Shown here: one piece after another, positions 1 to 64,000 of the stretch
Layout: each line of letters opens with the position of its first letter
Position numbering within the stretch: position 1 is the stretch's first letter
From: Bacillota bacterium
GTDB taxonomy: Bacteria > Bacillota > Desulfitobacteriia > Desulfitobacteriales > JAJXUE01
Direction of reading: 5' to 3'
DNA length: 64,000 nucleotides
Assembly: GCA_021811155.1 (NCBI GenBank)
Contig: JAJZPO010000001.1
Location: forward strand, 1,683 to 65,682
Translations under genes and position numbers: made by a program
Notes under the pieces: model-generated
The model's input: the letters and a program-made list of their open reading frames with translations, nothing else
What the model was told of the DNA's origin: nothing
The model's database searches: none

Positions 1-253
1 CCACAATTCACAATGAGACGACTTAACAGCAGACCTGCTCAACAAATTTGTGTCCTATCCGAATAAGCGTTCTGCTGAGGGTGTCCTAACCGCAATGAAT
101 TTTTCTGAAATAGAAGGAAAATCCTAAGAGATAAAGAATATAATATTCATATAATGGACCAATCAACCAGACCAATATAACGCTGAGCAGGGTCGAAACG
201 TGCTTAGAGCTGAGAGAAGGCGACGGACCTGGGCGGGGAAGAGGGCATACAAT

Positions 254-283
254 CGAACCTCGAACCTCGAACTTCGAACTTCG
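254..283. repeat. Tandem heptamer array (CGAACCT x2, CGAACTT x2)
   Basis: Four perfectly phased 7-nt units read directly at 254-281 plus a partial unit. It is the reverse complement of the AGGTTCG array at 25962-25996. Confidence 0.85.
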
Positions 284-299
284 CAAAGGGGGTGTGGGG

Positions 300-1250
300 G
301 TGAAATTGGAGAAAAAAAGCGGCATTCCATATTACATTCAGCTGAAGGAGCAAATCCTGAAAAACATTACTTCGGGCCAATGGCCGCCAGGGTACAAGCT
401 GCCGACGGAGCGCGAACTGGCGGGAGAATTGGGGGTAAGCCGGAACACTGTAGGCCAGGCGTACCAGGAACTTGAGGGCGAAGGCGTAATCAGTTCGGCC
501 CAGGGGCGGGGGACTTTTGTCACCGGCGCCGGGGCGGTCCTGCAGCGGGAGAGTCGCAAGGAGAAAGTGCTGCGCATCGTGGACGCCGCCATGGAAGAAG
601 CGGTAAGCCTGGGATTCAGCATCGATGACTTCGTATCCTTTGTCCACGTGCGCGGCATGGAGAAAAAAGCTGCTTTGAGCCGGCTCAAGGTTGCTTTTGT
701 GGAGTCGAACCGGGATCAGCTGCTGGAGTTCGAGCGCGAGGCTTATCTCGGACCGGAAGTTGCCATTGTCCCGGTCAGGCTGGAAGCCTTGACATCCGAG
801 CCGGGCCGGACCCGGGAGAGGCTGGGGGCCATGGACATGATAGTGACTACCCTCTACCACCTGAGTGCCGTGAAAAGCTTTCTTTCCGGCCAAAAGACCC
901 CGGTGATCGGGATCAGCCTGGAACCGAAACTGGAGACCATGGTGCGCATTGCCCGCCTGCCCGCATCTGAGCCCCTGGCCCTGGTGTGCGAGAGCGAGGG
1001 GTTCGCTGACAAGGTCCGTTCGGTTTTGAGCCAGGCAGGGATCTACCACGAGCTGGAGACAGTGCTGGCAAGGGATGAGAAAGACCTGGCAGCCTCACTG
1101 GCGGGACGGAGCGCGGTAGTTGCCTGTTCTTCCCGCAAAGCCCAGGCAGCAAAACTGGCTCCCGGGGCTGAGATTATCGAGTTTCGCACTTACCCGGACG
1201 CGGGTTCGCTAAACCTGCTGCGCAGCGCTCTGCTGGAACTGCGCAAGTGA
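300..1250 (+). CDS. GntR-family transcriptional regulator
   Basis: ORF 294-1250. N-terminal winged HTH of GntR type (YKLPTERELAGELGVSRNTVGQAYQELEGEGVISSAQGRGTFV). SD AAAGGGGG at 285-292 favours GTG 300 over GTG 294. The C-terminal effector domain (~240 aa) is not assigned. Confidence 0.85.
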   Translation: MKLEKKSGIPYYIQLKEQILKNITSGQWPPGYKLPTERELAGELGVSRNTVGQAYQELEGEGVISSAQGRGTFVTGAGAVLQRESRKEKVLRIVDAAMEEAVSLGFSIDDFVSFVHVRGMEKKAALSRLKVAFVESNRDQLLEFEREAYLGPEVAIVPVRLEALTSEPGRTRERLGAMDMIVTTLYHLSAVKSFLSGQKTPVIGISLEPKLETMVRIARLPASEPLALVCESEGFADKVRSVLSQAGIYHELETVLARDEKDLAASLAGRSAVVACSSRKAQAAKLAPGAEIIEFRTYPDAGSLNLLRSALLELRK

Positions 1251-1304
1251 GGCCGCTTACTGGCTGGGCTTAGTTGTCAGAACTCACTGATGAATGAAAC
1301 CTTC

Positions 1305-1343
1305 TTGCTAGGACAACGGGGACGGTTCTGGACGTCCTAGCAA
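1305..1343 (+). repeat. Conserved-core hairpin repeat (CTAGGAC-stem type)
   Basis: TTGCTAGGAC / GTCCTAGCAA 10-bp inverted repeat encloses the core GGGGACGGTTCT (1318-1329). Near-identical copy at 4752-4790. Confidence 0.85.
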
Positions 1344-1494
1344 ATCCTGCCGAATCTTGACAGGTCACTTTCTTTCGATGTTACAGGGCAGACCCCCATG
1401 CTGGCTTCAGCACCAGCAGAGGATGAAAATGGATTCATAAGGTTATTTTCAGAGTAGAATGGTTCAGCTAAATCTATTCACGGAGGAGTATAAA

Positions 1495-1962
1495 GTGGAC
1501 AAACCAACCTTGGTCCTGGGTGTGATCGGGGCCGATGTTCACGCCGTCGGCAACCGGATTCTGGATTACGCTTTTACCCAGGCCGGTTTCCAGGTAATAA
1601 ATATCGGAGTCCTGGCATCCCAGGAAGAGTTTATCAATGCAGCCATCGAAACTGACGCCCAGGCGCTCCTGGTTTCCTCCCTTTACGGCCACGGGGAAAT
1701 CGACTGCCGGGGGCTGAGGGAAAAATGTGAAGAAGCCGGCATCGGGGACATCCTTATATATGTGGGCGGCAACCTGGTGGTGGGGAAACAGGACTTCGGC
1801 GAGGTGGAGCAGCGCTTTCTTGAGATGGGATTCGACCGGGTATACCCGCCGGGGATTATGCCGGAGCGGCCTATCGCCGATTTGAAGCGGGACTTGGGTC
1901 TCGAGGAAGGAGCCGGTGGTGGGGAACATCCTGCTCATGGACTTCGGCAGCACCTACACTAA
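1495..1962 (+). CDS. glmS: Glutamate mutase (methylaspartate mutase) sigma/S subunit, B12-binding
   Basis: Colinear with clostridial MutS/GlmS ([19 protein letters not shown] with DxHxxG cobalamin motif, [29 protein letters not shown]). SD GGAGGAG at 1482-1488 then GTG 1495; the track ATG 1459 is probably too long. The 3' end overlaps the next gene by 47 nt. Confidence 0.9.
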
Positions 1963-3313
1963 AGTTGCGCTGGCCGACACGGTCAAGTGTGAAATTATGG
2001 GCACTGCCAAGGCTCATACCACGGTGGCCAGCAATATTATGCTGGGGTTAAACGAAGCCCTGGGCAAATTAGGGGTGCAGGGACCCTTTGAAAAAAGACT
2101 TGCCTGCAGCAGCGCCGCAGGCGGCCTTAAGATGGTGGCAGTGGGCCTCGTAAAGGACCTCACAGCTGAGGCGGCACGCCGCGCGGCCTTGGGAGCGGGG
2201 GCCAGAGTCCTGGATGTATTCAGCCATGAGATGACGGATAAGGACCTGGAGAGAATCACTGACCTCAAGCCCGAGATCATCCTCCTCGCCGGCGGCACAG
2301 ACGGGGGCAACAAGGAAATAATCCTGAAAAACGCCCGGACCCTGGCCCGTTTGCCCGTGAGCCTGCCGGTAGTGGTGGCGGGGAACCGGGTGGCGGCGCC
2401 GGAGGCGGCGGAAATCCTCAAGTCCAGGCACGACCCTGTCGTAATCTCCGGCAATGTGATGCCGGAACTGAATGTCCTCCGGGTGGACGAAGCGCGGCTG
2501 GCTATCCGGGAGCTGTTCCTGGCGCAAATTGTCAAGGCTAAGGGGCTGGAGCTGGCGGAGGAGTTTTCCGGCCAGGTCTTGATGCCTACCCCGGCCGCGG
2601 TTTTGAAGGCGGCGGAACTCCTGGCCCGGGGTTGCGGCGATGAGCCGGGGCTGGGCGAGCTTATGGTGGTGGATGTGGGCGGAGCAACCACTGATGTGCA
2701 CTCCATCGCCGTGGGGGACCCTTCCAAAGCGGGGGTGAGTTTGAAAGGGTTGCCCGAGCCTTATGCCAAGCGCACGGTGGAAGGGGATCTGGGGATGCGC
2801 TACAGTTCCATGGCCCTTTTCGAGGCGGCGGGCCGCCGGCTGACCGGCTACCTCGGGACGGACGCGGAAAGCCTCAGGGGATACATCGAGAGTCTCACCC
2901 GTAAGCCGGACTACCTGGCCCAGACGGAGGGAGAAAAGAAAATCGACTCGGGGTTGGGGAGGATCGCGGTGGAAATAGCGGTGGAAAGGCACTGCGGCGC
3001 TTTGGAAGTAATTTATACTCCATTTGGTGCATCCTATATACAGCACGGCAAGGACCTCACTCCTCTAAGAACTGTGATCGGCACAGGGGGAGTGCTGGCG
3101 GGAAATCCGGCGGCGCTGGAAATCCTGCAGGGTGCAGCTTTCGCGCCGGCTGCGCCAAACCTGTTAAAACCGCAGCAGCCCGAGTATTATCTGGATTCCA
3201 GCTACATCATGGCAGGGATGGGGCTTTTGGCGGAGAGCGATCCTCTGGCTGCCCTGAAGATTATGAAAAAGTACATAACGCGTTTAGGAGGAGATCAGCA
3301 TGGAAGTCACTAA
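1916..3313 (+). CDS. glmL: Glutamate mutase reactivase/chaperone MutL/GlmL
   Basis: N-terminal [18 protein letters not shown]-type ATPase motif. The gene sits between the S and E subunit genes as in Clostridium. SD GAGGAAGGAG at 1902-1911 precedes GTG 1916/1919. Confidence 0.85.
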
Positions 3314-4751
3314 CCGGCGTCTGGACCAGGATGAGTTCGAACGGGAGCGGCAGGAAGTTTTGCGCCAGTGGATGACCGGGGGCGAAGTGGACCTGGCTGA
3401 GGCGGTGGAGTATCAGAAGAACCTGCCCAGGCACAAGGTGCTGGCTTACAAGCTGGAGCAGGGTAAGGAACAGGGTATCACCTACGCCCAGCCCCGGGCG
3501 GGAGTGGCCCTAATCAATGAGCATATCGAGCTCTTGCGCTTTTTGCAGGATGAGGGCGGGGCTGACATGCTTCCCACCACCATAGACTCCTACACCAGGC
3601 AGAACCGTTACACCGAAGCACAAGGGGGCATCGAGGAGAGCCGCACTGTGGGGCGCTCCATGCTGAACGGCTTTCCCGCCGTGAACCATGGAGTGAATGC
3701 CTGCCGCAGGGTGGTGGAGTCAGTCAATGTGCCAGTACAGGTGCGGCACGGCACTCCTGATGCCAGACTCCTGGCCGAGATAACTCTTGCCGGCGGGTTT
3801 ACGGACTTTGAGGGTGGTGGAATTTCTTACAATATCCCCTATGCCAAGGATGTTCCGCTGGCAGACACCATCCGGCACTGGCAGTATGTGGACCGCCTGG
3901 TGGGGATGTACGAGGAGAAGGGGGTACGCATCAACCGGGAGCCCTTCGGCCCCCTGACAGGAACTCTGGTGCCGCCCTGCATCTCCCATGCCGTAGCTGT
4001 CATTGAGGCCGTCCTGGCAGTGGAACAGGGCGTGAAAAGCCTTACCCTGGGCTACGGCCAGTGCGGCAACCTCCTGCAGGACGTGGCTGCGGTCCATACC
4101 CTCACGCAACTAGCGGAGGAATATCTTGCGAAGCTGGGGCTGGGCCCGGTAAGCCTGACCACGGTATTTCACCAGTGGATGGGAGGCTTTCCCCAGGACG
4201 AGGCCAAGGCCTACGGCGTGATTTCCTGGGGTGCGGCCACCGCTGCCCTGGCCAAAGCGAGCAAAGTAATTGTTAAAACTCCCCATGAAGCCTTGGGCAT
4301 CCCCACCAAAGAAGCCAATGCTGCGGGTATTCGCGCTACCAAGCAGGTCCTGAACATGCTGAAAGACCAGCGCCTGCCCCGCACCGAGGAGCTGAAGGCG
4401 GAAGAAGATATCATCCGGGCGGAGACCAGGGCCATTCTGGACAAGGTGCTGGAACTGGGGGATGGAGACATGGCCCTCGGGGCTGTGCGCAGTTTCCAGG
4501 CCGGAGTTATCGATGTGCCTTTTGCTCCCAGCAGGTTTAACGCCGGCAAAATCCTGCCGGCCCGGGACCACCAGGGTGCGGTGCGGATTCTCGACTTCGG
4601 CAACGTGCCCTTTGGACAGGAAATCAGGCAGTTCCACCAGGAGATGATCGGGAAGCGGGGCAAGGCCGAATCGCGCGACCCCTCCTTCCAGATGGTGATC
4701 GACGACATCTATGCTATTGGGAAAGGGATGCTTGTAGGGAGACCCAGATAG
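3300..4751 (+). CDS. glmE: Glutamate mutase (methylaspartate mutase) epsilon/E subunit
   Basis: 483-aa ORF of the expected size, in S-L-E gene order. SD GGAGGAG at 3286-3292. 14-nt overlap with glmL. Confidence 0.9.
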
Positions 4752-4790
4752 CTTGCTAGGACAACGGGGACGGTTCTGGGCGTCCTAGCG
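4752..4790 (+). repeat. Conserved-core hairpin repeat (CTAGGAC-stem type)
   Basis: Starts one nt after the glmE stop. CTTGCTAGGAC...GTCCTAGCG encloses GGGGACGGTTCT (4766-4777). Confidence 0.85.
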
Positions 4791-4888
4791 AAAAAAGTAG
4801 ATTAATGGTGGTTCCCTGGGCGAAAATGAGTTCGCCAGTCTTCTAGATTTTAAATCCCGGAAGAGGGATGCCGGCGGGAGGTAATAAC

Positions 4889-6142
4889 GTGAAAATCGTC
4901 GAAGTACTAGCTGCGCCAGGACTTACAGGTTTCTATTTTGATGACCAGAAGGCCATCAAGCTGGGGGCGGAACAAGATGGGTTTTCCTACACCGGGGAGC
5001 CCAAAACCCCTGGCTTTACGGCAGTGCGCCAGCGCGGCGAGTCTATATCCGTGCTGCTTGTGCTTGAGGACGGGCAGGTGGCTTACGGAGACTGTGCCGC
5101 TGTACAGTACTCGGGAGCGGGGGGGCGGGACCCATTGTTCCTGGCGGAAGAGTTTATCCCGTTAATTATGGAAGAAATAGCTCCTCACCTGGAGGGAAGG
5201 GAACTGGACTCCTTCCGGCAGCTGGCCGAAGAAGTTGAAGCCTTGCGCCGCCCCAACGGGGAGGTCTACCACACGGCCATCCGGTATGGGGTGAGCCAGG
5301 CCATCCTGGATGCGGTGGCCAAGGCCCGGCATGTTAGCATGACAGAGATAATCGCCAAGGAGTACGACCTGCCCATTCAGGCTGAGCCGGTGCCGGTGTT
5401 CGCCCAGACCGGGGATGACAGGTATCTGAACGCGGACAAGGCTATCTTGAAGCGGGCGGATGTGCTCCCCCACGGGCTGATAAATAATGTGGAGAGCAAG
5501 CTTGGGCGCCGTGGCGAGAAGCTCATGGACTATGTCCGCTGGCTGAAAAACAGGGTCCTGGAACTGGGGGACCCGGCCTACCGCCCTGTGCTTCACATCG
5601 ATGTCTACGGCACCATCGGCCTTGCCCTCGGGGAGGATACGGAGAGGATGGCTGAGTACCTCGGCCAGTTGGGTGAAGCGGCCCAGCCACTTAAGCTCAG
5701 GATCGAGGGCCCTATGGACGCGGGGAGCAAGGAGGGCCAGATCAGGGCCCTGAAGGAACTTCGCCTGGCTTTGGAGGCGCGGCAGATCCCGGTGGAGATA
5801 GTGGCGGATGAGTGGTGCAACACTTATGAAGACATTGTGGAATTCGTGGACGCAGGAGCGGGCCACATGGTTCAGATCAAGACCCCGGATTTGGGCGGGA
5901 TTCAAAACTCCATAGCCGCGGTGCTCTACGCCAAAAAGCGCGGGGTCAAGGCTTATCTGGGGGGGTCCTGCAATGAAACCGACTGCGGCGGCAGGGCCTG
6001 TGTCCATGTGGCCCTGGCCACCCGCCCTGACCAGATGCTGGCCAAGCCCGGGATGGGTGTGGACGAGGGTTTTATGATTGTACGCAATGAGATGAACCGC
6101 ACCCTGGCCCTGCTGCACCACTTGCTTGCGGGCAGGGATTGA
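4889..6142 (+). CDS. mal: 3-methylaspartate ammonia-lyase (beta-methylaspartase)
   Basis: VKIVEVLAAPGLTGFYFDDQKAIK...ESISVLLVLEDGQVAYGDCAAVQYSGAGGRDPLF follows the clostridial methylaspartase N-terminus almost residue for residue. SD GGGAGG at 4876-4881 then GTG 4889. Confidence 0.92.
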   Translation: MKIVEVLAAPGLTGFYFDDQKAIKLGAEQDGFSYTGEPKTPGFTAVRQRGESISVLLVLEDGQVAYGDCAAVQYSGAGGRDPLFLAEEFIPLIMEEIAPHLEGRELDSFRQLAEEVEALRRPNGEVYHTAIRYGVSQAILDAVAKARHVSMTEIIAKEYDLPIQAEPVPVFAQTGDDRYLNADKAILKRADVLPHGLINNVESKLGRRGEKLMDYVRWLKNRVLELGDPAYRPVLHIDVYGTIGLALGEDTERMAEYLGQLGEAAQPLKLRIEGPMDAGSKEGQIRALKELRLALEARQIPVEIVADEWCNTYEDIVEFVDAGAGHMVQIKTPDLGGIQNSIAAVLYAKKRGVKAYLGGSCNETDCGGRACVHVALATRPDQMLAKPGMGVDEGFMIVRNEMNRTLALLHHLLAGRD

Positions 6143-6182
6143 GGGTCGGGAGTCAGAAGTCAGGAGTCAGGAGTCAGAATGG
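6143..6182 (+). repeat. Tandem heptamer array (GGGTCGG GAGTCAG AAGTCAG GAGTCAG GAGTCAG AATGG)
   Basis: Begins immediately after the mal stop codon. Period-7 repetition read directly. Confidence 0.85.
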
Positions 6183-6270
6183 TTTTAGTATGCTTATACT
6201 GCGATTGGGATCTTCGCATTGCTCTGAAGAAAGACCCATGGATCTTGGGGCCTGAAGAAAGGGATAAGGC

Positions 6271-7245
6271 GTGAAAATTGGGCTAACCACCACTGTGCCG
6301 GTGGAAGTGATTTTCGCCGCGGGCCATACTCCCGTGGACATCAACAATATATTTATCGGTGATCAGAACCCCATGCACCTGGTGGAGGAAGCGGAGATTG
6401 CCGGTTACCCGCGCAACGTGTGCGGCTGGATCAAGGGCCTCTATGCTACCGTGCTGCGCGAGGAGGATATCCGGGCCGTGGTGGCTGTGACCCAGGGTGA
6501 CTGCTCCAACACCCATGCCCTGATGGAGACCTGGCAGCACAAGGGGATCGAAATCATTCCCTTTGCTTTTCCCTATGACCGGGACTACGACATGCTGAAG
6601 CTCCAGATTGAGAAGCTGATACAGGTTTTGGGCACGGATTGGGAGCAGACGGTCAAGTGGAAGAAAAATTTGGACGAGGTGCGCAGCCTTGCCTGGGAGC
6701 TGGACCGGCTGACATGGGAAGAGAACCGGGCGACCGGGTTTGAAAACCACCTGTGGCAGGTATCCAGCAGCGACTTCAACGGGGATCCGGACAAATTTGC
6801 CCGGGACCTGGCAGGAGCGCTGGCGGAGGCCCGGGCCAGAGAGCCCCTGGCCCCGGCCCTGCGCCTCGGCTTTATTGGGGTGCCGCCAATAGTGCCTGAG
6901 TTGTACGATTACCTGGAGGCCCAGGGGGCCAGGGTGGTGTTCAATGAGGTGCAGCGCCAGTTCAGCATGCCTTTTCAGGTGGAGGACCTGGTGGAGCAGT
7001 ACCGCCTCTACACCTACCCCTACAATGTCTTCGGCAGGATTGAAGATATCAAGCGCCAGGCTGAGCTGCGCCGCCTGGACGGGTTGATCCACTATACCCA
7101 GAGCTTTTGTTTCCGGCAGATTGAGGACCTGATTATCCGCCAGGAAATCGATTTGCCGATTCTCACCCTGGAGGGGGACAGCCCCACCCGCCTGGACGCC
7201 CGCAGCAAGATGCGGCTGGACTCCTTCATCGAGATGCTTAAATAG
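6271..7245 (+). CDS. 2-hydroxyacyl-CoA dehydratase family (HgdB/BcrB-like, HGD-D) Fe-S protein, single subunit
   Basis: 324 aa. N-terminus GLTTTVPVEVIFAAGHTPV and three spaced Cys (NVCGW, GDCSN, SFCFRQ) as in the D-component of ATP-activated radical dehydratases. Only one such subunit gene is present. Confidence 0.7.
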   Translation: MKIGLTTTVPVEVIFAAGHTPVDINNIFIGDQNPMHLVEEAEIAGYPRNVCGWIKGLYATVLREEDIRAVVAVTQGDCSNTHALMETWQHKGIEIIPFAFPYDRDYDMLKLQIEKLIQVLGTDWEQTVKWKKNLDEVRSLAWELDRLTWEENRATGFENHLWQVSSSDFNGDPDKFARDLAGALAEARAREPLAPALRLGFIGVPPIVPELYDYLEAQGARVVFNEVQRQFSMPFQVEDLVEQYRLYTYPYNVFGRIEDIKRQAELRRLDGLIHYTQSFCFRQIEDLIIRQEIDLPILTLEGDSPTRLDARSKMRLDSFIEMLK

Positions 7246-7265
7246 GCTCTGGGGCAATTCTTTTT

Positions 7266-7291
7266 GGTCGGAATTCAGGAGTCAGAATGGG
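7266..7291 (+). repeat. Heptamer array (GGTCGGAATTCAGGAGTCAGAATGGG)
   Basis: Lies 21 nt after the stop at 7245. Same terminal GAGTCAGAATGG as the arrays at 6143, 7542 and 50396. Confidence 0.8.
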
Positions 7292-7308
7292 TTAAGCCTG
7301 AATCAAGG

Positions 7309-7334
7309 GTGTCAGGGGGACTGTCCCCGTGACA
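7309..7334. repeat. Palindromic repeat GTGTCA-GGGGGACTGTCCCC-GTGACA
   Basis: Imperfect palindrome read directly. Sister copies at 10136-10164 and 50560-50586. Confidence 0.8.
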
Positions 7335-7393
7335 TTGCATGCCGCTACGCGGCACCACTTATGAATGAAACGAGAGCTTGCTAGCAGCAGAGT

Positions 7394-7506
7394 CGTTTGA
7401 TATATCCGGAGAGCGCGATTTTATTTGAAGCGTCCTCACCTTGCGCGATAGCGTTTCGAATCAGAGGACGGTTCAAATTCATGAGCGCCGGAGGATATAT
7501 CAAACG
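7394..7506. repeat. Long imperfect hairpin (~45-nt arms) in the dehydratase-activase spacer
   Basis: CGTTTGATATATCC...ATTTGAAGCGTCCTC pairs with GAGGACGGTTCAAAT...GGATATATCAAACG. The right arm carries the family core (GAGGACGGTTC, 7464-7474). Confidence 0.7.
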
Positions 7507-7541
7507 GACCCCAGCAGACCCGAACTGACCCAATGTTTCAG

Positions 7542-7565
7542 GGCAGGAGTCAGGAGTCAGAATGG
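7542..7565 (+). repeat. Heptamer array (GGCAGGAGTCAGGAGTCAGAATGG)
   Basis: Direct repeat of the 7266-7291 array. It flanks the long hairpin on the other side. Confidence 0.8.
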
Positions 7566-7586
7566 TTTTGGAAGGGATGTTGGAGT

Positions 7587-8345
7587 TTGACTGTAAGTTG
7601 CGGGATTGACCTGGGCAGCCGCAGTGTTAAAGTGGCTGTCCTGCAGGATGAAAAGATACTGGAACTGAAAACCTTCGATACCATTGAGTTTTACCGGAAT
7701 TACAGCCGCCGGGTTGAGGGTGATTTAAGGGTGGATCTGTCCGGACTGGGGGTACCGGAGACGGACAGGCTGGTCTCCACCGGTTATGGGCGCAATGCCC
7801 TGAACCTGGCCGGGGCCAGGGTAATCCCGGAAATCAAGGCTCATCTCCTGGGAGCAATTTTCCAAACCGGGCTCAAGGACTTCACCCTGCTTGACATGGG
7901 AGGTCAGGACAGCAAGATCATCAAGGTGCAGCGGGGCAGAATGGCGGACTTTTTGACCAATGACAAGTGTGCCGCGTCCACGGGCAGGTACCTGGAGAAC
8001 ATGGCCAATGTCCTGGGTGTCACGCTGGAAGAGCTGGGCAGGTACTGGCAGGAGCCGGTAGAGCTTAATTCCACCTGTGCCGTGTTCGGTGAAAGCGAAC
8101 TTATTGGAAGAATTGTGGACGGCCATGACATAGGAAATCTCGCGGCAGGGGTAAACTATACGATTTTCCGGCGGATTCAGCCCATGCTCAGACAGTTGAT
8201 GAGCCCGGTCATCGTCTTTACCGGCGGGGTGGCAGGCAACTTGGCCCTGCGGCGGATTATTGAGAGCGAGACCGGGGCCGAGGTTGTGGTGCCGGAACAT
8301 CACCAGCACAACGGGGCCATAGGAGCGGCGGTACAGAAGCTATGA
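7587..8345 (+). CDS. Acyl-CoA dehydratase activase (HgdC/BcrAD/BadFG-family ATPase)
   Basis: SCGIDLGSRSVKVAVL N-terminal ASKHA motif, DKCAASTGRYLE and STCAVFGESE cluster-Cys motifs. SD GGAAGGGA at 7571-7578 then TTG 7587; the track ATG 7533 lies inside the repeat array. Confidence 0.85.
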   Translation: MTVSCGIDLGSRSVKVAVLQDEKILELKTFDTIEFYRNYSRRVEGDLRVDLSGLGVPETDRLVSTGYGRNALNLAGARVIPEIKAHLLGAIFQTGLKDFTLLDMGGQDSKIIKVQRGRMADFLTNDKCAASTGRYLENMANVLGVTLEELGRYWQEPVELNSTCAVFGESELIGRIVDGHDIGNLAAGVNYTIFRRIQPMLRQLMSPVIVFTGGVAGNLALRRIIESETGAEVVVPEHHQHNGAIGAAVQKL

Positions 8346-8403
8346 GGCAGGAATCGCGGGTCGGAAATCGGCTTGAGGGTAATAAGCTAGAGGTGATGCA
8401 AAC

Positions 8404-9786
8404 ATGATTGATGAAATTCGGGTTCTTTCACCCACGGCGATTTTGGGGTATGGGTTTCCGCTTGCCTCCTTTGAGGCGGGGCTGGACCGTAACCCCCATG
8501 TGATTGCTGTGGATGCCGGTTCGACTGACCCGGGACCCTATTACCTGGGCTCAGGCCATTCCTTCACGGACCGGACTGCGGTCAAACGGGACCTGGAGGC
8601 AATGCTGGTTGCCGGTCGCAGGCTGAATATCCCGGTAATAATCGGTACGGCGGGAGGTTCCGGCGCTAACTCCCACCTGGACTGGTGCCTGGAGATTGTG
8701 CGGGAGTTGGCGACTGAACACGGGCTCAGTTTTAAGCTGGCGGTGATTGAGGCTGAAATCCCGAAACGGGAGCTGTTGCGCCGCTTCGAGCGGGGTGAAA
8801 TCAAACCCCTGCCGCCGGGCGGGGAATTGTCGCGGGAAGACCTGGAACAAAGCACCGCGGTTGTGGGACAGATGGGCATGGAGCCCTTTATCAAGGCCCT
8901 GGAAGCCGGAGCAGAGGTGATTTTGGCCGGTCGTTCCTATGATCCGGCGGTATTTGCCGCTTACCCCGTGCTCAGGGGCTTTGACCGGGCCCTGGCCCTG
9001 CACATGGGAAAAATCCTGGAGTGCGCCTCTATTGCCGCTACGCCGGGCAGCGGCAGCGACTGTATGATGGGGTACCTGGGGCGGGACCACTTCCGGCTGG
9101 AACCACTAAACCCGATGCGCAAATGCACCGTTACCTCGGTGGCGGCCCATACTCTGTATGAAAAGACCAACCCTTACCTGCTGCCTGGCCCGGGGGGGAC
9201 CCTGGACTTAAGGGAAACCACCTTTGAACAGGTGGAGGAGCGGGTGGTCAAAGTGGCGGGAAGCAAGTTTATTCCTGCTGAGCCTTACACCATCAAGTTG
9301 GAAGGGGCGAGACTGGCGGGTTACCGCACCGTGTCCATCGCCGGGGCCAGGGACCCGGTCTTCATCGCCAAAGTGGATGAAATTATCCAGGGAGTGAGGG
9401 AAAGGGTGGCTGACAATTTCCGCGCCCTGGAGGGAAAGTACCGCTTGATTTTCCGTCTCTACGGCAGAGATGGGGTCATGGGGGACCTGGAACCGCTGCT
9501 GGAACCCGCCTCCCACGAGCTGGGGATAATCATCGAAGCTGTGGCGGAAACCCAGGAGGAGGCCAACACGGTATGCAGTTTTGCCCGCTCCACCATGCTG
9601 CATTATGGCTATCCCGGCCGCATGGCCACGGCGGGCAACCTGGCTTTTCCCTATTCTCCTTCGGATTTCAAGGCGGGGGAAGTCTATCGTTTTGCTGTCC
9701 ACCACCTGTTGGAAGTCAAGAATCCCGTTGAGCTTTTCCCCATGCGCTTTGAGGATATCCCGGGGGTGCGAGGTGAAAATCGGTGA
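8404..9786 (+). CDS. AtuA-like (DUF1446 superfamily) protein, function unknown
   Basis: 460 aa. Central EPFIKALEAGAEVILAGRSYDPAVF and GKILECASIAATPGSG resemble AtuA-family signatures. SD GAGGTGA at 8390-8396. Confidence 0.6.
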   Translation: MIDEIRVLSPTAILGYGFPLASFEAGLDRNPHVIAVDAGSTDPGPYYLGSGHSFTDRTAVKRDLEAMLVAGRRLNIPVIIGTAGGSGANSHLDWCLEIVRELATEHGLSFKLAVIEAEIPKRELLRRFERGEIKPLPPGGELSREDLEQSTAVVGQMGMEPFIKALEAGAEVILAGRSYDPAVFAAYPVLRGFDRALALHMGKILECASIAATPGSGSDCMMGYLGRDHFRLEPLNPMRKCTVTSVAAHTLYEKTNPYLLPGPGGTLDLRETTFEQVEERVVKVAGSKFIPAEPYTIKLEGARLAGYRTVSIAGARDPVFIAKVDEIIQGVRERVADNFRALEGKYRLIFRLYGRDGVMGDLEPLLEPASHELGIIIEAVAETQEEANTVCSFARSTMLHYGYPGRMATAGNLAFPYSPSDFKAGEVYRFAVHHLLEVKNPVELFPMRFEDIPGVRGENR

Positions 9787-10106
9787 AAAGAGCGCTTTTG
9801 CCTGAGTTGGCGGAAGTAATCCGCAGCAAGAATGCCGGGCCCTACGAACTGACCTTTGACATCATCTTTAAGACCAGGGAAATCTTTGAGCAAGTCGCGG
9901 CGCGAAAACTGATCACACCCGAGCTGATCGCCAAACTGTACAAGATTCCGCCGGAAAGAGTGATTTCTGTAGTGGAATTTGCCCCCGCCAAGGCCATCAA
10001 GGCTACCATCGTCCGGCCCCTGGCCTGCGGCGATGTGGGGGACAGCGACGTCTACGGCGCCCAGCAGCACGCGCCCCTGCTGGGACTGGAAGTAGAGTGG
10101 GAGTAG
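9783..10106 (+). CDS. DUF4387-like small protein, partner of the AtuA-like protein
   Basis: 107 aa (LAEVIRSKNAGPYELTFDIIFK...DVYGAQQHAPLL). GTGA start/stop overlap with the preceding gene implies translational coupling. Confidence 0.6.
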   Translation: MKRALLPELAEVIRSKNAGPYELTFDIIFKTREIFEQVAARKLITPELIAKLYKIPPERVISVVEFAPAKAIKATIVRPLACGDVGDSDVYGAQQHAPLLGLEVEWE

Positions 10107-10219
10107 CAGAAGTCAGGAGTCAGGAGTCAGAATAAAGTGTCAGGGGGACTGTCCCTGTGACACTCTGGTTCATTCATCAGTGGTGCCGTGAAGCGGCATG
10201 CAAGTCTGAATTCCGACCC
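10107..10219. repeat. Composite repeat: forward heptamer array, GTGTCA palindrome, GAATGAA/GCATGCCGC module, reverse heptamer array
   Basis: CAGAAGTCAGGAGTCAGGAGTCAGAAT (10107-10133), palindrome (10136-10164), a module that is the reverse complement of 7336-7372, then AGTCTGAATTCCGACCC (10203-10219). The ends are inverted relative to each other. Confidence 0.75.
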
Positions 10220-10257
10220 TTAAGGTAAGCAAATAAGAATGCGAGGTGGCAGAAGAG

Positions 10258-11118
10258 GTGAAAACGATCCACACTGATGAGATCATCCCTGTTGTGGAGC
10301 GTCTCTGCATGGAGGCTAACTATTTCCTGGGGGATGATATGGTCGCGGCTTTGCAAAGGGCCGCCTCAGCCGAGGAAAATCCCGCAGGAGCGGCTATCCT
10401 CAGTCGGCTGGTGGAGAATGCGGAGATCGCCAGGAGTGAAGAAGCGCCCATGTGCCAGGACACGGGCATGGCGGTGATTTTTGCGGAGGTGGGCCAGGAC
10501 CTGCACATTGAGGGCATGGGACTTACCGACGCCATCAATCAGGGTGTGCGCCAGGGCTACAGCAAGGGCTACCTGCGCAAATCGGTGGTGAAAGACCCCA
10601 CCCTGAACCGGGCCAACACAGGAGATAACACCCCTGCTATCATTCACTATGACATCGTGCCGGGGGACGAACTCAAAATCACCTTGGCCCCTAAAGGATT
10701 TGGCAGTGAAAACATGGGCGGGATCAAAATGTGCAAACCTTCGGAAGGCCTGGACGGAGTCATCAATTTCGTGGTGGACACGGTTGACAAGGCCGGCGGC
10801 AATCCCTGCCCGCCAATTGTGGTGGGAGTCGGAGCAGGCGGCGACCTGGAGAAGTGCGCCATCCTGGCCAAGAAGGCCTTGCTCCGCTCCATCGGGGAGC
10901 ACAATCCCGACCCGGAATGGCGCAAGGTGGAGGAAACCATCCTGGAGAGGATCAACAAACTGGGGATAGGGCCCCAGGGGCTGGGCGGGACCCAGACCGC
11001 TCTGGCCGTGTTCATCGAGACCTATCCCACCCATATCGCCGGTATGCCCGTGGCTGTCAACATCAACTGCCATGCGGCCCGGCACAAGGAAGCCGCGCTG
11101 AAAGGGAGGGACGCCTAA
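10258..11118 (+). CDS. Class I Fe-S hydro-lyase alpha subunit (FumA N-terminal/TtdA type); mesaconase candidate
   Basis: VKTIHTDEI start matches the N-termini of this family. Contains the CQDTG Fe-S ligand motif. SD GAGGTGG at 10243-10249 then GTG 10258; track start is 10246. Confidence 0.85.
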   Translation: MKTIHTDEIIPVVERLCMEANYFLGDDMVAALQRAASAEENPAGAAILSRLVENAEIARSEEAPMCQDTGMAVIFAEVGQDLHIEGMGLTDAINQGVRQGYSKGYLRKSVVKDPTLNRANTGDNTPAIIHYDIVPGDELKITLAPKGFGSENMGGIKMCKPSEGLDGVINFVVDTVDKAGGNPCPPIVVGVGAGGDLEKCAILAKKALLRSIGEHNPDPEWRKVEETILERINKLGIGPQGLGGTQTALAVFIETYPTHIAGMPVAVNINCHAARHKEAALKGRDA

Positions 11119-11675
11119 TGGCCGGTGAGATCATGCTGCAAACTCCTCTGACCCAGGATAAGGTACAGAAGCTGAGGGCGGGGGATGCCGTTCTCATAAG
11201 CGGCACTATTTACACCGGGCGGGATGCGGCCCACAAGAAGATGGTGGAGGCCCTGGCCCGCGGGGAAGAACTGCCTTTTGATGTCAAAGACCAGATTATC
11301 TACTACGTCGGGCCCAGCCCGGAGAAGCCAGGCAAGCCCATCGGCTCCGCCGGCCCCACCACCAGCTACCGCATGGATTCCTACGCGCCGAAGCTCATCG
11401 CTCTGGGCCAGACCGGGATGCTGGGCAAAGGCTGGCGCGCACCGGAAGTTATTGAAGCCATGAAAAAATACGGCGCTGTCTACTTCGCTGCCATAGGCGG
11501 AGCCGGGGCCTACATAGCCAGATGCATCAAAGCCTCAGAGGTAATTGCTTACCCGGAACTGGGACCTGAGGCTGTGCGCAAGCTTACTGTGGAGAACCTG
11601 CCCGCCATCGTGGCGATTGACGCCCAGGGCAACAATATCTACGAGCTGGGCAAGGCCAAATACCGCAAGACATGA
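11118..11675 (+). CDS. Class I Fe-S hydro-lyase beta subunit (FumA C-terminal/TtdB type)
   Basis: MAGEIMLQTPL...ISGTIYTGRDAAHKKM...GKGWRAPEV. TAATG stop/start overlap with the alpha subunit. The upstream part of track ORF 10854-11675 is an out-of-context extension. Confidence 0.85.
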   Translation: MAGEIMLQTPLTQDKVQKLRAGDAVLISGTIYTGRDAAHKKMVEALARGEELPFDVKDQIIYYVGPSPEKPGKPIGSAGPTTSYRMDSYAPKLIALGQTGMLGKGWRAPEVIEAMKKYGAVYFAAIGGAGAYIARCIKASEVIAYPELGPEAVRKLTVENLPAIVAIDAQGNNIYELGKAKYRKT

Positions 11676-11704
11676 AGGCGGCTGAAGACAAAGTGAATAC
11701 GGAA

Positions 11705-11750
11705 AAAAGGCGGCTTAAACTGTTCCAACAAGTTTAAGCCGCCTTTTCCT
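11705..11750 (+). terminator. Rho-independent terminator (16-bp perfect stem)
   Basis: AAAAGGCGGCTTAAAC (11705-11720) pairs with GTTTAAGCCGCCTTTT (11732-11747). It lies 30 nt after the stop at 11675. Confidence 0.8.
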
Positions 11751-12065
11751 GTGTACCTTAAGAAAGCATTGACTCGGCAAATTTAGCCGTTTATATCAAA
11801 CATCCTCCAAAGGACTAGGACTCTGACAGGCATTTTCTCTGGAGTGCAGAGTGGTTAATATTAATCCTTTGTACATTTTTAATGCAGATTTAATAATCAA
11901 TATTTAAAATACAACATGGACGTATTTTCTCCATTTAACTATTTGAGCTGAAATTCGGCAATAATTGAATAAAGGCGTTTTTACTTGTACAATGCGATAT
12001 TCTGATAGGAGTTGGCTTTTTGAAATTGACGCAGACATGAAATGCGCACACGGAGTGATACTTAA

Positions 12066-13502
12066 TTGCCAATAAGAAACAGATCCAAACGAAAGAAAAT
12101 TATTTTTCTAGTTTACGCAACTGTATTCGCCTTTTTCATCTTTAAAATGTTCTTCTATGCACACTTCGTAGGCAGGTTTCCCGATGAAGTTGCACATATT
12201 TCCTACATAGCTTATTTGGAACAAGAGCATAAAATTATTCCTGATTTTAAAAGCATGACTATCTTAATCCCAAAAGAAAAAAATAACGATTTGTCAGCTG
12301 TAAAAGATATTCTTGTGTCCTACCCCGGCCCGTATATATTCGGCGAAAGTGTGAACTACCTTGGTCATCCTCCGCTCTATTATCAGCTCATGCGGTTGTC
12401 CGGAGGGGTAAAAGTTCAAAATGGGGTTGCAAGTATTGATATCTGGCGGCTCAGGTACTTTAATATGGTCCTAAGCGCTTTTGCCATGCTGCTTATTTTT
12501 TATATCGGTTATAGCCGAATTCGAGATATTCCGATTCTTCACCTGTTGTTTGCCACAATTTGTGTATCTGTGCCAATGCTCGCATATGTCTCCGCCGGGG
12601 TAAATAACGACAACCTGGCTCTGCTCGGGGTATCCTTGTCCGTCTTGGGCTTGCTGCGTTTCTCCGAACACAAACGTACTTTTTTCACTTATAGCTTGTT
12701 AAGTATTGGACTTTATATTTCTGTTATGTCCAAGCTGACAGCAGGACTCATCGTGCTGCTCGCGTTTGCATTGTACCTTGTTTTTGCGCTCATAACGGAA
12801 AAGAACCTGCGATTTCTAAAATCAAAGGAATTTCTTGTGACCCTGCCTGTCTATCTCATAGCTGCTGCTTATTTTGCGTTAGTTCATATGCAAACCGGCA
12901 GTTTTCAGCCCAGCTATCGCTTGTTGGATCTACAGGGTTACCTTGCATCCGATTTTTATGTTCCTCCTGCCAGTCGAACCCATATGGATTTCTTACAGTA
13001 TGCAAAATACTATATTGCAGCTTTCCTGGGTACGTGGACGGGTATCGCGTCCAACGTTTCCTTGTTGAAAGATGAGACAGCGCTTTATTCCCTGCCTCAA
13101 ATTGGGCTGGTTGGGCTCCTGGTTCTGCCGCTCTTGCTGAGTCTACAGTTAGGTAAAAACAGGCCCGAACGGCCGGCAGCGCTGGCGTTGTTTGCTTTCT
13201 ACCTCGGCCTGATAATTACCATGATAGTTCAATTTTTGCGCGCTTATTTGGAATACAAAAACATTTCCGGATATCTTGGGGGATATCAGTCCCGTTATTA
13301 CCTTTGCGGAATTGCCGCAATAGCGTTGGCAACTGTTTTTGCTGCCGGCAACATCTACGGCAAGGAAACGGGGAAACAAGGGCGCGGGCCGGCAAGAATC
13401 ATAAGACAAATGACCGTCCAATTTGCCGCTTTTGCCTTCGTTCTTTTACTGCTGTATGAGGATTTTGGCTTTTTTCTCAAGCATTTTACGGATTATCTTT
13501 AA
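12066..13502 (+). CDS. GT-C fold membrane glycosyltransferase (ArnT/PMT/YfhO-like)
   Basis: 478 aa and polytopic. First extracytoplasmic loop has FVGRFPDEVAHISY (acidic DE motif). TTG start behind GGAGTG. AT-rich codon usage differs from the flanking regions. Confidence 0.65.
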   Translation: MPIRNRSKRKKIIFLVYATVFAFFIFKMFFYAHFVGRFPDEVAHISYIAYLEQEHKIIPDFKSMTILIPKEKNNDLSAVKDILVSYPGPYIFGESVNYLGHPPLYYQLMRLSGGVKVQNGVASIDIWRLRYFNMVLSAFAMLLIFYIGYSRIRDIPILHLLFATICVSVPMLAYVSAGVNNDNLALLGVSLSVLGLLRFSEHKRTFFTYSLLSIGLYISVMSKLTAGLIVLLAFALYLVFALITEKNLRFLKSKEFLVTLPVYLIAAAYFALVHMQTGSFQPSYRLLDLQGYLASDFYVPPASRTHMDFLQYAKYYIAAFLGTWTGIASNVSLLKDETALYSLPQIGLVGLLVLPLLLSLQLGKNRPERPAALALFAFYLGLIITMIVQFLRAYLEYKNISGYLGGYQSRYYLCGIAAIALATVFAAGNIYGKETGKQGRGPARIIRQMTVQFAAFAFVLLLLYEDFGFFLKHFTDYL

Positions 13503-13533
13503 TCCCAAAAATAACGTTGGTGGTGCAAATTAA

Positions 13534-14589
13534 ATGAAATTGATAATTCAGATACCCTGTTACAACGAGGAAAAGACCCTGGCCCAGACATTCAATGATC
13601 TTCCCCAAGCCATATCCGGCGTTGACAGTATTGAATACCTGATTATCAATGACGGCAGCACGGACAGGACTGTACAAGTGGCCAAGAAATTGGGCATCCA
13701 ACATGTGGTTACCTTTAAGCGCAACAGAGGACTGGCCGCGGGTTTCATGGCTGGAATCGAAGCCTGTCTGCGCCTGGGAGCGGACATAATTGTAAACACT
13801 GACGCAGACAATCAGTATCGCGGCGAGGACATTGCCAGAATTGTTAAGCCAATAATTGACGGCAAGGCGGAAATTGTGGTTGGCAGCCGCCCTATTGACG
13901 AGATTGAGCACTTTTCAAGACGGAAAAAATTGCTCCAGCATCTGGGAAGTTGGGTGGTGCGGTTAGCTTCGGACACCGACATCCCCGACGCGCCCAGCGG
14001 TTTCAGGGCTTACTCCAGAGAGGCTGCCATGCGGCTTAACGTTGTAAATCAATACACCTATACCTTGGAGACCATAATACAAGCCGGGCATAACAGGATT
14101 GCCATTACCTCCGTACCCATCCGCACCAACCCTGAGACGCGCAAGTCACGCCTATTCAAGAGCACATTTGGTTATGTTAAACGCTCAGCCAGTACGATCA
14201 TTCGCGCATTTATGATGTACAAGCCCCTGCGTTTTTTTGGCATCCTGGGATCTCTCATTTTCCTAATGGGTCTCTTGATAGCGGTGCGCTTTCTGTTTCA
14301 CTACCTGTTTAGCACCGGTACGGGACATTTGCAGTCGCTTATTCTCTCGGCAGTATTGATGCTGTTAGGCTTCCAAACATTCGTTGCGGGTTTGCAGGCA
14401 GATATCATAGCGGCTAACCGCAAGCTGTTGGAGGATATTCAATACCGGGTGCGCAACCTTGACTATGCTTCCGGTACCGAAGCTGGCATGAAGAGGATAA
14501 AGAATGAGCAGAATCAATACAGCGAAAAACTATCTTACCACACGGGCCGGGGGAAAGAACGTTCTGTTCATTACCACCAAAAACATTGA
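13534..14589 (+). CDS. GT2 polyprenyl-phosphate glycosyltransferase (GtrB/CsbB/ArnC-like) with C-terminal TM helices
   Basis: IQIPCYNEE...INDGSTD...NTDADNQY (DXD) GT-A signatures, plus two C-terminal hydrophobic helices (FFGILGSLIFLMGLLIAV, LILSAVLMLLGFQTFVAGL). Confidence 0.8.
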   Translation: MKLIIQIPCYNEEKTLAQTFNDLPQAISGVDSIEYLIINDGSTDRTVQVAKKLGIQHVVTFKRNRGLAAGFMAGIEACLRLGADIIVNTDADNQYRGEDIARIVKPIIDGKAEIVVGSRPIDEIEHFSRRKKLLQHLGSWVVRLASDTDIPDAPSGFRAYSREAAMRLNVVNQYTYTLETIIQAGHNRIAITSVPIRTNPETRKSRLFKSTFGYVKRSASTIIRAFMMYKPLRFFGILGSLIFLMGLLIAVRFLFHYLFSTGTGHLQSLILSAVLMLLGFQTFVAGLQADIIAANRKLLEDIQYRVRNLDYASGTEAGMKRIKNEQNQYSEKLSYHTGRGKERSVHYHQKH

Positions 14590-15523
14590 TTACATACGAA
14601 ACACTCAGGAAATAGAGGCTCTCAGCAGCGCGAAATCCATCAAGGTTTTGGGATATCCAGATAAGGGTTATCTCTCCCGTCTCATCAAGGTTTACTTTAA
14701 GTTGATGACTTGGTCTATGAAACGGTACGATTTGGTTTATGTCGGTTTTGCCCCCCAGCTTATTATCCCTCTATTTGGCTGGCGGTTCAGGCACAAAATT
14801 GTTGTGCAGGATTTTTTCATCTCCCTCTACGATACCATGGTATGGGACCGAAAAAAGTTTAAAGACAAGGGCTTGGCCGCCAAAATTCTGGCCTGGCTGG
14901 ATAAATTCACTATTAACCGGGCAAACGCGGTGATAACTGATACCCTGGCCCACGCTGAATATTTTGTACGGGAGTTTGGTGTCGATCCTGGAAAGCTGAA
15001 GGTGCTGTACCTTGAGGCTGATCCGGTGATTTACTACCCACGTCAGGCGGTAAAACCTGTGGAATGGCAGAACAAGTTCGTAGTATTATATTTTGGCAGT
15101 GTACTCCCCCTCCAGGGAGTAGATACTGTTCTGGCGTGCGTCAAGCGGATGGAGGGTATTTCATCTGTAGTTTTTGATATTATTGGCCCGGTGGCGAAAA
15201 AAGATCTGCAGCAGTACGCAAAACTTCACAACGTCCGTTTTACTCCCTGGCTTTCCCAGGCGGACCTGGCTGAAAGGATTGCGGCGGCAGATTTGTGTCT
15301 TGCCGGCCATTTCAACAAAACTATCGCCAAAGCGTCCCGTACCATACCCGGCAAGGCGTATATATACCGCGCCATGGGCAGGCCTGTGATTTTAGGCGAT
15401 AACCCTGCCAATCGTGAACAGTTCAGCGAAGACAAGATGAATTTCTATGTTGAAATGGGCAGCGCCGGGAAGCTACAAGAAAAGATACTTTATGCCATGA
15501 GCTGTTTGGGGCTTAGTCATTAA
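14504..15523 (+). CDS. GT-B fold glycosyltransferase (family 1/4-like)
   Basis: 339 aa. NVLFITTKN first strand and a C-terminal GKAYIYRAMGRPVILGD nucleotide-sugar-binding region. ATG 14504 sits behind GAGGA. Overlaps the previous CDS by 86 nt. Confidence 0.65.
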   Translation: MSRINTAKNYLTTRAGGKNVLFITTKNIDYIRNTQEIEALSSAKSIKVLGYPDKGYLSRLIKVYFKLMTWSMKRYDLVYVGFAPQLIIPLFGWRFRHKIVVQDFFISLYDTMVWDRKKFKDKGLAAKILAWLDKFTINRANAVITDTLAHAEYFVREFGVDPGKLKVLYLEADPVIYYPRQAVKPVEWQNKFVVLYFGSVLPLQGVDTVLACVKRMEGISSVVFDIIGPVAKKDLQQYAKLHNVRFTPWLSQADLAERIAAADLCLAGHFNKTIAKASRTIPGKAYIYRAMGRPVILGDNPANREQFSEDKMNFYVEMGSAGKLQEKILYAMSCLGLSH

Positions 15524-15579
15524 ATCAAACAGTCTGTATGGCGCCGGCGTGGATAAAATCAGCAAGAAGTGAGTAGACC

Positions 15580-16500
15580 TTGAAAACTAAACTGCTTAAA
15601 TACGTTGGATACGGTGTTACAGTGGCGGCATTTGCCTTTCTGGCCAGATCCGTTGCATCAATGCATTTGGATTTTTCCCGCCTCATCAATCCCTTTGCTG
15701 CGGTAAGCTGCGGCTTAATACTCTCGCTTGGTTATGCCGGCATTGTTTACTTATCCGCTTATGCGTGGAAAATGGTTCTAGAATTCATCCGCGGGAGTAA
15801 AATCTCGTATCGGGATGTGACCGGTGTCTACATTAAGGCCAATCTGGGCAAGTATTTTCCCGGCAACGTAATGCACTTTGCAGGGCGCAACCTCCTGGCC
15901 GGTAAATTAGGATTTAAGCAGATGGATGTAACTTTCAGCAGCGCCGTTGAAGTCTTGGCCTTAATTGCGACTGCCGTCATTTGGTCTATACTTCTGGCTC
16001 TGCAGAGGTTTACTTCAATACTCGGAAATATCCTTAATAGGACAGATGCAGCGGTGTTTGGCGTAATCGCCGCTTTCTTGTTTGGAGCGGCGGTTCTGGG
16101 TTGGGCTGCCATAACAAAAGGCAGCTATCTCCAGAAATACAGGCGCTTTTTCACGCGCGGATTCCTCAAACTTCTCGGCAAGCTGTTCTCTGTCTACAGC
16201 CTGACTTTAATTATTCCGGGAATCTTTCTGGTGATGATATTCGCTCTGGTGCTTGGATTCCAGGTGACTCCGCAAAACGCTTTAGTCATAATATCGGCAT
16301 ACATCATCTCATGGGTGGCTGGGTTTATTGTCCCTGGGGCGCCAGGCGGCATGGGTGTTCGCGAGTCTGTTTTGCTCCTCGTGCTTGGACCAATGTATTC
16401 GGGTGATTTGGCGGTGTTGGCAGCAATACTTCACCGCCTGGCATCGATGTTAGGTGATGCAGCAGCCTTTCTGGTTGAATCGGGCAGACGCCCGAAGTGA
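15580..16500 (+). CDS. Flippase-like membrane protein (lysyl-PG synthase TM-region/UPF0104 family)
   Basis: 306 aa, about 8 TM segments. C-terminal VPGAPGGMGVRESVLLL motif is typical of this family. Confidence 0.6.
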   Translation: MKTKLLKYVGYGVTVAAFAFLARSVASMHLDFSRLINPFAAVSCGLILSLGYAGIVYLSAYAWKMVLEFIRGSKISYRDVTGVYIKANLGKYFPGNVMHFAGRNLLAGKLGFKQMDVTFSSAVEVLALIATAVIWSILLALQRFTSILGNILNRTDAAVFGVIAAFLFGAAVLGWAAITKGSYLQKYRRFFTRGFLKLLGKLFSVYSLTLIIPGIFLVMIFALVLGFQVTPQNALVIISAYIISWVAGFIVPGAPGGMGVRESVLLLVLGPMYSGDLAVLAAILHRLASMLGDAAAFLVESGRRPK

Positions 16501-16550
16501 AACTTAACATGAGACACCGCAGGGCATAATGAAAGGCAGGCTGGATAAAG

Positions 16551-17852
16551 ATGAAGATAGCGGTTGCTGGTACAGGGTATGTAGGGCTGGTCACAGGAGT
16601 GTGTCTGGCCTACATGGGGCATGTCGTGACATGTGTGGACACGGACGAAAGAAAAATAGCCCTGTTGCAGGCCGGTAAACCTTTGATTCATGAAGAAGGT
16701 CTGGAGCAATTGATGCTGCAGACCAGGGAGCGGCTCAGTTTTACGCCGGATTTTGCATCTGCCTACCAGGATGCGGAGGTAATTTTTATAGCCGTGGGTA
16801 CGCCGGATAAAAAGGACGGCTCAGCAAATCTCATCTATGTATACAATGCCGCAAGGCAGATCGCCGCAAACATAAAAAACGACTGCTTAGTCGTTGTCAA
16901 ATCCACAGTTCCCATAGGCACCGGCGAGATCATAGAGGCAAGATTGAAAGCCGGATTACCATGCCGGGTGCGCGTTGAAGTCGCATCAAACCCCGAGTTT
17001 CTTTCCCAGGGAACGGCGGTGCGAGAAACTCTTCACCCCTCCCGTATTGTGCTGGGGGTGGAATCCGAGCGGGCCGAGAAGCTTCTGCGCAAGGTTTATG
17101 CAGGCTTTGATGGTCCTATACTGGTTACCAGCCGTCACAGCGCTGAAATGATCAAATATGCCTCAAACAATTTTCTGGCGTTAAAGATTTCATACGTCAA
17201 CGAAATTGCCAACCTGTGTGAGGTGACCGGGGCGGACATTTCGGAAGTAACAGAGGGAATGGGTCTGGACCCGCGGATTGGGTCTCATTTTCTTAGGGCC
17301 GGGGTAGGTTATGGCGGATCCTGTTTCCCAAAGGACACAAAAGCTCTGCACTGGCTGAGCAGCATGTATAAACATGAGCTTAAGACTGTTCGCGCCGCAA
17401 TAGACGTAAATGAAAAGCAAAAAACCGTACTGATAAGGAAAGCTCATAAATACTATCCCAACTTGGCGGGGATCAATGTTGCCGTGCTTGGACTCACCTT
17501 TAAGCCGGGTACAGACGATTTGCGTGAGGCCCCTTCCCTGGCTTGCATACCTATGCTGTTGACAGAGGGAGCTTATATTCGTGCCTGGGATCCTGTCGGC
17601 AGGGCAAATTTCAGCAAATTGTACCCGCAGGGAATTACATACTGTGAGAATATAGGGGAAACACTGGACATGGCAGATATCTGTTTCATTTTTACCGAAT
17701 GGCCTGAAATAAAACAACTTGACCTGGATGAATTTACGCGACGGATGAAAAAACCTGTGGTATTGGATGGGCGCAACTGTTTCCGGCTCAGCAACGTGCG
17801 CGGTAAAGGAATATTGTACGAATCCATAGGCCGTGCCATAGTACATGGTTAA
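16551..17852 (+). CDS. ugd: UDP-glucose 6-dehydrogenase
   Basis: MKIAVAGTGYVGLVTG Rossmann N-terminus, catalytic GGSCFPKDT motif, 433 aa. Confidence 0.9.
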   Translation: MKIAVAGTGYVGLVTGVCLAYMGHVVTCVDTDERKIALLQAGKPLIHEEGLEQLMLQTRERLSFTPDFASAYQDAEVIFIAVGTPDKKDGSANLIYVYNAARQIAANIKNDCLVVVKSTVPIGTGEIIEARLKAGLPCRVRVEVASNPEFLSQGTAVRETLHPSRIVLGVESERAEKLLRKVYAGFDGPILVTSRHSAEMIKYASNNFLALKISYVNEIANLCEVTGADISEVTEGMGLDPRIGSHFLRAGVGYGGSCFPKDTKALHWLSSMYKHELKTVRAAIDVNEKQKTVLIRKAHKYYPNLAGINVAVLGLTFKPGTDDLREAPSLACIPMLLTEGAYIRAWDPVGRANFSKLYPQGITYCENIGETLDMADICFIFTEWPEIKQLDLDEFTRRMKKPVVLDGRNCFRLSNVRGKGILYESIGRAIVHG

Positions 17853-17903
17853 TATATATCGATGAGGAAACGGTAGCCTATGCCTTCCGGATGGATGTCA
17901 ATT

Positions 17904-17952
17904 GCGAGAACACATGTGCCCCGCTTGTTTGGCGGGGCACATGTGTTCTCGC
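17904..17952. terminator. Bidirectional terminator hairpin (21-bp perfect stem)
   Basis: GCGAGAACACATGTGCCCCGC (17904-17924), loop TTGTTTG, GCGGGGCACATGTGTTCTCGC (17932-17952). Located between the convergent ugd and RND genes. Confidence 0.75.
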
Positions 17953-17968
17953 TGCAGCGAGGCTCGAC

Positions 17969-20900
17969 TCACTTGGCTGAATCTGGGATGGATTGGGCTT
18001 TAGGGGCACGGGAGAAGACACGGCTGCGCACCGCGTCTAATACCTGGTAGGCTACCGGTACGATGAGCAGGGTGAGCAAGGTGGAGGTGGTGAGACCGGA
18101 GATTACCACCACTGCCATGGAGCGGGATATGAGCCCGCCCTCGTGGGAAACAGCCAAAGGCAGGAGGGCGCCTACGGTGGCTACGGCGGTCATCAGAATG
18201 GGCCTGAGCCGGGTGACCCCTGCTTCCACCAGAGCATCTTTCATAGCCAGGCCCTGCTTGCGGTTTTTGAGCGCCCGGTCCATCAAGACGATGGCATTGG
18301 TCACCACGATGCCGATGAGCATCAGGAAGCCCACCAGGGCGGGCATGCCCAGAGCCTCGCCGGAAAGGTACAGGCCGATCAGCCCGCCGGTAAAGATAAA
18401 GGGCAGGGAGAAGAGAATGGCGATGGGGGCCAGCATTTCGCCGAAGGCTACCATCATCACGGCGTAGACCATGAAGATTGCCGCGACCATGGCAAAAATC
18501 ATGTTCTTGAAGCCGTCGGACATGGCCTTGGACTCACCTTCGTAGTAATAGCTGACACCTTGAGGCAGGTTCAGAGCTTTGATGCGGGCGTCAACGTCTT
18601 TCTGCACGCCGGAAGAGTTGTCGGTGGTGAAGCGGCCTGTGACCGAGATGTATTCCTGCTGGTTCAGGCGCTGAATCGAAGTGGGGCCGGGCTTCTCGTC
18701 GATTTTTGCCACATCGGACAGCTTTACCTGACCGCCGGTCATGTTGGCGATTGTCTGGCTGCGGATAACGTCCAGGCTGTTGAGAGCTCCGGTTTTCAAA
18801 CCCAGGTTCACCGGGGTGGTGCGGCCGTCCAGGGTAACGTCCATCACATCGTCGCCGTTGATCATCTGGCGCACGGCCAGGGCTACCATGGCCGGGTTAA
18901 GGCCGTTTTTGGCCGCGGCATCCGGTTTGACATCGATGGAGAGCTGAGGTTTTACCGCGGACAGGTTGGTTTTCACGTTGGCGAGCCCGGGGACGGTCTT
19001 GATGGCGTTAACCATCTTGTCGCCGGCTTCCTTCAGAGCGTTAAGATCCGGGCCGTTGACCACGATGAACAGGCCGCCGTAGCCGGTCATTCCCAGGGGG
19101 GAGAGGGCGGTTTGCACATCCGGGCCCAGGCTGTTTGTTATCTGCTGCATATCCTGTTCGAATTTTTTCGTTTGATCCAGGGTAACGTTGGGATCCAACT
19201 CGATGCCGATTCTTAAATTCTCGCCGTTAACGCTGGTCTGGTAGCTTTTCATCCCGGGGTAATTGCGCAGGGACTGTTCGATCTTGGCGGCTGCCTGGTT
19301 GGTCTTTTCCGTAGCGGTGCCTACGGGCATGGTTGCAGTTAGGGAGTAGGACACTGTTTTCTCGGAAGGCAGGAAGTTTTGGGGAATCCTGGAGACCAGG
19401 GCCAGGGATGCGCCAAAGACCAGGAGGGACAGGGCGGCGATAACCAGCTTGTGCCTGAGGGACCAGTTGAGTACGGTGCGGTAGGTGCGCTGCAATATGT
19501 TCTCTCCTGCCTCCCGGTGCCTGATGCCCAGGAGAAAGAGGCGGGCAAGCAGAGGGACGACGGAAATCGCCACCAGGAGAGAGAAGACCAATGAAACCAC
19601 TACGGTGACTCCAAAGGGGGCGAAGAATTTGCCTACAATCCCCGGCACGAAGGAGAGGGGACCAAAGACGGCCACGGTGGTGATGGTGGAGGAGGTAACA
19701 GCGGGGGACACTTCCTTGGCTGCCCTGAGCACCAGGTCCAGGGAACGCTCCTCGCTGGTGCGGACGTGGCGGTAAATATTCTCCATCACCACGATGGAGT
19801 CGTCCACAACCCGGCCTACGGCAACGGCGATGCCCGCCAGGGTCATGATATTCAGGCTGTAATCCAGCCAGTAAAGCACCATCATGGAAGCGAAAATTGA
19901 CAAGGGTATGGAAAGTATGGCCACCAGGGTGGAACGCCAGTTGCGCAGGAAGAGGAAGGTGACCAGCATGGCGAAGAGGGCGCCGAGGAGGGCTTCGCGC
20001 AGCATAACGTCAACGGATTTTTTGATCTGGACTGAGTTGTCCTGGAGCTTAGCCAGGTGATAGCCGGCGGGGAGATTGATTCCCGCCAGCTTGGCGTTGA
20101 TGTCATTCACTGCTTCTACCGTGTTCGTGCCGGCCTGGGTAAAGATGTCCGTCACCACGGCCGGTTCCCCGTTCAGGCGGGTGATGACCGTATCTTTGTC
20201 AGGCGCGTAGGACACAGTGGCGATGTCCGAGAGCTTGATGGTGCGGATCTTCAGGGCGGGGGCGGCTGAGACATCGCCGCTTCGCTTCGGAGCGGAGGTG
20301 CCGGAGAGGCTTTGCAGGGCTGAGGCCGTATCCCCGCCGGAAGCGTTGACCTGGTCCTGGAGCTGGGTGAGCTGGGTCTGCAAACCGCTTAGCTGGGCTT
20401 GTTCAGCGGCGATCTTTTGGTTTTGGACTGCGATCTGCTGCTGCAGGGCTGCCGCTGCGGTTTGGTCTGTGGTGCTTTGCAGGGCTGTGCCGAGGGCTTG
20501 CAGTTTTGACTGGTCGGCCAAGAGGGTCATAGAAAGGCCGTTGATGCCCTGGATGAGCTGGATCTGGCCCTGCAAAAGCATCTGGCCCTTGGTCAGGCTG
20601 CCTACCCCCTGGCCCAGCTTGCCCAGGGAGGAGCCGAGGGAGCTGAAGCCGTCCCCGACGCTCTTAAAGGCATCGGTGAGGCTGCTCATGTCCTGGTCTA
20701 TTACCACCAACTCCAGGTTTTTGGCGTCATCCAGGGAATGGATTTTTTTGCCCACTTCCACGTTCAGGCCTTTGTCTGCCAGGGTGACCTGTCCGGCGGG
20801 AATGGAGATGTTATTGGCCTGGAGCGCCTGTTTGATTTTATCCAGGCTGAGGTTATACTCTTTCATTTTGTCGGGGTCAACCCGTATGTACAGCTTCTTC

Positions 20901-21436
20901 TCGGACTGGCCCTGTACTTCCACATTGGAAATTCCAGGGGCGGAGGCGAGAGCCGGTTTGATGTGGTCTTCGACATACTGCTGGATGCTGGCCTGGTCGG
21001 TGTTGGCCGTAATGCCGAAGGAGTAAATGGCCTCGGCGTTGGGTCCCTGCTTGGAAATCTGCGGCTTTTGGGCCCCCTCAGGCAGCTTTAGCCCGGCCAG
21101 GGCGCTCGTGACATCTTTCTCCGCGTCGCTCATGGACTGTTTCATGTCAAATTCCAAAGTGGCGGCAACATAGTTGCTGCCTGAGGTAACGTAAAGGTTC
21201 TTTAGGTTATTGATGCCCGACAGGGCCTGTTCCAGGGGTTTGCCCACGTCATCCAGGGCCTGATGGGGGTTGGCGCCTGGATAAAGCACCACAACAGACA
21301 AATAGGGAATATCCACGTTGGGCATATTCTCCTGCTTCATGTTCAGAACCGAGTAGACTCCCCCGGCCAGAATCATCAGCATGGCCAGGAAAATTACCCC
21401 GGCGTTTTGCATCGAAAATTTGATCCACCTATTCAT
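17969..21436 (-). CDS. RND-superfamily efflux transporter (AcrB/SwrC-like) with ~150-aa Q-rich coiled-coil insertion
   Basis: 12-TM RND architecture. MNRWIKFSMQNAGVIFLAMLM start sits behind GGGAGGAAAAGGA, so ATG is at 21436; the first 23 track codons are discarded. The insert is encoded at 20249-20695. Confidence 0.85.
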   Translation of the reverse strand: MNRWIKFSMQNAGVIFLAMLMILAGGVYSVLNMKQENMPNVDIPYLSVVVLYPGANPHQALDDVGKPLEQALSGINNLKNLYVTSGSNYVAATLEFDMKQSMSDAEKDVTSALAGLKLPEGAQKPQISKQGPNAEAIYSFGITANTDQASIQQYVEDHIKPALASAPGISNVEVQGQSEKKLYIRVDPDKMKEYNLSLDKIKQALQANNISIPAGQVTLADKGLNVEVGKKIHSLDDAKNLELVVIDQDMSSLTDAFKSVGDGFSSLGSSLGKLGQGVGSLTKGQMLLQGQIQLIQGINGLSMTLLADQSKLQALGTALQSTTDQTAAAALQQQIAVQNQKIAAEQAQLSGLQTQLTQLQDQVNASGGDTASALQSLSGTSAPKRSGDVSAAPALKIRTIKLSDIATVSYAPDKDTVITRLNGEPAVVTDIFTQAGTNTVEAVNDINAKLAGINLPAGYHLAKLQDNSVQIKKSVDVMLREALLGALFAMLVTFLFLRNWRSTLVAILSIPLSIFASMMVLYWLDYSLNIMTLAGIAVAVGRVVDDSIVVMENIYRHVRTSEERSLDLVLRAAKEVSPAVTSSTITTVAVFGPLSFVPGIVGKFFAPFGVTVVVSLVFSLLVAISVVPLLARLFLLGIRHREAGENILQRTYRTVLNWSLRHKLVIAALSLLVFGASLALVSRIPQNFLPSEKTVSYSLTATMPVGTATEKTNQAAAKIEQSLRNYPGMKSYQTSVNGENLRIGIELDPNVTLDQTKKFEQDMQQITNSLGPDVQTALSPLGMTGYGGLFIVVNGPDLNALKEAGDKMVNAIKTVPGLANVKTNLSAVKPQLSIDVKPDAAAKNGLNPAMVALAVRQMINGDDVMDVTLDGRTTPVNLGLKTGALNSLDVIRSQTIANMTGGQVKLSDVAKIDEKPGPTSIQRLNQQEYISVTGRFTTDNSSGVQKDVDARIKALNLPQGVSYYYEGESKAMSDGFKNMIFAMVAAIFMVYAVMMVAFGEMLAPIAILFSLPFIFTGGLIGLYLSGEALGMPALVGFLMLIGIVVTNAIVLMDRALKNRKQGLAMKDALVEAGVTRLRPILMTAVATVGALLPLAVSHEGGLISRSMAVVVISGLTTSTLLTLLIVPVAYQVLDAVRSRVFSRAPKAQSIPDSAK

Positions 21437-21569
21437 TCCTTTTCCTCCCAAACCACTTTCTTGCTTCACCAAGGGTATTACGCAACATGCCGCCGGATGT
21501 TCCACCTAGCGCCTGCAAATTATAGCTTATGCATTGTGTGCTTACCACAGTATATTATATCATGAGCTT

Positions 21570-21598
21570 GAGGAATTCAGGAGTCAGAAGTCAGAATA
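21570..21598 (+). repeat. Heptamer array (GAGGAATTCAGGAGTCAGAAGTCAGAATA)
   Basis: Period-7 units read directly in the RND/P-loop divergent spacer. Confidence 0.8.
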
Positions 21599-21650
21599 GG
21601 ACAAAGGGGACGGTTCCGTTGGACAAAGGGGACGGTTCCGTTTGTCCTAG
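21599..21650 (+). repeat. Tandem pair of conserved-core hairpin repeats (GGACAAA-stem type)
   Basis: GGACAAAGGGGACGGTTCCGTT occurs twice, followed by TGTCCTAG. Cores at 21606 and 21628. Confidence 0.85.
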
Positions 21651-21748
21651 TGGGATTCACGCTATATGTGACCATCAGCCAGTTGAGGTTCCGGGTTGAA
21701 GCAAGAACCGTCACCAGACACGCTAAGCATATCTGTATCGACACCATT

Positions 21749-21783
21749 TGCTAGGACGTTTAGAACCGTCCCCGTTGTCCTAG
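21749..21783 (-). repeat. Conserved-core hairpin repeat (CTAGGAC-stem type), inverted orientation
   Basis: TTGCTAGGACGTTTAGAACCGTCCCCGTTGTCCTAGA is the reverse complement of the 1305/4752 type. Core at 21762-21773. Confidence 0.85.
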
Positions 21784-21886
21784 AATCTTGAAGCTCTCCA
21801 TTTCAATGGAGAGTAGTTCACTTGTGCATAAGTTGGAAAAGGGCTACAATGAATAGAGAATTTTCCCTCAGGTAAAGCTAGTCGAG

Positions 21887-22849
21887 GTGAGGCCGGTGCT
21901 GTTAAATGTAGTGCATGAATACCTGATGCAGGCGGTTTATTTTGCTCCCAGGGGAAGAGTGAGGCTCCTGGCCTTGGGGCATAACCTGTCCCAGCGTTAT
22001 TTAAGCCCGGACGACAACATGATAGGTTTCATCGGGGAGGCTGGAGCGGGTAAATCCCTGCTCATCCGCGGCATGTTCCCCGGACTGGAACTAACCAACG
22101 ATGACGACGGGATCAATGTGCGGCCGCTGCCTTTGATTGGGGACGCTGAAAAAGAGCACTTTCGCACCCATACCTATCACCTCGATGCCCGGTTCGAACT
22201 GGCCTTTACCCAGCCCTGGATTGTGGCTGAGGCGGTGCAGAAGGCCTTGGCCAAAAACCGGCGGGTAATCATCGAACACTTTGATCTCCTCTATCCTTTC
22301 CTTAATATGAATGCCCAGGTGATGATCGGTGTGGGCGAGGAGGTCATCGTCACCAGACCTACGGTCTATGGGCCGGAACCCGAGGAACTTGCCGGCATTG
22401 TCTTCCGCTCCATCAAGTACAGGCGCATGGCCCACAGCGCGGAGGATATCACGAGCATGATCCTGGAGGAAATGGGACTGAAGCGACCCGAGGTCCATAG
22501 TGACATCAAACACGGGTTTGTGCTGGAATTCCGGGAAAAGCCTGACATCGACCTGGAACTGGTGGAACGGCGCGTCAACGAAATAGTCCGGCAGGACCTG
22601 CAGATTTGCTACAGTGACGACGAACACATCCGGGTTGGGGAAAATATTTATGGGTGTACCGGCCCGAGGATCCATGTCAAGCGGACCAGTGAGATAACAG
22701 AGTTTAAACTGCTCAAAGACTTTCGCTGGGACCCGCTGCAAAAACTTTACACTCTGGCCGGGGTGGTAGGAGATCCTGCCGCAGGGTCTCCGGCTAACAG
22801 CCTGGCGGATTATTCAGGCAAAGGGGGCGGTATTGTTGAACAGAAGTGA
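21887..22849 (+). CDS. Hypothetical protein with Walker A P-loop
   Basis: 320-aa ORF with GEAGAGKS followed by an acidic LTNDDDG stretch. No family recognised by eye. The start codon is uncertain (GTG 21887). Confidence 0.55.
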
Positions 22850-23570
22850 TGGACGGCAGCCGGATGAGCTGCGTCCGGTAATCATAACCAAGGGTTTTCT
22901 GGCATACCCCGAGGGTTCGGTCCTGATCGAAGTGGGCCGGACCAGGGTAATCTGCGCCGCAACAGTGGAGGAGAAGGTTCCTCCGTTCCAAAAAGGGAGC
23001 GGCCAGGGCTGGGTCACCGCTGAATACTCCATGCTGCCAAGAGCGACAGCCGTTCGTACCGCAAGGGAAGCTACCAGGGGCAAGGTCACCGGACGGACAA
23101 TGGAGATTCAGCGGCTCATCGGCAGGGCACTGCGCTCGGTAGTGGATTTGAAGGCTTTGGGTGAGCGGACTATCCAACTGGACTGCGATGTGATTCAGGC
23201 TGACGGCGGGACCAGGACGGCGTCAATTACCGGAGCCTATGTGGCCCTGGCGGAAGCCCTGACAAAGCTGAAAAACAACGGCTCGATCAGCCGCATCCCC
23301 CTCATTGACAGCCTTGCTGCCGTGAGTGTGGGAATCGTGGAGGGGGCACAGCTTTTGGACCTGTGCTATGAGGAGGATTCCCAGGCTCAGGTGGACATGA
23401 ACGTGGTGATGACCGGTTCGGGCAAACTGGTGGAGGTCCAGGGGACGGCGGAAGGGCATCCCTTTACCCGGGAGGAAATGAACAACTTGATGGATATTGC
23501 TTTTAAGGGGATTCGCGAACTGGCCGGGTACCAGAGCGGGACGCTGGGCTGGGAGCCCAAAACAACGTAG
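22833..23570 (+). CDS. rph: Ribonuclease PH
   Basis: [11 protein letters not shown]...[26 protein letters not shown]...[14 protein letters not shown] is the canonical RNase PH sequence. TTG start behind GGGGG. Confidence 0.92.
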
Positions 23571-23580
23571 GGGGTCAGCA

Positions 23581-24174
23581 GTGGACATTTTGTTAGCGAC
23601 AAACAACCAGGGGAAAGTACAGGAACTGGTGAGATTGCTGGGTGATTTGCCCTTCAACGTGCGGTCCCTGCGCGACTTCCCTGAGGTAGGGGAGATAGAA
23701 GAAGACGGGGAGAGCTTCGCTGAAAACGCCTTGATCAAAGCCAGGGCGGGGGCCGGCGCCACGGGCCTCCTGACTTTGGCGGATGACTCGGGCCTTGAGG
23801 TGGATGTGCTGGAGGGCGAGCCGGGCGTACGCTCCGCCCGCTTTGCCGGCGAACCGAAAGATGACAGCCGCAACAACGCCAAACTGCTGGAACTGCTGCA
23901 AGACATCCCTCTCAACCGCCGGACGGCCAGGTTCAAGTCCGTAATCGCCCTGGCCACACCGGAAGGTGAGGAGCATCTGACAGAGGGGACATGCGAAGGC
24001 TTGATTGGCCTTCAGCCCAGGGGCCAGGGCGGCTTTGGCTACGATCCGCTTTTTTACGTGCCTGAATATGACAAGACCTTTGCGGAACTAAGCCTGGAAG
24101 AAAAGAACGCCATCAGCCACCGCGGCAAAGCCCTGCGGGCTGCCGCTGCCATGCTGGAAAGGCTGGACCAATAG
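23581..24174 (+). CDS. rdgB: dITP/XTP pyrophosphatase (RdgB/HAM1 family)
   Basis: VDILLATNNQGKVQEL...GFGYDPLFYVPEYDKTFAEL...KNAISHRGKAL. SD AGGGGG then GTG 23581. The upstream part of the track ORF overlaps rph and is discarded. Confidence 0.9.
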   Translation: MDILLATNNQGKVQELVRLLGDLPFNVRSLRDFPEVGEIEEDGESFAENALIKARAGAGATGLLTLADDSGLEVDVLEGEPGVRSARFAGEPKDDSRNNAKLLELLQDIPLNRRTARFKSVIALATPEGEEHLTEGTCEGLIGLQPRGQGGFGYDPLFYVPEYDKTFAELSLEEKNAISHRGKALRAAAAMLERLDQ

Positions 24175-24225
24175 ACTCAGGGGTCGGAACTCGGGGGTCA
24201 GAACTCAGAACTCAGGAGTCAGAAT
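24175..24225 (+). repeat. Heptamer array, 7 units (TCAGGGG TCGGAAC TCGGGGG TCAGAAC TCAGAAC TCAGGAG TCAGAAT)
   Basis: Starts at the first nt after the rdgB stop codon. Period 7 read directly. Confidence 0.85.
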
Positions 24226-24266
24226 AATTCTTTGCCATGTATTCCTCAGTTATGCCCTCGTGAAAC

Positions 24267-24300
24267 AGGCCCTGCGCCACTTGGTTGTGGTGCAGGGCCT
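24267..24300. terminator. Bidirectional terminator hairpin
   Basis: AGGCCCTGCGCCAC, loop TTGGTT, GTGGTGCAGGGCCT (14 bp with one G-U pair). Located between convergent genes and followed by TTCTGTT. Confidence 0.65.
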
Positions 24301-24315
24301 TTCTGTTACTAAAAT

Positions 24316-24636
24316 TTACTTGCGCTTGACTTCGTTCAGGTAGATGACTTTTCCCTTGTCCCTTGAGCGGGAGGCGGCAGCGGGTTCGCTCTTTGTCTTC
24401 TTTTGCTGCCGCAGGGCTTTCTGGTACTTGTTAGTTTCGTCCCGTTTTTTTGAGGGGGCGAATTTATTGTACAGCCACCACAGGGCAAAAAGAATTACCC
24501 CGCCGATAGCTACCTTCGGTGCGGCGCCTGAGGCAAAGAGACTCGTGATGAAGGACAGAGCAATCAAGGCAGCCAGGATGATGCCAAGGGCCCCGGGGCT
24601 GCCAGGGAATTGATCTGATTTGCGCGGGTTGAACAT
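24316..24636 (-). CDS. Small membrane protein (2 TM helices, basic C-terminus), hypothetical
   Basis: MFNPRKSDQF... start sits behind GGAGGGAG. Two hydrophobic helices then a K/R-rich tail. The upstream 39 track codons have no RBS. Confidence 0.55.
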   Translation of the reverse strand: MFNPRKSDQFPGSPGALGIILAALIALSFITSLFASGAAPKVAIGGVILFALWWLYNKFAPSKKRDETNKYQKALRQQKKTKSEPAAASRSRDKGKVIYLNEVKRK

Positions 24637-24842
24637 CGGCCTCTCCCTCCTAATACTATTGTAACCTACGGGACAGGAAATAGACCAGGGAATTTTCCGC
24701 AACTTATCGACTCTCTTTTCACATGCTGCCTGGGCTCCGGGGAACCTCCTCAAGCGCCCGTTTTGCTGCAGTGAGGATCTTTTGTCACTTGGGGATGGTT
24801 CTGTGCTGACTCACTATTATGGAGCCGAAGCCGCTCAAGGGC

Positions 24843-25598
24843 CTATTCAAGGCTCTGCCTGTAGCCCGCTGCGAGCTCCCGGTTGACCTCAAGCACCTTC
24901 TCATTGATGCCGTAGAAGGAGTACCCGGCTTTGACCGGCGGAAGTTTGTCCGCGGCGGCCTGGGTGGTGATGACCTGCCCCGCCGGAACATAGCGGCCGG
25001 GCGGGACGGTTACGCCGATAATGCGGGCCCCCGGCTCGAGCACAGCGCCGCTGCCAATGCGGGATTTAAACACGAAAGCCTGCATGCCCACAAACACGTT
25101 GTCTTCAATAAGAGCGGGACCATGGACCTGGGACTGGTGAGCGAGGGAGACGTCCCTGCCGATGTAGACAGCAAAGGCTTTGCCGTCTTTTTCAACCAGG
25201 TTTTCTTTAACGGGCTGCCCGTTTTTTTCTGTCTCCAGGGCGTGGATTACCACTCCGTCCTGGATGTTGCAGCCGCTCCCTACATAAATGGGGCCCCCTT
25301 CATCCCCGCGCACGGAGGCAAAGGGACCGATGAGGACATTATCCCCGATTTGCACATGCCCGATTACGGCGGCACCGGGGTGGACGTAGGCTGAAGCGCT
25401 GACCTCTGGGACCCTGACCCTTGAGTTAAAGCTGGTCGCTACATTCGGCTCCAGGTTGGCCGCCTGGAATGCAGCTGCCTGGGCGCCGGCGGGGGTGTCT
25501 TCTGTTTTGTTGGACTCTGTGCCAAAGTAACTTGAGCTACAGCCGCCGACATTTAGCAAACTTAGAAATAAAAATAAGACAATGATTTTTCTAAACAA
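24843..25598 (-). CDS. Gamma-class carbonic anhydrase, Cam type, with lipoprotein signal peptide
   Basis: Left-handed beta-helix protein. SNVQDGVVIHALET...YIGRDVSLAHQSQVHGPA...GMQAFVFKS closely follows Methanosarcina thermophila Cam. The N-terminus MFRKIIVLFLFLSLLNVGGCSS has a lipobox. TTG start behind GGAGG. Confidence 0.85.
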   Translation of the reverse strand: MFRKIIVLFLFLSLLNVGGCSSSYFGTESNKTEDTPAGAQAAAFQAANLEPNVATSFNSRVRVPEVSASAYVHPGAAVIGHVQIGDNVLIGPFASVRGDEGGPIYVGSGCNIQDGVVIHALETEKNGQPVKENLVEKDGKAFAVYIGRDVSLAHQSQVHGPALIEDNVFVGMQAFVFKSRIGSGAVLEPGARIIGVTVPPGRYVPAGQVITTQAAADKLPPVKAGYSFYGINEKVLEVNRELAAGYRQSLE

Positions 25599-25830
25599 AT
25601 ACCAAGCCTCCAGACCTAAAATATTTTGTTATCTGAGGAAAATTAAGTCAGCGTTTTGCAAACGCCAATATTGTTTCCGTGTTTTCCGGTTGATATCCGC
25701 TTTTACAGGTAAAGACTGCAAGTTGACAATCCTGCTGCTTTGCAGTTAATATTAAATGTGCTCCAAAAAATAATCTGAAACAAGATGACCAGACATAGCT
25801 ATTGTTAGTTCCGGCCCCGGTTCTTTCCTA

Positions 25831-25859
25831 TTGACTGGCACATGGTTTTAAGCTATACT
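25831..25859 (+). promoter_or_regulatory. Sigma-A-type promoter for the tRNA cluster
   Basis: TTGACT (25831-25836), 17 nt, TATACT (25854-25859). It lies 17 nt upstream of tRNA-Pro. A second candidate is TTGACA 25723-25728 / TAATAT 25747-25752. Confidence 0.6.
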
Positions 25860-25875
25860 ATTTCTTGTCGCTGAG

Positions 25876-25952
25876 CGGGGTATAGCGCAGTTTGGTAGCG
25901 CGCCTGCCTTGGGAGCAGGAGGCCGGGGGTTCAAATCCCTCTGCCCCGACCA
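25876..25952 (+). tRNA. tRNA-Pro (anticodon UGG)
   Basis: CGGGGTA/TGCCCCG acceptor stem, anticodon loop CTTGGGA, GGTTCAAATCC T-arm, encoded CCA. Confidence 0.95.
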
Positions 25953-25961
25953 TAACTCGAT

Positions 25962-25996
25962 GTTCGAAGTTTGAGGTTCGAGGTTCGATTTAGAAT
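25962..25996. repeat. Heptamer array (GTTCGAA GTTTGAG GTTCGAG GTTCGAT TTAGAAT) in the tRNA spacer
   Basis: Period-7 units. Reverse complement of the 254-283 array. Ends in AGAAT like the GAGTCAG arrays. Confidence 0.8.
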
Positions 25997-26059
25997 AATA
26001 GATTTTGAGCCTGGTATCCTCAGGGTTTGTAGCTTCGGAGAGAGTTTTCCCGTTGATGA

Positions 26060-26136
26060 GCGCCTGTAGCTCAGTTGGATAGAGCATCTGCCTTCTAAGC
26101 AGGTTGTCGGGAGTTCGAATCTCTCCAGGCGCGCCA
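26060..26136 (+). tRNA. tRNA-Arg (anticodon UCU)
   Basis: GCGCCTG/CAGGCGC acceptor stem, anticodon loop CTTCTAA, GAGTTCGAATCTC T-arm, encoded CCA. Confidence 0.95.
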
Positions 26137-26145
26137 AAACAATAT

Positions 26146-26222
26146 GGTGGATGTGGCGAAGTGGTTAACGCACCGGATTGTGGTTCCGGCATTCGGGGGT
26201 TCGAAACCCCTCATCCACCCCA
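26146..26222 (+). tRNA. tRNA-His (anticodon GUG)
   Basis: Extra 5' G(-1) paired to the discriminator C, anticodon loop TTGTGGT, GGTTCGAAACC T-arm, encoded CCA. Confidence 0.95.
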
Positions 26223-26264
26223 TTCGCGTATAAATGGTTAGCGTTTTGCTAACCGTAATTATAT

Positions 26265-26339
26265 TGGGGTGTCGCCAAGCGGTAAGGCACCAGACTTTGA
26301 CTCTGGCATGCGTTGGTTCGAATCCAGCCACCCCAGCCA
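26265..26339 (+). tRNA. tRNA-Gln (anticodon UUG)
   Basis: TGGGGTG/CACCCCA acceptor stem, anticodon loop CTTTGAC, GGTTCGAATCC T-arm, encoded CCA. Confidence 0.95.
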
Positions 26340-26358
26340 GATAAAATTAATAAGTTTT

Positions 26359-26441
26359 GCGGGAGTGGCGGAACTGGCAGACGCACCAGATTTAGGTTCT
26401 GGCGGGCAACCGTGCAGGTTCAAGTCCTGTCTCCCGCACCA
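26359..26441 (+). tRNA. tRNA-Leu (anticodon UAG)
   Basis: GCGGGAG/CTCCCGC acceptor stem, anticodon loop TTTAGGT, long variable arm (class II), encoded CCA. Confidence 0.95.
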
Positions 26442-26460
26442 TTTACATTGCAGCAATTAA

Positions 26461-26483
26461 GATTCCGCAGGGAGTCTTTTTTT
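26461..26483 (+). terminator. Rho-independent terminator after the tRNA cluster
   Basis: GATTCC, loop GCAG, GGAGTC stem, followed by a T7 run. Confidence 0.6.
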
Positions 26484-26637
26484 GCATTTCATGGTTTTTA
26501 CCACTGTCCTGAGGATTTACGCTTCAGTTCCGGCATACGGGCGTTATGCTTGTACATATAGGAACAATGTTGTAAAATTGTCCTCAGGTTTTGTGTTTTT
26601 ATACCCGTCTTCAAGCTGGCTTATAAAGTGGTGAATT

Positions 26638-27789
26638 ATGAAGAACATCAGGCAGCAGGTCTTTCTGCTGGCAGTGGGACCGCTCATAGCTGTTACCCTG
26701 ATAACTTTGCCGATCCTGGGGGTTATCAGCAGGGAAAATGCCGTATATGCGGAAACTACCAAGGTAAAAAGCGACCTGGCCAACGGCGAGGCCATACTGG
26801 AGTATCTTTACCCCGGCACGTGGGAAAGCAAGGACGGACTCCTGTACAAGGGCGGGATAAGGATTAACCAAAACTATATCCCTGTTGACCGGATCGCTGC
26901 GCTCTCGGACGATAACGTAAGCATTTTTTGCGGCGATACCAGGATTTCCACCACTATCCGTACCAATGACGGGGAGCGCGCGATAGGCACCAAAGCTGCA
27001 GAACATGTTTCTGCCAGTGTACTAAAAGACGGGCAGCTTTACATCGGTGAAGCAAATGTGGCGGGCGCTGCCCCTATGACCGGGTATAAGCCGATCCGGG
27101 ATAAGAATGGGAATATAATAGGTATGATTTCTGTAGGCATATCGCAAAAGTTCGTTGACCACCTGTGGCGGGACTACTTTCTCATCATGATTGCGTGCAA
27201 CCTGGCGGTTGCCGCGGCAGTGGGAGCGGTTTTCTGGCTCTTTGCCCGACGCAGCGTTTCCGGCCCCCTGGAACGGATGACAAATAACCTCTGGGAGGTT
27301 GCAACCAGCTACGGAATCGATTATTCGCATCCCGCAACCGTGGGCGGGCTGGCTCAAGGATGTGAAAACTTCCTCAGAATGAGAACCGAGGCGGTTGACG
27401 AGAGCAGCGCTGCTGTTGAAACGGCCGCTCCTGATAATAATGTACCTGCCGCCGGCCAAGCAAGCCCGGTCGGACAGGAGCCAAACCCTAACGAATTTAC
27501 TTACATTGAGCCTTTTCCTTCCAGTTCCCAGGTGGTTCCCATGCCCCTGAAGGAGGAGCTGCCGAAGGGGCTGAATCGAACAACCATGCAGCAAATCGTC
27601 ACCTTCCTCTTGAGCAGGAACGAGCCCATGTCTGCGGAGGAAGTAGGTGAAGGCGTCAACATTACCCGGGTGACCGCGCGCCGCTACCTGGAATACCTTG
27701 AGAACAGCGGCAGGGTCAAGATAATTATCAGGTACGGCACTGTGGGGCGTCCGGTCAAGCTATACAAGGCGATACTCAGAGAGCAGTGA
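26638..27789 (+). CDS. Membrane-anchored sensor-regulator: extracytoplasmic single-Cache (sCache_3-like) domain fused to a CitB/DcuR-type C-terminal HTH
   Basis: TM1 (res 7-30). Cache signature (LYKGGIRINQNYIPVDRI...GERAIGTKA...LYIGEANVAGAAPMTGYKPIRDKNGNIIGMISVG). TM2 (res ~183-205). P/A/S-rich linker. Then LPKGLNRTTMQQIV...SAEEVGEGVNITRVTARRYLEYLENSG...YGTVGRPVKLYK. No HisKA/HATPase or receiver motifs are visible. Confidence 0.75.
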   Translation: MKNIRQQVFLLAVGPLIAVTLITLPILGVISRENAVYAETTKVKSDLANGEAILEYLYPGTWESKDGLLYKGGIRINQNYIPVDRIAALSDDNVSIFCGDTRISTTIRTNDGERAIGTKAAEHVSASVLKDGQLYIGEANVAGAAPMTGYKPIRDKNGNIIGMISVGISQKFVDHLWRDYFLIMIACNLAVAAAVGAVFWLFARRSVSGPLERMTNNLWEVATSYGIDYSHPATVGGLAQGCENFLRMRTEAVDESSAAVETAAPDNNVPAAGQASPVGQEPNPNEFTYIEPFPSSSQVVPMPLKEELPKGLNRTTMQQIVTFLLSRNEPMSAEEVGEGVNITRVTARRYLEYLENSGRVKIIIRYGTVGRPVKLYKAILREQ

Positions 27790-27806
27790 TTATAGGGAGT
27801 GGATAG

Positions 27807-27840
27807 AAGGTTGTGAGTCACTTGCAGCCTTTTTTGTTTT
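27807..27840 (+). terminator. Putative rho-independent terminator
   Basis: AAGGTTG pairs with CAGCCTT (7 bp including one G-U), 11-nt loop, followed by TTTTTGTTTT. Confidence 0.5.
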
Positions 27841-28018
27841 GTCCTGAAACCCGGCACAGCAGGGTTCTCACGGCTTGCGCCGAATTTCACAAGAGTTTTG
27901 AAAATTTAGTTTATTTAGTAAATGGATAAATCTTTAGTTCAATATGTACAAAAGCTATTATTATTTGAACCGGACAGTTAGTATTGACTTTGGACAAAAC
28001 TGGCAGCGGGGGTCGGAT

Positions 28019-28357
28019 ATGCACGAAACTGCCCTGGTTTCAGGCATTATGAAAATAGCGTTCGAACAGCTGGAAAATCACAGGCTGAACAGGCTGGTGG
28101 CGATCAAACTGAAGGTGGGGGAATTTTCCGGAGCTTTCCCCGACGCTCTGAGGTTTGCCTTTGAGGCCATGGTGGCAGAGACGGAACACAGCGGAGCACG
28201 TCTGGAAATCGAAGAAATCCCCGGGAGGGGCCTTTGCCGTTTCTGCCAGGCGGAATTCTCTTATACTCCCGGCATGGAATGCCCGAGCTGCGGGGGATTG
28301 GCGCCAAAACTGGTGCAGGGAGAAGAGATGCTCCTGGAATCGATTGAGGCTGAGTGA
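28019..28357 (+). CDS. hypA: Hydrogenase nickel-insertion protein HypA
   Basis: MHETALVSGIM start (MHE motif) and two CxxC pairs (CRFCQ..., CPSCGG). SD GGGGG then ATG 28019. Confidence 0.9.
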   Translation: MHETALVSGIMKIAFEQLENHRLNRLVAIKLKVGEFSGAFPDALRFAFEAMVAETEHSGARLEIEEIPGRGLCRFCQAEFSYTPGMECPSCGGLAPKLVQGEEMLLESIEAE

Positions 28358-28370
28358 ACTGAGGAGGGTA

Positions 28371-29036
28371 ATGGTGGAAATTAAGGTTGTTGCCAATGTA
28401 CTTAAGGCAAACGAAGATATGGCTGTGGTGAACCGGGAGATTCTTTCCCGGCGCGGCATCAGGGTCGTGAACATGATCAGTTCACCGGGCGCAGGCAAGA
28501 CCACAATCCTGGAGCGCACTGTCGAAGCCTTGAAAAACGAAATCCCTATGGCGGTCATTGAAGGGGACCTGATGACTACCCGGGATGCTGAGCGAATTAA
28601 CCGGCACGGTGTTCCGGTTGTCCAGATTAATACCCAGGGGGGATGCCACCTGGATGCCAATATGGTCAACAAGGCCATGTTGGAGCTGCCCCTGGATGAA
28701 ATAAAGCTGTTGATTATCGAAAATGTCGGCAATCTTGTCTGCCCAGCCTCGTTTGACCTGGGTGAAGATGCGAAGGTTGTGGTGCTGTCGGTCCCGGAAG
28801 GGGACGACAAGCCGTTAAAATACCCGCAAGTCTTTAGCAAGGCTGGAATTTGCCTTTTGAACAAAATAGATTATTTGCCCCACAGCAACTTCAATCTCAA
28901 GCAATTTTACCAGGATGCGGCTGCTTTGAACCCGGAGCAAAAAGTCTTTGAAGTCTCTGCCCTGAGAGAGGACGGGATGCAAAATTGGTACAATTACCTG
29001 CGGGAGCTGGTCCGGAAAAACCGGTTCGGGCTGTGA
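28371..29036 (+). CDS. hypB: Hydrogenase nickel-incorporation GTPase HypB
   Basis: SSPGAGKTT P-loop, ENVGNLVCPA motif, 221 aa. SD GAGGAGGG then ATG 28371. Confidence 0.9.
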   Translation: MVEIKVVANVLKANEDMAVVNREILSRRGIRVVNMISSPGAGKTTILERTVEALKNEIPMAVIEGDLMTTRDAERINRHGVPVVQINTQGGCHLDANMVNKAMLELPLDEIKLLIIENVGNLVCPASFDLGEDAKVVVLSVPEGDDKPLKYPQVFSKAGICLLNKIDYLPHSNFNLKQFYQDAAALNPEQKVFEVSALREDGMQNWYNYLRELVRKNRFGL

Positions 29037-31291
29037 CTGGGCCAGGTGAAGATTCATCCGCCCTTCTAGGGCTTGAAGTAAAAATCAAGGGCACGGTGCA
29101 GGGGGTTGGGTTTCGTCCCCATGTTTACCGCCTGGCTGCCGGCCTGGGATTGTTTGGATGGGTGATTAACACCGCCGCCGGGGTAACCGTTCACCTGGAG
29201 GGACATTTGTCTCAAATTGAGGCTTTTTGCCGGGAATTGCGCGCCAACCTGCCACCCCTGGCAAGAATAGACTCCTGGCTTGAACGCCCGGCTGTCCCGG
29301 CAGGCTACAGCTCGTTTTTTATCCAGGAAAGCCATGCGGGGTCCGATACTGAGATCAGCATCCCCCCGGATACCGGCACCTGTCCTGATTGCCTGGAGGA
29401 ATACTCCGATCCGGCGGACAGGAGGTACGGTTACGAATTTACCAACTGCGTCAACTGCGGTCCCAGGTTCAGTATAACCCGGGCTGCCCCGTATGACAGG
29501 GCCAACACCTCCATGCATATGTTCCGGATGTGTGAGCGGTGCCTGGCGGAATATTCCGACCCCGCCGACCGGCGTTTCCATGCCGAACCGAATGCCTGCC
29601 CGGTCTGCGGTCCCAAAGTGGAGTTCAGTTCCGGCACCAAACCGGAAGATATCCGGCAGGCCTTAAAGGCAGGCCGGATTCTAGCGATAAAAGGAATCGG
29701 CGGCTACCACCTGGCGTGCAACGCCCTGGACGAGAAGGCTGTCCTGCTCATGCGCCGCCGCAAAAAAAGGGAAACAAAGCCTTTTGCCATTATGTGCCGG
29801 GACCTGGACGAGGTACGCCGCTATTGCTATTTGTCCGCGGAGGAAGAGGGCCTCCTGGCCTCGCCCGCAAAGCCTATAGTTTTGCTTTGCCGCCGGGAGG
29901 ATGCTCCTCTTGCGGCGGAAATCGCGCCAGGACTCAACACATTAGGTGTTATGCTGCCGTATACTCCTTTGCATTACGGGCTTTTTGACCGCGAACTGTC
30001 CGTCTTGGTTATGACCAGCGCCAATATCAGCGGTGATCCGCAAATCCTGACCGCAGCAGAAGCTCACTCCGAACTTGAGAACCTGGTGGATGGGTTTGTA
30101 GAGCACCCGCGGCAGATTGTCAACCGGGCCGATGATTCGGTCCTCATGCGCCATAATGGGCACGACTATTTTGTCAGGCGGTCCAGGGGGTATGTGCCGC
30201 AAAGGATTCTTCTGCCTGAGAGTGTGCCGGAGATCTTTGCGGCCGGAGGGGACTTGAAAGCCGTATTTGCCTTTGTCCGGGAAAAATCCGTTGTCCTCAG
30301 CCAGTATTTCGGAGACCTGGAAAATGTCAAGAATTTTGATGCCTACCGGCAGAGCGCAGAGTTTTTCCGCGGGTTTCTCCGGGCTGAACCGAAAATAGCT
30401 GCGGCCGACCTGCATCCCAATTATTTCAGTTCGTCTTTGGCCCGGGACTTTAACCTTCCTCTGGTACAAATCCAGCACCACCAGGCTCATTTTGCCGCCT
30501 GTATGGCGGACAATGGCATTACGGAAAAGGTCCTGGGCGTGGTGTGCGATGGCACAGGGTACGGTGAAGACGGAACTGTCTGGGGTTGTGAATATTTTTA
30601 CGGTGATTTTCAGCGGCCGGCCAGGGTTGGAAGCCTGGAGCAGTTTTTCCAGTCCAAAGGTGACGGGGTGCAAAAGAACCCAGAGCAAATGGCTGCCATG
30701 CTTCTCTATGAACTGGGCTGCAGAGAGGAAATAATCGCCGGCTTGCTGCCAGGGTGCGCTGAAATCCTGCCTTTGCTTGCTCCCATGCAGAGGAGCAGGA
30801 TGCTCAGCGTCAGATCGTCCAGTTCAGGCCGGCTGTTTGATGCAGCGGCAGCTCTGTGTGGAGTTTCAACCCGCTCTTCTTATGAAGGGGAAGCTGCCAT
30901 GCGGCTGGAGTCCCTGGTCGGAGGGCTGAGAGACGTCAAACCCTATTATTTTGAAATCAGGGAGAAGGACATGCCGCGCTTGTCATGGGATTTCCTGGCC
31001 CTGATGGCGGAAGACAGAGCAGCCGGCCTCTCGCCCCGGGAAATGTCGGAGCGTTTCCACCGCACTTTTGCGGACGGGATTCTGGCAATGCTCACTCTGC
31101 TAAAGGAAAGGTTTCCCGCCCAAAAAGCGGTTTTCTCCGGCGGGACTTTCCAAAACCGGGTGCTTATAAACTATCTGGCGGAAAAGATACCGGAGATCGG
31201 GCTTACCCCTTTTTTCCACCGCCAGGTTCCTGCCAATGACGGCGGACTGGCCCTGGGGCAGGTGGTGTTAGCAGCTGCGGAGTATCGATAG
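29033..31291 (+). CDS. hypF: Carbamoyltransferase HypF
   Basis: Acylphosphatase domain (IKGTVQGVGFRPHVYRLA), two CxxC-x18-CxxC zinc fingers (CPDCLEE...CVNCGPRF; CERCLAE...CPVCGP), YrdC and Kae1-like regions. GTGA overlap with the hypB stop makes GTG 29033 the likely start. Confidence 0.9.
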   Translation: MTGPGEDSSALLGLEVKIKGTVQGVGFRPHVYRLAAGLGLFGWVINTAAGVTVHLEGHLSQIEAFCRELRANLPPLARIDSWLERPAVPAGYSSFFIQESHAGSDTEISIPPDTGTCPDCLEEYSDPADRRYGYEFTNCVNCGPRFSITRAAPYDRANTSMHMFRMCERCLAEYSDPADRRFHAEPNACPVCGPKVEFSSGTKPEDIRQALKAGRILAIKGIGGYHLACNALDEKAVLLMRRRKKRETKPFAIMCRDLDEVRRYCYLSAEEEGLLASPAKPIVLLCRREDAPLAAEIAPGLNTLGVMLPYTPLHYGLFDRELSVLVMTSANISGDPQILTAAEAHSELENLVDGFVEHPRQIVNRADDSVLMRHNGHDYFVRRSRGYVPQRILLPESVPEIFAAGGDLKAVFAFVREKSVVLSQYFGDLENVKNFDAYRQSAEFFRGFLRAEPKIAAADLHPNYFSSSLARDFNLPLVQIQHHQAHFAACMADNGITEKVLGVVCDGTGYGEDGTVWGCEYFYGDFQRPARVGSLEQFFQSKGDGVQKNPEQMAAMLLYELGCREEIIAGLLPGCAEILPLLAPMQRSRMLSVRSSSSGRLFDAAAALCGVSTRSSYEGEAAMRLESLVGGLRDVKPYYFEIREKDMPRLSWDFLALMAEDRAAGLSPREMSERFHRTFADGILAMLTLLKERFPAQKAVFSGGTFQNRVLINYLAEKIPEIGLTPFFHRQVPANDGGLALGQVVLAAAEYR

Positions 31292-31302
31292 GAGGAGTTG
31301 TT

Positions 31303-31524
31303 ATGTGCTTAGCGGTACCGGCTAAGGTGATCTCCCTTGACAAGGAGATTTTCCTTGGCGAAGTCACGATTATGGGAAACAGCAAAATGGTCAGCATCGC
31401 CCTGGTGCCCGAAGTGGAAGTGGGGGACTGGGTGCTGGTCCATGCGGGGGAGGCCATAAGCCTCATTTCCCCGGAAGCTGCCCAGGAGTCAGAGGAGCTG
31501 TGGCAAGCGATCATCGACGGTTGA
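31303..31524 (+). CDS. hypC: Hydrogenase assembly chaperone HypC/HupF
   Basis: MCLAVPAKV N-terminus with the essential Cys2, 73 aa. Confidence 0.9.
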   Translation: MCLAVPAKVISLDKEIFLGEVTIMGNSKMVSIALVPEVEVGDWVLVHAGEAISLISPEAAQESEELWQAIIDG

Positions 31525-31533
31525 CGGAGGAGA

Positions 31534-32631
31534 ATGCCCGTGATTGAGGATGGAAAGCGGAAGTATTTCCGACTTTTTAGAGATGAGCTGGAGCGGATTG
31601 CTGTGCGGCCGGTCCGGTTGATGGAAGTATGCGGCACCCATACCATGGCAATCGGCAGGGCCGGACTGAGGCAGGTCCTGCCGCCGCAAATCAGCCTGGT
31701 CTCCGGCCCGGGGTGTCCGGTATGCGTCACTGCAGACGCGGATATCGACTCCTTCCTGGGGTTGGCCAAGGAAAGGCGGGTCACTGTCGCTACCTTTGGC
31801 GACATGATGCGGGTGCCTGGCAATGAAGGAAGCCTGGCTGATTTTAGGGCCGCCGGCGCAGATATCAGGGTAGTCTACTCTCCCCTGGAGGCTTTGGAGC
31901 TGGCCCGTTCCAACCCCGGCCAGGAAATTGTCTTTCTGGGCATCGGGTTTGAGACCAGCGCCCCTGGGACGGCCCAGGCCATCATCCGCGCCGGGAGGGA
32001 AGGGCTGAAGAACTTCAGCGTGTACAACCTGCACAAGACAGTGCCGCAGGCGCTGCAGGTACTGTTGGACGATCCCGGGCAGGCTCTTGATGCCTTCATC
32101 CTGCCGGGGCATGTCAGCGCCATCATCGGAGAAGCCCCGTACCGCTTTATGCCGGAGAAGTACGGCGTGGGCGGGGCCATAGCCGGTTTCGAACCTACGG
32201 ATATTTTGGCCGCGATTGCCAGACTGGTTAAGGACATTAATTCCGGCTGCCCTCGCATTACCAACCTCTACGGCCAGGTAGTCCGCCCCGGCGGCAACAC
32301 CGCGGCGCAGCAAATCCTGGCTGAGACCTTTGAGCCGTGTGATGCCGACTGGCGCGGGCTCGGCATGATTCCCGGGAGCGGCCTGAAACTGCGCCCGCGT
32401 TATGCCGGATTCGACGCGGCGCTGAAATTCGGCGTCAGCCGGGCCCCGGCGAAGGTCCGCGCCGGCTGCCGCTGCGGCGAGGTCTTGAAAGGAATCCTCA
32501 GGCCTGTGGCGTGTCCGCTGTTTGGCAGGACGTGCACCCCTGAGCATCCGGTCGGGCCCTGCATGGTCTCCTCCGAAGGGACCTGCGCAGCCTATTATCT
32601 TTATGAAGGCGGGAAGGCCCATGCCAGCTAA
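31534..32631 (+). CDS. hypD: Hydrogenase maturation Fe-S protein HypD
   Basis: MEVCGTHT, GPGCPVCV and C-terminal CxxC...PCxxxC motifs, 365 aa. Confidence 0.9.
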   Translation: MPVIEDGKRKYFRLFRDELERIAVRPVRLMEVCGTHTMAIGRAGLRQVLPPQISLVSGPGCPVCVTADADIDSFLGLAKERRVTVATFGDMMRVPGNEGSLADFRAAGADIRVVYSPLEALELARSNPGQEIVFLGIGFETSAPGTAQAIIRAGREGLKNFSVYNLHKTVPQALQVLLDDPGQALDAFILPGHVSAIIGEAPYRFMPEKYGVGGAIAGFEPTDILAAIARLVKDINSGCPRITNLYGQVVRPGGNTAAQQILAETFEPCDADWRGLGMIPGSGLKLRPRYAGFDAALKFGVSRAPAKVRAGCRCGEVLKGILRPVACPLFGRTCTPEHPVGPCMVSSEGTCAAYYLYEGGKAHAS

Positions 32632-33622
32632 AATTACGCTTGCCCACGGCAGCGGGGGGGGAATGTCATCCCGCCTGATAGCGGATGTCTTTTACGACGC
32701 CTTCGGCACCGACGGGGCAAAGGCCAACGACGCAGCTGTCCTGAGTCTGGCCGGGGGCAAGCTGGCTTTTACCACTGACAGTTTTGTAGTCAGTCCGCTT
32801 TTTTTCCCGGGCGGAAACATAGGCAAGCTGGCCTTTTGCGGCACTGTAAATGATTTGGCCACAGCCGGAGCCAAACCGGTGGCACTGGCGGCTTCCTTCA
32901 TAATTGAAGAGGGCCTGGAACTGGAAGAACTGCGCCTTATCGCCCGGACCATGGGCGAATTAGCAGCGGAAACAGGCATCCCGATTGTTACCGGGGATAC
33001 CAAGGTGGTGGAGAAGGGCAGCGCCGACAAGGTCTTTATCACCACCAGCGGCGTTGGCATTGTACCCGGTGAGCTTAACTACCATCCCGGCAGAATTGCC
33101 CCCGGGGATGCGATTATCGTCAGCGGCACAATAGGCGATCACGGTTACTGCATAACGGCCCTGCGGGAAGGAATCGCTATCAAAAGCAATGTCACAAGCG
33201 ACTGCCAGCCCCTGCACACTATGGTGTCCTCTTTGTCCAGCCTGGGTGACGGTGTACATGCCGTGCGCGACGCCACCAGGGGCGGTGTGGGAACCGTGCT
33301 GAACGAATGGGCCGCCCAAGCCGGGCAGGAAATAGTTATCTCGGAGGGACTGCTGCCGGTCCTGGACGAGGTGAGGGGAGGCTGCGGCATGCTGGGTCTG
33401 GAGCCCTTATACCTGGCCAATGAAGGAAAGATGCTGTTTGCGGTATCTGCCGGCCTGGCTGATAGAGCTTTGTCCATTCTGCGTCAACACCCGGCGGGTC
33501 GAGACGCGGCCGTAATCGGCCGGGTCAACCCCGGAGAGCCCAGGCTGCTGCTGGAAACTGAGTGGGGGACCAGACGCATTGTGCCGGTGCCGGTAGGGGA
33601 AATACTGCCGCGGATATGCTGA
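32621..33622 (+). CDS. hypE: Hydrogenase maturation carbamoyl dehydratase HypE
   Basis: ITLAHGSGG N-terminus, PurM/AIR-synthase-like fold, C-terminal PRIC motif. ATG 32621 overlaps the hypD end by 11 nt. Confidence 0.9.
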   Translation: MPAKITLAHGSGGGMSSRLIADVFYDAFGTDGAKANDAAVLSLAGGKLAFTTDSFVVSPLFFPGGNIGKLAFCGTVNDLATAGAKPVALAASFIIEEGLELEELRLIARTMGELAAETGIPIVTGDTKVVEKGSADKVFITTSGVGIVPGELNYHPGRIAPGDAIIVSGTIGDHGYCITALREGIAIKSNVTSDCQPLHTMVSSLSSLGDGVHAVRDATRGGVGTVLNEWAAQAGQEIVISEGLLPVLDEVRGGCGMLGLEPLYLANEGKMLFAVSAGLADRALSILRQHPAGRDAAVIGRVNPGEPRLLLETEWGTRRIVPVPVGEILPRIC

Positions 33623-33624
33623 AA

Positions 33625-33703
33625 CAGAAGTCAGAAGTCAGAAGTCAGAAGACAGGAGTCAGGAGTCAGGAGTAAGAAGTTGGAAGCCAGAAGCCAGAAA
33701 GCC
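33625..33703 (+). repeat. Longest heptamer array (~11 units: AGAAGTC x3, AGAAGAC, AGGAGTC x2, AGGAGTA, AGAAGTT, GGAAGCC, AGAAGCC...)
   Basis: Starts 3 nt after the hypE stop. Period 7 read directly, with progressive degeneration toward the 3' side. Confidence 0.85.
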
Positions 33704-33754
33704 GGTAGTCGAGTCGGACTGAGTGGACAGAGAGAAAAAAGAACAGCTCCAAGT

Positions 33755-33786
33755 ATTCTGACTCCTGACTACTGACTCCTGAATTC
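33755..33786 (-). repeat. Inverted heptamer array (ATTCTGACTCCTGACTACTGACTCCTGAATTC)
   Basis: Reverse complement GAATTCAGGAGTCAGTAGTCAGGAGTCAGAAT. It can pair (19 bp, 1 mismatch) with 33654-33672. Confidence 0.85.
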
Positions 33787-33813
33787 TTGGTCATGCAAGA
33801 AAGGTGGTTGTGA

Positions 33814-34215
33814 ATGGACCGGGCGGGTTTTTTCCGGTATCTGGCGGCAAGAGGGGCTTCGACAGCAGTGGATGTGGTGAAGCATGTAATCAACCCCTTG
33901 GCAAGCCTGGAGGACATAAAGACGACTGTCAGGCCCCTTATTCCATTAAGCCAATATACTGCCAGGCCCCAACTGCTCAGCGCTTCTGATCCGCCTTTGT
34001 TCTTAACCGGAGAACCGGGGGCAGATCTTAGGGCAGTGAAGGCTACCTGTGAAAAAGACGGATTCCTTCTCTCCTACCTGCCCAGGGAAGAAGCGCTATT
34101 TTGCCCTGCCTGTAATACAAAACATGCTTTGAAGCGAGGTGATGCAGCAGCGGGCGCCGGTCTGCCGGCATACCCGGTGGCGCTAGACGGAGATTACATC
34201 TGTTTAATCAAGTGA
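33814..34215 (+). CDS. Hypothetical small protein upstream of the hydrogenase (possible degenerate Rieske-like fold)
   Basis: 133-aa ORF behind AAAGGTGG. C79-x17-C97-x2-C100-x3-H104 spacing and the C-terminal LPAYPVALDGDYICL recall the Rieske-domain layout. No family confirmed. Confidence 0.4.
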   Translation: MDRAGFFRYLAARGASTAVDVVKHVINPLASLEDIKTTVRPLIPLSQYTARPQLLSASDPPLFLTGEPGADLRAVKATCEKDGFLLSYLPREEALFCPACNTKHALKRGDAAAGAGLPAYPVALDGDYICLIK

Positions 34216-34233
34216 TTAAAGAAGTGATTAAAG
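34210..34233 (+). repeat. Perfect 12-bp tandem duplication (AAGTGATTAAAG x2)
   Basis: Read directly. The first copy contains the stop codon of ORF 33814-34215. Lies 38 nt upstream of the hydrogenase small-subunit start. Confidence 0.8.
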
Positions 34234-34270
34234 CAAAGACGAAAAAAGGATGTCAAGAGGGGGTTTAACA

Positions 34271-35341
34271 GTGGGATTATTAGAAGAACTAAGCTCTAAG
34301 AGGATTGAGCGCCGCGATTTCTTAAAACTGTGCGGCGCTGTGACAGCGGCCTTTTCCCTGCCGCTTACGTTTCAGGACCATATTGCCTCCGCAGCGGAGC
34401 AGGCCATGGCCAAACCCCGCGTAATCTGGCTCGAGGGCCAGGATTGCGCCGGCTGCAGCGAGTCATTCCTGGCAACGATGAACCCTTCCGTTGCCGAACT
34501 GGTCCTGGACACTTTGTCAATTCGCTATCATGAGACTATTATGGGCGCTTCCGGAGAGGTGGCAGAAAAAGCCCTGCGCGACACCATGAAAGAAGGCGGC
34601 TACATACTGGTGGTCGAAGGTTCCATACCCAAAGCGGACGACCGGTTCTGCCTGGTTGGCGGCAAGCCTTTCCGGGAGACCGTGATGGAAGTGGCGGAGA
34701 ATGCGGCGCTGGTGATTGGCGCCGGGTCCTGCGCCATGTACGGTGGGGGCATTCCGGGTGCCACACCCTCAATGGGTGGCGGAGTTGGGGAATTTGTCAA
34801 GAACAAGCCGCTTATTAACCTGCCGTCCTGCCCGGTGAAACCGTCACGTCTGGTGGCCACTGTTTTGTATTACCTCGCGGCAAAAAAGGCGCCTCCGCTC
34901 GACAGCTACAATAGGCCGGTGGCCTTCTACGGCAGCCTGATCCATGACAACTGCCCCCGGCGGGGCCAGTTTGAAAAGGGCAATTTCCTGACCGACTGGA
35001 ACGATCCGGAACAGCGCGGCTACTGCCTGCTGAAGAAGGGGTGCAAAGGCCCGAAAACCTATTCCGATTGTGCACAGGTCTGGTGGAACGAGGGCGCGAG
35101 TTTCTGCATGAATGCCGGCGCGCCTTGTGCCGGCTGCGGCCAGCCTGAATTCTATAAAGAGTTTTCCCCGCTTTACGCAAACCAGGAAACGTTGGGGATC
35201 GGATTTGGCAAGTCGGTCAATGTTGACACTGCCGGGGCCTTCGTAATCGGGGCTACTGCGGCCGGTGTCGCAGTTCACGGCATAGGCCGGGTCATTGCCG
35301 GAAAAGGTCCGGATGCAAATAAAGAGGATGAATTAGGTTAG
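34271..35341 (+). CDS. [NiFe] hydrogenase small subunit (Tat signal, C-terminal membrane anchor)
   Basis: Twin-arginine signal RRDFLKLCG, proximal-cluster motif WLEGQDCAGCSES, C-terminal hydrophobic helix. SD AGAGGGGG then GTG 34271 (track ATG 34250 has no spacing to an RBS). Confidence 0.9.
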   Translation: MGLLEELSSKRIERRDFLKLCGAVTAAFSLPLTFQDHIASAAEQAMAKPRVIWLEGQDCAGCSESFLATMNPSVAELVLDTLSIRYHETIMGASGEVAEKALRDTMKEGGYILVVEGSIPKADDRFCLVGGKPFRETVMEVAENAALVIGAGSCAMYGGGIPGATPSMGGGVGEFVKNKPLINLPSCPVKPSRLVATVLYYLAAKKAPPLDSYNRPVAFYGSLIHDNCPRRGQFEKGNFLTDWNDPEQRGYCLLKKGCKGPKTYSDCAQVWWNEGASFCMNAGAPCAGCGQPEFYKEFSPLYANQETLGIGFGKSVNVDTAGAFVIGATAAGVAVHGIGRVIAGKGPDANKEDELG

Positions 35342-35356
35342 GGAGGCAGTGAAAGA

Positions 35357-36913
35357 ATGGCTCAAAAGATTATCATAGATCCGGTCACCCGCATCGAAGG
35401 CCACCTGGCCATCGAAGTAGAAGTGGAGGGCGGCAAGGTTAAAAACGCCTGGTCCAAGGGGACAATGTTTCGCGGTCTGGAAGTGCTGCTGCGGGGGAAA
35501 GATCCCCGCGAGGCTTCGTATGTAACCGATAGGGTTTGCGGCGTGTGCACTGGTTCCCACCAATGGGCTTCAGCCCTGGCCCTGGATGACGCTTTCCACG
35601 CCAATGTGCCCGATGGGGGCAGACTTGTGCGCAACCTTATCCTGGGAGCAATCTGGCTGCACGACCATCCGCTTCATTTCTATCACCTCAGCGCGCTGGA
35701 CTACCTGGATGTGATGGCTGTTGCCCAGTACAAGGGGAACGACCCCGGCCTGAACCAGGTAAAGGATAAGCTGGTTAAGCTGGTCCAGATGAAGGACACT
35801 TCGCCCCTGACCCCGCGCTATGAACCGGATGAATTCTGTGTGACAGACCCGGAAATTGTGACCACAGCCGTTGCTCACTATCTTAAGGCTTTGGAAATTC
35901 AGGCAAAGGCCAAGCGGATGGCAGCGCTTCTGGGCGGAAAAGTTCCCCACAATGCCGCGATTGTGGTGGGCGGAGCTACAGTTTATCCGGAACTCCAGCT
36001 GCTGGCCCAATTCCGCAGCCACTTGCAAGAGGTTGCTGATTTTATCGAAAACATCTATATTAAGGACGTCTTGCTCTTTGGCACCGGCCCCCTGCTACCC
36101 CTGGCCAAGGCCGGGGTAGGTGATTCCGGCGGGAATTACCTGAGCTACGGCGGCTTCGCCAATTCCTCAGCTAAAACGGACCTGCACCTACCCGCAGGAG
36201 TTATCATAGATAATCAGTTTGACAAAGTCAGCCAGGTTTCCACCAACATGATTTTGGAGCATGTGTCCCATGCCTGGTATGACAACAACAGTCCCTTGAA
36301 TCCCGCAGAGGGGCAGACCAGCGTTAACCCCAACAAGAGCCAGGGTTACAGTTATATCAAGGCTCCCCGCTATGATGGCAGGGCCATGGAAGTCGGCCCG
36401 CTGGCACGCACGCTGATCTCAAAACCGGCGGAATTCATGCAGCTGCTGCAGCAGGGCGTTAAGCCCGGCGCTGTAGCACGTCATGCGGCGCGCGCTATTG
36501 AGACCGTAAGGCTGGCAAAACAGTTGTTCAAGTGGCTGGATCAACTGGAGAATATGGTTGCGTTGGGACAGTGCAAGATCCACGACACCTCGGCCTGGGA
36601 AGTTCCCAAAAATTCACAAGGGGCCGGCTTGACAGAAGCGCCGCGCGGAGCCCTCGGACACTGGCTGAAAATCGTCGATCAAAAAATCGACAACTATCAA
36701 CTGGTGGTACCCTCAACCTGGAATCTTTCGCCCCGGGATGATAACGGGGGAATGGGGCCGGTTGAGAAGGCCTTGATCGGCGCTCCGGTACCGGATGTCA
36801 GCAATCCCTTGAATGTGGTGAGAATTGTCCGCTCCTTTGACCCGTGCATTTCCTGCGCAGTGCATATCATCGAGCCCAATTCCAATAAAATCCTGGAATT
36901 TAAGGTGAGTTAG
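35357..36913 (+). CDS. [NiFe] hydrogenase large subunit
   Basis: RIEGH, RVCGVCTGSH (N-terminal CxxC) and C-terminal DPCISCAVH followed by a 15-aa cleavable extension. All four metal ligands are Cys. Confidence 0.93.
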   Translation: MAQKIIIDPVTRIEGHLAIEVEVEGGKVKNAWSKGTMFRGLEVLLRGKDPREASYVTDRVCGVCTGSHQWASALALDDAFHANVPDGGRLVRNLILGAIWLHDHPLHFYHLSALDYLDVMAVAQYKGNDPGLNQVKDKLVKLVQMKDTSPLTPRYEPDEFCVTDPEIVTTAVAHYLKALEIQAKAKRMAALLGGKVPHNAAIVVGGATVYPELQLLAQFRSHLQEVADFIENIYIKDVLLFGTGPLLPLAKAGVGDSGGNYLSYGGFANSSAKTDLHLPAGVIIDNQFDKVSQVSTNMILEHVSHAWYDNNSPLNPAEGQTSVNPNKSQGYSYIKAPRYDGRAMEVGPLARTLISKPAEFMQLLQQGVKPGAVARHAARAIETVRLAKQLFKWLDQLENMVALGQCKIHDTSAWEVPKNSQGAGLTEAPRGALGHWLKIVDQKIDNYQLVVPSTWNLSPRDDNGGMGPVEKALIGAPVPDVSNPLNVVRIVRSFDPCISCAVHIIEPNSNKILEFKVS

Positions 36914-36925
36914 GAGGCGAGTTGA

Positions 36926-37519
36926 ATGAGTTCGGTAAAAATTACTCTGCCCCGCCGGCTCTTCCACTGGACCAACCTGATTGCTATTGCAGCCTTGGCG
37001 GTAACCGGCTGGTACATTCATAAGCCCTTCGTTCCCGGCTCTATGGGGCTGGTGCGGCAGATTCATTTTGTCTTTGCTTTTGTCTTTGCCATCAATACTT
37101 TGCTGCGTGTCTACTACGCCTTTACCCCGGCAGGGGACTGGAGGAAATACCTTAAGCCGCAAATCAGCAAAGAAAGGATCAGGCTTGTGTTCAGACACTA
37201 TGCCTTTTATGAACACCTGCCCGAGGGGGAAGAATTCCGCCTGCTGCAAAACGCTTCCTACCTGGCCCTGGTTTTGCTGTTTGGAGTTCAGATTTTCACC
37301 GGCATCCTGATGTATAACCCCGAGGGGGGCGTCACCGGGATTATTAACTGGCTGGGAGGGCTGAGCGCAGTCCGGCAAGCCCACCTCCTGCTGCAATGGG
37401 CATTTATCGCCTTTACTATAATCCATCTATACATGGTGGTTTCTGAAGAACTGTTCCAGGTCAAGAACATTTTCTTTGGCATCACCAGCGGGAAGGAAGG
37501 AGTGGTCAATGAAAGATAA
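36926..37519 (+). CDS. Ni/Fe-hydrogenase b-type cytochrome subunit
   Basis: 197 aa, 4 TM helices. LFHWTNLIAIAALAVTGWYIH and conserved His positions as in HyaC/HupC. Confidence 0.85.
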   Translation: MSSVKITLPRRLFHWTNLIAIAALAVTGWYIHKPFVPGSMGLVRQIHFVFAFVFAINTLLRVYYAFTPAGDWRKYLKPQISKERIRLVFRHYAFYEHLPEGEEFRLLQNASYLALVLLFGVQIFTGILMYNPEGGVTGIINWLGGLSAVRQAHLLLQWAFIAFTIIHLYMVVSEELFQVKNIFFGITSGKEGVVNER

Positions 37520-38009
37520 AGTCCTTGTCTTGGGAGTGGGAAACTCCATCCTAAGCGATGAAGGTATCGGTGTCCACTTAGCACGGCGCCTTGCCGCAGA
37601 AAACCTTCCGGCCAATGTCGAGGTTCAGGACGGTGGAACCCAGGGGCTGGAACTGCTGGATTACATGGATGATGTGGCCAAGTTGATCATTGTGGACTGC
37701 GTTAAGGCCGGCGATGAGCCGGGGAGCATCTTCCGTTTTGAACCGGATGCTATTGACGTCATTCCCCGGCAGTACAAGATTTCATTCCATGACTTGGGGA
37801 TTTATGACTTCCTGCGCATAGCCTCGGCTCTCGACATCCTGCCTCCTACAGTGATTTTCGGCATGGAGCCGGAGAAGATTACGTGGGGCGAGGAGCTTTC
37901 CCCCAGCGTGGAGAGAAAAATGGGCCGTTTGAAGGAACTGGTGCTGGAAGAAATAAACTTGAGTTTAAGCGGGATTAAGTCTAAAATGGAGGTGGCACAG
38001 GCTGTTTGA
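37509..38009 (+). CDS. Hydrogenase maturation endopeptidase (HyaD/HupD/HybD family)
   Basis: MKDKVLVLGVGNSILSDEGIGVH N-terminus with GNxxxxDDG-type motif; ...SFHD. ATG 37509 overlaps the cytochrome b end. Confidence 0.88.
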   Translation: MKDKVLVLGVGNSILSDEGIGVHLARRLAAENLPANVEVQDGGTQGLELLDYMDDVAKLIIVDCVKAGDEPGSIFRFEPDAIDVIPRQYKISFHDLGIYDFLRIASALDILPPTVIFGMEPEKITWGEELSPSVERKMGRLKELVLEEINLSLSGIKSKMEVAQAV

Positions 38010-38055
38010 GCCTTGGCCTAAAAGGGCGGAAGTTCTATACTAAGGGGAGTGGGCT

Positions 38056-38853
38056 GTGTATCCTTTAGCATTGGGATTCCTGGCAGTTCTTATAGTTGGC
38101 GGTGTCATCCTCTTCAGCTTCAGTATCCTGGTGCTCAAAGAATGGGAGCGGGTAGCTGTCCTGACCTTGGGTAAGTACAGTGGACTGAAGGGTCCTGGTT
38201 TGGTGGTGATTTTCCCGCTCATTCAGTCCTTTACCAACAGGATTGACATGCGGGTAAAGACCAGCAAGTTCCAGTCTGAGACTACCCTGACCAAAGACGG
38301 TGTGGCTGTAACCGTTGACGCGGTCCTCTTCTGGCGGGTGGTCGACCCGGAGGAGGCAACTCTGCAGGTAACCAATTACCGGCAGGCAGTTGAGCTGGCG
38401 GCCCAAACCACTCTGCGGGAGGTAATCGGCCGGATGAACCTGGCCCATATTCTCTCGCACCTGGAAGAACTGGACATCACCTTAAAAGAAATTATTGCCC
38501 GCAAAGTACTGCAATGGGGCATTGAGGCCAAGGCTGTTGAAATCCGGGATGTACAGATTCCTGAGGAATTGCAGGAGGTCATGTCGCGGGCGGCCCAGGC
38601 TGAACGGGAAAAAGAGGCCAGGATTACCTACGGCGAGGCTGAGGTAGAGGTAGCCAAGAAGTTTGTGGAGGCAGCCGCCATTTATGCCGCCGATCCCAAC
38701 GCCATGCAGCTTCGGGCTATGAACATTATGTACGAAGCCTTTAAGCGGGACAAGAATACCGTTATCGTGACTCCCACCAATGTGACCGAATCCCTTAACC
38801 CCAATACCCTGTGGGCTGTGTGGAACAAGCCTGAAGATACAAAGCAGGAATAG
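38056..38853 (+). CDS. SPFH/band-7 (stomatin-like) membrane protein
   Basis: N-terminal TM helix then LKEWERVAVLTLGKYSGLKGPGLVVIFPLIQ...; coiled-coil AQAEREKEARI. GTG start behind AAGGGGAG. Confidence 0.85.
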   Translation: MYPLALGFLAVLIVGGVILFSFSILVLKEWERVAVLTLGKYSGLKGPGLVVIFPLIQSFTNRIDMRVKTSKFQSETTLTKDGVAVTVDAVLFWRVVDPEEATLQVTNYRQAVELAAQTTLREVIGRMNLAHILSHLEELDITLKEIIARKVLQWGIEAKAVEIRDVQIPEELQEVMSRAAQAEREKEARITYGEAEVEVAKKFVEAAAIYAADPNAMQLRAMNIMYEAFKRDKNTVIVTPTNVTESLNPNTLWAVWNKPEDTKQE

Positions 38854-38875
38854 GACGCATGTCCTTAGAGGGAAT

Positions 38876-38909
38876 AAAAAGCTCGCCCGGCCAGCCGGGC
38901 GAGCTTTTT
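38876..38909. terminator. Bidirectional rho-independent terminator
   Basis: AAAAAGCTCGCCCGG, loop CCAG, CCGGGCGAGCTTTTT: a 15-bp perfect stem flanked by A and T runs, between convergent genes. Confidence 0.85.
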
Positions 38910-39104
38910 ATACCTCAGGAAACAACCATGACCTACGCATGCATTCCTTGGCTGACGGTCAGCACGGCGGCTCGGGACTTCCAGGAGCCAGGTGAAAATT
39001 TGCTCCGGAAGAGTTCATCCTCCCTGAAGCAGCTTAACTTCCAAGTAGCGTTTTTCGTAAGAAAGTATATACTCGGCAGTAGGGTGCGGCACAAAGAGCG
39101 GTTT

Positions 39105-40064
39105 CTAGTGGGTGTAGAAAGGCCTGGTAACTTTGGCGGCAAACTGCCTTAAGGTAGTTTTCGGACCAATAAAGATCCTGGGGATTGCGTAAGGATTATT
39201 ATCCGGCCTGACCCAACCGGGATTGGTCGAAAAAGCAAGCACAAAACCATTCGACTTAAGCGCCCGGATGGCGTTGTCATTGTACCTGCCGCAGGGATAG
39301 GCAAAGTAAATGAGTGATTTACCCGGCAATGCCTGCTCCAATACTGCGTTACACTGCTTCAGTTCCAGTGTTTGCTGCTCTTGGGCGAGGGCAGCCAAAT
39401 CAGGGTGACTGAAAGTATGATTGCCAATGTCCCATCCGGCCGCGGCTAAGGTCTTGATGTCGTCCAGGCTGACGGAGCCGCTTTGTCCGACGAAGCCGCC
39501 AATGACAAAGACCGCAGCAGTAAAACCATGCTCAGCAAGTATGGGCAGGGCCGTGGTCAGATTATCCTGGTTTCCATCGTCGAAGGTAATCAAAACGGAC
39601 TTTGGCGGTAACGGCTTGTTTTCCAGCAGGTAATCCCCTAATTGCGCCAACTTAACGGTGTGAAACCCTCTAAGGCGCAGGTAGTCCATCTGTTCGCGGA
39701 AATTGTTGACCGGTACAGCCAAGTTGTATTTGTCAGGGTTATCACTGATGCGGTGATACATCAAGACGGGCAGAGCGAAGCTGTTGACGCGTTTGGGCAG
39801 GGGCTTCCCACGCGCCTCAAAGGCTTGCGCCGGTGCCGGGGTGGGAAGAAACCGGCTGCTGAATTTTTCTGCCAACACTTCGTCCCTTTTGGGGTGCACA
39901 GGTTCATTGAACTGCCGGGCCGCCTCCCATGTTGCCGCTGGAGGTTCCGGGTAAAAAAAGGACATAATTCCCGGCACGGTTACGAACATCAAAAAGATAA
40001 AAACAAAGAGAGCGATTGGCAACCACTCTGCCCACAGGACATCAAAATTCAGCTCTTTCTTCAA
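39105..40064 (-). CDS. Polysaccharide deacetylase (NodB/CE4 family), membrane-anchored
   Basis: N-terminal TM helix; VLMYHRI...; LITFDDGNQD (NodB motif 1); HTFSHPDL (motif 2). TTG start at 40064. Confidence 0.85.
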   Translation of the reverse strand: MKKELNFDVLWAEWLPIALFVFIFLMFVTVPGIMSFFYPEPPAATWEAARQFNEPVHPKRDEVLAEKFSSRFLPTPAPAQAFEARGKPLPKRVNSFALPVLMYHRISDNPDKYNLAVPVNNFREQMDYLRLRGFHTVKLAQLGDYLLENKPLPPKSVLITFDDGNQDNLTTALPILAEHGFTAAVFVIGGFVGQSGSVSLDDIKTLAAAGWDIGNHTFSHPDLAALAQEQQTLELKQCNAVLEQALPGKSLIYFAYPCGRYNDNAIRALKSNGFVLAFSTNPGWVRPDNNPYAIPRIFIGPKTTLRQFAAKVTRPFYTH

Positions 40065-40186
40065 ACTCTCTCTTCACCTGTCTTTCTCTCACCGCAGAGA
40101 GCGTTAGTACATCAGTTTATTCGTTGCGAACTTTCTATTTCCTGCATAGAGAGGATTATATAGCTAGTAACCTGTCCTTAATTTGC

Positions 40187-40215
40187 TTGACTTTCCAGCA
40201 TAAATTATCTATAAT
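40187..40215 (+). promoter_or_regulatory. Near-consensus sigma-A promoter about 300 nt upstream of tig
   Basis: TTGACT (40187-40192), 17 nt, TATAAT (40210-40215), read directly. Confidence 0.6.
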
Positions 40216-40520
40216 AAACTCTACCCTCGCGGGTGTGGCTCGCTCTATGAGTGTCGCTTGGCGCATTGCCAAGTTTTCTTTTCGTTCAGGAAAACATCCG
40301 AACCGCATCCAAGAATTCAGAATACTTGGAGATGAAAAAGGGAATTGAAATATAGTTCGCGGTCCGGATTGGCAGGAAATAACCCCCCACCGTAGAATAA
40401 AGTATGGCATGGCGCGGGGTGCCAGGGAGGAATCGAAATAATTTAGTAATTTCTGGTTAGAATAGATAAGGTACGCATAATTTGGACACTACATATACAT
40501 GACCTTAAGGAGGAGCATTA

Positions 40521-41801
40521 ATGGCTGTAAAAGTGGATAGAATAGAGAAGAATCGCGTGGCTCTGGAAATCACGGTCGCTGCTGCTGATTTTCAGCAAGC
40601 TTACGACCGGGCTTATAAAAAGCTTGCGGGCAGGGTAAATATTCCGGGTTTCCGCAAAGGCAAAGCCCCTAAGGCGGTCATCGAAGCCCGGGTAGGCAAA
40701 GAAGCCATTTTGGAAGAGGCATATGAGTTTGCCATCCCTGACGCTTACAGCAAGGCAATCGACGAGAGTGGCATCGAGCCGGTGGACCATCCCGAGGTCG
40801 ACGTTGTAAGCGGTGAAGCAGGCAAGGACATGGTGTTCAAGGCTACTGTGGTTGTCAAACCGGAAGTGGAACTGGGCCAGTACAAGGGCCTGGGTGTTGA
40901 GAAAACCGCAGTCACGGTTGATGATGCTCAGGTGGACAGTCAGATTAAGTCCATGCAGGAACGCCACGCCAAAATCACCGACATTGAGGAAGGCAAGGTA
41001 GAAGACGGGGATACGGCTGTGATTGATTTTGAGGGTTTTGTTAACGACGAGGCTTTCCCCGGCGGCAAAGGGACGGATTATCCCCTGGTCATCGGCTCCA
41101 ACACCTTTATTCCCGGTTTCGAAGAGCAGCTCGTCGGCGCTTTGATAGGTGCGGAACTTGATGTCAAAGTAACTTTCCCGGTGGAATACCACTCGACGGA
41201 TTTGGCCGGAAAAGATGCGATGTTCAAGGTCAGCGTCAAGGGGATCAAGCGCAAAGAGCTCACACCTTTGGATGACGAGTTTGCCAAAGACGTCAGTGAA
41301 TTTGAAACCCTGGAGGAATTAAAGGCTGACATCAGGAGTAAGCTGTTAAAGACGGGCGAAGATAAAGCGGAAAAGGATTTCCGCAATGCCGTGGTAGCCA
41401 AGGCTGTTGAAAATGCCGCTGTTGAGATCCCAGAGGTGATGGTGGACCAGCGTGTGGCAGAGATGGTGAATGATTTGGCGCAGCGCCTGAAGTATCAGGG
41501 CCTGTCATTTGAACAATACCTGGAGTACGCCGGGACAAACCTGCAGGAAATGCAGGACAAATACCGGCCGCAAGCTGAACAAAGCGTAAAAGCTGAATTG
41601 ATTCTGGAAGCCGTCGCCAGACAGGAAGGTATTGAGGCTTCCGATGCAGAAATACAGGCAGAGATTGAAAAGTATGCGGAGCAGTACAAACAAGATGCGG
41701 CTCAGTTCCGCTCTGCATTGGAAAAACGCGGCGAGCTGAAATTGTTCAGCCGGGGCTTGGTGAACGACAAAACTGTGGAATTCCTGGCAGCTAACAATTA
41801 G
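40521..41801 (+). CDS. tig: Trigger factor
   Basis: MAVKVDRIEKNRVALEITV..., GFRKGKAP ribosome-binding signature, central FKBP PPIase domain, 426 aa. Confidence 0.93.
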   Translation: MAVKVDRIEKNRVALEITVAAADFQQAYDRAYKKLAGRVNIPGFRKGKAPKAVIEARVGKEAILEEAYEFAIPDAYSKAIDESGIEPVDHPEVDVVSGEAGKDMVFKATVVVKPEVELGQYKGLGVEKTAVTVDDAQVDSQIKSMQERHAKITDIEEGKVEDGDTAVIDFEGFVNDEAFPGGKGTDYPLVIGSNTFIPGFEEQLVGALIGAELDVKVTFPVEYHSTDLAGKDAMFKVSVKGIKRKELTPLDDEFAKDVSEFETLEELKADIRSKLLKTGEDKAEKDFRNAVVAKAVENAAVEIPEVMVDQRVAEMVNDLAQRLKYQGLSFEQYLEYAGTNLQEMQDKYRPQAEQSVKAELILEAVARQEGIEASDAEIQAEIEKYAEQYKQDAAQFRSALEKRGELKLFSRGLVNDKTVEFLAANN

Positions 41802-41840
41802 GCCTGCCTAAATTGTAAAAGAAGAGAGGTGTAAGTATTC

Positions 41841-42443
41841 ATGTCTACCTTAGTACCTATGGTAGTAGAACAAACTAACCGGGGAGAGCGGGCCTATGAC
41901 ATCTATTCCCGCTTGCTAAAGGACAGAATTATCTTCATCGGCGGACCAATCAACGATCTGGTGGCCAATCTGGTTATTGCCCAGATGCTGTTTTTGGAGG
42001 CTGAAGATCCTGACAAGGACATTTTCCTTTACATCAACAGCCCGGGAGGGTCTATTACATCGGGTATGGCAATGTATGATACCATGCAGCATGTGAGACC
42101 TGATGTGCAGACCATCTGCGTGGGCATGGCTGCCAGCATGGGTGCTTTCCTTCTCGCAGCCGGAGCTAAGGGCAAACGCTATGCCCTGCCCAATAGCGAA
42201 ATCATGATTCATCAGCCTTTAATGAGCGGTCTTGGCGGTCAGGCCACCGAAATTGAAATTCATGCTAAGCATTTGGTCCGGACCAGGGAACGGTTGAATA
42301 ACATTTTAGCGGAGAGAACCGGTCAACCGCTCGAGAAGATCGGGAGGGACACCGACAGGGACTATTTCATGACGGCCGAAGAGGCCAAGGAATACGGACT
42401 TGTGGACGGGGTGATGGTCAAGCCGCAGAAAAAGGCCAAGTAG
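41841..42443 (+). CDS. clpP: ATP-dependent Clp protease proteolytic subunit
   Basis: [25 protein letters not shown]..., catalytic GMAASMGA (Ser) and IMIHQP (His). Confidence 0.95.
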
Positions 42444-42464
42444 AGCCGGTAGAGAGGTGATATT

Positions 42465-43724
42465 ATGTACAAGAATACCGACGAGAAAAGCCAACTCAAG
42501 TGTTCTTTCTGTGGCAAACTTCAGGACCAGGTAAAGAAGTTGGTTGCCGGCCCGGGTGTATATATCTGCGACGAGTGTATTGAACTCTGCAATGAGATTA
42601 TTGAAGAGGAATTGAGCGAAGACCTTGGCTTTGAAATGAGCGATGTGCCCAAGCCCAAGGAAATCCGCGACATTCTCGACCAGTATGTAATCGGTCAGGA
42701 TCCTGCCAAGAAGGCTCTTGCCGTTGCGGTCTATAATCACTACAAGCGTATCAACCTGGGCATGAAGATTGACGACGTAGAGTTGCAGAAGTCAAATATT
42801 CTGATGCTTGGTCCCACCGGGTCAGGCAAGACCCTCCTGGCTTCAACTTTAGCCAAGGTGCTCAATGTTCCCTTTGCAATTGCCGATGCCACCTCCCTGA
42901 CTGAGGCCGGCTACGTGGGCGAGGACGTGGAAAACATCCTGCTCAAGCTGATTCAGGCTGCGGACTATGATGTGGAAAAGGCTGAGAAAGGGATTGTTTA
43001 CATCGACGAGGTGGATAAAATCGCCCGCAAGTCGGAAAATCCCTCTATCACCCGGGACGTTTCCGGTGAGGGAGTACAGCAGGCCCTGCTGAAGATTCTG
43101 GAGGGAACGGTAGCCAGTGTTCCGCCCCAGGGCGGCCGCAAACACCCCCATCAGGAATTCATCCAGCTGGACACCACCAATATCCTATTTATCTGCGGCG
43201 GCGCCTTTGACGGTGTGGAAAAGATCATTCAGAACAGGATTGGCAAGAAAGTCCTGGGCTTTGGCGCCGAAATCAAGAGTAAGCAGGAAGGGCAGATCGG
43301 GGATACCCTGAAGCAAATCCTGCCGGCAGACCTGCTCAGGTTCGGGCTTATCCCTGAGTTTGTGGGCCGCCTGCCCGTAATTGTGACTTTGGACGCCCTG
43401 GATGAGCAAGCGCTGATCCAGATTCTGACCGAGCCGAAAAACGCCCTGGTCAAACAGTATCAGAAACTGTGCGAACTTGACGGGGTAACCCTTGAGTTCA
43501 AGGAAGAGGCGCTGAAGGCCATCGCGGAAGAAGCTATCAAGCGGAATACCGGGGCCAGGGGGCTTCGGGCCATCGTGGAGGAACTCATGCTGAATGTGAT
43601 GTATGACATTCCTTCCCGTACCGATGTCACCAAGTGCATCATCACCAAGGATGTGGTCCAGAAGAAGGAAGAACCTCTCCTGGTCACCGTGGACAAGAAG
43701 AAGAAAAAAGAAGAAACAGCCTAA
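42465..43724 (+). CDS. clpX: ATP-dependent Clp protease ATP-binding subunit ClpX
   Basis: N-terminal zinc finger CSFCGK...CDECIELC, Walker [18 protein letters not shown] Walker B. Confidence 0.95.
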
Positions 43725-43736
43725 ACCAACAACAAG

Positions 43737-43771
43737 AAACCTGGCAGCTCCGCAAGCCCGCCGGGTTTTTT
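43737..43771 (+). terminator. Putative terminator after clpX
   Basis: AAACCTGG pairs with CCGGGTTT (8 bp including one G-U), with a 16-nt loop, followed by a T run. Weak geometry. Confidence 0.4.
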
Positions 43772-43816
43772 GTCGAAGTTTCTAGGTACCTGGAACCATA
43801 AAGGGAGTCGAGAGAA

Positions 43817-44545
43817 ATGACGCTTAATTATGCCCACCGCGGAGCGAGCGGATATTATCCTGAAAACACAATGCCGGCCTTCATTAAGGCGGTGGAAATG
43901 GGCTGCGACGGGATTGAAACCGATGTCCAGATGACCAAAGACGGGGTTTTGGTTTTAATCCACGATGAAACCGTGAACAGGACGACCGGAGGGATTGGCT
44001 TCGTCAAAGATTTCATGTACCGGGAGCTTTGCCGGCTGGATGCGGGCGCTTGGTTTGCGCGTGAGTTTTCCGGGGCCAAAGTGCCGACGGCGGAGGAGCT
44101 GCTGCTTTTGGCCAAGGATACCGGGATCTGGATCAATTTTGAGATCAAGACAGGGATCGTGCAGTATGAGGGTATCGAGGAAAAGTTGATTGATTTGATT
44201 CACCGCTATGGGTGGCAGGACAGGGTGATTCTCTCCAGCTTTAACCACTACTCCATGGTCAGGGTGAAAGAAATCGCCGGCAGCATTAAAACCGGACTCT
44301 TATACATGGAAGGCTTGTATAAACCGGCGCGCTACGCCAAATCTACCGGCGCCGACGCGCTCCATCCCTATTTCTATGCCCTAAACGAGGAGGTTGTGCG
44401 GGAAATCAAAGCGGAAGGTCTGCTGATCAACCCGTTTACCGTAAATGATTCCGCTGTAATGGGGCAGTTGCTTCAGCTTGGCGTTGACGGCATCATCACC
44501 AACTACCCGGACAAACTGAGAGCGATTGCGGAGGGTTTTCGATGA
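43817..44545 (+). CDS. glpQ: Glycerophosphodiester phosphodiesterase
   Basis: AHRGASGYYPENT...IETDVQMTKDGVLVLIHDETVNRTT are GDPD-family catalytic motifs. Confidence 0.88.
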   Translation: MTLNYAHRGASGYYPENTMPAFIKAVEMGCDGIETDVQMTKDGVLVLIHDETVNRTTGGIGFVKDFMYRELCRLDAGAWFAREFSGAKVPTAEELLLLAKDTGIWINFEIKTGIVQYEGIEEKLIDLIHRYGWQDRVILSSFNHYSMVRVKEIAGSIKTGLLYMEGLYKPARYAKSTGADALHPYFYALNEEVVREIKAEGLLINPFTVNDSAVMGQLLQLGVDGIITNYPDKLRAIAEGFR

Positions 44546-45762
44546 ATAAACTCAATTATCAGAAAATATTTCTCCTGGGGTTCGGCTTTTTCGCGGTGAG
44601 CATCACCTGGTCCGTCTACAATGCTTTTATGCCGAAAATACTGAGCAACTTTATTCATAGCGCCACCCTTATCGGGTTTATTATGACTATCGACAATTAC
44701 CTGGCGCTCTTCATTCAGCCGGCTGTCGGTCTGAAAAGCGACAAAATCTCGACCCGGTTCGGCAAGAGAATGCCGTTTATTATGGTGGGTATGCCTTTGG
44801 CCACCCTCTTTTTGGTTCTGTTGGCCAATTACCACAACCTGGCGACTTTACTGGTCTTCCTCGTGCTGATGAATCTCTCCATGAGCGTTTTCCGCTCGCC
44901 CGTTATCGCTTTGATGCCTGATTTGACGTACAGCGAACATAGGAGCAAGGCGAACAGCGTCATTAACCTGATGGGCGGGATCGGTGCGGTGATCGCCTAC
45001 TTTGCAGGCTCGCTGCTATGGGACAAGAGTCAGAAGTACCCGTTTTATCTGGCGGCGGCGCTGATGGCCGTGTCTTTTTTCGTCCTCTATACCTTTATCA
45101 AGGAAAAACGGGACGTAACCGGCTATGAATCGAGCTCAGGGCGGGTGAAGATTGGGCTGCTGGAAGGGCTGCGAGCCAGCGGCAATGCCAAAAACGTCAT
45201 CTACTTGCTGCTGGCCATTTGTACCTGGTTTATAGGCTACCAGGGGGTGGAAGCTTTTCTCACGTTATACGGCGTGAATCTCCTTGGCCTGAAGACAAGT
45301 GTGGCTGCTATGTCTTTTACCTTTATCTCCCTCTCATTTTTGCTTTTTGCTTTCCCCGCCGGGATCATGGGCGCCAAGTTCGGTAAGAAAAAGACGATCA
45401 TCGCCGGCGTGGCGGGGATCATTATCAGTTTCGCAGTCCTGGCCTTGCTCCGGAACCTGTTGGCGGTGCGGGCCGTGCTGGTCGTGACCGGGTTTTTCTG
45501 GGCGCTGATCAACATCAATTCCTACCCATTTGTGGCTGATATGGCGCCCGAGGGTCAGACCGGAGTTTACACAGGGCTGTACTATCTGGCATCCTCGGTG
45601 GCGGCCATAGTTTCCCCGCCGTTATTAGGTGCGTTGATTGACACTGCGGGTTACGCTTATATGTTCGCTTATGCCTCGGTCTGCTTTGTTTTGGCCCTTG
45701 TGTTTATCCTTAAGGTCAAGGAAGTCAAACCCGGTAACGTTGTGAATCGGACAGTTCTTTGA
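44542..45762 (+). CDS. MFS transporter
   Basis: 406 aa, 12 predicted TM helices. ATGA start/stop overlap with glpQ. Confidence 0.8.
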   Translation: MNKLNYQKIFLLGFGFFAVSITWSVYNAFMPKILSNFIHSATLIGFIMTIDNYLALFIQPAVGLKSDKISTRFGKRMPFIMVGMPLATLFLVLLANYHNLATLLVFLVLMNLSMSVFRSPVIALMPDLTYSEHRSKANSVINLMGGIGAVIAYFAGSLLWDKSQKYPFYLAAALMAVSFFVLYTFIKEKRDVTGYESSSGRVKIGLLEGLRASGNAKNVIYLLLAICTWFIGYQGVEAFLTLYGVNLLGLKTSVAAMSFTFISLSFLLFAFPAGIMGAKFGKKKTIIAGVAGIIISFAVLALLRNLLAVRAVLVVTGFFWALININSYPFVADMAPEGQTGVYTGLYYLASSVAAIVSPPLLGALIDTAGYAYMFAYASVCFVLALVFILKVKEVKPGNVVNRTVL

Positions 45763-45790
45763 CGGGGTAACCCTTAAGTTCAAGGAAGAG
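45759..45790 (+). repeat. 32-nt duplicate of an internal clpX segment (31/32 identical to 43477-43508)
   Basis: TTGACGGGGTAACCCTTAAGTTCAAGGAAGAG versus the clpX sequence TTGACGGGGTAACCCTTGAGTTCAAGGAAGAG. This copy contains the MFS stop codon. Confidence 0.85.
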
Positions 45791-45795
45791 ACAGA

Positions 45796-45830
45796 GTGAG
45801 TCAGTTGGGGACGGTTCTTGGTTGACTCAC
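45796..45830 (+). repeat. Conserved-core hairpin repeat (GTGAGTCA-stem type)
   Basis: GTGAGTCA...TGACTCAC encloses GGGGACGGTTCT (45807-45818). Twin copy at 50464-50498. Confidence 0.85.
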
Positions 45831-45838
45831 TTTCCGTG

Positions 45839-45905
45839 GGATAAAGGGGACGGTTCTGTTTGTCCTATCCACTAGGACCAACAGAACCGTCCCCTTTATC
45901 CTAGC
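45839..45905. repeat. Inverted pair of conserved-core repeats forming a ~30-bp-arm hairpin
   Basis: GGATAAAGGGGACGGTTCTGTTTGTCCTA (45839-45868) and its near reverse complement CTAGGACCAACAGAACCGTCCCCTTTATCCTAGC (45872-45905). Confidence 0.85.
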
Positions 45906-45999
45906 TTAGTTTTTTAGGCGGGAGGATAAATGGCGGAGGGCTGGCAATACTAGTAGGTGTTGGATTTATACTGCCTGTTTACCCGGAAAGGAGCGTACC

Positions 46000-47700
46000 A
46001 TGGGGGATATGAGTTTTGCGGCCGGTTTGGGCGGCCTGATAGGATTTATTCAGATATTTTTTGCCATTGTCATCGGCCTGTACTTCTGGAATCTGTTGAA
46101 AAGCCAGCAGGGTAATAAGGTTGCGGTGGAAAAGGAATCCCGCAAAGAGTTGGAAAAGCTGCAGAAGATGCGCAAAATATCTCTGACAGAACCACTGGCG
46201 GAAAAAACCCGGCCGTCAACTTTTGATGAGATTATCGGTCAAAATGAGGGTATCAAGGCTCTGCGGGCAGCCTTGTGCGGCCCCAATCCCCAGCACGTGA
46301 TAATTTACGGGCAGCCTGGGGTGGGCAAGACCGCCGCGGCACGCCTGGTGCTGGAGGAGGCCAAGCGCAATCCCATGTCCCCTTTCAAGGAGGACGCAAA
46401 ATTCATCGAAATAGACGGAGCTACAGCCCGGTTTGACGAGCGGGGCATCGCCGACCCGCTCATAGGTTCGGTCCACGACCCGATTTATCAGGGAGCAGGC
46501 CCCTTGGGCATGGCCGGAATTCCCCAGCCAAAGCCCGGGGCTGTGACCAAGGCCCACGGGGGAATGCTCTTTATCGATGAAATCGGGGAACTGCACCCGA
46601 TTCAAATCAACAAGCTCTTAAAGGTGCTGGAAGACCGCAGGGTAATTCTCGAGAGCGCCTATTACAGTTCGGAAGACCACAATATTCCTTCCCACATCCA
46701 TGATATTTTCCAGAACGGCCTGCCGGCGGACTTCCGCCTGGTGGGGGCGACAACCCGCATGCCGGATGAAATCCCGCCGGCCGTGCGTTCGCGCTGCCTG
46801 GAGGTTTTCTTCCGCTCCCTTAATCCGGAGGAAGTAGCTATCATTGCCGCCAACGCCGCTCGTAAGGTAAACCTGGAGCTTGAGGAAAAAGCCCTGGAGG
46901 TTCTGAAACGCTATGCCACCAACGGGCGGGAAGCGGTGAATATCATTCAGATTGCGGCGGGTATTGCCTTGGGAGACGGGTCCCAGGTCATCCGCACCCA
47001 GGATATCGAATGGGTGGTTAATTCAGGCCAGTATACCCCCCGCATGGAAAAGAAGGTGCCGCAGCAGCCCCAGGTCGGGTTGGTTAACGGTCTGGCTGTT
47101 TACGGCCCGAACATGGGGACTTTGATTGAGCTGGAAACGGGTATAATTCCGGCCAAAAAGGGCAAGGGTGAGCTGAAGGTAACCGGTATCGTGGAAGAAG
47201 AGGAACAGGGCGGGCGGGACGGAAAAACCATCCGCCGCAAGTCCATGGTCAAAGGGTCGGTGGAAAATGTGCTGACGGTACTGCGCCGTCACTTGGACGT
47301 GGAGCCTGCGAATTATGACATCCACCTCAATTTCCCGGGCGGGGTGCCCATCGACGGGCCGTCCGCCGGGGTGACCATCGCCACAGCCGTGTTCTCCGCT
47401 ATCAAAAACATCCCGGTGGATAACCGGGTGGCCATGACCGGAGAGGTCTCGATCCGGGGCCAGGTAAAGCCCATCGGTGGGGTTGTGGCCAAGGTGGAGG
47501 CCGCCAAACGGGCGGGCTGCCGCAAAGTAATTATTCCCAAAGAAAACTGGCAGGAAATTTTCACTGAGATGACCGGGATTGAAATCATCCCGGTTGAAAC
47601 CCTGCAGGAAGTGATAAAGCACGCCCTTGTACGGGAAGTCCCGGGCAAGCAGCAGGAGCTTCTGCCGGGATTTGACCTCTTGAGCGCTTCCCATATGTAA
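46000..47700 (+). CDS. lonB: Sporulation-type ATP-dependent protease LonB
   Basis: N-terminal TM helix, AAA+ Walker A GQPGVGKT, C-terminal Lon protease domain (DGPSAGV with catalytic Ser; GGVVAKVEAAKRAG). Positioned between clpX and lon as in Bacillus. Confidence 0.88.
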   Translation: MGDMSFAAGLGGLIGFIQIFFAIVIGLYFWNLLKSQQGNKVAVEKESRKELEKLQKMRKISLTEPLAEKTRPSTFDEIIGQNEGIKALRAALCGPNPQHVIIYGQPGVGKTAAARLVLEEAKRNPMSPFKEDAKFIEIDGATARFDERGIADPLIGSVHDPIYQGAGPLGMAGIPQPKPGAVTKAHGGMLFIDEIGELHPIQINKLLKVLEDRRVILESAYYSSEDHNIPSHIHDIFQNGLPADFRLVGATTRMPDEIPPAVRSRCLEVFFRSLNPEEVAIIAANAARKVNLELEEKALEVLKRYATNGREAVNIIQIAAGIALGDGSQVIRTQDIEWVVNSGQYTPRMEKKVPQQPQVGLVNGLAVYGPNMGTLIELETGIIPAKKGKGELKVTGIVEEEEQGGRDGKTIRRKSMVKGSVENVLTVLRRHLDVEPANYDIHLNFPGGVPIDGPSAGVTIATAVFSAIKNIPVDNRVAMTGEVSIRGQVKPIGGVVAKVEAAKRAGCRKVIIPKENWQEIFTEMTGIEIIPVETLQEVIKHALVREVPGKQQELLPGFDLLSASHM

Positions 47701-47706
47701 GCAAAA

Positions 47707-47736
47707 CCGGGGCAAATGGCCCCGGCCTTTCTTTTT
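47707..47736 (+). terminator. Rho-independent terminator after lonB
   Basis: CCGGGGC, loop AAATG, GCCCCGG stem, followed by CCTTTCTTTTTG. Confidence 0.7.
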
Positions 47737-47760
47737 GTCCTGGTGACGCATGCTAAAACG

Positions 47761-47822
47761 ATTCTGAATTCCGACCTTGAATTGAGCCCATGAGCCGATT
47801 TCTGAATTCTGAGTTCCGACCC
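47761..47822 (-). repeat. Two reverse-orientation heptamer arrays
   Basis: ATTCTGAATTCCGACC (47761-47776) and GATTTCTGAATTCTGAGTTCCGACCC (47797-47822). Their reverse complements read GGTCGGAATTCAGAAT and GGGTCGGAACTCAGAATTCAGAAATC. Confidence 0.8.
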
Positions 47823-47970
47823 TTAAGTACAGCCTAAAAGTTTTGGTATACCCCCCGGGGGTTTTTGCCGAAGTGGGGTGGCGGGCCGCGGTAAATTATG
47901 CTAGAATATATTTACATCGGTTTTTGCAAACTAAGGGATGGATTTGTTTCAACCCTTGGAGGTGGAAAGT

Positions 47971-50382
47971 ATGCTTGAAGAGAGCAAACCCTTGGTACTG
48001 CGACAGCTGCCCCTTCTACCCCTCAGAGGGCTTTTAGTTTTTCCTTATATGGTAATCCACCTGGATGTGGGCAGGGACAAGTCGATTAAGGCGATTGAAG
48101 AGGCCATGATTCAGGAGCGGTCCATCTTTTTGGCTACCCAGCGGGATGCCAGCGTCGAGGAGCCGGGCGAGGCTGATATTTACAACATTGGCACCGTGGC
48201 CGAGATTAAGCAGCTCCTGAAGCTTCCCGGCGGCACTATCCGCGTTTTGGTGGAAGGCATTGCCAGGGCCAGAGTGGAAAATTTTCTCAGCTACGAACCC
48301 TATATGAAGGTTCTGGTACAGGAATACGAGGAAGAACAGAGGCGGACACCGGAGGTGGAAGCGCTTACCCGCAGCCTGACCAACCAGTTTGAACAGTATG
48401 TGAAGGTGAGCAAGAAGATTCCGCCGGAAACTGTCGGCACTGTTTTGGCGGTGGAAGATCCGGGGCGCCTGGCTGATATTGTAGCATCCCATTTGAGCCT
48501 GAAGGTGGAGGATAAGCAGCTAATCCTGGAGGCAATCGGCCTTGCCAAACGGCTGGAGACGATTTGCGAGATTCTGGCCCGGGAAATGGAAATCCTGGAA
48601 CTGGAGCGCAAAATCAGTATCCGGGTGCGCAAGCAGATGGAAAAGACCCAAAAAGAATATTACCTGCGTGAGCAGATGAAGGCAATTCAAAAGGAACTGG
48701 GCGAGAAGGACGAACGCCAGGCCGAGGCTGAGGAATTCAGGGAAAAAATCGCCAAGGCCAAATTCCCCAAGGATGTGGAAGAGAAAGCCCTGAAGGAAGT
48801 GGAACGGCTGGAGAAAATGCCTCCCATGGTGGCGGAGGCTACGGTCGTACGCAACTACCTGGAATGGCTCCTGGCTTTGCCCTGGCATAAAACCACCCGG
48901 GACAGGATTAACATCAAACTGGCTGAGGAAATTCTGGATGAAGACCATTACGGGCTGGAAAAGGTTAAGGAAAGAATTATCGAATACCTGGCTATCCGCA
49001 AACTGGCCAACAAAATGAAGGGGCCGATAATCTGCTTTGTGGGCCCGCCTGGGGTCGGCAAAACTTCCCTGGCCAAGTCCATTGCCCGGGCCCTGGAACG
49101 CAAATTTATCCGGATGTCTCTCGGCGGCGTTAGGGATGAGGCAGAGATACGCGGTCATCGCCGCACTTATGTGGGAGCCCTGCCCGGTAGGATAATTCAG
49201 GGTATGCGCCAGGCCGGCACCAAAAACCCGGTTTTTCTCCTGGATGAGATTGACAAGATGAGTTCTGATTTTCGGGGAGACCCGGCTTCCGCCCTTCTGG
49301 AAGTGCTGGACCCGGAACAAAACTGCAACTTCAGCGACCATTTCATTGAGGCTACCTTTGATTTGTCCAGCGTGATGTTCATCACTACGGCTAATACCCT
49401 GCACACGGTGCCGCGGCCTCTTCTGGACCGGATGGAGGTAATCCGCATCGCGGGCTATACGGAAGAGGAAAAGGTCAAGATTGCGGAGAAATACCTCCTG
49501 CCCAAGCAGATCAAAAACCACGGCCTGAAAGCAGAACAGTTGGAGGTACCGGAAGCGACCCTTCTACGCCTGGTCAGGGAATACACGCGGGAGTCGGGGG
49601 TGCGCAACCTGGAGCGTGAAATCGCCAACCTGTGCCGTAAGACCGCTGCCAGGGTGGTTAAGAAACATGTCAAGTTCCTGAAGATTGAGCCGGAGACCCT
49701 GCCCGATTTCCTGGGGGTACCCAGGTTCCGCTTCGGTGTTGCCGCCAAGGCTCCGGAAGTGGGTTCCGCCACAGGCCTGGCCTGGACCGAGGTGGGCGGG
49801 GATGTGTTAAGCATTGAAGTTACGGTCTTTCCGGGTAATGGCAAGCTGACTCTTACCGGGCAGCTGGGGGATGTGATGAAGGAATCAGCCCAGGCCGGTT
49901 ACAGTTATATCCGTTCGGTGGCCAAGAGCCTGGAGATTCCGGAAGACTTTTATCAGAAGATGGATGTGCACATCCACGTGCCCGAGGGGGCTATCCCCAA
50001 GGACGGGCCCTCGGCAGGTATTACCATGGCCACTGCTTTGGCTTCCGCATTGTCTTACCGGGCGGTGCGCAGCGACCTGGCCATGACCGGAGAGATTACC
50101 TTAAGGGGCAAAGTCCTGCCTGTGGGCGGTATCAAGGAAAAAGTGCTGGCCGCGCGAAGGGCCGGTGTCACAACTATCATTCTGTGTGAGGAAAACAGGA
50201 AGGACCTGGAGGAAGTGCCGCCTGACGTGCGGCAGGATTTGAAGTTCGTCTTCGTGGAGCATATGGATGAAGTTCTGGCCAACGCCCTGGTGCCCGCGGT
50301 AAAGGAATATAAGTCTGAGTATAGCGAGGTGCCGCTGCACCTGGAGGGGATAACGACGATCCAGCCTACGGTAGACCTGTAA
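47971..50382 (+). CDS. lon: ATP-dependent protease Lon (LonA)
   Basis: [27 protein letters not shown]-domain, Walker [10 protein letters not shown], protease domain [22 protein letters not shown] then ATG 47971. Confidence 0.95.
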
Positions 50383-50395
50383 GGGAGGCTTATGG

Positions 50396-50427
50396 GTTGG
50401 ACTTCTGGGTCGGAATACAGAATGGGT
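50396..50427 (+). repeat. Degenerate heptamer array (GGTTGGACTTCTGGGTCGGAATACAGAATGGG)
   Basis: Lies 14 nt after the lon stop. Same ...TCGGAAT.CAGAATGGG ending as 7266-7291. Confidence 0.7.
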
Positions 50428-50432
50428 TGAGT

Positions 50433-50586
50433 AGGACACCGGGGACGGTTCTCGTTGTCCTAGTGAGTCAGTTGGGGACGGTTCTTGATTGACTCACTTT
50501 TGTCAGAGTCACTTGGGGATGGCGATTGGTTGACTCCCCCTTTGTGTCAGACGTGAGAGTGTCAGAGGGACTGTCCCCGTGACACC
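50433..50586 (+). repeat. Four concatenated hairpin repeats of different stem types
   Basis: TAGGACA..TGTCCTA (50433-50463, core at 50442); GTGAGTCA..TGACTCAC (50464-50498, core at 50475); GAGTCA..TGACTC with degenerate core GGGGATGGCGAT (50507-50537); GTGTCAGAGGGACTGTCCCCGTGACAC (50560-50586). Confidence 0.85.
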
Positions 50587-50609
50587 CTGAAAAGGCTGGT
50601 AATTACGGT

Positions 50610-51221
50610 ATGAAGATTAGTTCCAGTGAATTTGTCATCAGCGCGGTTGGGCCTAAACAGTACCCGGCAACCGGCCTGCCGGAGGTGGCTCTGGTGGGCC
50701 GCTCCAATGTAGGGAAGTCCTCGCTGATCAACTGCTTTGTGAACAGGCGTAATTTTGCCCGCACCAGTTCCAGACCTGGCAAGACGGGGACCTTAAATTA
50801 CTACCTTATCAACAATGCCTGGTATTTCGTTGATTTGCCAGGCTATGGTTTTGCCCAGGTCTCAAGGGAAACCAAGGCTCAATGGGCAAAAATGATTGAA
50901 GGATACCTGCAAAACCGTCAGGAGCTCCGGGCGGTAATTCAACTTGTGGATATCCGTCATCCTCCCTCGGAAGATGACCGTACAATGTACGACTGGTTGC
51001 TGAACAGGGGGATTCCTGTTCTGATTGTTGCTACCAAGGCGGACAAGATTTCGCGGGGCCAGACGGTCAGGCAGCTGCAGCAGATCAAACAGGCGCTGGA
51101 CTTGCCCGGCACGGATGTAATTCTGCCCTTTTCCGCCGAAACGGCCCTGGGGCGGGAAGAGCTGCACAGCCTGGTGGCTGAGATTACCGTGACGGAAGTT
51201 CCGGGTGAACCGACTGTATGA
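50610..51221 (+). CDS. engB: Ribosome-biogenesis GTPase EngB/YsxC/YihA
   Basis: GRSNVGKSSLIN G1 motif, DLPGYG G3 motif, TKADK G4 motif. Located downstream of lon as in Bacillus. Confidence 0.92.
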   Translation: MKISSSEFVISAVGPKQYPATGLPEVALVGRSNVGKSSLINCFVNRRNFARTSSRPGKTGTLNYYLINNAWYFVDLPGYGFAQVSRETKAQWAKMIEGYLQNRQELRAVIQLVDIRHPPSEDDRTMYDWLLNRGIPVLIVATKADKISRGQTVRQLQQIKQALDLPGTDVILPFSAETALGREELHSLVAEITVTEVPGEPTV

Positions 51222-51281
51222 GGCAGCGAAGCATATATTAAAACGAAGAGACTGTATCTGCCAGAATTGTAGGGGGAAATA

Positions 51282-52280
51282 ATGAGAGACATAGCTTATC
51301 TGTTGGTCAGCCTGGGTGTGATCCTGCTGGGAGCGGAGGCTTTTACCAACGGAGTGGAGTGGCTCGGCAAAAGGCTGGGACTGGGTGCGGGTGCTGTAGG
51401 GAGTATCCTGGCAGCTGTAGGCACTGCACTGCCGGAAACCATGGTGCCTGTTATCGCCATCGTCTTTGGAGGGGGGAACGTCCACGCCAGCGAAGTCGGC
51501 ATCGGCGCCATTCTCGGCGCCCCCTTTATGCTGGCGACCCTGGCCTTTTTTGTCTCGGGCGTGGCCGCGGTACTGACCCGTGTTGGGGGCAGGCGGCGCA
51601 AGTTCATGATTGTGGACAAATCTATTATTGAGCGGGACCTGCGCTTTTTCCTGATTTCGTATACTGTGGCAATTCTGGTGTCCTTTTACCCCGCCCATTG
51701 GGTGAAGACCATAGTGGCCCTGTTTTTGCTGGCTGCCTATGGGTTTTATGCCTTCCAGACAGTGCGGGATGGCAGGGGTGTGGATGAAGGGGATATTTCT
51801 GCCCTGTACCTGGCCCCCAGGTCCCATGCGCCGGGGACAGCCATAATCCTGGTGCAGGTCTTGGGCGCCCTTCTTTTGATTGTAGCCGGGGCCAGGACCT
51901 TTGTCAGCGCGGTGGAGAATATTTCCCTGGCTTACGGGATACCTCCTTTTGTGCTGTCCTTGATCATCACGCCGGTGGCCACGGAACTGCCGGAAAAGTT
52001 CAACAGCGTCATCTGGATCCGGCAGGGCAAGGATACCCTTGCTATGGGTAATATTACCGGCGCTATGGTATTTCAAAGCTCAATTATCCCGGCTATCGGA
52101 ATCATGCTGACGCCGTGGACCCTGGAACCGCTGGCCTTGGTCAGCGCGGGTCTGGCCCTGCTGGCTGCTGCCGTTCCCTTCTGGTTTGTGCGCACCCGGG
52201 GAAGGATCAGGCCGGTCGAGCTTCTCCTGGGGGGAGTTGTCTACCTGGTGTTTGTGTTTATGGTCTTTTGGATGCATTAG
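51282..52280 (+). CDS. Sodium/calcium exchanger (CaCA family) membrane protein
   Basis: Two alpha-repeat signatures (GTALPETMV and ATELPEKFNS...GNITGAMVFQSSI), about 10 TM helices. Confidence 0.8.
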   Translation: MRDIAYLLVSLGVILLGAEAFTNGVEWLGKRLGLGAGAVGSILAAVGTALPETMVPVIAIVFGGGNVHASEVGIGAILGAPFMLATLAFFVSGVAAVLTRVGGRRRKFMIVDKSIIERDLRFFLISYTVAILVSFYPAHWVKTIVALFLLAAYGFYAFQTVRDGRGVDEGDISALYLAPRSHAPGTAIILVQVLGALLLIVAGARTFVSAVENISLAYGIPPFVLSLIITPVATELPEKFNSVIWIRQGKDTLAMGNITGAMVFQSSIIPAIGIMLTPWTLEPLALVSAGLALLAAAVPFWFVRTRGRIRPVELLLGGVVYLVFVFMVFWMH

Positions 52281-52320
52281 AGACAAAAACCGGTACCGGG
52301 TGCCTAATGAGAACTTTTTT

Positions 52321-52348
52321 GAGGAAGCCTGCGGGCTTCCTCTTTTCC
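52321..52348 (+). terminator. Rho-independent terminator
   Basis: GAGGAAGCC, loop TGCG, GGCTTCCTC (9-bp perfect stem), followed by TTTTCC. Confidence 0.75.
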
Positions 52349-52471
52349 GTTGCAATGCCAATGCCTGCTTCGGGATACTCTTGACAGAGACATCCTGCGC
52401 CAACGAAGACTGTTCTGCAAAGAAAAATTTTAGATAATAGCAGGAATTTCGAAAGTTGCGTCAAATTAAGT

Positions 52472-52499
52472 ATCTAAACGTTTAGCTAAACGTTTAGAT
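52472..52499. promoter_or_regulatory. 28-bp perfect palindrome: tandem LacI-family operator (AT-CTAAACGTTTAG-CTAAACGTTTAG-AT)
   Basis: The sequence equals its own reverse complement. Each 12-mer has the AAACGTTT core typical of LacI/CcpA-type operators. Lies 55 nt upstream of the LacI-family gene. Confidence 0.7.
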
Positions 52500-52553
52500 G
52501 AGAGTGAAGCTGAATGTCCATAAGATCGATGCTTGTGATAGTGAGGTGGTTTG

Positions 52554-53564
52554 ATGGCAACCATGCGAGAAGTTGCCCAATTAGCGCGAGTGTCTGTAGC
52601 CACGGTTTCTGCAGTCATCAACAATTCCACGTTTGTCAGTGATGAACTGAAAGAAAGAGTGATCCAGGCTATTCAGGAACTTGACTACAGGCCGAATGCG
52701 CTGGCCCGCAGTTTGAAAAGCAGCCGGACTAGGTTGCTGGGCTTTATGTTGAGCAATATCACCAACCCCTTTTATCCGGAAATAGTTCTTGGAGCCGAGG
52801 ATGTTGCCAGAAAGGAGGGCTACAACATTTTTGTCTGTACTACGGATGATGATGAAGAGCGTGCACAGACGTATTTGGATTCAATGCTGGAACATCGGGT
52901 TGACGGCATGCTGGTTGGTACAGTGGATGAACTCAGCGACCCGACACTGCGCAAACTTAAAGCGGCCCAGGTACCGCTCGTCCTGGTAAACCGTTGGCCG
53001 GAAGGGTATAAGGGCAATACGGTAGTCCTCGACAATATTGCGGCCGGAATCTTAGCTACGAATCATCTGCTGTCTTTGGGTTACCGGGAAATTGCTTTTG
53101 TCGGAGCCTCACGAAAAATAATGACCAGCCGTCAGCGCGAAGACGGTTACCGGCAGGCGATGAAACTTGCAGGTATACCTGTGCCGGAACACTTTGTGCG
53201 GTACTGCGATTATTCAGAAGAGCGAGCTTATGAAGAGTTCAGGCGCATGGCTAAAACCGGTAGGGTACCGCGGGCGGTTTTTGCGGGAAATGACCTTATG
53301 GCTTTCGGCATTATCAGAGCTTTTTTGGATGAAGGGTTTAAGATTCCTGAGGATGTGGCTGTAGTTGGCTGCGACGACATCGCCTTTAGCAGCAAATTCT
53401 TTATTCCTCTAACAACGGTGCATTTCCACAAATATGAAATGGGGAAACTTAGCGCCGAACTCCTTATCAAGGCCATTAACAGTCCAGACAGTGAGGATTC
53501 GCAGAGCGATTTCATACAACTTAAACCGCACTTGGTTGTACGGAAAAGTTGCGGAGCAAATTGA
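52554..53564 (+). CDS. LacI-family transcriptional regulator
   Basis: MATMREVAQLARVSVATVSAVINN HTH and a periplasmic-binding-protein-like effector domain. SD GAGGTGG then ATG 52554 (TTG 52551 is also possible). Confidence 0.9.
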   Translation: MATMREVAQLARVSVATVSAVINNSTFVSDELKERVIQAIQELDYRPNALARSLKSSRTRLLGFMLSNITNPFYPEIVLGAEDVARKEGYNIFVCTTDDDEERAQTYLDSMLEHRVDGMLVGTVDELSDPTLRKLKAAQVPLVLVNRWPEGYKGNTVVLDNIAAGILATNHLLSLGYREIAFVGASRKIMTSRQREDGYRQAMKLAGIPVPEHFVRYCDYSEERAYEEFRRMAKTGRVPRAVFAGNDLMAFGIIRAFLDEGFKIPEDVAVVGCDDIAFSSKFFIPLTTVHFHKYEMGKLSAELLIKAINSPDSEDSQSDFIQLKPHLVVRKSCGAN

Positions 53565-53584
53565 ATTTTCTGGGGGGATGGAAA

Positions 53585-54769
53585 ATGCAAGAAGTAGTAA
53601 TTGTGGGCGGAGCCCGGACTCCTATCGGCACCATGGGCGGGATGATGAAAGATATTCACGCAGCCGACCTCGGTGCTCATGCTATTAGGGAGGCAGTCAA
53701 CAGGGCTGGCATCAGTGTTGAGATGATTGATGAAGTGATAGTGGGCAATGTTGGGCAAGTAGCGGAAAACGCCTTTATCGCGAGAATGTGCGCACTGAGG
53801 GCGGGACTCCCTGTTTCTTCTACCGCCTTCACCGTCAACCGTTTGTGCGGTTCCGGACTGCAGGCGGTCAACAGCGCGGTTCAGGAAATTCAGTCCGGCA
53901 ATGCCTCCGTCGTGGTGGCTGCCGGTACGGAGAATATGGATTTACTGCCATACTACGTGCGCAAAGGGCGCTATGGTTACCGGTTTGGTCACGACCGACT
54001 CGAGGATGGCCTGTTAACCGCCCTCACCGACCCTTTTGGCAATTACCCCATGGGGGTTACTGCGGAGGTTGTCGCCGAACGTTTCAATATTAACCGCGAG
54101 GACCAGGACCTGTTTGCTCTGACCAGCCAGGAACGCGCAATCCAGGCCATTGATAACGGGTATTTCAAGGATGAAATAGTACCTGTGGAAATCCGGGGGC
54201 GGCGAGGTGAAGTGTCAGTTTGTGACACCGATGAACATCCAAGGCGCGGCACAACACTGGAAAAGCTTGGCGCATTAAAACCTGCGTTTAAACCAGGCGG
54301 TACAGTTACAGCAGGCAATTCATCAGGGATCAACCAGGCTGCAGCGGCAGTAGTGATGATGACGGCCGCGAAGGCCGCGGAATTGGGCTTGCAGCCTCTG
54401 GCTTTTGTGCGAGAACAGGCTGTTGCCGGTGTTGAACCGGAAATCATGGGCTTCGCTCCGGCGCCTGCGGTGAAAAAGGTGCTGCAAAAAGCAGGCTTGA
54501 CTTTGGCCAACATCGATCTAATCGAGTTGAATGAGGCTTTCGCTTCGCAGTCCCTAGCCGTGATTCGCGATTTAGGGGCAGACATGGCTAAGGTCAATCC
54601 GCACGGCGGCGCCATTGCTTTGGGGCATCCTATAGGGGCAACCGGCGCTATCCTGACGGTAAAATCACTGTATGATATGCGGCGCCGCGGCCTGAAACGG
54701 GCTATTGTTACTATGTGCATCGGTGGAGGTCAGGGTATTGCAACAATAATTGAAAACGCTTCGCTATAG
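53585..54769 (+). CDS. Acetyl-CoA C-acetyltransferase (thiolase II type)
   Basis: MQEVVIVGGARTPIG; active-site NRLCGSGLQAV; GHPIGATG; CIGGGQG. ATG 53585 sits behind GGGGGGATGG. Confidence 0.92.
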   Translation: MQEVVIVGGARTPIGTMGGMMKDIHAADLGAHAIREAVNRAGISVEMIDEVIVGNVGQVAENAFIARMCALRAGLPVSSTAFTVNRLCGSGLQAVNSAVQEIQSGNASVVVAAGTENMDLLPYYVRKGRYGYRFGHDRLEDGLLTALTDPFGNYPMGVTAEVVAERFNINREDQDLFALTSQERAIQAIDNGYFKDEIVPVEIRGRRGEVSVCDTDEHPRRGTTLEKLGALKPAFKPGGTVTAGNSSGINQAAAAVVMMTAAKAAELGLQPLAFVREQAVAGVEPEIMGFAPAPAVKKVLQKAGLTLANIDLIELNEAFASQSLAVIRDLGADMAKVNPHGGAIALGHPIGATGAILTVKSLYDMRRRGLKRAIVTMCIGGGQGIATIIENASL

Positions 54770-54830
54770 GCGGCGCCGGAAAACACTGCCCACCCATTGG
54801 GATGCTCCGACTAAACAGGTGGTGATTTAA

Positions 54831-56330
54831 ATGAGCAATGCAGTGCAAATGAACAACATTACCAAAAGTTTTTCGGGTATTGCGGTGCTAAACGGCGTTG
54901 ATCTTACAGTGGCGGCAGGCGAAGTCGTTGCTTTGATGGGCGAAAACGGTGCCGGCAAGTCTACTCTGATGAAGATTTTGTGCGGTGTGCACGAACCGGA
55001 CAGCGGGTCTATTTTCGTCAACGGTAAGGAAGAGAAAGTTCCCACTCCCAGGAAGGCCTTCAGTATCGGTATCAGAGCCGTACACCAGGAACTAAGTCTG
55101 GTAGACCACCTTACCGTGGCATCCAATATCTTCCTTGGGCAGGAACCATCCCGCTTTGGCTTCATTGACCATGCGAAGATGCAGCAGATGTCCCAGGCAA
55201 TTTTGGATAGAAACGGATTTGAACTGGATGCTGGTCACAAAGTTGGGGATCTAAGTATTGCAAACAAGCAATTGGTGGAAATTGCCAAGGCAATTTTTGA
55301 TGACACCAAAACCCTGATTCTCGATGAACCAACCTCGGCTTTGACCAAAAAAGAAGTTGAAAGACTGTTTAAGGTAGTCGCCTTACTAAAGCAAAAAGGT
55401 GTTTCCATCGTCTACATTTCCCATAAATTAAATGAAGTGGTCCAAATTGCCGACCGTGTAGTTGTCTTGAAAGACGGGCAGAACTCCGGGGAATTGCCCA
55501 TAGAAAACGTTACCGAGGACAAGATTGTCAGAATGATGGTAGGGCGCGACATTGTTTATAGTCACACGGGAGCAGGCAAAGTATCTGATGAAAGTGTGTT
55601 AAAGGTCGAAGGAGTCAGCAGCATCGCTGTGAATGACATTAATTTCGACCTGCGCAAAGGTGAAATCCTCGGGGTGGCTGGATTAATGGGTTCTGGCAGA
55701 ACTGAACTTCTGGAAACACTGTTTGGAAAACGCAAGCTATTACAGGGTTCGGTATGGCTCAAGGGACAAAAGATAAACAACGCCTCACCCAGGCACTCGA
55801 TTAAAAGCGGTTTTGCTTTTGCTACAGAAGACCGTAAAGGAAACGGGCTGGTCCTGGATATGTCTGTCAAGCGGAATGTCTCGCTCCCCAGCCTAAACAG
55901 GTATGTTAAGTTTGGTTTTATCAATGAGACGGCCAGGACAAAAAACTCGGAAGAGAATGTGCGCAGTTTTAATGTCAAGACATCAGGCGTCAATCAATTG
56001 GTGCGGAATCTAAGCGGCGGAAACCAGCAAAAAGTGGTCCTGTCCAAATGGATTAATATTAGGCCAACGATTTTCCTGATCGATGAACCTACCAGGGGGA
56101 TTGATGTAGGGGCAAAAGCCGAAATCTACCAACTACTGAGGAATCTAGCTTCCGATGGCATTTCAATTATCATGGTTTCTTCCGAACTGCCGGAGATTTT
56201 AGCCCTGAGTGACCGTGTCCTGGTCATGAAAGGTGGCAGTGTGGCAGGAATTTTGGACCGCAGTGCTGCCAGCGAGGAGTCGGTATTGATGTTGGCGACA
56301 AAGGGGGAGAACCTGAATGGCAACGGCTAA
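54831..56330 (+). CDS. Sugar ABC transporter ATP-binding protein (RbsA/MglA-like, duplicated ABC domains)
   Basis: Two Walker A sites (GENGAGKST, GLMGSGRTE) and two signature motifs (second: LSGGNQQK). 499 aa. Confidence 0.9.
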   Translation: MSNAVQMNNITKSFSGIAVLNGVDLTVAAGEVVALMGENGAGKSTLMKILCGVHEPDSGSIFVNGKEEKVPTPRKAFSIGIRAVHQELSLVDHLTVASNIFLGQEPSRFGFIDHAKMQQMSQAILDRNGFELDAGHKVGDLSIANKQLVEIAKAIFDDTKTLILDEPTSALTKKEVERLFKVVALLKQKGVSIVYISHKLNEVVQIADRVVVLKDGQNSGELPIENVTEDKIVRMMVGRDIVYSHTGAGKVSDESVLKVEGVSSIAVNDINFDLRKGEILGVAGLMGSGRTELLETLFGKRKLLQGSVWLKGQKINNASPRHSIKSGFAFATEDRKGNGLVLDMSVKRNVSLPSLNRYVKFGFINETARTKNSEENVRSFNVKTSGVNQLVRNLSGGNQQKVVLSKWINIRPTIFLIDEPTRGIDVGAKAEIYQLLRNLASDGISIIMVSSELPEILALSDRVLVMKGGSVAGILDRSAASEESVLMLATKGENLNGNG

Positions 56331-57297
56331 AAACCGGCAGAGGGCAGCTAGAAACGTATTTTTGCAGAAGTGGGATGACTTGGGCAATATCCGGGGCTTG
56401 ATCGCGGGACTGTTGGCTCTGGTTATTCTGTTCAGCTTGAAGACTGGTTTTTTCCTGACACAGAACAACTTGATCGCAATTTCGGACCAGATTACCACGA
56501 TCGGCATCCTGGCCCTTGCTATGACCTTTGTAATTTTGTCCGGCGGAATTGATCTGGGTGTAGGTTCTGTCGTAGCCATGTCAGGTGTGCTTATCACGTA
56601 TTTCATGAGTCAAGGCATGGGGATGGTTCAGTCCATTCTACTCGGGGTTTTGCTCTGTACCATCATGGGTAGCCTGACAGGGGTAGTGATCACAAAATTC
56701 ATGCTCCAGCCGTTTATCGTTACTCTGGGTACTATGGGCGTTGCCAGAGGGGTGGCCATGGTAGTCTCTAACGCCAGCCCCATAACCCAGGTTACAGATG
56801 GTTTCAGCAATCTCGGCAGTGGCAGGATTGGCGTTATCCCTAACCCGGTACTTATTTTCGTCGTGTTGATTGTCCTCACTGTAATCCTTCTAAGGAAGAC
56901 GAAATTTGGTGAGTACACCTACGCCATCGGCGGCAACGAAGAAGCTGCCAGGCTAGCCGGCATACCCGTTAATTTCTACAAAATACTTATCTATACTTTG
57001 TCGGGATTCCTGGCAGGCTTTACCGGGTACTTGATGGCTTCCAAGTTTAACTCCGGCGTACCAACTCTTGGACAAGGGTACGAACTTGATGCCATTGCGG
57101 CCGTTGTCATCGGTGGGACTGCGTTATCGGGTGGAATAGGAGGAATCGGGGGAACCATCCTTGGGGTACTGATTATGGGGGTTCTAAACAATGGACTAAA
57201 CCTCATGGGGGTATCTGCCTACTGGCAGTATATTATAAAAGGCCTGCTGATCATTGTCGCTGTAATCATTGATAGCTACACCAGGAAAAAGAGGTGA
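56317..57297 (+). CDS. Sugar ABC transporter permease (RbsC-like)
   Basis: 326 aa, polytopic, with GGIDLGVGSV motif. 14-nt overlap with the ATPase gene. Confidence 0.88.
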   Translation: MATAKNRQRAARNVFLQKWDDLGNIRGLIAGLLALVILFSLKTGFFLTQNNLIAISDQITTIGILALAMTFVILSGGIDLGVGSVVAMSGVLITYFMSQGMGMVQSILLGVLLCTIMGSLTGVVITKFMLQPFIVTLGTMGVARGVAMVVSNASPITQVTDGFSNLGSGRIGVIPNPVLIFVVLIVLTVILLRKTKFGEYTYAIGGNEEAARLAGIPVNFYKILIYTLSGFLAGFTGYLMASKFNSGVPTLGQGYELDAIAAVVIGGTALSGGIGGIGGTILGVLIMGVLNNGLNLMGVSAYWQYIIKGLLIIVAVIIDSYTRKKR

Positions 57298-57398
57298 TGC
57301 CCCTTGCATCGGATGAACATGGAGGGAGTGATGAGAGCAGGATACGGGAGTGCAGAGCTCTTGATGGTGAGATTTGATTAAAGCGAGGAGGTAATGAA

Positions 57399-58535
57399 GT
57401 GAAAAAAGGTATTAAAATGATCACGGTGCTGTTAGCGGTGATGGTTGTGCTTTCTGCCTGTGGCACAGCCACTACACCAAGTGGCAGCGGTGACAATGGA
57501 AGCCAAAAGAAAACAGTTACTTTGGACTTTAATGGCAGAAAATTGAGTTCCGATGACGTATTTAAACTTGGCGAAATTCCGGGTCTGGGTATTGTCCACA
57601 CCAAAAAGCAGGGTCTCAAAATTGGTATGACAGTTTCGTCCCTGGAGTTTCCGGTTTTCGGTGTGATGCGAGATTTTGCCAAGACGCTGGCAGAAGCCGA
57701 CGGCAACCAATTCATATTTGTTAACGGCGAAAATGACATTGCCAAACAGGATGCGGCTCTTGACAACTTCATCACCCAAAAGGTCGATGTTGTAATCATC
57801 AACGCTGTGAACCCTCCGGCACAGCTGAAATCCTTACAAAAGCTGTTTGACGCTGGTATTAAGGTAGTTGCCCTAGACCGGGCCTTTGATACCGACAAAG
57901 TAAACCACGTGCTTGGCGATGACGAACAAGAGGGAAGAAATGCAGCAGACACCATCGCCAAGGCCCTTGACGGCAAGGGCAACGTGGTGGAGGTCACCGG
58001 ACAGCCTGGCGTTTCTCATGCCAACGACAATGCCAGAGGTTTTGCTGATGAACTGTCCAAAACCCCGGGATTGAAAATTGTAGCGCAGCAGTCCGGCAAC
58101 TATCAGAGGGACAAATCCTTTAACGTGATGCAGGATATTCTCAATGCCAACCCCAAAGGATCAATCCAGGCGGTCTTTGCCCACAACGACAATTCTGCTT
58201 TGGGCGCTCTTGCGGCCATCGAAGCTGCGGGCCGGGCTAAGGAAATGATCGTGATCGGCGGGGATGCTGATCAGGATGCTCTAAAGGCTATCAAAGAAGG
58301 CAGGATGTACGGCTCTGATGACCGTTCGCCAAGTATCATGGGAGCTACTGCCTATGAGGTGGCGGCCGAGATTCTGAACGGTGACGGAGGCAAGTTGCCG
58401 TATGCTATCCTGGTACCCCCTGTTATGATTACAAAGGACACCCTTGACCGGGCCAATGACCCATTCATGGCTTTGGAGCAGCACCAAAAGAAAATTATTA
58501 ACACCTTGGCCGATTATCAGGCACGCCAAAAATAA
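57399..58535 (+). CDS. Sugar ABC transporter substrate-binding lipoprotein (RbsB-like type I PBP)
   Basis: Signal peptide with lipobox (VVLSACG) and a PBP type-I fold sequence. GTG start behind GAGGAGG. Confidence 0.85.
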   Translation: MKKGIKMITVLLAVMVVLSACGTATTPSGSGDNGSQKKTVTLDFNGRKLSSDDVFKLGEIPGLGIVHTKKQGLKIGMTVSSLEFPVFGVMRDFAKTLAEADGNQFIFVNGENDIAKQDAALDNFITQKVDVVIINAVNPPAQLKSLQKLFDAGIKVVALDRAFDTDKVNHVLGDDEQEGRNAADTIAKALDGKGNVVEVTGQPGVSHANDNARGFADELSKTPGLKIVAQQSGNYQRDKSFNVMQDILNANPKGSIQAVFAHNDNSALGALAAIEAAGRAKEMIVIGGDADQDALKAIKEGRMYGSDDRSPSIMGATAYEVAAEILNGDGGKLPYAILVPPVMITKDTLDRANDPFMALEQHQKKIINTLADYQARQK

Positions 58536-58650
58536 TTAGGTTTTTCCCCTCCTTTACTTATTGGAGCAAGCGGCGGATCCGCACAAGGGTCCGCCGTGCT
58601 TCACCCTTTTTGCGAAGCGTAGAAATTTAATGCCAAGGGAGGAAGCACCA

Positions 58651-59421
58651 TTGGGACGCTTGGATGACAAAGTCGCAATTGTAACCGGCGGGGGATCGGG
58701 TATCGGCCGGGGAATTGCGAAAATGTATGCTTCAGAGGGTGCAACCGTGGTAGTGGCAGATATTAACCCGGAGGCGCAAAAGGTAGCGGATGAGATAGCT
58801 GAAAAAGGCGGAAGAGCGTTATTTGAGCTCGCTGACGTGTCTGCATCCGCAGATGCTGAGCGCGTGGTAAAAACCACTATAGCGAGATTCGGCAGACTTG
58901 ACATACTGGTAAACAATGCGGGCATCGAGCTGACCAAAAGCCTGCTGGAAACGCAAGAAGAGGAGTGGGACAAGGTCGTCCGAATCAATTTGCGGAGCGT
59001 CTTTCTCATGTCCAGATTTGCGGCAGACCATTTTGTCCATGCGGGTGGGGGCGTAATCATCAACATGGGATCAGTCACGGCAAAGGTAGGCTTTCTGAAT
59101 TACCCAGCCTATACGGCTACAAAGGGAGCTATTCATGCTTTCACGAGACAGATGGCCATGGAATTGGCCCAGTATAAAATCCGGGTTAACGTGATTTTCC
59201 CGGGCACAATCAGGACTCCATTGGCGATACGCAATTTTCTTTCGACAAACCCTGATTTGGAAGCGGCATTGGCGGAAAGCGCTGCGCTGCATTTGACAGG
59301 TAGAATAGGCGAACCTGAGGACGTGGCTTACCTGGCCGTTTATCTGGGATCAGAAGAGTCATCTTTTGTCACCGGCCAGGAGTTCGGTGTAGACGGAGGT
59401 TTTACTATCAAAGGAACTTAG
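58651..59421 (+). CDS. Short-chain dehydrogenase/reductase (SDR)
   Basis: TGGGSGIGRG cofactor motif, NNAG, catalytic YTATKGA (YxxxK). SD GGGAGG then TTG 58651 (ATG 58630 is an alternative). Confidence 0.88.
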   Translation: MGRLDDKVAIVTGGGSGIGRGIAKMYASEGATVVVADINPEAQKVADEIAEKGGRALFELADVSASADAERVVKTTIARFGRLDILVNNAGIELTKSLLETQEEEWDKVVRINLRSVFLMSRFAADHFVHAGGGVIINMGSVTAKVGFLNYPAYTATKGAIHAFTRQMAMELAQYKIRVNVIFPGTIRTPLAIRNFLSTNPDLEAALAESAALHLTGRIGEPEDVAYLAVYLGSEESSFVTGQEFGVDGGFTIKGT

Positions 59422-59440
59422 TCCAAGGGAGCGATGAAGT

Positions 59441-60295
59441 TTGAACTTACCGAAAAAAGGCAAGGACTTGGTGGGTGAGATTAGCGCTTATCGGGTCCCG
59501 ACGGGCGGATTGGCGATCTGGCACTTAAACCAGGCAGGATTTGTGGTCAAGAATCAACAAGTGATTATTTACATTGACCCCTATTTGTCGAATGACCTGG
59601 TAAACGCAACACGAGGCATGCCGGACCAGCATACCAAAATATATGAACCCCTGTTGAAGGGCTCTGACATTGACAATGCGGATTACGTTTTATGCACCCA
59701 TGATCATTTAGACCACCTTGATCCCACTACTGTTTTGGAAATTTCCCGAGCTGCCGAAAAGACAAGGTTTGTCGTGCCGTTTCAGGCCGGCAGAACAATG
59801 CAAGAGTTGGGTATCGATACGAAACGCATTATCTATCTTGACGCCGGCCAATCGCTCTCTTTGCCTGACATGACAGTGACCGCCTTGAAGGGAGCTCACG
59901 AGAGTTTTGACCAAGATGAGCAGTTCGGCTTTGCCTACCTTGGTTACCATATAACTTTGGGTGAATACCGTATTTTTCATGCCGGTGATACTGTTCTGCA
60001 TTCCGAATTGGTTGAAACAGCCAAAAAGCATCCAGTTGATGTAGCATTTTTGCCAATCAATGGCAGGGAGTATCACAAGCTGCAAAAGAACATCCGGGGC
60101 AACATGAATTTCAAAGAAGCAGCTGACTTCGCGGTGGAACTGGGCGCCGATATAGTGATTCCGTGTCACTGGGGGATGCACTATGAAAATACTGAGAGAC
60201 CGGGGAATTTTGTCGACTATATCACTGAACGATATCGTTTTCAGAAATTCCGGGTCATGGTACCGGGAGACAGGCTTATTTATTTTAGGGATTAA
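59441..60295 (+). CDS. MBL-fold metallo-hydrolase (UlaG/lactonase-like)
   Basis: CTHDHLDHLD (HxHxDH) zinc motif. 284 aa. TTG start behind AAGGGAG. Confidence 0.75.
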   Translation: MNLPKKGKDLVGEISAYRVPTGGLAIWHLNQAGFVVKNQQVIIYIDPYLSNDLVNATRGMPDQHTKIYEPLLKGSDIDNADYVLCTHDHLDHLDPTTVLEISRAAEKTRFVVPFQAGRTMQELGIDTKRIIYLDAGQSLSLPDMTVTALKGAHESFDQDEQFGFAYLGYHITLGEYRIFHAGDTVLHSELVETAKKHPVDVAFLPINGREYHKLQKNIRGNMNFKEAADFAVELGADIVIPCHWGMHYENTERPGNFVDYITERYRFQKFRVMVPGDRLIYFRD

Positions 60296-60335
60296 AGATC
60301 TGCAGTGGGCAACAGGATGTTGGAGGGGGTAAACC

Positions 60336-61184
60336 ATGACAATCAACAATACGGCAGTCATCGGAGCAGGGCTCATGGGGACCGGTATTGTGCAAGTTAT
60401 TGCTGAAGCGGGTTATCAGGTTGTCTGGGTAGACATTTCGGCCGAACAACTGTCCAAAGGCTTTGACAATATATCGCGGCAATTAAACCGTAAGCTGGAA
60501 AAAGGCAAGTGTGAGAAACAACACGTGGACGCTACCTTGGGCCGGATTAGCCTCGCCGGTACCCTAGAGGCAGTAGGTTCGGCAGATCTTGTGGTTGAAG
60601 CAGTGCCGGAAGTGATGGAACTTAAGAAGAGTATTTTCCGGCAGCTGGATGAAATTACACGGAGCGACACGATTTTGCTCTCCAATACATCAGGACTGTC
60701 TATTTCAGCACTTGGCGCTGTTACCCATAAGCCTGAAAAGGTAATTGGGGCCCATTTCTTTTACCCTGCTCCGTTAATGGGACTTGTGGAAGTCATTCCC
60801 GGACTTCTTACGGCCCGGGAAGTCTTCAATACAGTTATGGAGTTTAGTCGCAGCTTGGGTAAGGAACCGGTAGAATGTAAGGATTTCCCGGGATTCATTG
60901 TTAACCGTCTTCTGGTTCCTATGGTGAACGAGGCGATTTTTCTACTGATGGAGGGAATCAAGCCTGAAGATATAGACACTGCTATGAAACTGGGAGCCAA
61001 CCATCCTATGGGGCCCATTGCTTTGGCTGACTTTGTCGGCCTGGACACATTGCTGGCAACTATGCAGGGACTTTATGAGGGTTTTCGCGGTTCCAAATAC
61101 CGGCCGTGTCCCCTGCTGATCAAGATGGTTGAAGCCGGAAACCTTGGGCGCAAGACGGGCAGGGGTTTTTACAACTACCAGTAG
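60336..61184 (+). CDS. hbd: 3-hydroxyacyl-CoA (3-hydroxybutyryl-CoA) dehydrogenase
   Basis: AVIGAGLMGTGIVQV Rossmann motif, SNTSGLSI, PGFIVNRLL, NHPMGP. Confidence 0.9.
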   Translation: MTINNTAVIGAGLMGTGIVQVIAEAGYQVVWVDISAEQLSKGFDNISRQLNRKLEKGKCEKQHVDATLGRISLAGTLEAVGSADLVVEAVPEVMELKKSIFRQLDEITRSDTILLSNTSGLSISALGAVTHKPEKVIGAHFFYPAPLMGLVEVIPGLLTAREVFNTVMEFSRSLGKEPVECKDFPGFIVNRLLVPMVNEAIFLLMEGIKPEDIDTAMKLGANHPMGPIALADFVGLDTLLATMQGLYEGFRGSKYRPCPLLIKMVEAGNLGRKTGRGFYNYQ

Positions 61185-61213
61185 AATGCTGAGGAAGCGA
61201 GAAGAGATACACC

Positions 61214-62791
61214 ATGAAAAACAAGCTCGTTCCGGTAGAAGTGGCAGCAGACTATATTAAGAGCGGCCATACCTTGGCGACCTGCGGATTTACCCTGATG
61301 GGGGCATGTGAAACTATCCTGACAGAGGTTGAGAAGCGTTTTTTGACCACGGGAAATCCCTCCGGACTTACCCTGTTGCATGCAGCAGGCCACAGCGACC
61401 GTGTTAATGGCATTCAGCACCTGGCCCACAGAGGTTTGGTAAAAAGAATTGTCGGCTCCCATTGGGGCCTGGCGCCTCTTTGGGGCGAATTGATCCATGA
61501 TAATGAAGTTGAGGCTCATTGCTTGCCCCAGGGTCAAATGGTCCATCTGTTCAGGGCTATGGCCTCAGGGAAGCCGGGTAACTTCTCCAAGGTGGGACTC
61601 GGAACCTTTGTCGATCCCAGGCTTGAAGGTGGCATGATGAACGAGCAGGCCCGGGAGCATGGTCCTTTGGTGGAAGTCATAACTATTGGCGGCGAGGAAT
61701 TCCTTTTTTACAGGGAGATTCCAATTGATGTGGCTCTCATTCGCGGCACCACGGCCGATGAAAATGGCAATATCACCATGGAAGAAGAGGCGATTAAGCT
61801 TGAGGCCATTTCTATTGCCCAAGCGGTAAAAAGGTATAACGGCAAGGTGATTGTTCAGGTCAAAAATTTTGCCCGCTCAGGGACCCTACACCCCAAAGAT
61901 GTAGTGGTTCCAGGGATTTATGTAGATGCGGTGGTGCTGGCCCAGTCGCCGGAAAGAGAGCACCGGCAAACCGCAAGCGCCTTTTTTGACCCGGCCTATG
62001 CGGGGAATCTGAAGATCCCGGCTGCGGTAATTGACCCGATACCGCTCGATATCCGCAAAGTAATTGGGCGCAGGGGTGTAATGGAACTGTCGCCAGGCGC
62101 CATTGTAAATTTGGGTACCGGAATTCCAGGCGACACAGTCGGGCCTGTTGCCAGTGAAGAAGGGATTTTGGAAGACATTTTTCTTACCGTTGAGTCTGGA
62201 GTAATCGGTGGCATACCGGCTGGCGGAACGGATTTCGGCATTGCTAAAAATGCTGAGGCTATTATTGAACATGGCTATCAATTTGATTACTATAACGGGG
62301 CCGGAGTGGACATAACCTTTATGGGAATGGCCGAAGCGGATTCACTTGGCAGTGTCAACTCAAGCAAATTTGGCAGTCGGGCTGTCGGCTGTGGCGGATT
62401 CATTGACATTACCCAGCCGGCAAAAAAAGTAGTTTTTCTTGGGACCTTTACTGCCGGTGGGCTTGAGGTTGGCATCGCGGATGGCAAGCTGCGAATAATC
62501 CGCGAAGGGAAGATCAAGAAGTTCCTCAGGCAAGTAGGCCAGGTTACTTTTAGCGGTCAATATGCCGTAGCAGTGAAGCAACCGGTCTATTACGTAACGG
62601 AACGGGCTGTGTTTGTTTTGACCGGCGAGGGTATTAAGCTCATTGAATATGCCCCCGGGATTGACATTGAAAAGGATATTTTCGCCCAGATGGAATTCCG
62701 GCCGCTAATAGCGTCAAATCTGCGCTTGATGTCTCCCGAGATTTTTTTGGCCCGGGCTATGGGTTTCATAAATCAGTTTTATAGCAGCTAG
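61214..62791 (+). CDS. Fused-subunit family I CoA-transferase (acyl-CoA:acetate/3-ketoacid, YdiF-like)
   Basis: 525 aa, with alpha- and beta-like halves in one chain. Central TVESGVIGG contains the expected catalytic Glu context. Confidence 0.8.
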   Translation: MKNKLVPVEVAADYIKSGHTLATCGFTLMGACETILTEVEKRFLTTGNPSGLTLLHAAGHSDRVNGIQHLAHRGLVKRIVGSHWGLAPLWGELIHDNEVEAHCLPQGQMVHLFRAMASGKPGNFSKVGLGTFVDPRLEGGMMNEQAREHGPLVEVITIGGEEFLFYREIPIDVALIRGTTADENGNITMEEEAIKLEAISIAQAVKRYNGKVIVQVKNFARSGTLHPKDVVVPGIYVDAVVLAQSPEREHRQTASAFFDPAYAGNLKIPAAVIDPIPLDIRKVIGRRGVMELSPGAIVNLGTGIPGDTVGPVASEEGILEDIFLTVESGVIGGIPAGGTDFGIAKNAEAIIEHGYQFDYYNGAGVDITFMGMAEADSLGSVNSSKFGSRAVGCGGFIDITQPAKKVVFLGTFTAGGLEVGIADGKLRIIREGKIKKFLRQVGQVTFSGQYAVAVKQPVYYVTERAVFVLTGEGIKLIEYAPGIDIEKDIFAQMEFRPLIASNLRLMSPEIFLARAMGFINQFYSS

Positions 62792-62857
62792 AATTCATAA
62801 TGTGGACGGCGTAAGAGATAACTGCCGGGTTTTCCGTCTTCGGCAGGGGAGGAAACA

Positions 62858-63358
62858 GTGGAGGCGATACTGACGCGCAGAAGTATCCGTAAGTTTGAGG
62901 CGCAACCGGTTCCGGCTGAGACGATCAACGAGCTTTTACAGGCGGCCATGTGCGCTCCTTCAGCAAGCGATGAGAGACCGTGGCATTTTGTGCTGATCGA
63001 TGACCGCAATATCTTTGCTCAAATACACAAATTCCATCCATTTGCCCAGGCCCTAAAAACGGCTCTGTGTGCTATCCTGGTTTGCGGCGACGAAAGACTG
63101 GAAAAAAACAAGGGATTTTGGGTTCAGGATTGCGCTGCGGCAGTAGAGAACATTTTAATTGCTGCCCAGGCTAAAAAGCTAGGGGCTACTTGGTTGGGAG
63201 TGTATCCTTTAAGTGAGAGGATTGAACCGATGCGCAAGCTCCTACATATTCCAAACCATGTCCATCCTTTCGCACTGATTCCGGTTGGGTTCCCGGCGGA
63301 GCAAAAACCTCCAGTCAACAGATTTGAAAGTACCAGGGTTCACTTCAATAAGTGGTAA
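62858..63358 (+). CDS. Nitroreductase-family flavoprotein
   Basis: ILTRRSIRKF N-terminal signature, 166 aa. GTG start behind GGGGAGG. Confidence 0.85.
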   Translation: MEAILTRRSIRKFEAQPVPAETINELLQAAMCAPSASDERPWHFVLIDDRNIFAQIHKFHPFAQALKTALCAILVCGDERLEKNKGFWVQDCAAAVENILIAAQAKKLGATWLGVYPLSERIEPMRKLLHIPNHVHPFALIPVGFPAEQKPPVNRFESTRVHFNKW

Positions 63359-63435
63359 GAGGATAACATTTAGTATGGGGATTGCGGGGTGGCATGGTAC
63401 GTGGCACTGAGATCGGATTTTGCATCGACCGGCCT

Positions 63436-64000
63436 TCACTTCAATTCGGCGGCGGGACTCTTTGCGCTTGGTTTTAGTTCGCTTACGAGCATGCCGGCGA
63501 GGATCAGGCAGGCGCCGAGGGCTGCGGCGGGGCGCAGGGTTTCGCCCGCCAAAAAGTAGGCAAAGACGGCGGAAAAGACGGGTTCGGAAGCGAAAATTAT
63601 GGCAGTTCGGGTGGGGGTGGTGAACTGCTGCATCCTGGTCTGAACCAGGAAGGCCAGCGATGTGGCAGGAATGGCGGTAACCAGCAGTCCGACCCACACT
63701 TCTCCCGTAAATACCGGTGGCTGAGGTTCCCAAATCAGGCCGGCGAGACCTGATGCTGCCGCAACCACAGTGATCTGGACAAAGGCCAGGACCATGGGGT
63801 CATGCTGCGGGGCAAAACGGGCTACGGCCATAATCTGTAGGGCAAAACTAACGGCGCATAACAGGATGAGGAGGTCCCCGTGGTTCAGGCTGAAGCCCGC
63901 TCCAAGGGTCAGCAGGGCCAGTCCTGCGGTGGCGCTGAGCACTCCCAGGGATGTAAACAGGCCCGGCCAGCTGCGGGTGGTCAGGGTAACGAGGAGCGGC
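63436..64000 (-). CDS. DMT-superfamily (EamA-like) transporter, 5'-truncated by the window end
   Basis: Hydrophobic EamA-like C-terminal half. The frame stays open and hydrophobic (…PLLVTLTTRSWPGLFTSLG…) from 63943 to nt 64000, so the gene continues beyond the window. Confidence 0.7.
   Translation of the reverse strand, partial: PLLVTLTTRSWPGLFTSLGVLSATAGLALLTLGAGFSLNHGDLLILLCAVSFALQIMAVARFAPQHDPMVLAFVQITVVAAASGLAGLIWEPQPPVFTGEVWVGLLVTAIPATSLAFLVQTRMQQFTTPTRTAIIFASEPVFSAVFAYFLAGETLRPAAALGACLILAGMLVSELKPSAKSPAAELK

Follow-up and report, generated by a model that had tools for sequence, protein, structure and literature searches.

Heptamer arrays flush against stop codons in a Bacillota genome: candidate gene-less copies of a palindromic element of the S23p/intervening-sequence type

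What are the short tandem heptamers that lie between the genes of this Bacillota contig, and why do several of them begin directly at a stop codon? The window, by which we mean the whole 64-kb stretch of DNA analysed here, matches contigs of the uncultured MAG GCA_027420875.1 as well as ENA assemblies. Its host carries the sporulation genes SpoIIR and GerM and has its nearest named homologues in the Peptococcaceae and Desulfitobacteriaceae; judged by these genes and homologues, it is not a heterocystous cyanobacterium, the host that a strict definition of STRR repeats calls for. An earlier note on this DNA had listed 15 period-7 arrays, some of them in reverse orientation and two of them built on a second unit, AGGTTCG. 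Site-by-site reading and Tandem Repeats Finder recovered all 15, at the same positions or within a few bases: the program reports period-7 arrays at nearly all of the sites, and the AGGTTCG unit was confirmed by reading both of its sites. According to Tandem Repeats Finder and our own periodicity detector, the arrays consist of 3 to 11 head-to-tail 7-nt repeats.

Only period 7 is enriched among the array periods in the window. Our periodicity scan yielded 9 arrays of period 7, none of periods 4-6 and 8-11, and 4 of period 12. The degenerate unit [AG][AG]N[TC]C[AG]G, scanned for on both strands in runs of at least two units, gave 20 matches, whereas 200 shuffles averaged 2.6 and never exceeded 8, and the 16-mer GGTCGGAATTCAGAAT was found 9 times with up to 3 mismatches where 0.52 occurrences are expected. 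For GAGTCAG itself the window has 18 occurrences, and for the complement CTGACTC it has 4.

The true arrays all lie outside long ORFs despite a coding fraction of 0.92 in a crude gene map of the window; they form an intergenic class, dispersed in non-coding DNA at 15 arrays per 64 kb. The only Rfam matches in the window are 5 tRNAs. Rfam returns nothing on the arrays, nor on a double-hairpin-plus-array motif of high-GC contigs, and none of the window arrays lies in a 23S rRNA; they sit in mRNA or tRNA spacers. Five of them begin 0-2 nt past a stop codon, the genes concerned being identified by Pfam as methylaspartate ammonia-lyase (array at 6143), BcrAD ATPase (8347), DUF4387 (10107), Ham1/RdgB (24175) and HypE (33625). 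Uniform placement in the spacers would give 0.26 such cases among the 7 arrays that lie downstream of a stop (P(at least 4) of about 3e-5), which bears out the earlier remark that several arrays stand right behind stop codons.

The forward array at 6143-6182 (plus strand) follows the TGA of the methylaspartate ammonia-lyase gene at a distance of 0 nt and reads GGGTCGG, GAGTCAG, AAGTCAG, GAGTCAG, GAGTCAG and the tail AATGG (4-5 RAGTCAG units). The site had been located correctly, but the head of the element starts further 5' than the coordinates first given: alignment of 6130 (GGCAGGGATTGAGGGTCGG) with 8348 (GGCAGGAATCGCGGGTCGG) places it at about 6130, within the lyase ORF, with the lyase stop codon inside the head. 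The ATG of the array tail opens a 31-codon ORF (6179-6274, plus strand; AGGAGTCAGAATG) whose TGA overlaps the GTG start of HGD-D; this ORF has no Pfam match and is annotated as a gene in three contigs (L001-L003). Two further forward arrays are found at 7266-7291 (plus strand, 3 units), 20 nt past the HGD-D stop, and at 7542-7565 (plus strand, 2-3 units), about 28 nt 5' of the BcrAD start. A degenerate forward array at 8347-8379 (plus strand; GGCAGGAATCGCGGGTCGGAAATCGG...) begins 1 nt past the BcrAD stop. Its letters resemble GGRAATC.

The next two arrays belong together. A forward arm at 10107-10133 (plus strand), 0 nt past the DUF4387 stop, and a reverse arm at 10203-10219 (GGGTCGGAATTCAGACT on the minus strand), 26 nt 5' of the fumarase start, bound a paired element (10107-10219) that encloses a GGGGAC hairpin and another small module, module X. 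The forward array at 21570-21598 (plus strand) lies in a divergent spacer, with tandem 22-mer hairpins directly 3' and a weak reverse partner at 21778-21796, while that at 24175-24225 (plus strand; 7 units, ACTCAGG, GGTCGGA and similar) starts 0 nt past the Ham1/RdgB stop and has no partner. The longest forward arm, with 11 units, occupies 33625-33703 (plus strand), 2 nt past the HypE stop; together with the reverse arm at 33755-33786 (minus strand), which lies 28 nt 5' of the next start codon and forms a stem of about 30 bp with it, it makes up the second paired element (33625-33786). Two reverse copies stand near lon: a short one at 47761-47776 (minus strand), which is an exact match to the 16-mer consensus and lies between a terminator-like hairpin and lon, and one at 47797-47822 (GGGTCGGAACTCAGAATTCAGAAATC on the minus strand). 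A degenerate forward array (50396-50427, plus strand) begins 13 nt past the Lon stop and is followed by GGGGAC hairpins. The arrays of the second unit, RRGTTCG, are located at 254-283 (minus strand, read here as CGAACCT), 10 nt 5' of the start of a GntR-family gene, and at 25962-25996 (plus strand, AGGTTCG), where two tRNA genes flank it.

The forward arrays share their 3' ends, as had been noticed before: six end in GTCAGAAT and four carry CAGAATGG. The connection that the earlier note drew between the arrays and a hairpin family holds as a co-occurrence. GAGTCAG is present in the stems of the GTGAGTCAG...TGACTCAC hairpins, a GGGGAC-core hairpin lies within 20 nt 3' of 5 of the 9 forward arrays, and array copies are mixed with GGGGAC hairpins and module X in the window.

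Complete pairs of arms are found twice in the window (10107-10219 and 33625-33786); the other arrays are solitary or decayed arms. Five or six arrays, about half of those in the window, have no partner (6143, 7266, 7542, 24175 and 50396 among them), and thus no stem is possible for them. The predicted folds agree with this division, in that the regions 33615-33800 and 10100-10235 are more stable than their shuffles (z = -4.4 and z = -3.3, respectively), whereas no significant structure is predicted for the solitary array at 6143 (z = -0.39).

Whether pairing is a property of the class was examined in two larger samples, namely a scan of species representatives (one genome per species) with three AGTCAGR units as query and a metagenome scan for array plus tail, each of which gave at least 120 loci; by our estimate, few chance matches are expected for the three-unit query. 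Among the matches listed, across phyla, a forward array is followed by a reverse partner within 1.5 kb downstream in 87 of 194 cases and the opposite order occurs 9 times (p = 4e-17). Placement relative to genes, for which ORF boundaries were taken from a crude longest-ORF caller, is polar as well: among the matches listed, the 5' end of the forward arm lies at a median of 15-16 nt from a co-oriented stop (10 nt or less in 41 of 92), its 3' side lies more than 100 nt from genes, and in 19 of 54 cases (p = 1e-4) the stop codon shares the phase of the units, most often as a TAG where the unit has CAG. The basic object is thus palindromic, its 5' arm being rich in purines and its 3' arm in pyrimidines, and this structure also accounts for the polar placement. 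Read directly, a forward array lacks stop codons as well as ATG, GTG and TTG in every frame, and a reverse array contains TGA in all three; because of the latter, longest-ORF calling itself contributes to the short distances from reverse arrays to start codons, and these distances were set aside as evidence.

The arrays are not Firmicute-specific, and the class is found in many bacterial phyla. Among the matches listed in both scans, AGTCAGR arrays occur in at least 8 phyla. About 45% of the carriers listed, counted with one genome per species, are Cyanobacteria and about 20% Acidobacteriota, and the others include Bacteroidota, Verrucomicrobiota, Nitrospirota, Planctomycetota, Chloroflexota and Bacillota. 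The earlier note knew of no equivalent in Firmicutes, and a literature search, run also by sequence string, found no earlier report of Firmicute heptamer arrays; at least five Bacillota genomes besides the window host nevertheless carry the same arrays, among them Paradesulfitobacterium ferrireducens, and one Bacillota MAG (L121) shares the GGGGAC hairpins with the window. Head and tail sequences are conserved across copies. Among the matches listed, the same loci hold 289 arrays of period 7 as against at most 18 of any other period, and TAACTGA arrays co-occur in the array-seeded loci.

Several described repeats resemble the window arrays. STRR heptamers are known from heterocystous cyanobacteria, and their classical units (CCCCAGT, TTGGTCA and CAACAGT) differ from the window unit. 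The comparison with STRRs made in the earlier note is nonetheless apt, since both are dispersed, tandem and non-coding and the identical AGTCAGR unit is arrayed in Nostoc, Anabaena, Okeania, Microcystis, Dolichospermum and Scytonema; it differs in that the window host is a Bacillota MAG and that STRRs have not been described as arms of S23p elements. The GGGAATC repeats of Xanthomonas and the GGGGAYT repeats of Nostoc are intergenic, with the 5' end of the G-rich strand near the neighbouring ORF and some of them overlapping stops; some form inverted pairs, they vary between close relatives, and they are mostly transcribed (Rehm et al. 2015, PMC4692102). These are likenesses to the window arrays, whose units, unlike theirs, cannot form G-quadruplexes; the authors found no link to mobile elements and do not mention S23p (PMC4692102). 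TAACTGA repeats share with the window arrays a patchy occurrence across phyla (Beggiatoaceae, Cyanobacteria, Bacteroidetes), an intergenic position beside start or stop codons and an absence from close relatives (MacGregor 2015, PMC4679880), but they have a different unit with stop codons on the forward strand and lie mostly 5' of start codons. Finally, Geobacter metallireducens carries five-unit heptamer arrays of consensus MTYCTGA (class 3 sites), drawn as strand-switching pairs (PMC2700814), whose reverse complement TCAGRAK matches TCAGRAG of the window; there are just 16 of these sites, in a deltaproteobacterium, and their role as regulator sites is putative. The window arrays thus represent a known repeat class in a new host lineage, stop-codon placement having already been reported for other heptamers. 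What is new here is that the arrays are the polar arms of palindromic elements whose full form encloses an S23p gene.

The link to S23p came from one Bacillota locus in which an array runs directly into ATGAGAAAACCAGCG..., encoding MRKPAKTFEDLLVWQ, which we take to be an S23p N-terminus. A profile search over all ORFs of 240 array-seeded loci, among the matches listed, identified 8 S23p-like ORFs, of which 6 are flanked by arrays in one fixed geometry. On the 5' side, the forward array ends in ...GGAGTCAGA|ATG at the S23p start codon, the last AGGAG unit of full elements lying 5-9 nt 5' of the enclosed ATG. On the 3' side, the end of the ORF (...AILTPDS*, GCC ATT CTG ACT CCT GAC TCC TGA) is the reverse arm itself, and the reverse arm encodes the S23p C-terminus in several phyla. 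The array-flanked ORFs belong to PF05635 (Pfam, E = 1e-35) and TIGR02436 (NCBIfam), with weak similarity to Avd. In one locus (L149) the lysyl-tRNA synthetase frame continues across the arm as far as a TGA that shares bases with the S23p ATG, and in another (L199) the cassette takes up the space from a TAG stop to the start of a thiolase gene.

Because this first S23p sample had been selected for arrays, a repeat-blind sample was drawn by searching plasmids for S23p genes with tblastn and reading the flanks of 12 loci. Tandem-repeat arms hug 10-11 of the 12 genes, with period 7 in about 9-10 of them, whereas 50 kb of a Nostoc plasmid taken as control contain 4 period-7 arrays (p of about 2e-6 for the S23p flanking). 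In Nostoc punctiforme and Trichormus the arms consist of AGTCAGR and AATTCAG units and begin right past the upstream stop, and the cassettes end in CCATTCTGACTCC on the 3' side; in the predicted fold of the Nostoc cassette the arms pair across the ORF (z = -3.4). Other cassettes use AAAGCTA, GGTGACA, AAGGGAA, AGGGTGT, GCAGAAG and, in one case, an 8-nt unit. The repeat-blind S23p genes sit between co-directional operon genes, once between cas10 and cmr3 and twice between cas6 and cas4. One S23p copy of this sample, from Azospirillum (L269), lies inside a 23S rRNA (Rfam LSU, E = 2e-210) between CRGARGA arms.

The boundaries of these cassettes recur in the window. The window tail GAGTCAGAATGG corresponds to the ribosome-binding site and ATG of S23p, and its reverse complement to the S23p 3' end; likewise, GGAGTCAGAATGG and CAGAATAA of the window match the cassette boundaries GGAGTCAGA|ATG, CAGAATAA|ATG and the reverse complement of GCCATTCTGACTCC (L253, L149, L263 and L264), the alternative tail CAGAATAA also matching the Trichormus 5' arm. 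No S23p ORF or remnant was detected by jackhmmer, tblastn or profile HMM in the window or in three related loci (L005, L121 and L039), and the window copies are therefore gene-less. Array pairs 300-600 nt apart in the array-seeded loci mostly lack an enclosed S23p and, among the matches listed, only about 3% of AGTCAGR arrays carry one. Given this low proportion, the palindromic arrays may have come first and S23p may have taken up residence in them, instead of having given rise to them.

We regard it as somewhat probable (about 55%) that the window arrays are arms of a palindromic intergenic element and represent gene-less copies of an S23p/intervening-sequence (IVS)-type element, a class widespread in bacteria. 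Such an element would be polar, with a purine-rich (RAGTCAG)n arm, a loop and a complementary (CTGACTY)n arm, and would sit flush in the gap that separates one gene's stop codon from the ribosome-binding site of its downstream neighbour. The loop of a full-length copy would hold a gene of about 120 codons for an S23p four-helix-bundle protein (PF05635/TIGR02436, Avd-like), the last AGGAG unit and the ATG (GGAGTCAGAATG) serving as its start site and the reverse arm supplying its last codons, an arm-S23p-arm architecture that S23p-bearing 23S rRNA intervening sequences would share. The elements are presumably transcribed within operon mRNAs. By analogy with the rRNA intervening sequences, the paired arms may fold into a long imperfect duplex that is cut by RNase III, and such a cut would leave the flanking cistrons with little harm. 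Since tandem arms could pair in many registers, their complementarity would survive slippage that adds or removes units. The arrays would also give copies mutual homology, and hence opportunities for recombination and cassette swapping. The elements would then be passengers, selfish or neutral, that turn over fast and influence host expression only incidentally, if at all.

The closest relatives of such an element in the literature are the intervening sequences themselves. In Coxiella, GACAGAT heptamers precede S23p and vary in copy number between strains, the first of them coinciding with an RNase III site (PMC4990558). The IVS of Leptospira, Coxiella and Azospirillum (L269) resemble the window elements in their inverted, purine-rich heptamer arms and long stem, the units being CRGARGA in Azospirillum, GACAGAT in Coxiella and CAGRAGT, in the same rotation, in the window. 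They differ in that the window elements lie in mRNA spacers, lack an S23p ORF, include several single arms and are putative substrates of RNase III. REP/BIME, REPIN and MITE elements are likewise dispersed, intergenic, palindromic and disruptive to assembly, and the mosaics with GGGGAC hairpins and module X recall them. The paired arms are terminal inverted repeats of the kind that defines a MITE, but they are tandem heptamer arrays and not unique inverted repeats. Neither a RAYT or other transposase nor a target-site duplication was seen for the window elements; reading the junctions revealed no direct repeat around 10107-10219, 33625-33786 or 47761-47822. The sole ORF in full-length relatives of the element is S23p, for which we know of no recombinase activity.

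The most serious alternative, which we hold to be unlikely, is that the arrays are ordinary long simple sequence repeats (SSRs), seeded and expanded by slippage and tolerated only between genes, their association with S23p being a chance co-location in permissive spacers. Heptanucleotides are reported to be the most abundant class of long SSR in a wide range of prokaryotes (Mrazek 2007, summarised in PMC4679880). The many unrelated heptamer units per carrier genome, the period-7 excess in the loci listed and the solitary state of half of the window arrays would all suit such an origin, as would the difference in unit number between the window and a relative (L005). Slippage alone, however, leaves unaccounted for the forward-then-reverse order (87 against 9), the conserved head and tail sequences, the recurrence of the same unit in more than 8 phyla and a reverse arm that encodes the S23p C-terminus in several of them. 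Repeat arms at nearly all of the independently sampled S23p genes, with arrays rare in the control 50 kb, also argue against chance co-location.

The behaviour of the arrays among relatives bears on the same question. Orthologous glutamate-fermentation operons were compared in L008-L013 (76-79% protein identity) and in L005 (90%). The former lack arrays, their genes being tight or overlapping. L005 has arrays in the same gaps, but different ones: AGGTTCG units follow the lyase where the window has GAGTCAG, 5 units stand in place of 3 after HGD-D, and there is no array after DUF4387, where hairpins are found instead, or after BcrAD. When the HGD-D/BcrAD spacers of the window and L005 are aligned, similarity is confined to the two ends, which carry the arrays, and the middle parts are unrelated; the lyase C-terminus is remodelled in the window. 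The window copies thus turn over quickly between relatives. The 11-unit array at 33625-33703, on the other hand, is identical in the five assemblies from other samples that span it; over that span of time slippage is thus not rapid, and strain-level slippage was rejected. The comparison of array lengths suggested in the earlier note therefore gives a difference between the window and L005 and none within the species. Four further contigs of the same species end within arrays. From the differences between relatives, these contig ends and the five identical copies it follows that the arrays are lineage-specific, replaceable and assembly-disrupting, but not hypermutable over short times.

A second alternative, which we judge quite improbable, takes the arrays as post-transcriptional elements that serve the host, with unstructured, purine-rich AGGAG tracts holding ribosomes or 30S subunits after termination and thereby aiding translational coupling or stabilising the mRNA in the manner of STAB-SD. 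This had been the functional proposal of the earlier note. Array starts at stop codons and the lack of predicted structure in the solitary array are in its favour, and so is the sequence of the units: AGGAG, complementary to the 16S rRNA 3' end, occurs in AGTCAGG units, amounting to about half of all units, and the tail forms AGGAG-N5-ATG. In the window, tail ATGs open a 15-codon ORF and two 2-codon ORFs in addition to the 31-codon ORF, the last of which ends in a GTGA overlap with HGD-D at a junction where the relatives' genes overlap directly. The ATG at 7562, considered as an in-frame BcrAD start, proved to open the 15-codon ORF.

Against host docking, the other half of the units read AGAAG, and the arrays show no preference for the sense strand of their neighbours: among the matches listed, across phyla, 27 are co-oriented with the flanking ORFs and 32 opposed, and 4 of the 13 main-type arrays in the window are reversed. 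Close relatives with the same operon lack arrays, and other S23p-flanking units, such as AAAGCTA and AGGGTGT, have no Shine-Dalgarno likeness. Long ORFs rarely start at tail ATGs in the array-seeded loci, and the array tail was rejected as a general gene start. Many of the carrier phyla make little use of Shine-Dalgarno pairing. The units do resemble a Shine-Dalgarno sequence, but the likeness is best understood as the ribosome-binding site of S23p and not of the host cistrons, for whose ribosome docking or mRNA stabilisation we find little or no support.

Action at the level of DNA, either as clustered sites for a global regulator or nucleoid protein or as dense GAGTC/GANTC targets of methylation or restriction (the other proposal of the earlier note), is very improbable: the MTYCTGA arrays of Geobacter metallireducens are annotated as 'predicted global regulator binding sites' (PMC2700814), deletion of heptamer repeats altered recO reporter output in Nostoc (preprint) and many units contain GAGTC, but units are degenerate within arrays and differ between elements, many lack GAGTC altogether (AATTCAG, AACTCAG, AAGCCAG), outside the arrays the window contains GAGTC about as often as expected (67 observed, 61 expected), placement tracks stop codons and not promoters, and there is no conservation across relatives. 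Rho avoidance was set aside, as a preference for the G-rich sense strand inside operons would give an orientation bias between co-directional genes and none is seen among the matches listed.

Returning to the palindromic element, the follow-up adds to the published repeats a fixed polarity, a pairing rule and a stop-codon placement of heptamer arrays across phyla, and it finds that genes for S23p four-helix-bundle proteins are typically bordered by such arrays, one of these genes lying in a true 23S rRNA intervening sequence. It is this link between heptamer arrays and S23p/IVS cassettes that gives the finding its moderate to high interest; within a limited body of searchable literature, we found no publication that generalises it. 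More tentatively, and at somewhat less than even odds, the heptamer-repeat excess of bacteria (STRR, GGGAATC, TAACTGA and MTYCTGA repeats) and the S23p/IVS elements might form one horizontally spreading family of palindromic cassettes, whose arms would pair in many registers, which would lodge either within 23S rRNA or flush in the interval from a stop codon to the following ribosome-binding site, which RNase III would remove from transcripts, and which would sometimes encode an Avd-like protein that may bind the repeats, with the window arrays as gene-less copies. If true, this would offer a handle on the nature of STRR-like repeats, help to account for the tolerance of operons towards heptamer arrays, and suggest a role for the abundant orphan Avd-like proteins.

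In practical terms, the arrays break short-read assemblies and can give rise to chimeric MAG joins. The array at 7542-7565 is an assembly breakpoint in L002 and L003, and the divergence of L003 at this array, being indistinguishable from an assembly chimera, was set aside as evidence. In L005 the same array is identical to that of the window from AGTCAGGAGTCAGAATGG on; only the first few array bases differ, and the remaining spacer is unrelated.

The window carries a dispersed hairpin family with the conserved core GGGGAC(G/T)GT(T/C)C, at 1304-1341, 4752-4789, 7309-7334, 10137-10162, 21599-21653, 21746-21783, 45795-45897, 50432-50500 and 50556-50588. The stems are of several types (CTAGGAC.., GTGTCAG.., GTGAGTCAG.. 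and GGACAAA..). Five of the nine forward heptamer arrays in the window are followed within 20 nt by such a hairpin, and the family is also found in the 90%-identity relative (L005) and in a Bacillota MAG (L121). A 35-nt module, TTGCATGCCGCT.CGCGGCACCACT.ATGAATGAA, is present in one copy per strand (7335-7369 and, on the opposite strand, 10169-10203), and both copies adjoin a heptamer array as well as a hairpin of the GGGGAC family. The spacers between genes have the look of mosaics built from small modules.

GC content is lower (0.46) across 12066-21505, some 10 kb that code for glycosyltransferases and a UDP-glucose dehydrogenase-like protein and also hold a 1178-codon ORF on the minus strand. 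This block separates fumarase from the RNase PH/Ham1 genes; since these are neighbours in two of the 76-79% relatives (L009 and L012), the block is probably an inserted island. Array 21570-21598 and tandem hairpins are found at its right edge.

The array at 6143-6182, between methylaspartate ammonia-lyase and the downstream gene HGD-D, has in its tail an ATG behind AGGAG that opens a 31-codon ORF (6179-6274), whose terminal TGA overlaps the GTG start of HGD-D. In relatives, it is the lyase gene itself that overlaps the HGD-D start. The small ORF may represent a restored translational coupling, or it may have arisen by chance.

Array 7542 coincides with the end of an NCBI MAG contig of the same species (L002). 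Inside the same array, a same-species contig from another sample (L003) diverges from the window sequence (L003 8850-9367), and beyond the breakpoint it continues with a forward-plus-reverse array pair and then a NiFe-hydrogenase gene. Either L003 is chimeric through misassembly here, or the repeat was the site of a rearrangement. Elsewhere in the window, array 25962-25996 lies within a cluster of five tRNA genes; here and in scan locus L203, a tRNA gene has a heptamer array directly 3′ of it.

Among the loci from the cross-phylum scans, a conserved pair of hairpins, first AAGGGCTTCGCCCTT and then AAATCCCTGGCGGGATTT, directly 5′ of the AGTCAGR array is common to high-GC metagenome and genome contigs (L137, L138, L141, L143, L157, L159, L186, L190, L196, L215, L237, L062 and L106), and it has no Rfam match. 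In sample Ga0123353, the heptamer array sits in the middle of a roughly 230-bp dispersed repeat (L144, L156, L161, L177, L178, L182, L187, L191, L213, L214, L221, L223 and L241), which occurs in multiple copies per contig and in both orientations, is frequent at contig ends, and looks MITE-like. Finally, genes for S23p, a four-helix-bundle protein (PF05635), interrupt CRISPR-Cas operons on three plasmids, from Picosynechococcus (L265), Pseudanabaena (L267) and Anabaena sp. 90 (L271), the insertion lying once between cas10/cmr2 and cmr3 and twice between cas6 and cas4.

Follow-up and report, generated by a model that had tools for sequence, protein, structure and literature searches.

A probably complete methylaspartate route with a CmlAB-type citramalate lyase, flanking a backbone HgdB-like/activase pair in a Bacillota bacterium

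The window, that is, the whole 64-kb stretch of DNA analysed, contains a same-strand block of genes for glutamate breakdown, which is closed by an intrinsic terminator (Table 1). Profile matches find every gene on the + strand at the place given in an earlier note made from the sequence by eye, and a family is returned for each of the four proteins encoded between mal and mesA, which that note had left unexplained (PF06050, TIGR00241, PF07287 and DUF4387). The likely start of glmS is GTG 1495, which is preceded by the ribosome-binding site GGAGG; the public call is 155 aa. In 15 related loci, too, an orthologous GntR gene stands upstream of glm genes. The cmlA and cmlB genes are translationally coupled via the GTGA overlap at 9783-9786 noticed earlier, the E. 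coli pair likewise having a 4-nt overlap, and mesA and mesB overlap by TAATG. No terminator-like site was found in the intergenic gaps of the glm-to-mesB block, a strong one appearing only past mesB; its stem is 17 bp, not the 16 bp first counted. The genes for the HgdB-like protein and the activase (hereafter the pair) are probably co-transcribed with the glutamate genes.

Table 1. Features of the glutamate block and of the displaced backbone genes in the window
Feature	Position	Strand	Evidence
GntR-family regulator, putative, of the operon	294..1250	+	PF00392 E 8e-20; public gene call with PF27163 YmtS_Ross
glmS, glutamate mutase B12-binding subunit	1459..1962	+	NF002612 equivalog, 227 bits vs cut-off 110
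glmL, glutamate mutase reactivase/accessory protein	1916..3313	+	NF040745 equivalog, 614 bits vs cut-off 475; PF13941 E 1e-168
glmE, glutamate mutase catalytic subunit	3300..4751	+	TIGR01503 equivalog, 768 bits vs cut-off 390
mal, 3-methylaspartate ammonia-lyase	4868..6142 (likely start 4889)	+	TIGR01502 equivalog, 602 bits vs cut-off 286; MAAL_N and MAAL_C domains
Heptamer (GGAGTCA/AGAAGTC) repeat array, member of a genome-wide intergenic family	6145..6182	.	
HgdB-like single-gene HGD-D family Fe-S protein	6271..7245	+	PF06050 E 3e-36
Long repeat-filled, highly structured spacer, HgdB-like gene to activase	7246..7586	.	Repeat modules D1, D5, I1, I5; MFE -130 kcal/mol, z -4.4
HgdC-type ATP-dependent activase ('archerase')	7587..8345	+	TIGR00241 E 4e-57; PDB 1HUX E 2e-38; 4EHT E 9e-37
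cmlA, large subunit of CmlAB-type citramalate lyase (AtuA/DUF1446 family), very probable	8404..9786	+	PF07287 E 2e-23; PDB 9ERQ_A/9EVF
cmlB, small subunit of CmlAB citramalate lyase (DUF4387), very probable	9783..10106	+	DUF4387 E 1e-39; PDB 9ERQ_B
Composite intergenic repeat element	10107..10219	.	Heptamer array, 26-nt hairpin and 35-nt module inverted vs 7335-7369
mesA, alpha subunit of two-subunit class I Fe-S hydro-lyase (mesaconase/fumarase; Fumerase alpha)	10258..11118	+	PF05681 E 7e-117; NF004885, 412 bits vs cut-off 276
mesB, beta subunit of mesaconase/fumarase (Fumerase_C)	11118..11675	+	PF05683 E 8e-63; public gene call
Intrinsic terminator closing the block	11705..11750	+	17-bp stem, then U-run; dG -33 kcal/mol; z -6.8
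Backbone genes c17 (conserved hypothetical), rph, rdgB/Ham1	21887..24174	+	Pfam RNase_PH, Ham1p_like; synteny maps

The intergenic repeats described earlier are real at 6145-6182, 7262-7290, 7537-7565 and 10107-10219, while the search for members of the repeat family did not pick up the 'degenerate array' at 8347-8379. The suggestion that they mark the junctions of added modules does not hold. They belong to a genome-wide intergenic family: the window contains 18 hits of the heptamer motif (0.11 expected), many lying beyond the glutamate operon, and further copies of the operon's repeats occur at 21573-21599, 24175-24227, 33625-33786 and 50559-50585. The repeat-filled spacer inside the pair has no match to an Rfam family and is unusually long; across 69 related loci the corresponding gap has a median length of 8 nt.

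The AtuA-like/DUF4387 proteins are very probably the two subunits of the citramalate lyase CmlAB, which would make the methylaspartate pathway complete. Full-length matches link the large protein to PDB 9ERQ_A/9EVF, named 'Citramalate lyase, subunit A (cmlA)' (E 1.9e-164, residues 5-445 aligned), and the small one to 9ERQ_B, named 'Citramalate lyase, subunit B (cmlB)' (E 2.5e-32). They are 55% and 52% identical, respectively, to their E. coli counterparts, and the E. coli CmlA is itself near-identical to 9ERQ_A (E 1.7e-290). The view that no reaction has been assigned to such pairs is superseded, and the guess that they supply a 'cleaving activity' of the pathway proved apt. Kronen and Berg (2015; PMC4682846) obtained no citramalate lyase activity with other candidates and noted a DUF1446 gene downstream of mal. 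A 2026 preprint employed CmlAB to split citramalate directly into pyruvate and acetate; combined with FumA of the host, the enzyme sustained mesaconate-dependent growth in an acetyl-CoA auxotroph of E. coli. The assignment draws on genomic context, the PDB molecule names and this one preprint; the large protein in the window, 55% identical to the enterobacterial CmlA that has been characterised, may differ from it in specificity. Gene identities, homology to the solved CmlAB structure, the slot replacement described below and synteny are directly observed, and the enzyme activities of the operon in the source organism are inferred.

Genomic context points to the same assignment. The earlier note was right that no CitE/CitF-like gene is present: tblastn detected no CitE, CitF, CitC, CitX or CitG homologue anywhere in the 64-kb window. 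With the AtuA-like/DUF4387 genes taken as cmlAB, however, the operon would not be short of the lyase step, and citramalate would keep its textbook fate, pyruvate plus acetate. Among 80 related loci, the slot between the activase gene and mesAB holds citE-citF-citC-citX-citG in 10 loci and cmlAB in another 10 as well as in the window; no locus has both. Since sister loci carry citEF-citCXG exactly where cmlAB stands here, the textbook set appears complete as glmSLE, mal, mesAB and cmlAB. CmlAB would be a non-orthologous replacement of the ACP-dependent CitDEF-type lyase, so citC, citX and citG would not be needed.

The HgdB-like protein and the activase are a self-contained two-component unit, apart from cmlAB. 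The former has only three Cys residues, C51, C78 and C280, all invariant in two alignments. It scores 35 bits with the double-cubane model (cut-off 350). Its fold resembles DCCP, HadC and BzdO: the AF2 model (pLDDT 88.7) is matched by Foldseek to DCCP 6ENO, HadC 3O3M_B, BzdNO and MbdON at TMq 0.75-0.81. Relatives number 551 in GTDB genomes, and no second HGD-D paralogue is encoded in the 64-kb window. The activase keeps both cluster-binding Cys motifs (NDKCAAsTGR and STCaVFgESE). Its gene is adjacent to that of the HgdB-like protein in 68 of 80 loci, and fusions of the two, 590-640 aa long, occur elsewhere.

The chromosomal setting of the pair was examined in 80 Bacillota species, which were sampled for having the pair and ordered by their resemblance to a glm-linked query. 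In anaerobic Bacillota the pair is part of a conserved chromosomal backbone, amidase-gerM-murI-[pair]-MBL-c17-rph-rdgB-ysnB-tig-clpP-clpX, with murI on one side of it (47 loci) and rph/rdgB on the other (34 loci), for example in Pelotomaculum, Pelosinus, Desulforudis and Formimonas. In related genomes c17, rph and rdgB follow the pair directly; in the window the glutamate genes and a ~10-kb low-GC insert displace them. At least one pathway gene is found in 23 of the 37 fully flanked loci. The other 14 (~40%) have none within 10 kb of the pair, a count that covers this neighbourhood and not whole genomes, and its murI-rph position is unchanged there. Where glutamate genes lie on both sides, glmSLE-mal is always upstream and the lyase and mesAB genes always downstream, an arrangement that the HgdB-like tree shows in at least five distinct clades. 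The co-occurrence with glmSLE-mal that the earlier note proposed to test is real, in that the extra genes recur beside these genes in other genomes, but many Bacillota carry the pair with no glutamate genes nearby.

We favour the explanation that the locus encodes complete methylaspartate glutamate catabolism with CmlAB, the pair standing apart from the pathway steps (probability about 0.68). GlmSE with the reactivase GlmL would convert glutamate to (2S,3S)-3-methylaspartate, Mal would deaminate this to mesaconate, the two-subunit Fe-S hydro-lyase MesAB would hydrate mesaconate to (S)-citramalate, and the CmlAB heteromer (AtuA-family/DUF4387) would split citramalate directly into pyruvate and acetate. 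The pair would perform no pathway step and would act as a self-contained ATP-driven couple for low-potential electron transfer. An activase dimer would bridge a [4Fe-4S] cluster, and ATP hydrolysis would inject one electron into the HgdB-like protein, presumably a homodimer, whose 3-Cys [4Fe-4S] cluster with an open iron site would be the acceptor. The glutamate genes would have assembled around a backbone-resident pair. That the pair is functionally independent of the glutamate pathway is itself moderately probable; the two-sided flanking in several clades, the 23 loci with a pathway gene, and the spacing and Carboxydothermus arrangement described next count against it.

A rather unlikely alternative is that the pair serves glutamate mutase or the pathway as an ATP-driven low-potential reductase, which repairs the cofactor or re-reduces the labile Fe-S cluster of MesAB; for example, cob(II)alamin released by GlmL could be re-reduced, enabling re-adenosylation. 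HgdC-type activases are a known source of very low-potential electrons (PMC7317905), and the pair would then be likened to PduS of pdu operons, the RACE/RACo proteins of corrinoid methyltransferases, and CobO, a B12-maintenance protein whose gene the E. coli cluster has in place of the pair. Of the 55 loci with enough upstream sequence, 24 have glm genes immediately beside the pair, across those five or more clades, and the mal-to-HgdB-like spacing is tight and operon-like (median 36 nt, one overlap). Carboxydothermus has murI-glmS-glmL-glmE-HgdB-like-activase, with no mal, and two loci have glmE alone beside the pair. However, the whole association could go back to a single ancestral arrangement that was inherited vertically and then lost in some lineages. 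Further points against such a role are the 14 loci with no pathway gene nearby, the clostridial and enterobacterial clusters that function without the pair, the lack of any corrinoid-binding motif or domain in the domain search, and a block that has no adenosyltransferase.

It is improbable, too, that the pair runs a distinct reaction on a glutamate- or cell-wall-related metabolite outside the methylaspartate route. This would account for the murI neighbour, which is directly upstream in 47 of 81 loci and often ~20 nt or less away, and for the gathering of glutamate-handling genes around the pair. Glutamate mutase genes have repeatedly been placed at its locus, and Pelosinus-type loci surround it with CofE-like (gamma-glutamyl ligase-like), hydantoinase/oxoprolinase-like and deacetylase-like genes. 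Yet in C. hydrogenoformans the genes from murI to ysnB overlap and behave as one housekeeping super-operon, so adjacency there is weak evidence for shared function; the downstream neighbours concern RNA and nucleotide housekeeping (RNase Z-like MBL, rph, rdgB), and no candidate substrate can be named.

The earlier note proposed that the four genes jointly give mesaconate or citramalate a different fate: the pair would dehydrate or reduce a 2-hydroxyacid derivative by ATP-primed radical chemistry, and the AtuA-like/DUF4387 proteins would activate or cleave. This fits the position of the four genes, which follow mal and precede mesAB on the same strand, uninterrupted by a terminator, and the HgdB-like protein bears the 3-Cys signature of an open-site cluster, as in ketyl-radical enzymes. 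The proposal is very improbable, however, as the 9ERQ/9EVF matches identify a citramalate lyase that stands alone and functions in E. coli with no help from the pair, ketyl chemistry needs a thioester and no CoA transferase or ligase is present, a second HGD-D (dehydratase) subunit is lacking, and the pair is widespread without any mesaconate or citramalate genes.

Our preferred reading, an ordinary complete route from glutamate to pyruvate and acetate with a lyase of the recently recognised CmlAB type, agrees with the comparison with known systems. The E. coli cluster glmS-glmL-glmE-mal-cmlA-cmlB-symporter-fumD-cobO, found in 1122 of 5426 complete genomes, contains cmlAB and lacks the HgdB-like/activase pair, whereas D. 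hafniense has the pair and lacks cmlAB. The two modules thus assort independently across genomes, and the four extra genes do not form one module.

The AtuA-like (DUF1446) protein of the block, CmlA, matches chain A of PDB entries 9ERQ and 9EVF, "Citramalate lyase, subunit A (cmlA)", with an E-value of 1.9e-164 over residues 5-445 of 460. Its DUF4387 partner, CmlB, matches chain B of 9ERQ, "Citramalate lyase, subunit B (cmlB)", with an E-value of 2.5e-32. The two window proteins are 55% and 52% identical to their E. coli orthologues, respectively, and the E. coli CmlA turned out to be essentially the same protein as the crystallised one (E 1.7e-290). In the window, cmlAB is placed between mal with the adjoining HgdB-like/activase pair and mesAB. 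The two genes share a 4-nt GTGA overlap, seen already in the earlier note and confirmed here, and E. coli cmlAB is arranged likewise. These data identify the AtuA-like and DUF4387 genes as a predicted citramalate lyase, CmlAB. The earlier note had described an operon without citramalate lyase and a type of gene pair without an assigned reaction; both statements are overturned by the matches, since 9ERQ and 9EVF are deposited as citramalate lyase subunits.

Cleavage of (S)-citramalate to pyruvate and acetate free of CoA and ACP is known only for enterobacterial CmlAB (PDB names; bioRxiv 10.64898/2026.01.16.699985). That preprint used cmlAB from Raoultella planticola as "Cml", an enterobacterial enzyme from the I. 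Berg laboratory, and reported cmlAB- and mesaconate-dependent growth and labelling of an E. coli acetyl-CoA auxotroph via the host FumA. It was the only publication found by enzyme name and PDB codes, and none was found on DUF4387 or on citramalate lyase together with AtuA. Kronen and Berg (2015; PMC4682846) placed a DUF1446 gene downstream of mal in the E. coli O157:H7 cluster and in Dictyoglomus, and reported that it was unclear what becomes of citramalate in E. coli O157:H7; E. coli cmlA is that DUF1446 gene. The order glmS-glmL-glmE-mal-cmlA-cmlB-symporter-class I fumarase-cobO was found in 1122 of 5426 complete E. coli genomes. RefSeq labels the E. coli genes, for example in E. coli 7/2 (NZ_CP023820.1), "acyclic terpene utilization AtuA family protein" and "DUF4387 domain-containing protein", and neither subunit has an NCBIfam model. 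Such labels persist in more than 1100 E. coli genomes. Where a pair of this kind stands beside mal, CmlAB citramalate lyase is now the appropriate reading.

The genes listed in the earlier note were recovered in place on the forward strand by Pfam, NCBIfam and public gene calls on the same contig (MAG GCA_027420875.1, ENA assembly), which are concordant with the block genes. Pfam and NCBIfam identify GntR, glmS, glmL, glmE and mal, the last four all above the NCBIfam curated equivalog cut-offs. The mesA and mesB reading frames share a TAATG overlap, and the Fumerase and Fumerase_C families are clearly detected in them; mesaconase and fumarase are not separable by sequence here because class I fumarases are promiscuous (PMC4682846). 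A CitDEF-type citramalate/citrate lyase was rejected: tblastn with Desulfosporosinus queries for CitE, CitF, CitC, CitX and CitG detected no homologue within 64 kb, which extends to the whole window the earlier observation that the block has no CitE/CitF-like gene, and Pfam gave no such match in the block. As read from its genes, the window would encode the complete methylaspartate route, glutamate to 3-methylaspartate, mesaconate, (S)-citramalate and finally pyruvate and acetate. Coordinates are collected in the table.

Coordinates of the features discussed, in the window or in the compared locus named
Feature	Sequence	Position	Strand
GntR regulator	window	294-1250	+
31-aa ORF of the public annotation	window	6179-6274	
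HgdB-like gene	window	6271-7245	+
Activase gene	window	7587-8345	+
cmlA	window	8404-9786	+
cmlB	window	9783-10106	+
mesA	window	10258-11118	+
mesB	window	11118-11675	+
Stem terminator	window	11705-11750	+
Insert of about 10 kb	window	11760-21600	
AcrB-family transporter gene	window	17969-21505	-
c17-rph-rdgB	window	21887-24174	
Five-tRNA gene cluster	window	25876-26438	
Repeat family sites	window	253-283, 1288-1302, 6145-6182, 7262-7565, 10107-10219, 21573-21642, 24175-24227, 25957-25988, 33625-33786, 50559-50585	
35-nt module, one orientation	window	7335-7369	
35-nt module, opposite orientation	window	10169-10203	
Longest heptamer array with its inverted partner	window	33625-33786	
Inverted partner array	window	33758-33786	
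cmlAB of E. coli 7/2	L086	8536-10220	
murI-to-ysnB run of C. hydrogenoformans Z-2901	L087	5950-15172	
Lone glmE homologue, Thermoanaerobacteraceae MAG	L051	8514-9965	
Lone glmE homologue, Thermoanaerobacteraceae MAG	L062	5425-6861	

Support of another kind for the lyase assignment comes from related loci. HgdB-like relatives were sought in one genome per GTDB species, and the best 80 of 551 matching loci were retained, their neighbours being mapped by tblastn, clustering and Pfam. The loci were thus selected through the HgdB-like protein and ordered by their similarity to a query that is itself glm-linked, and their counts do not estimate how often glm-mal clusters in general contain the pair. 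The Desulfosporosinus order is GntR-murI-glmSLE-mal-HgdBl-Act-citE-citF-citC-citX-citG-mesAB, HgdBl and Act being the HgdB-like and activase genes. In the window and 10 other loci among these 80, cmlAB holds exactly the slot of citEF-citCXG; 10 loci are of the Cit type, 10 of the Cml type and none of both. This is a textbook non-orthologous displacement, so that the window route would be complete down to pyruvate and acetate. The swap in sister Bacillota provides clean, independent genomic support for the CmlAB assignment. At three loci in Desulfitobacteriaceae MAGs (L020, L029, L043) cmlA directly follows the HgdB-like gene and the locus has no activase gene, and in Ammonifex degensii (L088) IS/transposase genes occupy the activase position.

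Three cysteines (C51, C78 and C280) are the only ones in the HgdB-like protein; they are invariant across 32 homologues and correspond to the 3-Cys open-site [4Fe-4S] signature known from HadB/HadC-type subunits. The double-cubane motif has seven cysteines and six cluster ligands (PMC7317905); with three cysteines a double cubane is therefore not possible, and this identity was rejected, the NF040772 (double_cubane) score being 35 bits vs. a cut-off of 350. The AlphaFold model (pLDDT 88.7) superposes on DCCP (6ENO), HadC (3O3M_B/D), BzdNO and MbdON with TMq of 0.75-0.81 at 14-22% identity. The activase matches HgdC (1HUX) with an E-value of 2e-38, aligns also with HadI (4EHT) with its two cluster-bridging Cys motifs intact, and reaches 194 bits against TIGR00241 (cut-off 125), as an ASKHA ATPase with both cysteines for the bridging [4Fe-4S] cluster in the dimer. 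In 68 of the best 80 loci HgdBl and Act are neighbours, separated by a median of 8 nt, and several 50%-identity clusters contain fusions of the two with lengths of 590-640 aa (representatives P0231, P0236, P0258, P0262, P0272, P0278 and others). Other fused domains gave no lead on function and were dropped: apart from the activase there was one SpoIID-linked match, and the additional N-terminal regions of P0306 (826 aa; about 160 aa) and P0315 (968 aa; about 360 aa) have no Pfam match. The HGD-D gene is single-copy in each of the best 80 loci, the 64-kb window has no second HGD-D paralogue, and no CoA transferase or ligase was found in the block or the conserved neighbourhood. The pair, whose identity stays at 60-70% in several classes of anaerobic Bacillota, is predicted to be a self-contained ATP-dependent electron-transfer couple and appears to represent a minimal form of the dehydratase/reductase superfamily, with 3 Cys and a single subunit.

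The surroundings of the pair are conserved as c12-(YkuD or SCP2-permease)-gerM-amidase-murI-HgdBl-Act-MBL(RNase Z-like)-c17-rph-rdgB-ysnB-tig-clpP-clpX, where c17 is a conserved hypothetical gene. In B. subtilis, the gerM-racE-...-rph-ysnA-ysnB region corresponds to this Bacillota neighbourhood. Among the mapped loci, rph lies downstream of the pair in 34, and glmE was found in 24 of the 55 that have at least 6 kb of upstream sequence. Glutamate genes, when present, are distributed as glmSLE(-mal) between murI and the pair and as lyase and/or mesAB after the activase. D. hafniense has the pair with mesAB and without cmlAB, some Desulfitobacterium loci read murI-pair-mesAB without glm or mal, and Desulforamulus has glmSLE-mal-pair only. 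The HgdB-like tree places glm-linked loci in at least five clades, with glm-less clades interspersed. The glutamate-pathway modules around the pair vary freely among loci. Two Thermoanaerobacteraceae MAGs have a lone full-length GlmE homologue (55% identical, PF06368 628 bits) with murI on one side and the HgdB-like gene on the other; a divergent glmS or glmL nearby was considered and dropped, as neither these nor mal were detected within 10 kb even at E 10. Pelosinus and relatives (L056, L060, L065, L075, L080, L082, L085) have their own conserved arrangement around the pair: 4HBT thioesterase, murI, a 182-aa unknown, a CofE-like protein (F420 gamma-glutamyl ligase-like), HgdBl, Act, a hydantoinase/oxoprolinase-like protein, a histone-deacetylase-family protein and rph.

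In the window, mesB and the backbone genes (c17-rph-rdgB) are set apart by an insert that was not seen at the corresponding position in any other locus examined. Its first part is low in GC (0.39-0.50) and carries two glycosyltransferase genes, a UDP-glucose dehydrogenase gene and two ORFs without a Pfam match; the second part is the AcrB-family transporter gene. A five-tRNA gene cluster lies downstream of rdgB.

The reading favoured here, with a probability of roughly 0.68, is a complete methylaspartate operon in which CmlAB would perform the citramalate-cleaving step and the pair would be a resident of the locus with a function independent of the pathway. The pair was drawn as "HgdBC" in Fig. 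4 of Kronen and Berg (2015; PMC4682846), and no other literature on HgdBC beside glm genes was found. By analogy with PduS, RACE proteins and the cobO of the E. coli cluster, it might instead assist the pathway or glutamate mutase itself, ATP-driven re-reduction of cob(II)alamin being one example. In this unlikely alternative the pair would be an ultra-low-potential reductase wired to glutamate mutase, either as the missing cob(II)alamin/cofactor-repair reductase of the glm system or as an enzyme acting on a glutamate-derived metabolite. In its favour, pathway genes recurrently flank the pair and the mal-to-HgdBl spacing is tight, and the arrangement in Carboxydothermus supports it as well. 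In Carboxydothermus hydrogenoformans Z-2901 (CP000141.1) and C. islandicus (L071) the order is murI-glmS-glmL-glmE-HgdBl-Act-MBL-c17-rph-rdgB-ysnB, with overlapping or abutting genes and without mal anywhere in the run. If true, either version of such wiring would explain the accretion of glutamate-pathway genes on both sides of the pair. However, many loci lack glm genes, and the clostridial and enterobacterial clusters lack the pair. As for Carboxydothermus itself, a glutamate mutase without its usual partner in a housekeeping super-operon may indicate a non-fermentative use of 3-methylaspartate. A looser link of the pair to glutamate or the cell wall via murI, which lies upstream of it in 47 loci, is less probable still. 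The earlier note's proposal that the four genes provide another route for mesaconate or citramalate is highly improbable: they do recur beside glmSLE-mal elsewhere, but of the 37 pair loci with both flanks complete 14 have no glutamate-pathway gene, against 23 with at least one, the E. coli cluster has no pair, cmlAB is accounted for as the lyase, and the pair has neither a second subunit nor a CoA-ester supply. A false lead is thereby removed.

The intergenic repeats of the block belong to a modular family made up of tandem heptamers (GGAGTCA/AGAAGTC), a 26-nt hairpin GTGTCAGGGGGACTGTCCCYGTGACA and a 35-nt module that occurs in opposite orientations. The heptamers reach 10.7 copies in one array, which has an inverted partner. 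The repeats form a dispersed family that resembles REP/MITE-like or STRR-like elements. The earlier note took them to mark the junctions of the extra modules; the repeats are real, but their role as junction markers was rejected because five further intergenic sites of the window carry these modules, among them 21573-21599, 24175-24227, 33625-33786 and 50559-50585. The HgdBl-activase spacer is atypically long (341 nt) and strongly structured (z -4.4) because it is filled with repeats. The public annotation includes a probably spurious 31-aa ORF, overlapping both the heptamer repeat and the 5' end of the HgdB-like gene. The terminator downstream of mesB proposed earlier was confirmed, with a stem of 17 bp, dG of -33 kcal/mol and z of -6.8. 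Neither the operon nor its spacers contain a riboswitch or other RNA family recognised by Rfam at gathering or E-value thresholds. No convincing promoter or terminator was found inside the block, the consensus scan giving counts no higher than in shuffled sequence and hence no weight for or against internal promoters. A single transcript from glmS to the terminator is plausible.

Among known systems, the pair shares fold, 3-Cys [4Fe-4S] site and cognate activase with the 2-hydroxyacyl-CoA dehydratases (HgdAB/HgdC, HadBC/HadI) and class I benzoyl-CoA reductases. These enzymes have alpha and beta subunit genes, whereas the pair has one subunit gene; their identity to the HgdB-like protein is 14-19%, and the context differs, the pair being set in the murI-rph backbone. 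The dehydratases are moreover defined by a second subunit and a CoA-ester supply, and the pair has neither. DCCP and DCCP-R (C. hydrogenoformans CHY_0487/0488; PDB 6ENO, 7YYL) combine, as the pair would, a single HGD-D gene with an HgdC-type ATPase in a two-component system for ATP-dependent electron transfer, and DCCP (6ENO) is the best structural match of the HgdB-like protein (TMq 0.78, 21% identity), which is however about 100 residues shorter and has three cysteines vs. seven. Highly conserved and compact, and placed between murI and rph in numerous anaerobic Firmicutes, this ATP-dependent Fe-S couple would make a sensible subject for biochemistry.

With regard to the operon, the clostridial pathway of C. 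tetanomorphum and C. tetani (glmSLE, mal, mesAB, CitDEF with CitCXG) has the four reactions predicted for the window and a two-subunit mesaconase to which the predicted MesAB of the window would correspond, but employs an ACP-dependent lyase with three maturation genes where the window has the two cmlAB genes. Desulfosporosinus, a sister of the window organism, has kept the clostridial CitEF-CitCXG version in the slot. The E. coli O157:H7-type cluster, glmS-glmL-glmE-mal-DUF1446-DUF4387-gltP-fumD-cobO, has pathway logic and lyase type in common with the window; it contains a transporter gene and cobO and lacks the HgdB-like/activase pair, whereas the window shows the reverse for the pair, and its regulator is LysR rather than GntR. 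Enterobacterial CmlAB (9ERQ/9EVF) belongs to the same families with the same sizes as the window proteins (AtuA/DUF1446 of about 456-460 aa, DUF4387 of about 105-107 aa) and is homologous to them over the full length, yet only 52-60% identical. Both gene pairs lie beside glmSLE-mal and a class I fumarase/mesaconase, the partner being a two-subunit MesAB in the window vs. the single-chain FumD in the enterobacterial system. The hosts differ as well, a Bacillota MAG (Peptococcaceae/Desulfitobacteriaceae-like) vs. an enterobacterium, and the window cmlAB would extend the range of the enzyme past Enterobacteriaceae. In general, the locus is a Bacillota representative of an already known operon type, carrying one previously depicted accessory pair.

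Follow-up and report, generated by a model that had tools for sequence, protein, structure and literature searches.

A predicted membrane-anchored one-component regulator with a formate-chemoreceptor-type Cache sensor encoded upstream of hyp and [NiFe]-hydrogenase genes

The 64,000-nucleotide stretch of Bacillota DNA analyzed here (the window) encodes a 383-amino-acid protein (26638 to 27789, forward strand) whose domain content supports a membrane-anchored one-component regulator, in which one chain carries both a Cache sensor outside the cytoplasm and a helix-turn-helix (HTH) domain of the CitB/DcuR family. We give a probability of about 0.55 to the reading that this protein is a tethered sensor of a small carboxylate that probably controls the promoter of the hyp and hydrogenase genes; in that reading we infer the ligand, the target within the window, the sign of regulation, and the passage of the signal across a disordered linker. 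Judging from profile, structure, and sequence matches, in the regulator family to which the protein belongs a chemoreceptor module (sCache_3_3, transmembrane segment, and HAMP) has been fused to a DNA-binding output of the kind found in CitB-family response regulators.

Domain architecture of the regulator

The regulator gene (26638 to 27789, +) runs from an ATG start to a TGA stop codon, and its translation is exactly the one quoted in the original prediction, which had described a Cache domain fused to a CitB/DcuR-type HTH with two transmembrane segments. Pfam, NCBIfam, hydropathy, and an AlphaFold2 model agree with that description and resolve the order as sCache_3_3, TM, HAMP-like module, linker, and HTH_64. 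There are exactly two hydrophobic segments, at residues ~8 to 30 (TM1; 26659 to 26727, +) and 180 to 203 (TM2; 27175 to 27246, +). K2 and R5 lie ahead of TM1 and R204 and R205 lie past TM2, a charge distribution that, together with hydropathy and the model, places the N-terminus in the cytoplasm. Residues ~31 to 179 (26728 to 27174, +) would thus be an extracytoplasmic single Cache domain, assigned to the sCache_3_3 formate-chemoreceptor type from Pfam, PDB sequence matches, and Foldseek; the Pfam match to PF17202 (sCache_3_3) spans residues 75 to 177 (E value 3.1e-32, 111.5 bits, profile positions 2 to 104 of 107). The single-chain AlphaFold2 model, with a mean pLDDT of 80.6, shows a long N-terminal helix (residues 4 to 57), the alpha/beta core of the Cache domain (62 to 167), helices at 170 to 224 and 232 to 257, disorder at 255 to 301, and a winged helix at 314 to 378, the last composed of three helices and a beta-hairpin wing with pLDDT values above 90.

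The CitB/DcuR-family winged HTH (residues 308 to 378; 27559 to 27771, +) carries the signature LPKGL ... TRVTARRYLEYLE ... YGTVGRPVK and is matched by HTH_64 (PF20714, the DpiA-like HTH) at residues 332 to 377, scoring 29.5 bits where the cutoff is 27. The NCBIfam DcuR profile covers residues 306 to 378 with its C-terminal positions 153 to 226 of 239 (E value 1e-11). Just the C-terminal ~75 positions of the DcuR and DpiA profiles were aligned, and kinase profiles aligned to the Cache and TM region only. Over 75 amino acids, residues 303 to 377 share 53% identity with the C-terminal end of a response regulator annotated as DcuR. HisKA, HATPase_c, and Response_reg (PF00072) were absent from the 383-amino-acid protein at an E value of ≤1 in Pfam, kinase and receiver domains were likewise absent at that threshold in NCBIfam and from the AlphaFold2 model, and the open reading frames scanned within ~10 kb of the regulator included no histidine kinase or response regulator genes. 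The description of the protein as a membrane-tethered one-component regulator without kinase or receiver is therefore supported by its domains, by the DcuR-type C-terminus, and by the surrounding genes.

The segment between TM2 and the HTH had been described as a P/A/S-rich linker of ~110 amino acids. Part of it, ~50 amino acids, does form a disordered tether rich in P, A, E, and V (residues ~258 to 307; 27409 to 27558, +), as judged from composition and from pLDDT values below 50 at residues 255 to 301, but the rest is a degenerate HAMP-like helix-connector-helix module that had been missed (residues ~204 to 257; 27247 to 27408, +). Pfam did not detect HAMP in the window copy at an E value of ≤1 and found it in nearly all homologs; residues 204 to 257, which fold as two helices in the model, align column by column with the HAMP of these homologs, P210 and L238 being invariant, and the family profile matches the HAMP domains of Tsr, PcaY, and NarQ. 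In the wider family, 8 of 18 HTH_64-bearing representatives have HAMP, which makes it dispensable there. Cache and HAMP receptors form dimers, and the window regulator probably does as well. The linker varies in length and sequence across the family, the aligned segment from HAMP AS2 to LPKGLN ranging from 54 to 119 residues. Such a disordered, length-variable linker offers no obvious route for a conformational signal.

Genomic contexts, operators, and the hypA upstream region

Pfam searches on the downstream genes confirmed that the regulator lies directly upstream of hypABFCDE and a hydrogenase. The hyp set (28019 to 33622, +), with gene calls taken from the identical public contig GCA_027356595.1 DAHVXR010000043.1, comprises hypA (28019 to 28357), hypB (~28374 to 29036), hypF (~29033 to 31291), hypC (31303 to 31524, an open reading frame starting MCLAVP), hypD (31534 to 32631), and hypE (ending at 33622). 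It is followed by the genes for a membrane-bound, uptake-type [NiFe]-hydrogenase (34250 to 38009, +), encoding a small subunit with an RRDFLK twin-arginine motif near its N-terminus (34250 to 35341), a large subunit (35357 to 36913), a cytochrome b (36926 to 37519), and a hydrogenase maturation protease (ending at 38009). The gene content also includes tig-clpPX-lonB-lon and, like the homologs, points to Bacillota.

The full architecture is common to ~64 protein clusters (90% identity), with members in Thermincola, Calderihabitans, Desulfosporosinus, Desulfofundulus, and Desulforamulus and closed-genome examples in Thermincola potens (CP002028) and Desulfosporosinus paludis (CP144211). The window protein is collinear with the 63 further clusters over 90 to 100% of its length at 34 to 62% identity, mostly 34 to 46%. 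Contexts were counted at 56 informative loci, the window locus excluded, with the downstream gene on the same strand. Directly downstream were FdnGHI-FdhE (25 loci), FocA (16 loci), or HydABC, an [FeFe]-hydrogenase (12 loci), for a total of 53 of the 56. A hyp and [NiFe]-hydrogenase context was seen for the window copy alone among ~57 loci. P0002, its only close relative (62% identity), comes from a contig of 2.4 kb without an informative flank, so that adjacency in a single lineage is what ties the regulator to the hydrogenase. Two metagenome scans contained no further members of this subclade, and an exhaustive search of 50%-identity representatives left the window protein alone in its cluster. 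The window copy sits on a long branch and, by sequence comparison, is a fast-evolving offshoot of the family.

The intergenic regions of the family share an AT-rich tandem direct-repeat operator, ATTTTCTTTATTTACATAAT, recovered as a Gibbs motif of 17.8 bits that is present in every regulator-to-target intergenic region. Sites of at least 14 bits number 69 in the 21 kb of regulator-to-target spacers and 5 in the remaining 874 kb, an enrichment that is inflated because the intergenic regions being scored had also served to train the matrix and many of the loci are orthologous. Across 50 scanned family loci, the best site per locus ranged from 12 to 27 bits, and sites are often arranged in tandem with spacings of 9, 20, or 30 bp. 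One such site, ACTTTAGTTATTTACGTAAA, lies in the formate dehydrogenase (FDH) upstream region of the Thermincola potens homolog (P0017, locus L001). In its core, TTATTTAC, the operator is similar to the tandem TTATT(A/T)AA repeats to which MaeR, the CitB-family regulator of the MaeK-MaeR system, binds. Together with a formate-binding signature that is kept across the family (see below), the FDH, FocA, and HydABC genes downstream and the shared operator lead to the prediction that typical members are sensors of extracellular formate that activate formate/H2 metabolism without a phosphorelay.

At the window locus, a terminator-like hairpin (26459 to 26478) closes a tRNA cluster ahead of a promoter-like site found by consensus scan (TGTACA, 16 nt, TAAAAT; 26551 to 26578, +), an arrangement that suggests that the regulator is its own transcription unit. 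Just past its stop codon is an intrinsic-terminator-like hairpin of 13 pairs with a T-tract (tail TTGTTTTGTC; 27805 to 27843, +), and hypA would consequently need a promoter of its own. The candidate hypA operator/promoter (27904 to 27961, +) was delimited by sequence repeats and weak operator-matrix matches. TTTAGT occurs there three times, at 27905 and 27914, as first reported, and at 27933, where 27932 had been given; a TTATTTAG unit is present at 27911 to 27918. A possible -10 element, TATTAT, can be read by eye at 27956 to 27961.

The proposal that the TTTAGT repeats are the target of the regulator holds in a weakened form. Their arrangement resembles the binding of CitB-family regulators, and clustering this tight was seen in none of 100 whole-window shuffles; one hexamer occurring three times locally is mildly unusual (P = 0.04 to 0.13). 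From the sequence, they are the best candidate target upstream of hypA, at a statistical strength that is only suggestive. An operator matrix built without the window gave matches of 5.4, 6.7, 5.6, and 4.7 bits in this region. The 6.7-bit match is the best in the window (P = 0.13, local shuffles), and the four matches fall within a 50-bp block (P ~0.0007, local shuffles, with two of the four being one site read on both strands) that is the sole AT-rich block before hypA. No nhmmer match to the family operator, with indels allowed, was found upstream of hypA; the operator was absent at significance elsewhere in the 64-kb window, and the sequence downstream of P0002 gave no match. On these scans there is no convincing copy of the family operator before hypA. 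A gapped alignment of the region to the Thermincola potens operator looked good by eye and was discounted as evidence. A possible co-variation, with G at the window site where ~90% of family sites have C, involves a single site and was judged too thin.

These results bear on a rather unlikely alternative, in which the window copy, as a paralog that has moved or is decaying, lies beside the hyp genes by chance, has no part in the control of hypA or the hydrogenase, and instead acts on a distant site, autoregulates, or is inactive. In its favor, the family operator is missing at significance before hypA and from the rest of the window, the genomic context is unique, a terminator separates the regulator from hypA, and the long branch is accompanied by a degenerate HAMP and an altered ligand pocket. 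The open reading frame is nonetheless intact, and P0002 keeps all of the domain cores and even a motif in the linker, YIEPFPSSS..VPMP, a pattern that speaks for purifying selection. The alternative also has to accommodate the regulated-looking operon found immediately downstream, on the same strand, at nearly all of the other loci, and the position of the operator-like repeat cluster, which coincides with the single AT-rich block ahead of hypA.

Possible passage of the signal from the sensor to the DNA

If the window protein is a tethered regulator of hypA, a small carboxylate, either formate or a somewhat larger acid, would bind the Cache domain and shift the geometry of the TM2/HAMP dimer. 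This change would alter how available the two tethered HTH domains are or how they pair, and they would then bind the TTTAGT/TTATTTAG repeats at 27904 to 27938 and activate a weak hypA promoter. The window copy would carry out this role with its degenerate HAMP and altered pocket, from a position ahead of hypABFCDE and the uptake-type [NiFe]-hydrogenase.

It is also conceivable, but unlikely, that signaling is achieved by proteolysis, with ligand binding opening the linker to cleavage and the HTH, once released in soluble form, activating transcription. A long, disordered, protease-accessible linker would suit this route, conformational signals pass poorly along a flexible tether, and the short linker motif retained in the window subclade could be a recognition site. 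However, the linker has no motif conserved across the family, and no protease gene is conserved beside family members in the surveyed neighborhoods. The retention of HAMP in most members suggests reversible conformational signaling, and CadC and ToxR provide a precedent, because both bind DNA while tethered to the membrane and without release.

Sensor type, predicted ligand, and known systems

The original prediction had derived the protein from the input and output ends of a CitA/CitB-like pathway, an origin that does not fit its N-terminal half. In a PDB sequence search, the best matches were 8PY0 (E value 3.5e-10) and 8PY1, formate-bound sCache domains from Oscillibacter ruminantium and Asticcacaulis benevestitus, respectively (PMC11804620). 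Foldseek ranked 8PY0 first, with a target-normalized TM-score of 0.81 (E value 1.8e-9, rmsd 2.5 Å, 152 columns) and 8PY1 at 0.74, whereas the CitA and DcuS folds had target TM-scores of ~0.5 to 0.6 (CitA at ~0.55). Residues 16 to 226 share 37% identity with a methyl-accepting chemotaxis protein. Of the 83 library representatives matched at an E value of ≤1e-30, most are ~520 to 620 amino acids long and aligned to the N-terminal part of the query only, and the nearest N-terminal relatives with Pfam data were chemoreceptors, with no kinases among them. By these matches, the sensor is of the sCache_3_3 formate-chemoreceptor type rather than the CitA/DcuS type, and the Cache domain, TM2, and the beginning of HAMP, which make up the N-terminal module, derive from a chemoreceptor.

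A CitA/DcuS-like sensor that responds to citrate or C4-dicarboxylates and is wired straight to its own CitB output is accordingly very improbable. The HTH is truly of the CitB family, CitA PAS domains are among the fold matches, and there are weak matches to the DpiB and MalK profiles and to PF17203 (sCache_3_2, CitA-type; 33.8 bits), but this last score is 78 bits below that of PF17202, and 8PY0 and 8PY1 stand above CitA in both the sequence and the fold searches. The neighbors of the family are formate/H2 genes, and no citrate or dicarboxylate utilization operons were found beside family members among the loci surveyed. An artefact, whether two genes joined by a frameshift or a kinase or receiver domain concealed in residues 205 to 310, can be dismissed, since the architecture is continuous in the ~64 clusters, finished genomes included, the identical protein is present on 11 independent contigs, and the region in question contains HAMP-like helices (204 to 257) and disorder (255 to 301) and no kinase or receiver family at an E value of ≤1.

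Formate-type Cache domains have been described as occurring "almost exclusively" in chemoreceptors (PMC11804620). They contact formate through a salt-bridging arginine (R6 R111, R3 R118, PacF R142), two threonines (PacF T145 and T158), a hydrogen-bonding tyrosine (R6 Y160), and a further threonine (R6 T100, R3 T105), and an aromatic pocket floor (R6 F175, R3 F182) shuts out ligands larger than formate (PMC11804620). When these contacts were mapped by alignment onto 64 family sequences, R102, T105, and Y150 were present in all 64 and T118 was present in 63, and the window copy keeps all four. Position 95 is threonine in 63 of the 64 sequences and Ser95 in the window copy, with the hydroxyl retained. 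At position 165, which corresponds to the aromatic floor, there are 60 tyrosines, 2 phenylalanines, and 2 serines, the serines being those of the window copy and its 62%-identical relative; Tyr146, near the pocket floor, is replaced by proline (P146) in the window copy. Because Ser165 takes the place of the formate-specificity residue, formate itself is doubtful as the ligand of the window copy. The expectation of a carboxylate ligand was reasonable, and the evidence points to a formate-type class and not to citrate or C4-dicarboxylates.

The formate chemoreceptors (PacF, Atu0526, 8PY0, and 8PY1; PMC11804620) belong to the same Pfam family, have the same TM and HAMP after the sensor, and share the key arginine, the PacF-numbered threonines, and the tyrosine with the window copy (R102, T105, T118, and Y150). 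They differ from it in having phenylalanine at the pocket floor in place of Ser165 (tyrosine in most of the HTH family) and threonine in place of Ser95, and in their output, which is a chemoreceptor signaling domain rather than a DNA-binding domain. The two-component systems CitA-CitB (DpiB-DpiA), DcuS-DcuR, DctS-DctR, and MaeK-MaeR have a homologous LPKGL...wHTH and likewise use an extracytoplasmic PAS/Cache-fold input for small carboxylates. In contrast to these systems, the window protein has no histidine kinase, receiver, or phosphotransfer, its sensor and output are on one chain, and its sensor is from another Cache family, of chemoreceptor origin.

ToxR, TcpP, and CadC are likewise transmembrane proteins that sense outside or at the membrane and bind DNA without a phosphorelay, and CadC has a disordered cytoplasmic linker. 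The domain order of ToxR and CadC, with an N-terminal OmpR-type winged HTH, a single TM, and a C-terminal periplasmic sensor, is reversed in the window protein, which has two TMs and a CitB-type HTH. ArnR and ArnR1 of Sulfolobus combine HTH, HAMP, and TM (PMC6396743). The window protein has no sequence homology to ToxR, TcpP, CadC, or ArnR, and the resemblance is functional only.

FhlA is the formate-responsive sigma-54 activator of the Escherichia coli formate hydrogenlyase regulon, a soluble, cytoplasmic, proteobacterial AAA+ enhancer-binding protein that senses intracellular formate. The predicted role of the present family is the same, namely, formate control of formate dehydrogenase, hydrogenase, and hyp genes, but FhlA relies on an ATPase and intracellular formate, whereas the family has a Cache domain, a predicted extracellular ligand, and no ATPase. 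The family is a testable candidate for the sensing of formate and H2 by which Gram-positive anaerobes (sulfate and metal reducers and syntrophs) control their dehydrogenases and hydrogenases; a ligand, an operator, and regulons (FDH, FocA, and HydABC and, here, hyp and the [NiFe]-hydrogenase) can all be predicted for it.

Transcription-factor outputs were counted in 14 of 276 sCache_3_3 proteins in Table 1 of Upadhyay et al. (2016; PMC4822843). This count was drawn from UniProt 2012, and the entry comes without a described member, ligand, target gene, or operator (PMC4822843). The architecture counted there is most probably that of the window family. The 2016 census count is all that was found in the literature on this architecture or on a Gram-positive formate regulator, and no functional study of sCache_3_3-HTH_64 proteins was found.

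Tentatively, sCache_3_3-TM-(HAMP)-HTH_64 proteins may be a previously unrecognized group of phosphorelay-free transmembrane transcription factors by which anaerobic Bacillota sense extracellular formate and directly switch on formate dehydrogenases, formate channels, and hydrogenases. Under the same tentative reading, the pocket of the window copy, changed from Tyr/Phe to Ser165, would be retuned to another small metabolite and its output rewired to [NiFe]-hydrogenase maturation and expression, with the HAMP signal crossing the disordered tether. Through these proteins, the reach of the formate-binding Cache family, defined only recently, would go beyond chemotaxis to the direct control of genes. 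They would also provide a compact single-protein path from an extracellular small acid to transcription and a possible biosensor chassis. A mechanistic question that they raise is how a DNA-binding domain can be governed by a Cache/HAMP dimer when the connection between the two is disordered; if the broader reading is true, HAMP-to-HTH signaling across such a tether would go beyond any current HAMP model. The main value of the window copy is as a natural specificity variant, which, if that reading is true, would represent a natural respecification of both ligand and target within one sensor family. The recognition helix of the window copy, TRVTARRYLEYLE, is the same as that in the FDH-linked Thermincola clade.

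A chemoreceptor-like sensor joined to a CitB-type output domain

The open reading frame at 26638 to 27789 (plus strand) is intact, and its translation agrees with the 383-amino-acid regulator of the original prediction. Pfam searches placed an sCache_3_3 domain at residues 75 to 177 (E = 3.1e-32) and a DpiA-like HTH_64 domain at residues 332 to 377 (score above the gathering score), and hydropathy identified exactly two membrane segments (approximately residues 8 to 30 and 180 to 203), each with basic residues on its cytoplasmic side. The predicted lack of a kinase and a receiver held: HisKA, HATPase_c, and Response_reg had no Pfam match in the protein even at E ≤ 1. The DcuR and DpiA profiles of NCBIfam matched it through their last ~75 positions only, and kinase and response regulator genes were absent among the ORFs scanned within ~10 kb on either side.

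The AlphaFold2 model, built from the 64-sequence family alignment (mean pLDDT, 80.6), contains a long N-terminal helix, the Cache alpha/beta core (residues 62 to 167), a TM2 helix that continues unbroken to residue 224, a short connector and second helix (232 to 257), a disordered stretch (255 to 301), and a confidently predicted three-helix domain with a beta-hairpin wing (314 to 378). HAMP columns align in this protein, with P210 and L238 invariant and a predicted helix-connector-helix fold; the motif is degenerate, with no Pfam call at E ≤ 1. The region between TM2 and the HTH, originally described as a 110-amino-acid linker, therefore comprises a HAMP-like module and, after it, a ~50-amino-acid tether. 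HAMP is detectable by Pfam in nearly all homologs, and the tether varies in length across the family without sequence conservation. The window protein and its closest relative, P0002 (62% identity), share the tether motif F(T/S)YIEPFPSSS(Q/K)(V/I)VPMP just before LPKGL (window 27287 to 27558, residues about 287 to 307); the rest of the tether is unconserved. It may serve this subclade as a short linear motif, for instance in docking or cleavage.

Over its C-terminal 75 residues, the protein shares 53% identity with the C terminus of a DcuR-annotated response regulator, and dozens of CitB/DctR-family regulators match the HTH at 40 to 65% identity, which bears out the proposed output domain. Residues 16 to 226, in turn, share 37% identity with a methyl-accepting chemotaxis protein. 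When 1.84 billion representatives were searched exhaustively, 83 matched at E ≤ 1e-30, most of them ~520 to 620 amino acids long and aligned to the N-terminal part of the query only. The best PDB matches by both sequence and fold were 8PY0 and 8PY1, the sCache domains of chemoreceptors from Oscillibacter and Asticcacaulis with formate bound (PMC11804620); the best fold match had a target TM-score of 0.81 (rmsd, 2.5 Å), compared with only ~0.5 to 0.6 for CitA and DcuS. On these matches, the N-terminal half is not the CitA-like one originally predicted, and the protein therefore couples a chemoreceptor sensor module (Cache, TM, and HAMP) to the output domain of a CitB-family regulator. HTH_64 is also fused to LacI-HTH and periplasmic-binding-protein-fold domains in two proteins of 438 to 444 amino acids (P0073 and P0078), another one-component use of this usual response regulator output domain.

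One-component regulators bound to the membrane are already known, and the window protein falls among them with ToxR, CadC, and ArnR, the last of which carries a HAMP domain (PMC6396743). Known, too, are Cache domains that bind formate and HTH domains of the CitB type; the novelty lies in the combination of Cache, TM, HAMP, and CitB-type HTH and in its tie to formate and H2 metabolism. A 2016 census found transcription factor outputs in 14 of 276 sCache_3_3 proteins (PMC4822843, Table 1), and a 2025 paper on formate sensors places formate-type Cache domains almost exclusively in chemoreceptors (PMC11804620). The literature searched held no description of the family, its ligand, its targets, or its operator. 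The original observation stands, and its interpretation is borne out in part. At the family level, the finding is real, coherent, and attractive for experiment; for this gene, we infer both ligand and target.

A family with a formate signature and a divergent window copy

The same collinear architecture was found in 64 clusters, counting the query's own, in a search of 5.8 billion proteins (34 to 62% identity to the query). Among their hosts are Thermincola potens, T. ferriacetica, Calderihabitans maritimus, many Desulfosporosinus, and Thermincolia and other Bacillota MAGs; the proteins bear either the bare annotation "cache domain-containing protein" or a wrong one as histidine kinase or chemotaxis protein. 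Together with the presence of an identical window protein on 11 independent contigs, this rules out a frameshift or fusion artefact. In a neighbor-joining tree, the formate dehydrogenase-linked Thermincola and Calderihabitans clade is basal, and the long branch of the window protein and P0002 is its sister.

In characterized sensors, formate is bound by a salt-bridging Arg (R6 R111, R3 R118, and PacF R142), a Thr (T100/T105), a Tyr (Y160/Y167), and PacF T145 and T158, above a Phe floor (F175/F182) that sterically excludes acetate (PMC11804620). Mapped through HMMER alignments onto the 64-sequence alignment, these residues are nearly invariant (R102, T105, and Y150 in 64/64; T118 and T95 in 63/64), and floor position 165 is Tyr in 60 sequences, Phe in 2, and Ser in 2. 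The family as a whole therefore bears the formate signature. Ser165 occurs only in the window protein and P0002, its sole close relative. Further departures from the consensus lie in or beside the aligned binding region: both carry Ile for Phe164, Tyr146 is Pro in the window protein and Asn in P0002, and Ser replaces Thr95 in the window protein only. The window copy retains the carboxylate clamp and has lost the size filter; on these residues, formate is a doubtful ligand and a slightly larger small acid a plausible one.

At 50% clustering, the wider architecture comprises 18 HTH_64-bearing representatives, of which only 8 keep HAMP and several have Cys, Ile, Ser, Val, or Lys in place of the key Arg. 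The scaffold has evidently been reused to sense other ligands, a diversification in which the window copy looks like a further step. Eight distant sCache_3_3-TM-HTH_64 proteins of 330 to 390 amino acids (P0126, P0129, P0131, P0137, P0139, P0167, P0227, and P0243), mostly without detectable HAMP and with these same replacements of the formate-clamping Arg, are presumably sensors of other ligands.

Gene neighborhoods and a predicted family operator

Genomic context was surveyed in 80 genome loci and individual contigs, including 56 informative nonwindow loci, with the first downstream same-strand genes classed by tblastn against reference proteins and confirmed with Pfam. A formate dehydrogenase operon (Tat-signal molybdopterin subunit with one in-frame UGA, 4Fe-4S subunit, cytochrome b or NrfD, FdhE, and often TatA) follows in 25 of the 56, a FocA-type formate/nitrite channel (PF01226) in 16, and a HydABC-type [FeFe]-hydrogenase, often with HydG, in 12. 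Among the other 3, one has a formate dehydrogenase just upstream and one faces a periplasmic [FeFe]-hydrogenase. The signature and the neighborhood each point, independently, to formate as the predicted family signal. The single in-frame UGA in each catalytic subunit beside the Thermincola and Calderihabitans homologs (locus L001, 11864 to 14896; locus L003, 5166 to 8183) is consistent with selenocysteine. In Desulfosporosinus, one genome can hold two or three paralogs, and each of these precedes a different target (formate dehydrogenase, FocA, or HydABC; loci L008/L020/L052, L009/L019/L047, and L032/L035/L053). In the tree the paralogs cluster roughly by target, which suggests subfunctionalization.

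In 3 of 6 runs, Gibbs sampling of 51 regulator-to-target intergenic regions converged on ATTTTCTTTATTTACATAAT, a motif of 17.8 bits that lies without exception on the coding strand, 116 to 460 bp before the target start. With the matrix rebuilt without the window, sites of at least 14 bits numbered 69 in 21 kb of spacers versus 5 in the other 874 kb, an enrichment to be read with the matrix having been trained on one site per spacer and with many loci being orthologous. Its occurrence at three unrelated promoter types and in distant genera counts in the motif's favor, and sites are often in tandem, spaced about 9, 20, or 30 bp. The core, TTATTTAC, closely resembles the tandem repeats TTATT(A/T)AA to which the CitB-family regulator MaeR binds (PMC5457438), a likeness that fits the shared HTH.

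The candidate target before hypA and the proposed mechanism

A hyp and [NiFe]-hydrogenase neighborhood was seen at the window locus only, where the regulator precedes hypABFCDE and the genes of a membrane-bound [NiFe]-hydrogenase (a small subunit bearing the twin-arginine motif RRDFLK, a large subunit, a cytochrome b, and a maturation protease); no formate dehydrogenase was found among the window ORFs scanned. The regulator has a promoter-like site at 26551 to 26578 and is followed by a strong terminator-like hairpin (27805 to 27833), which implies that hypA requires a promoter of its own. A single AT-rich block precedes hypA (27890 to 27985; 76% A+T); it holds TTTAGT repeats (27905, 27914, and 27933) together with a TTATTTAG unit (27911 to 27918). 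The triple repeat was never seen in whole-window shuffles and is locally just mildly unusual (P = 0.04 to 0.13). Four weak matches to the family matrix (4.7 to 6.7 bits) lie in the block; their count is unusual (P about 0.0007, two of the four being one site on both strands), no single score reaches significance (P = 0.13 for the best), and nhmmer, with indels allowed, found no family operator upstream of hypA. On these results, the TTTAGT repeats stand as the best candidate target, as originally proposed, and are not established as such; they are consistent with the binding mode of the CitB-type HTH family. By inspection, the third could be a weak −35 element 17 bp upstream of TATTAT (27956 to 27961), a layout that would suit an activator-dependent promoter.

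The most likely reading, at a probability of roughly 0.55, is a dimeric, tethered, phosphorelay-free sensor that activates the adjacent operon through tandem direct repeats. Ligand binding at the Cache domain would shift TM2 and HAMP, changing the pairing or availability of two HTH domains on flexible tethers, which would then bind the repeats. In the window, the activated operon would probably be that of hyp and the [NiFe]-hydrogenase, in response to a small carboxylate, perhaps one other than formate by now. This reading is weakest in two places: the tether, disordered and variable in length, offers no rigid signal path, and the target is unproven. A window copy that is a relocated or decaying paralog without control of hypA is an unlikely rival, and release of the HTH by proteolysis is somewhat less likely again. 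A CitA-like sensor of citrate or C4-dicarboxylate is very improbable given the poorer fold scores of CitA and DcuS. An artefact or a cryptic kinase is next to inconceivable in view of the collinear clusters, the independent contigs, and the Pfam results.

The best family operator match anywhere in the window (14488 to 14507, minus strand; 9.7 bits; TCATTCTTTATCCTCTTCAT) lies inside glycosyltransferase genes and is most probably due to chance. A 133-amino-acid ORF (33814 to 34215, plus strand) with a CPAC motif and other cysteines occupies the 630 bp that separate hypE from the gene for the hydrogenase small subunit and may encode a hydrogenase accessory protein or be no gene at all. A cluster of five tRNA genes (Pro-TGG, Arg-TCT, His-GTG, Gln-TTG, and Leu-TAG; 25876 to 26478) immediately precedes the regulator and ends in a terminator-like hairpin (26459 to 26478). 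The window also contains an RND-type transporter of the AcrB family (17969 to 21505, minus strand) and the housekeeping cluster tig-clpP-clpX-lonB-lon-engB (40521 to 51221), a gene order typical of Bacillota.
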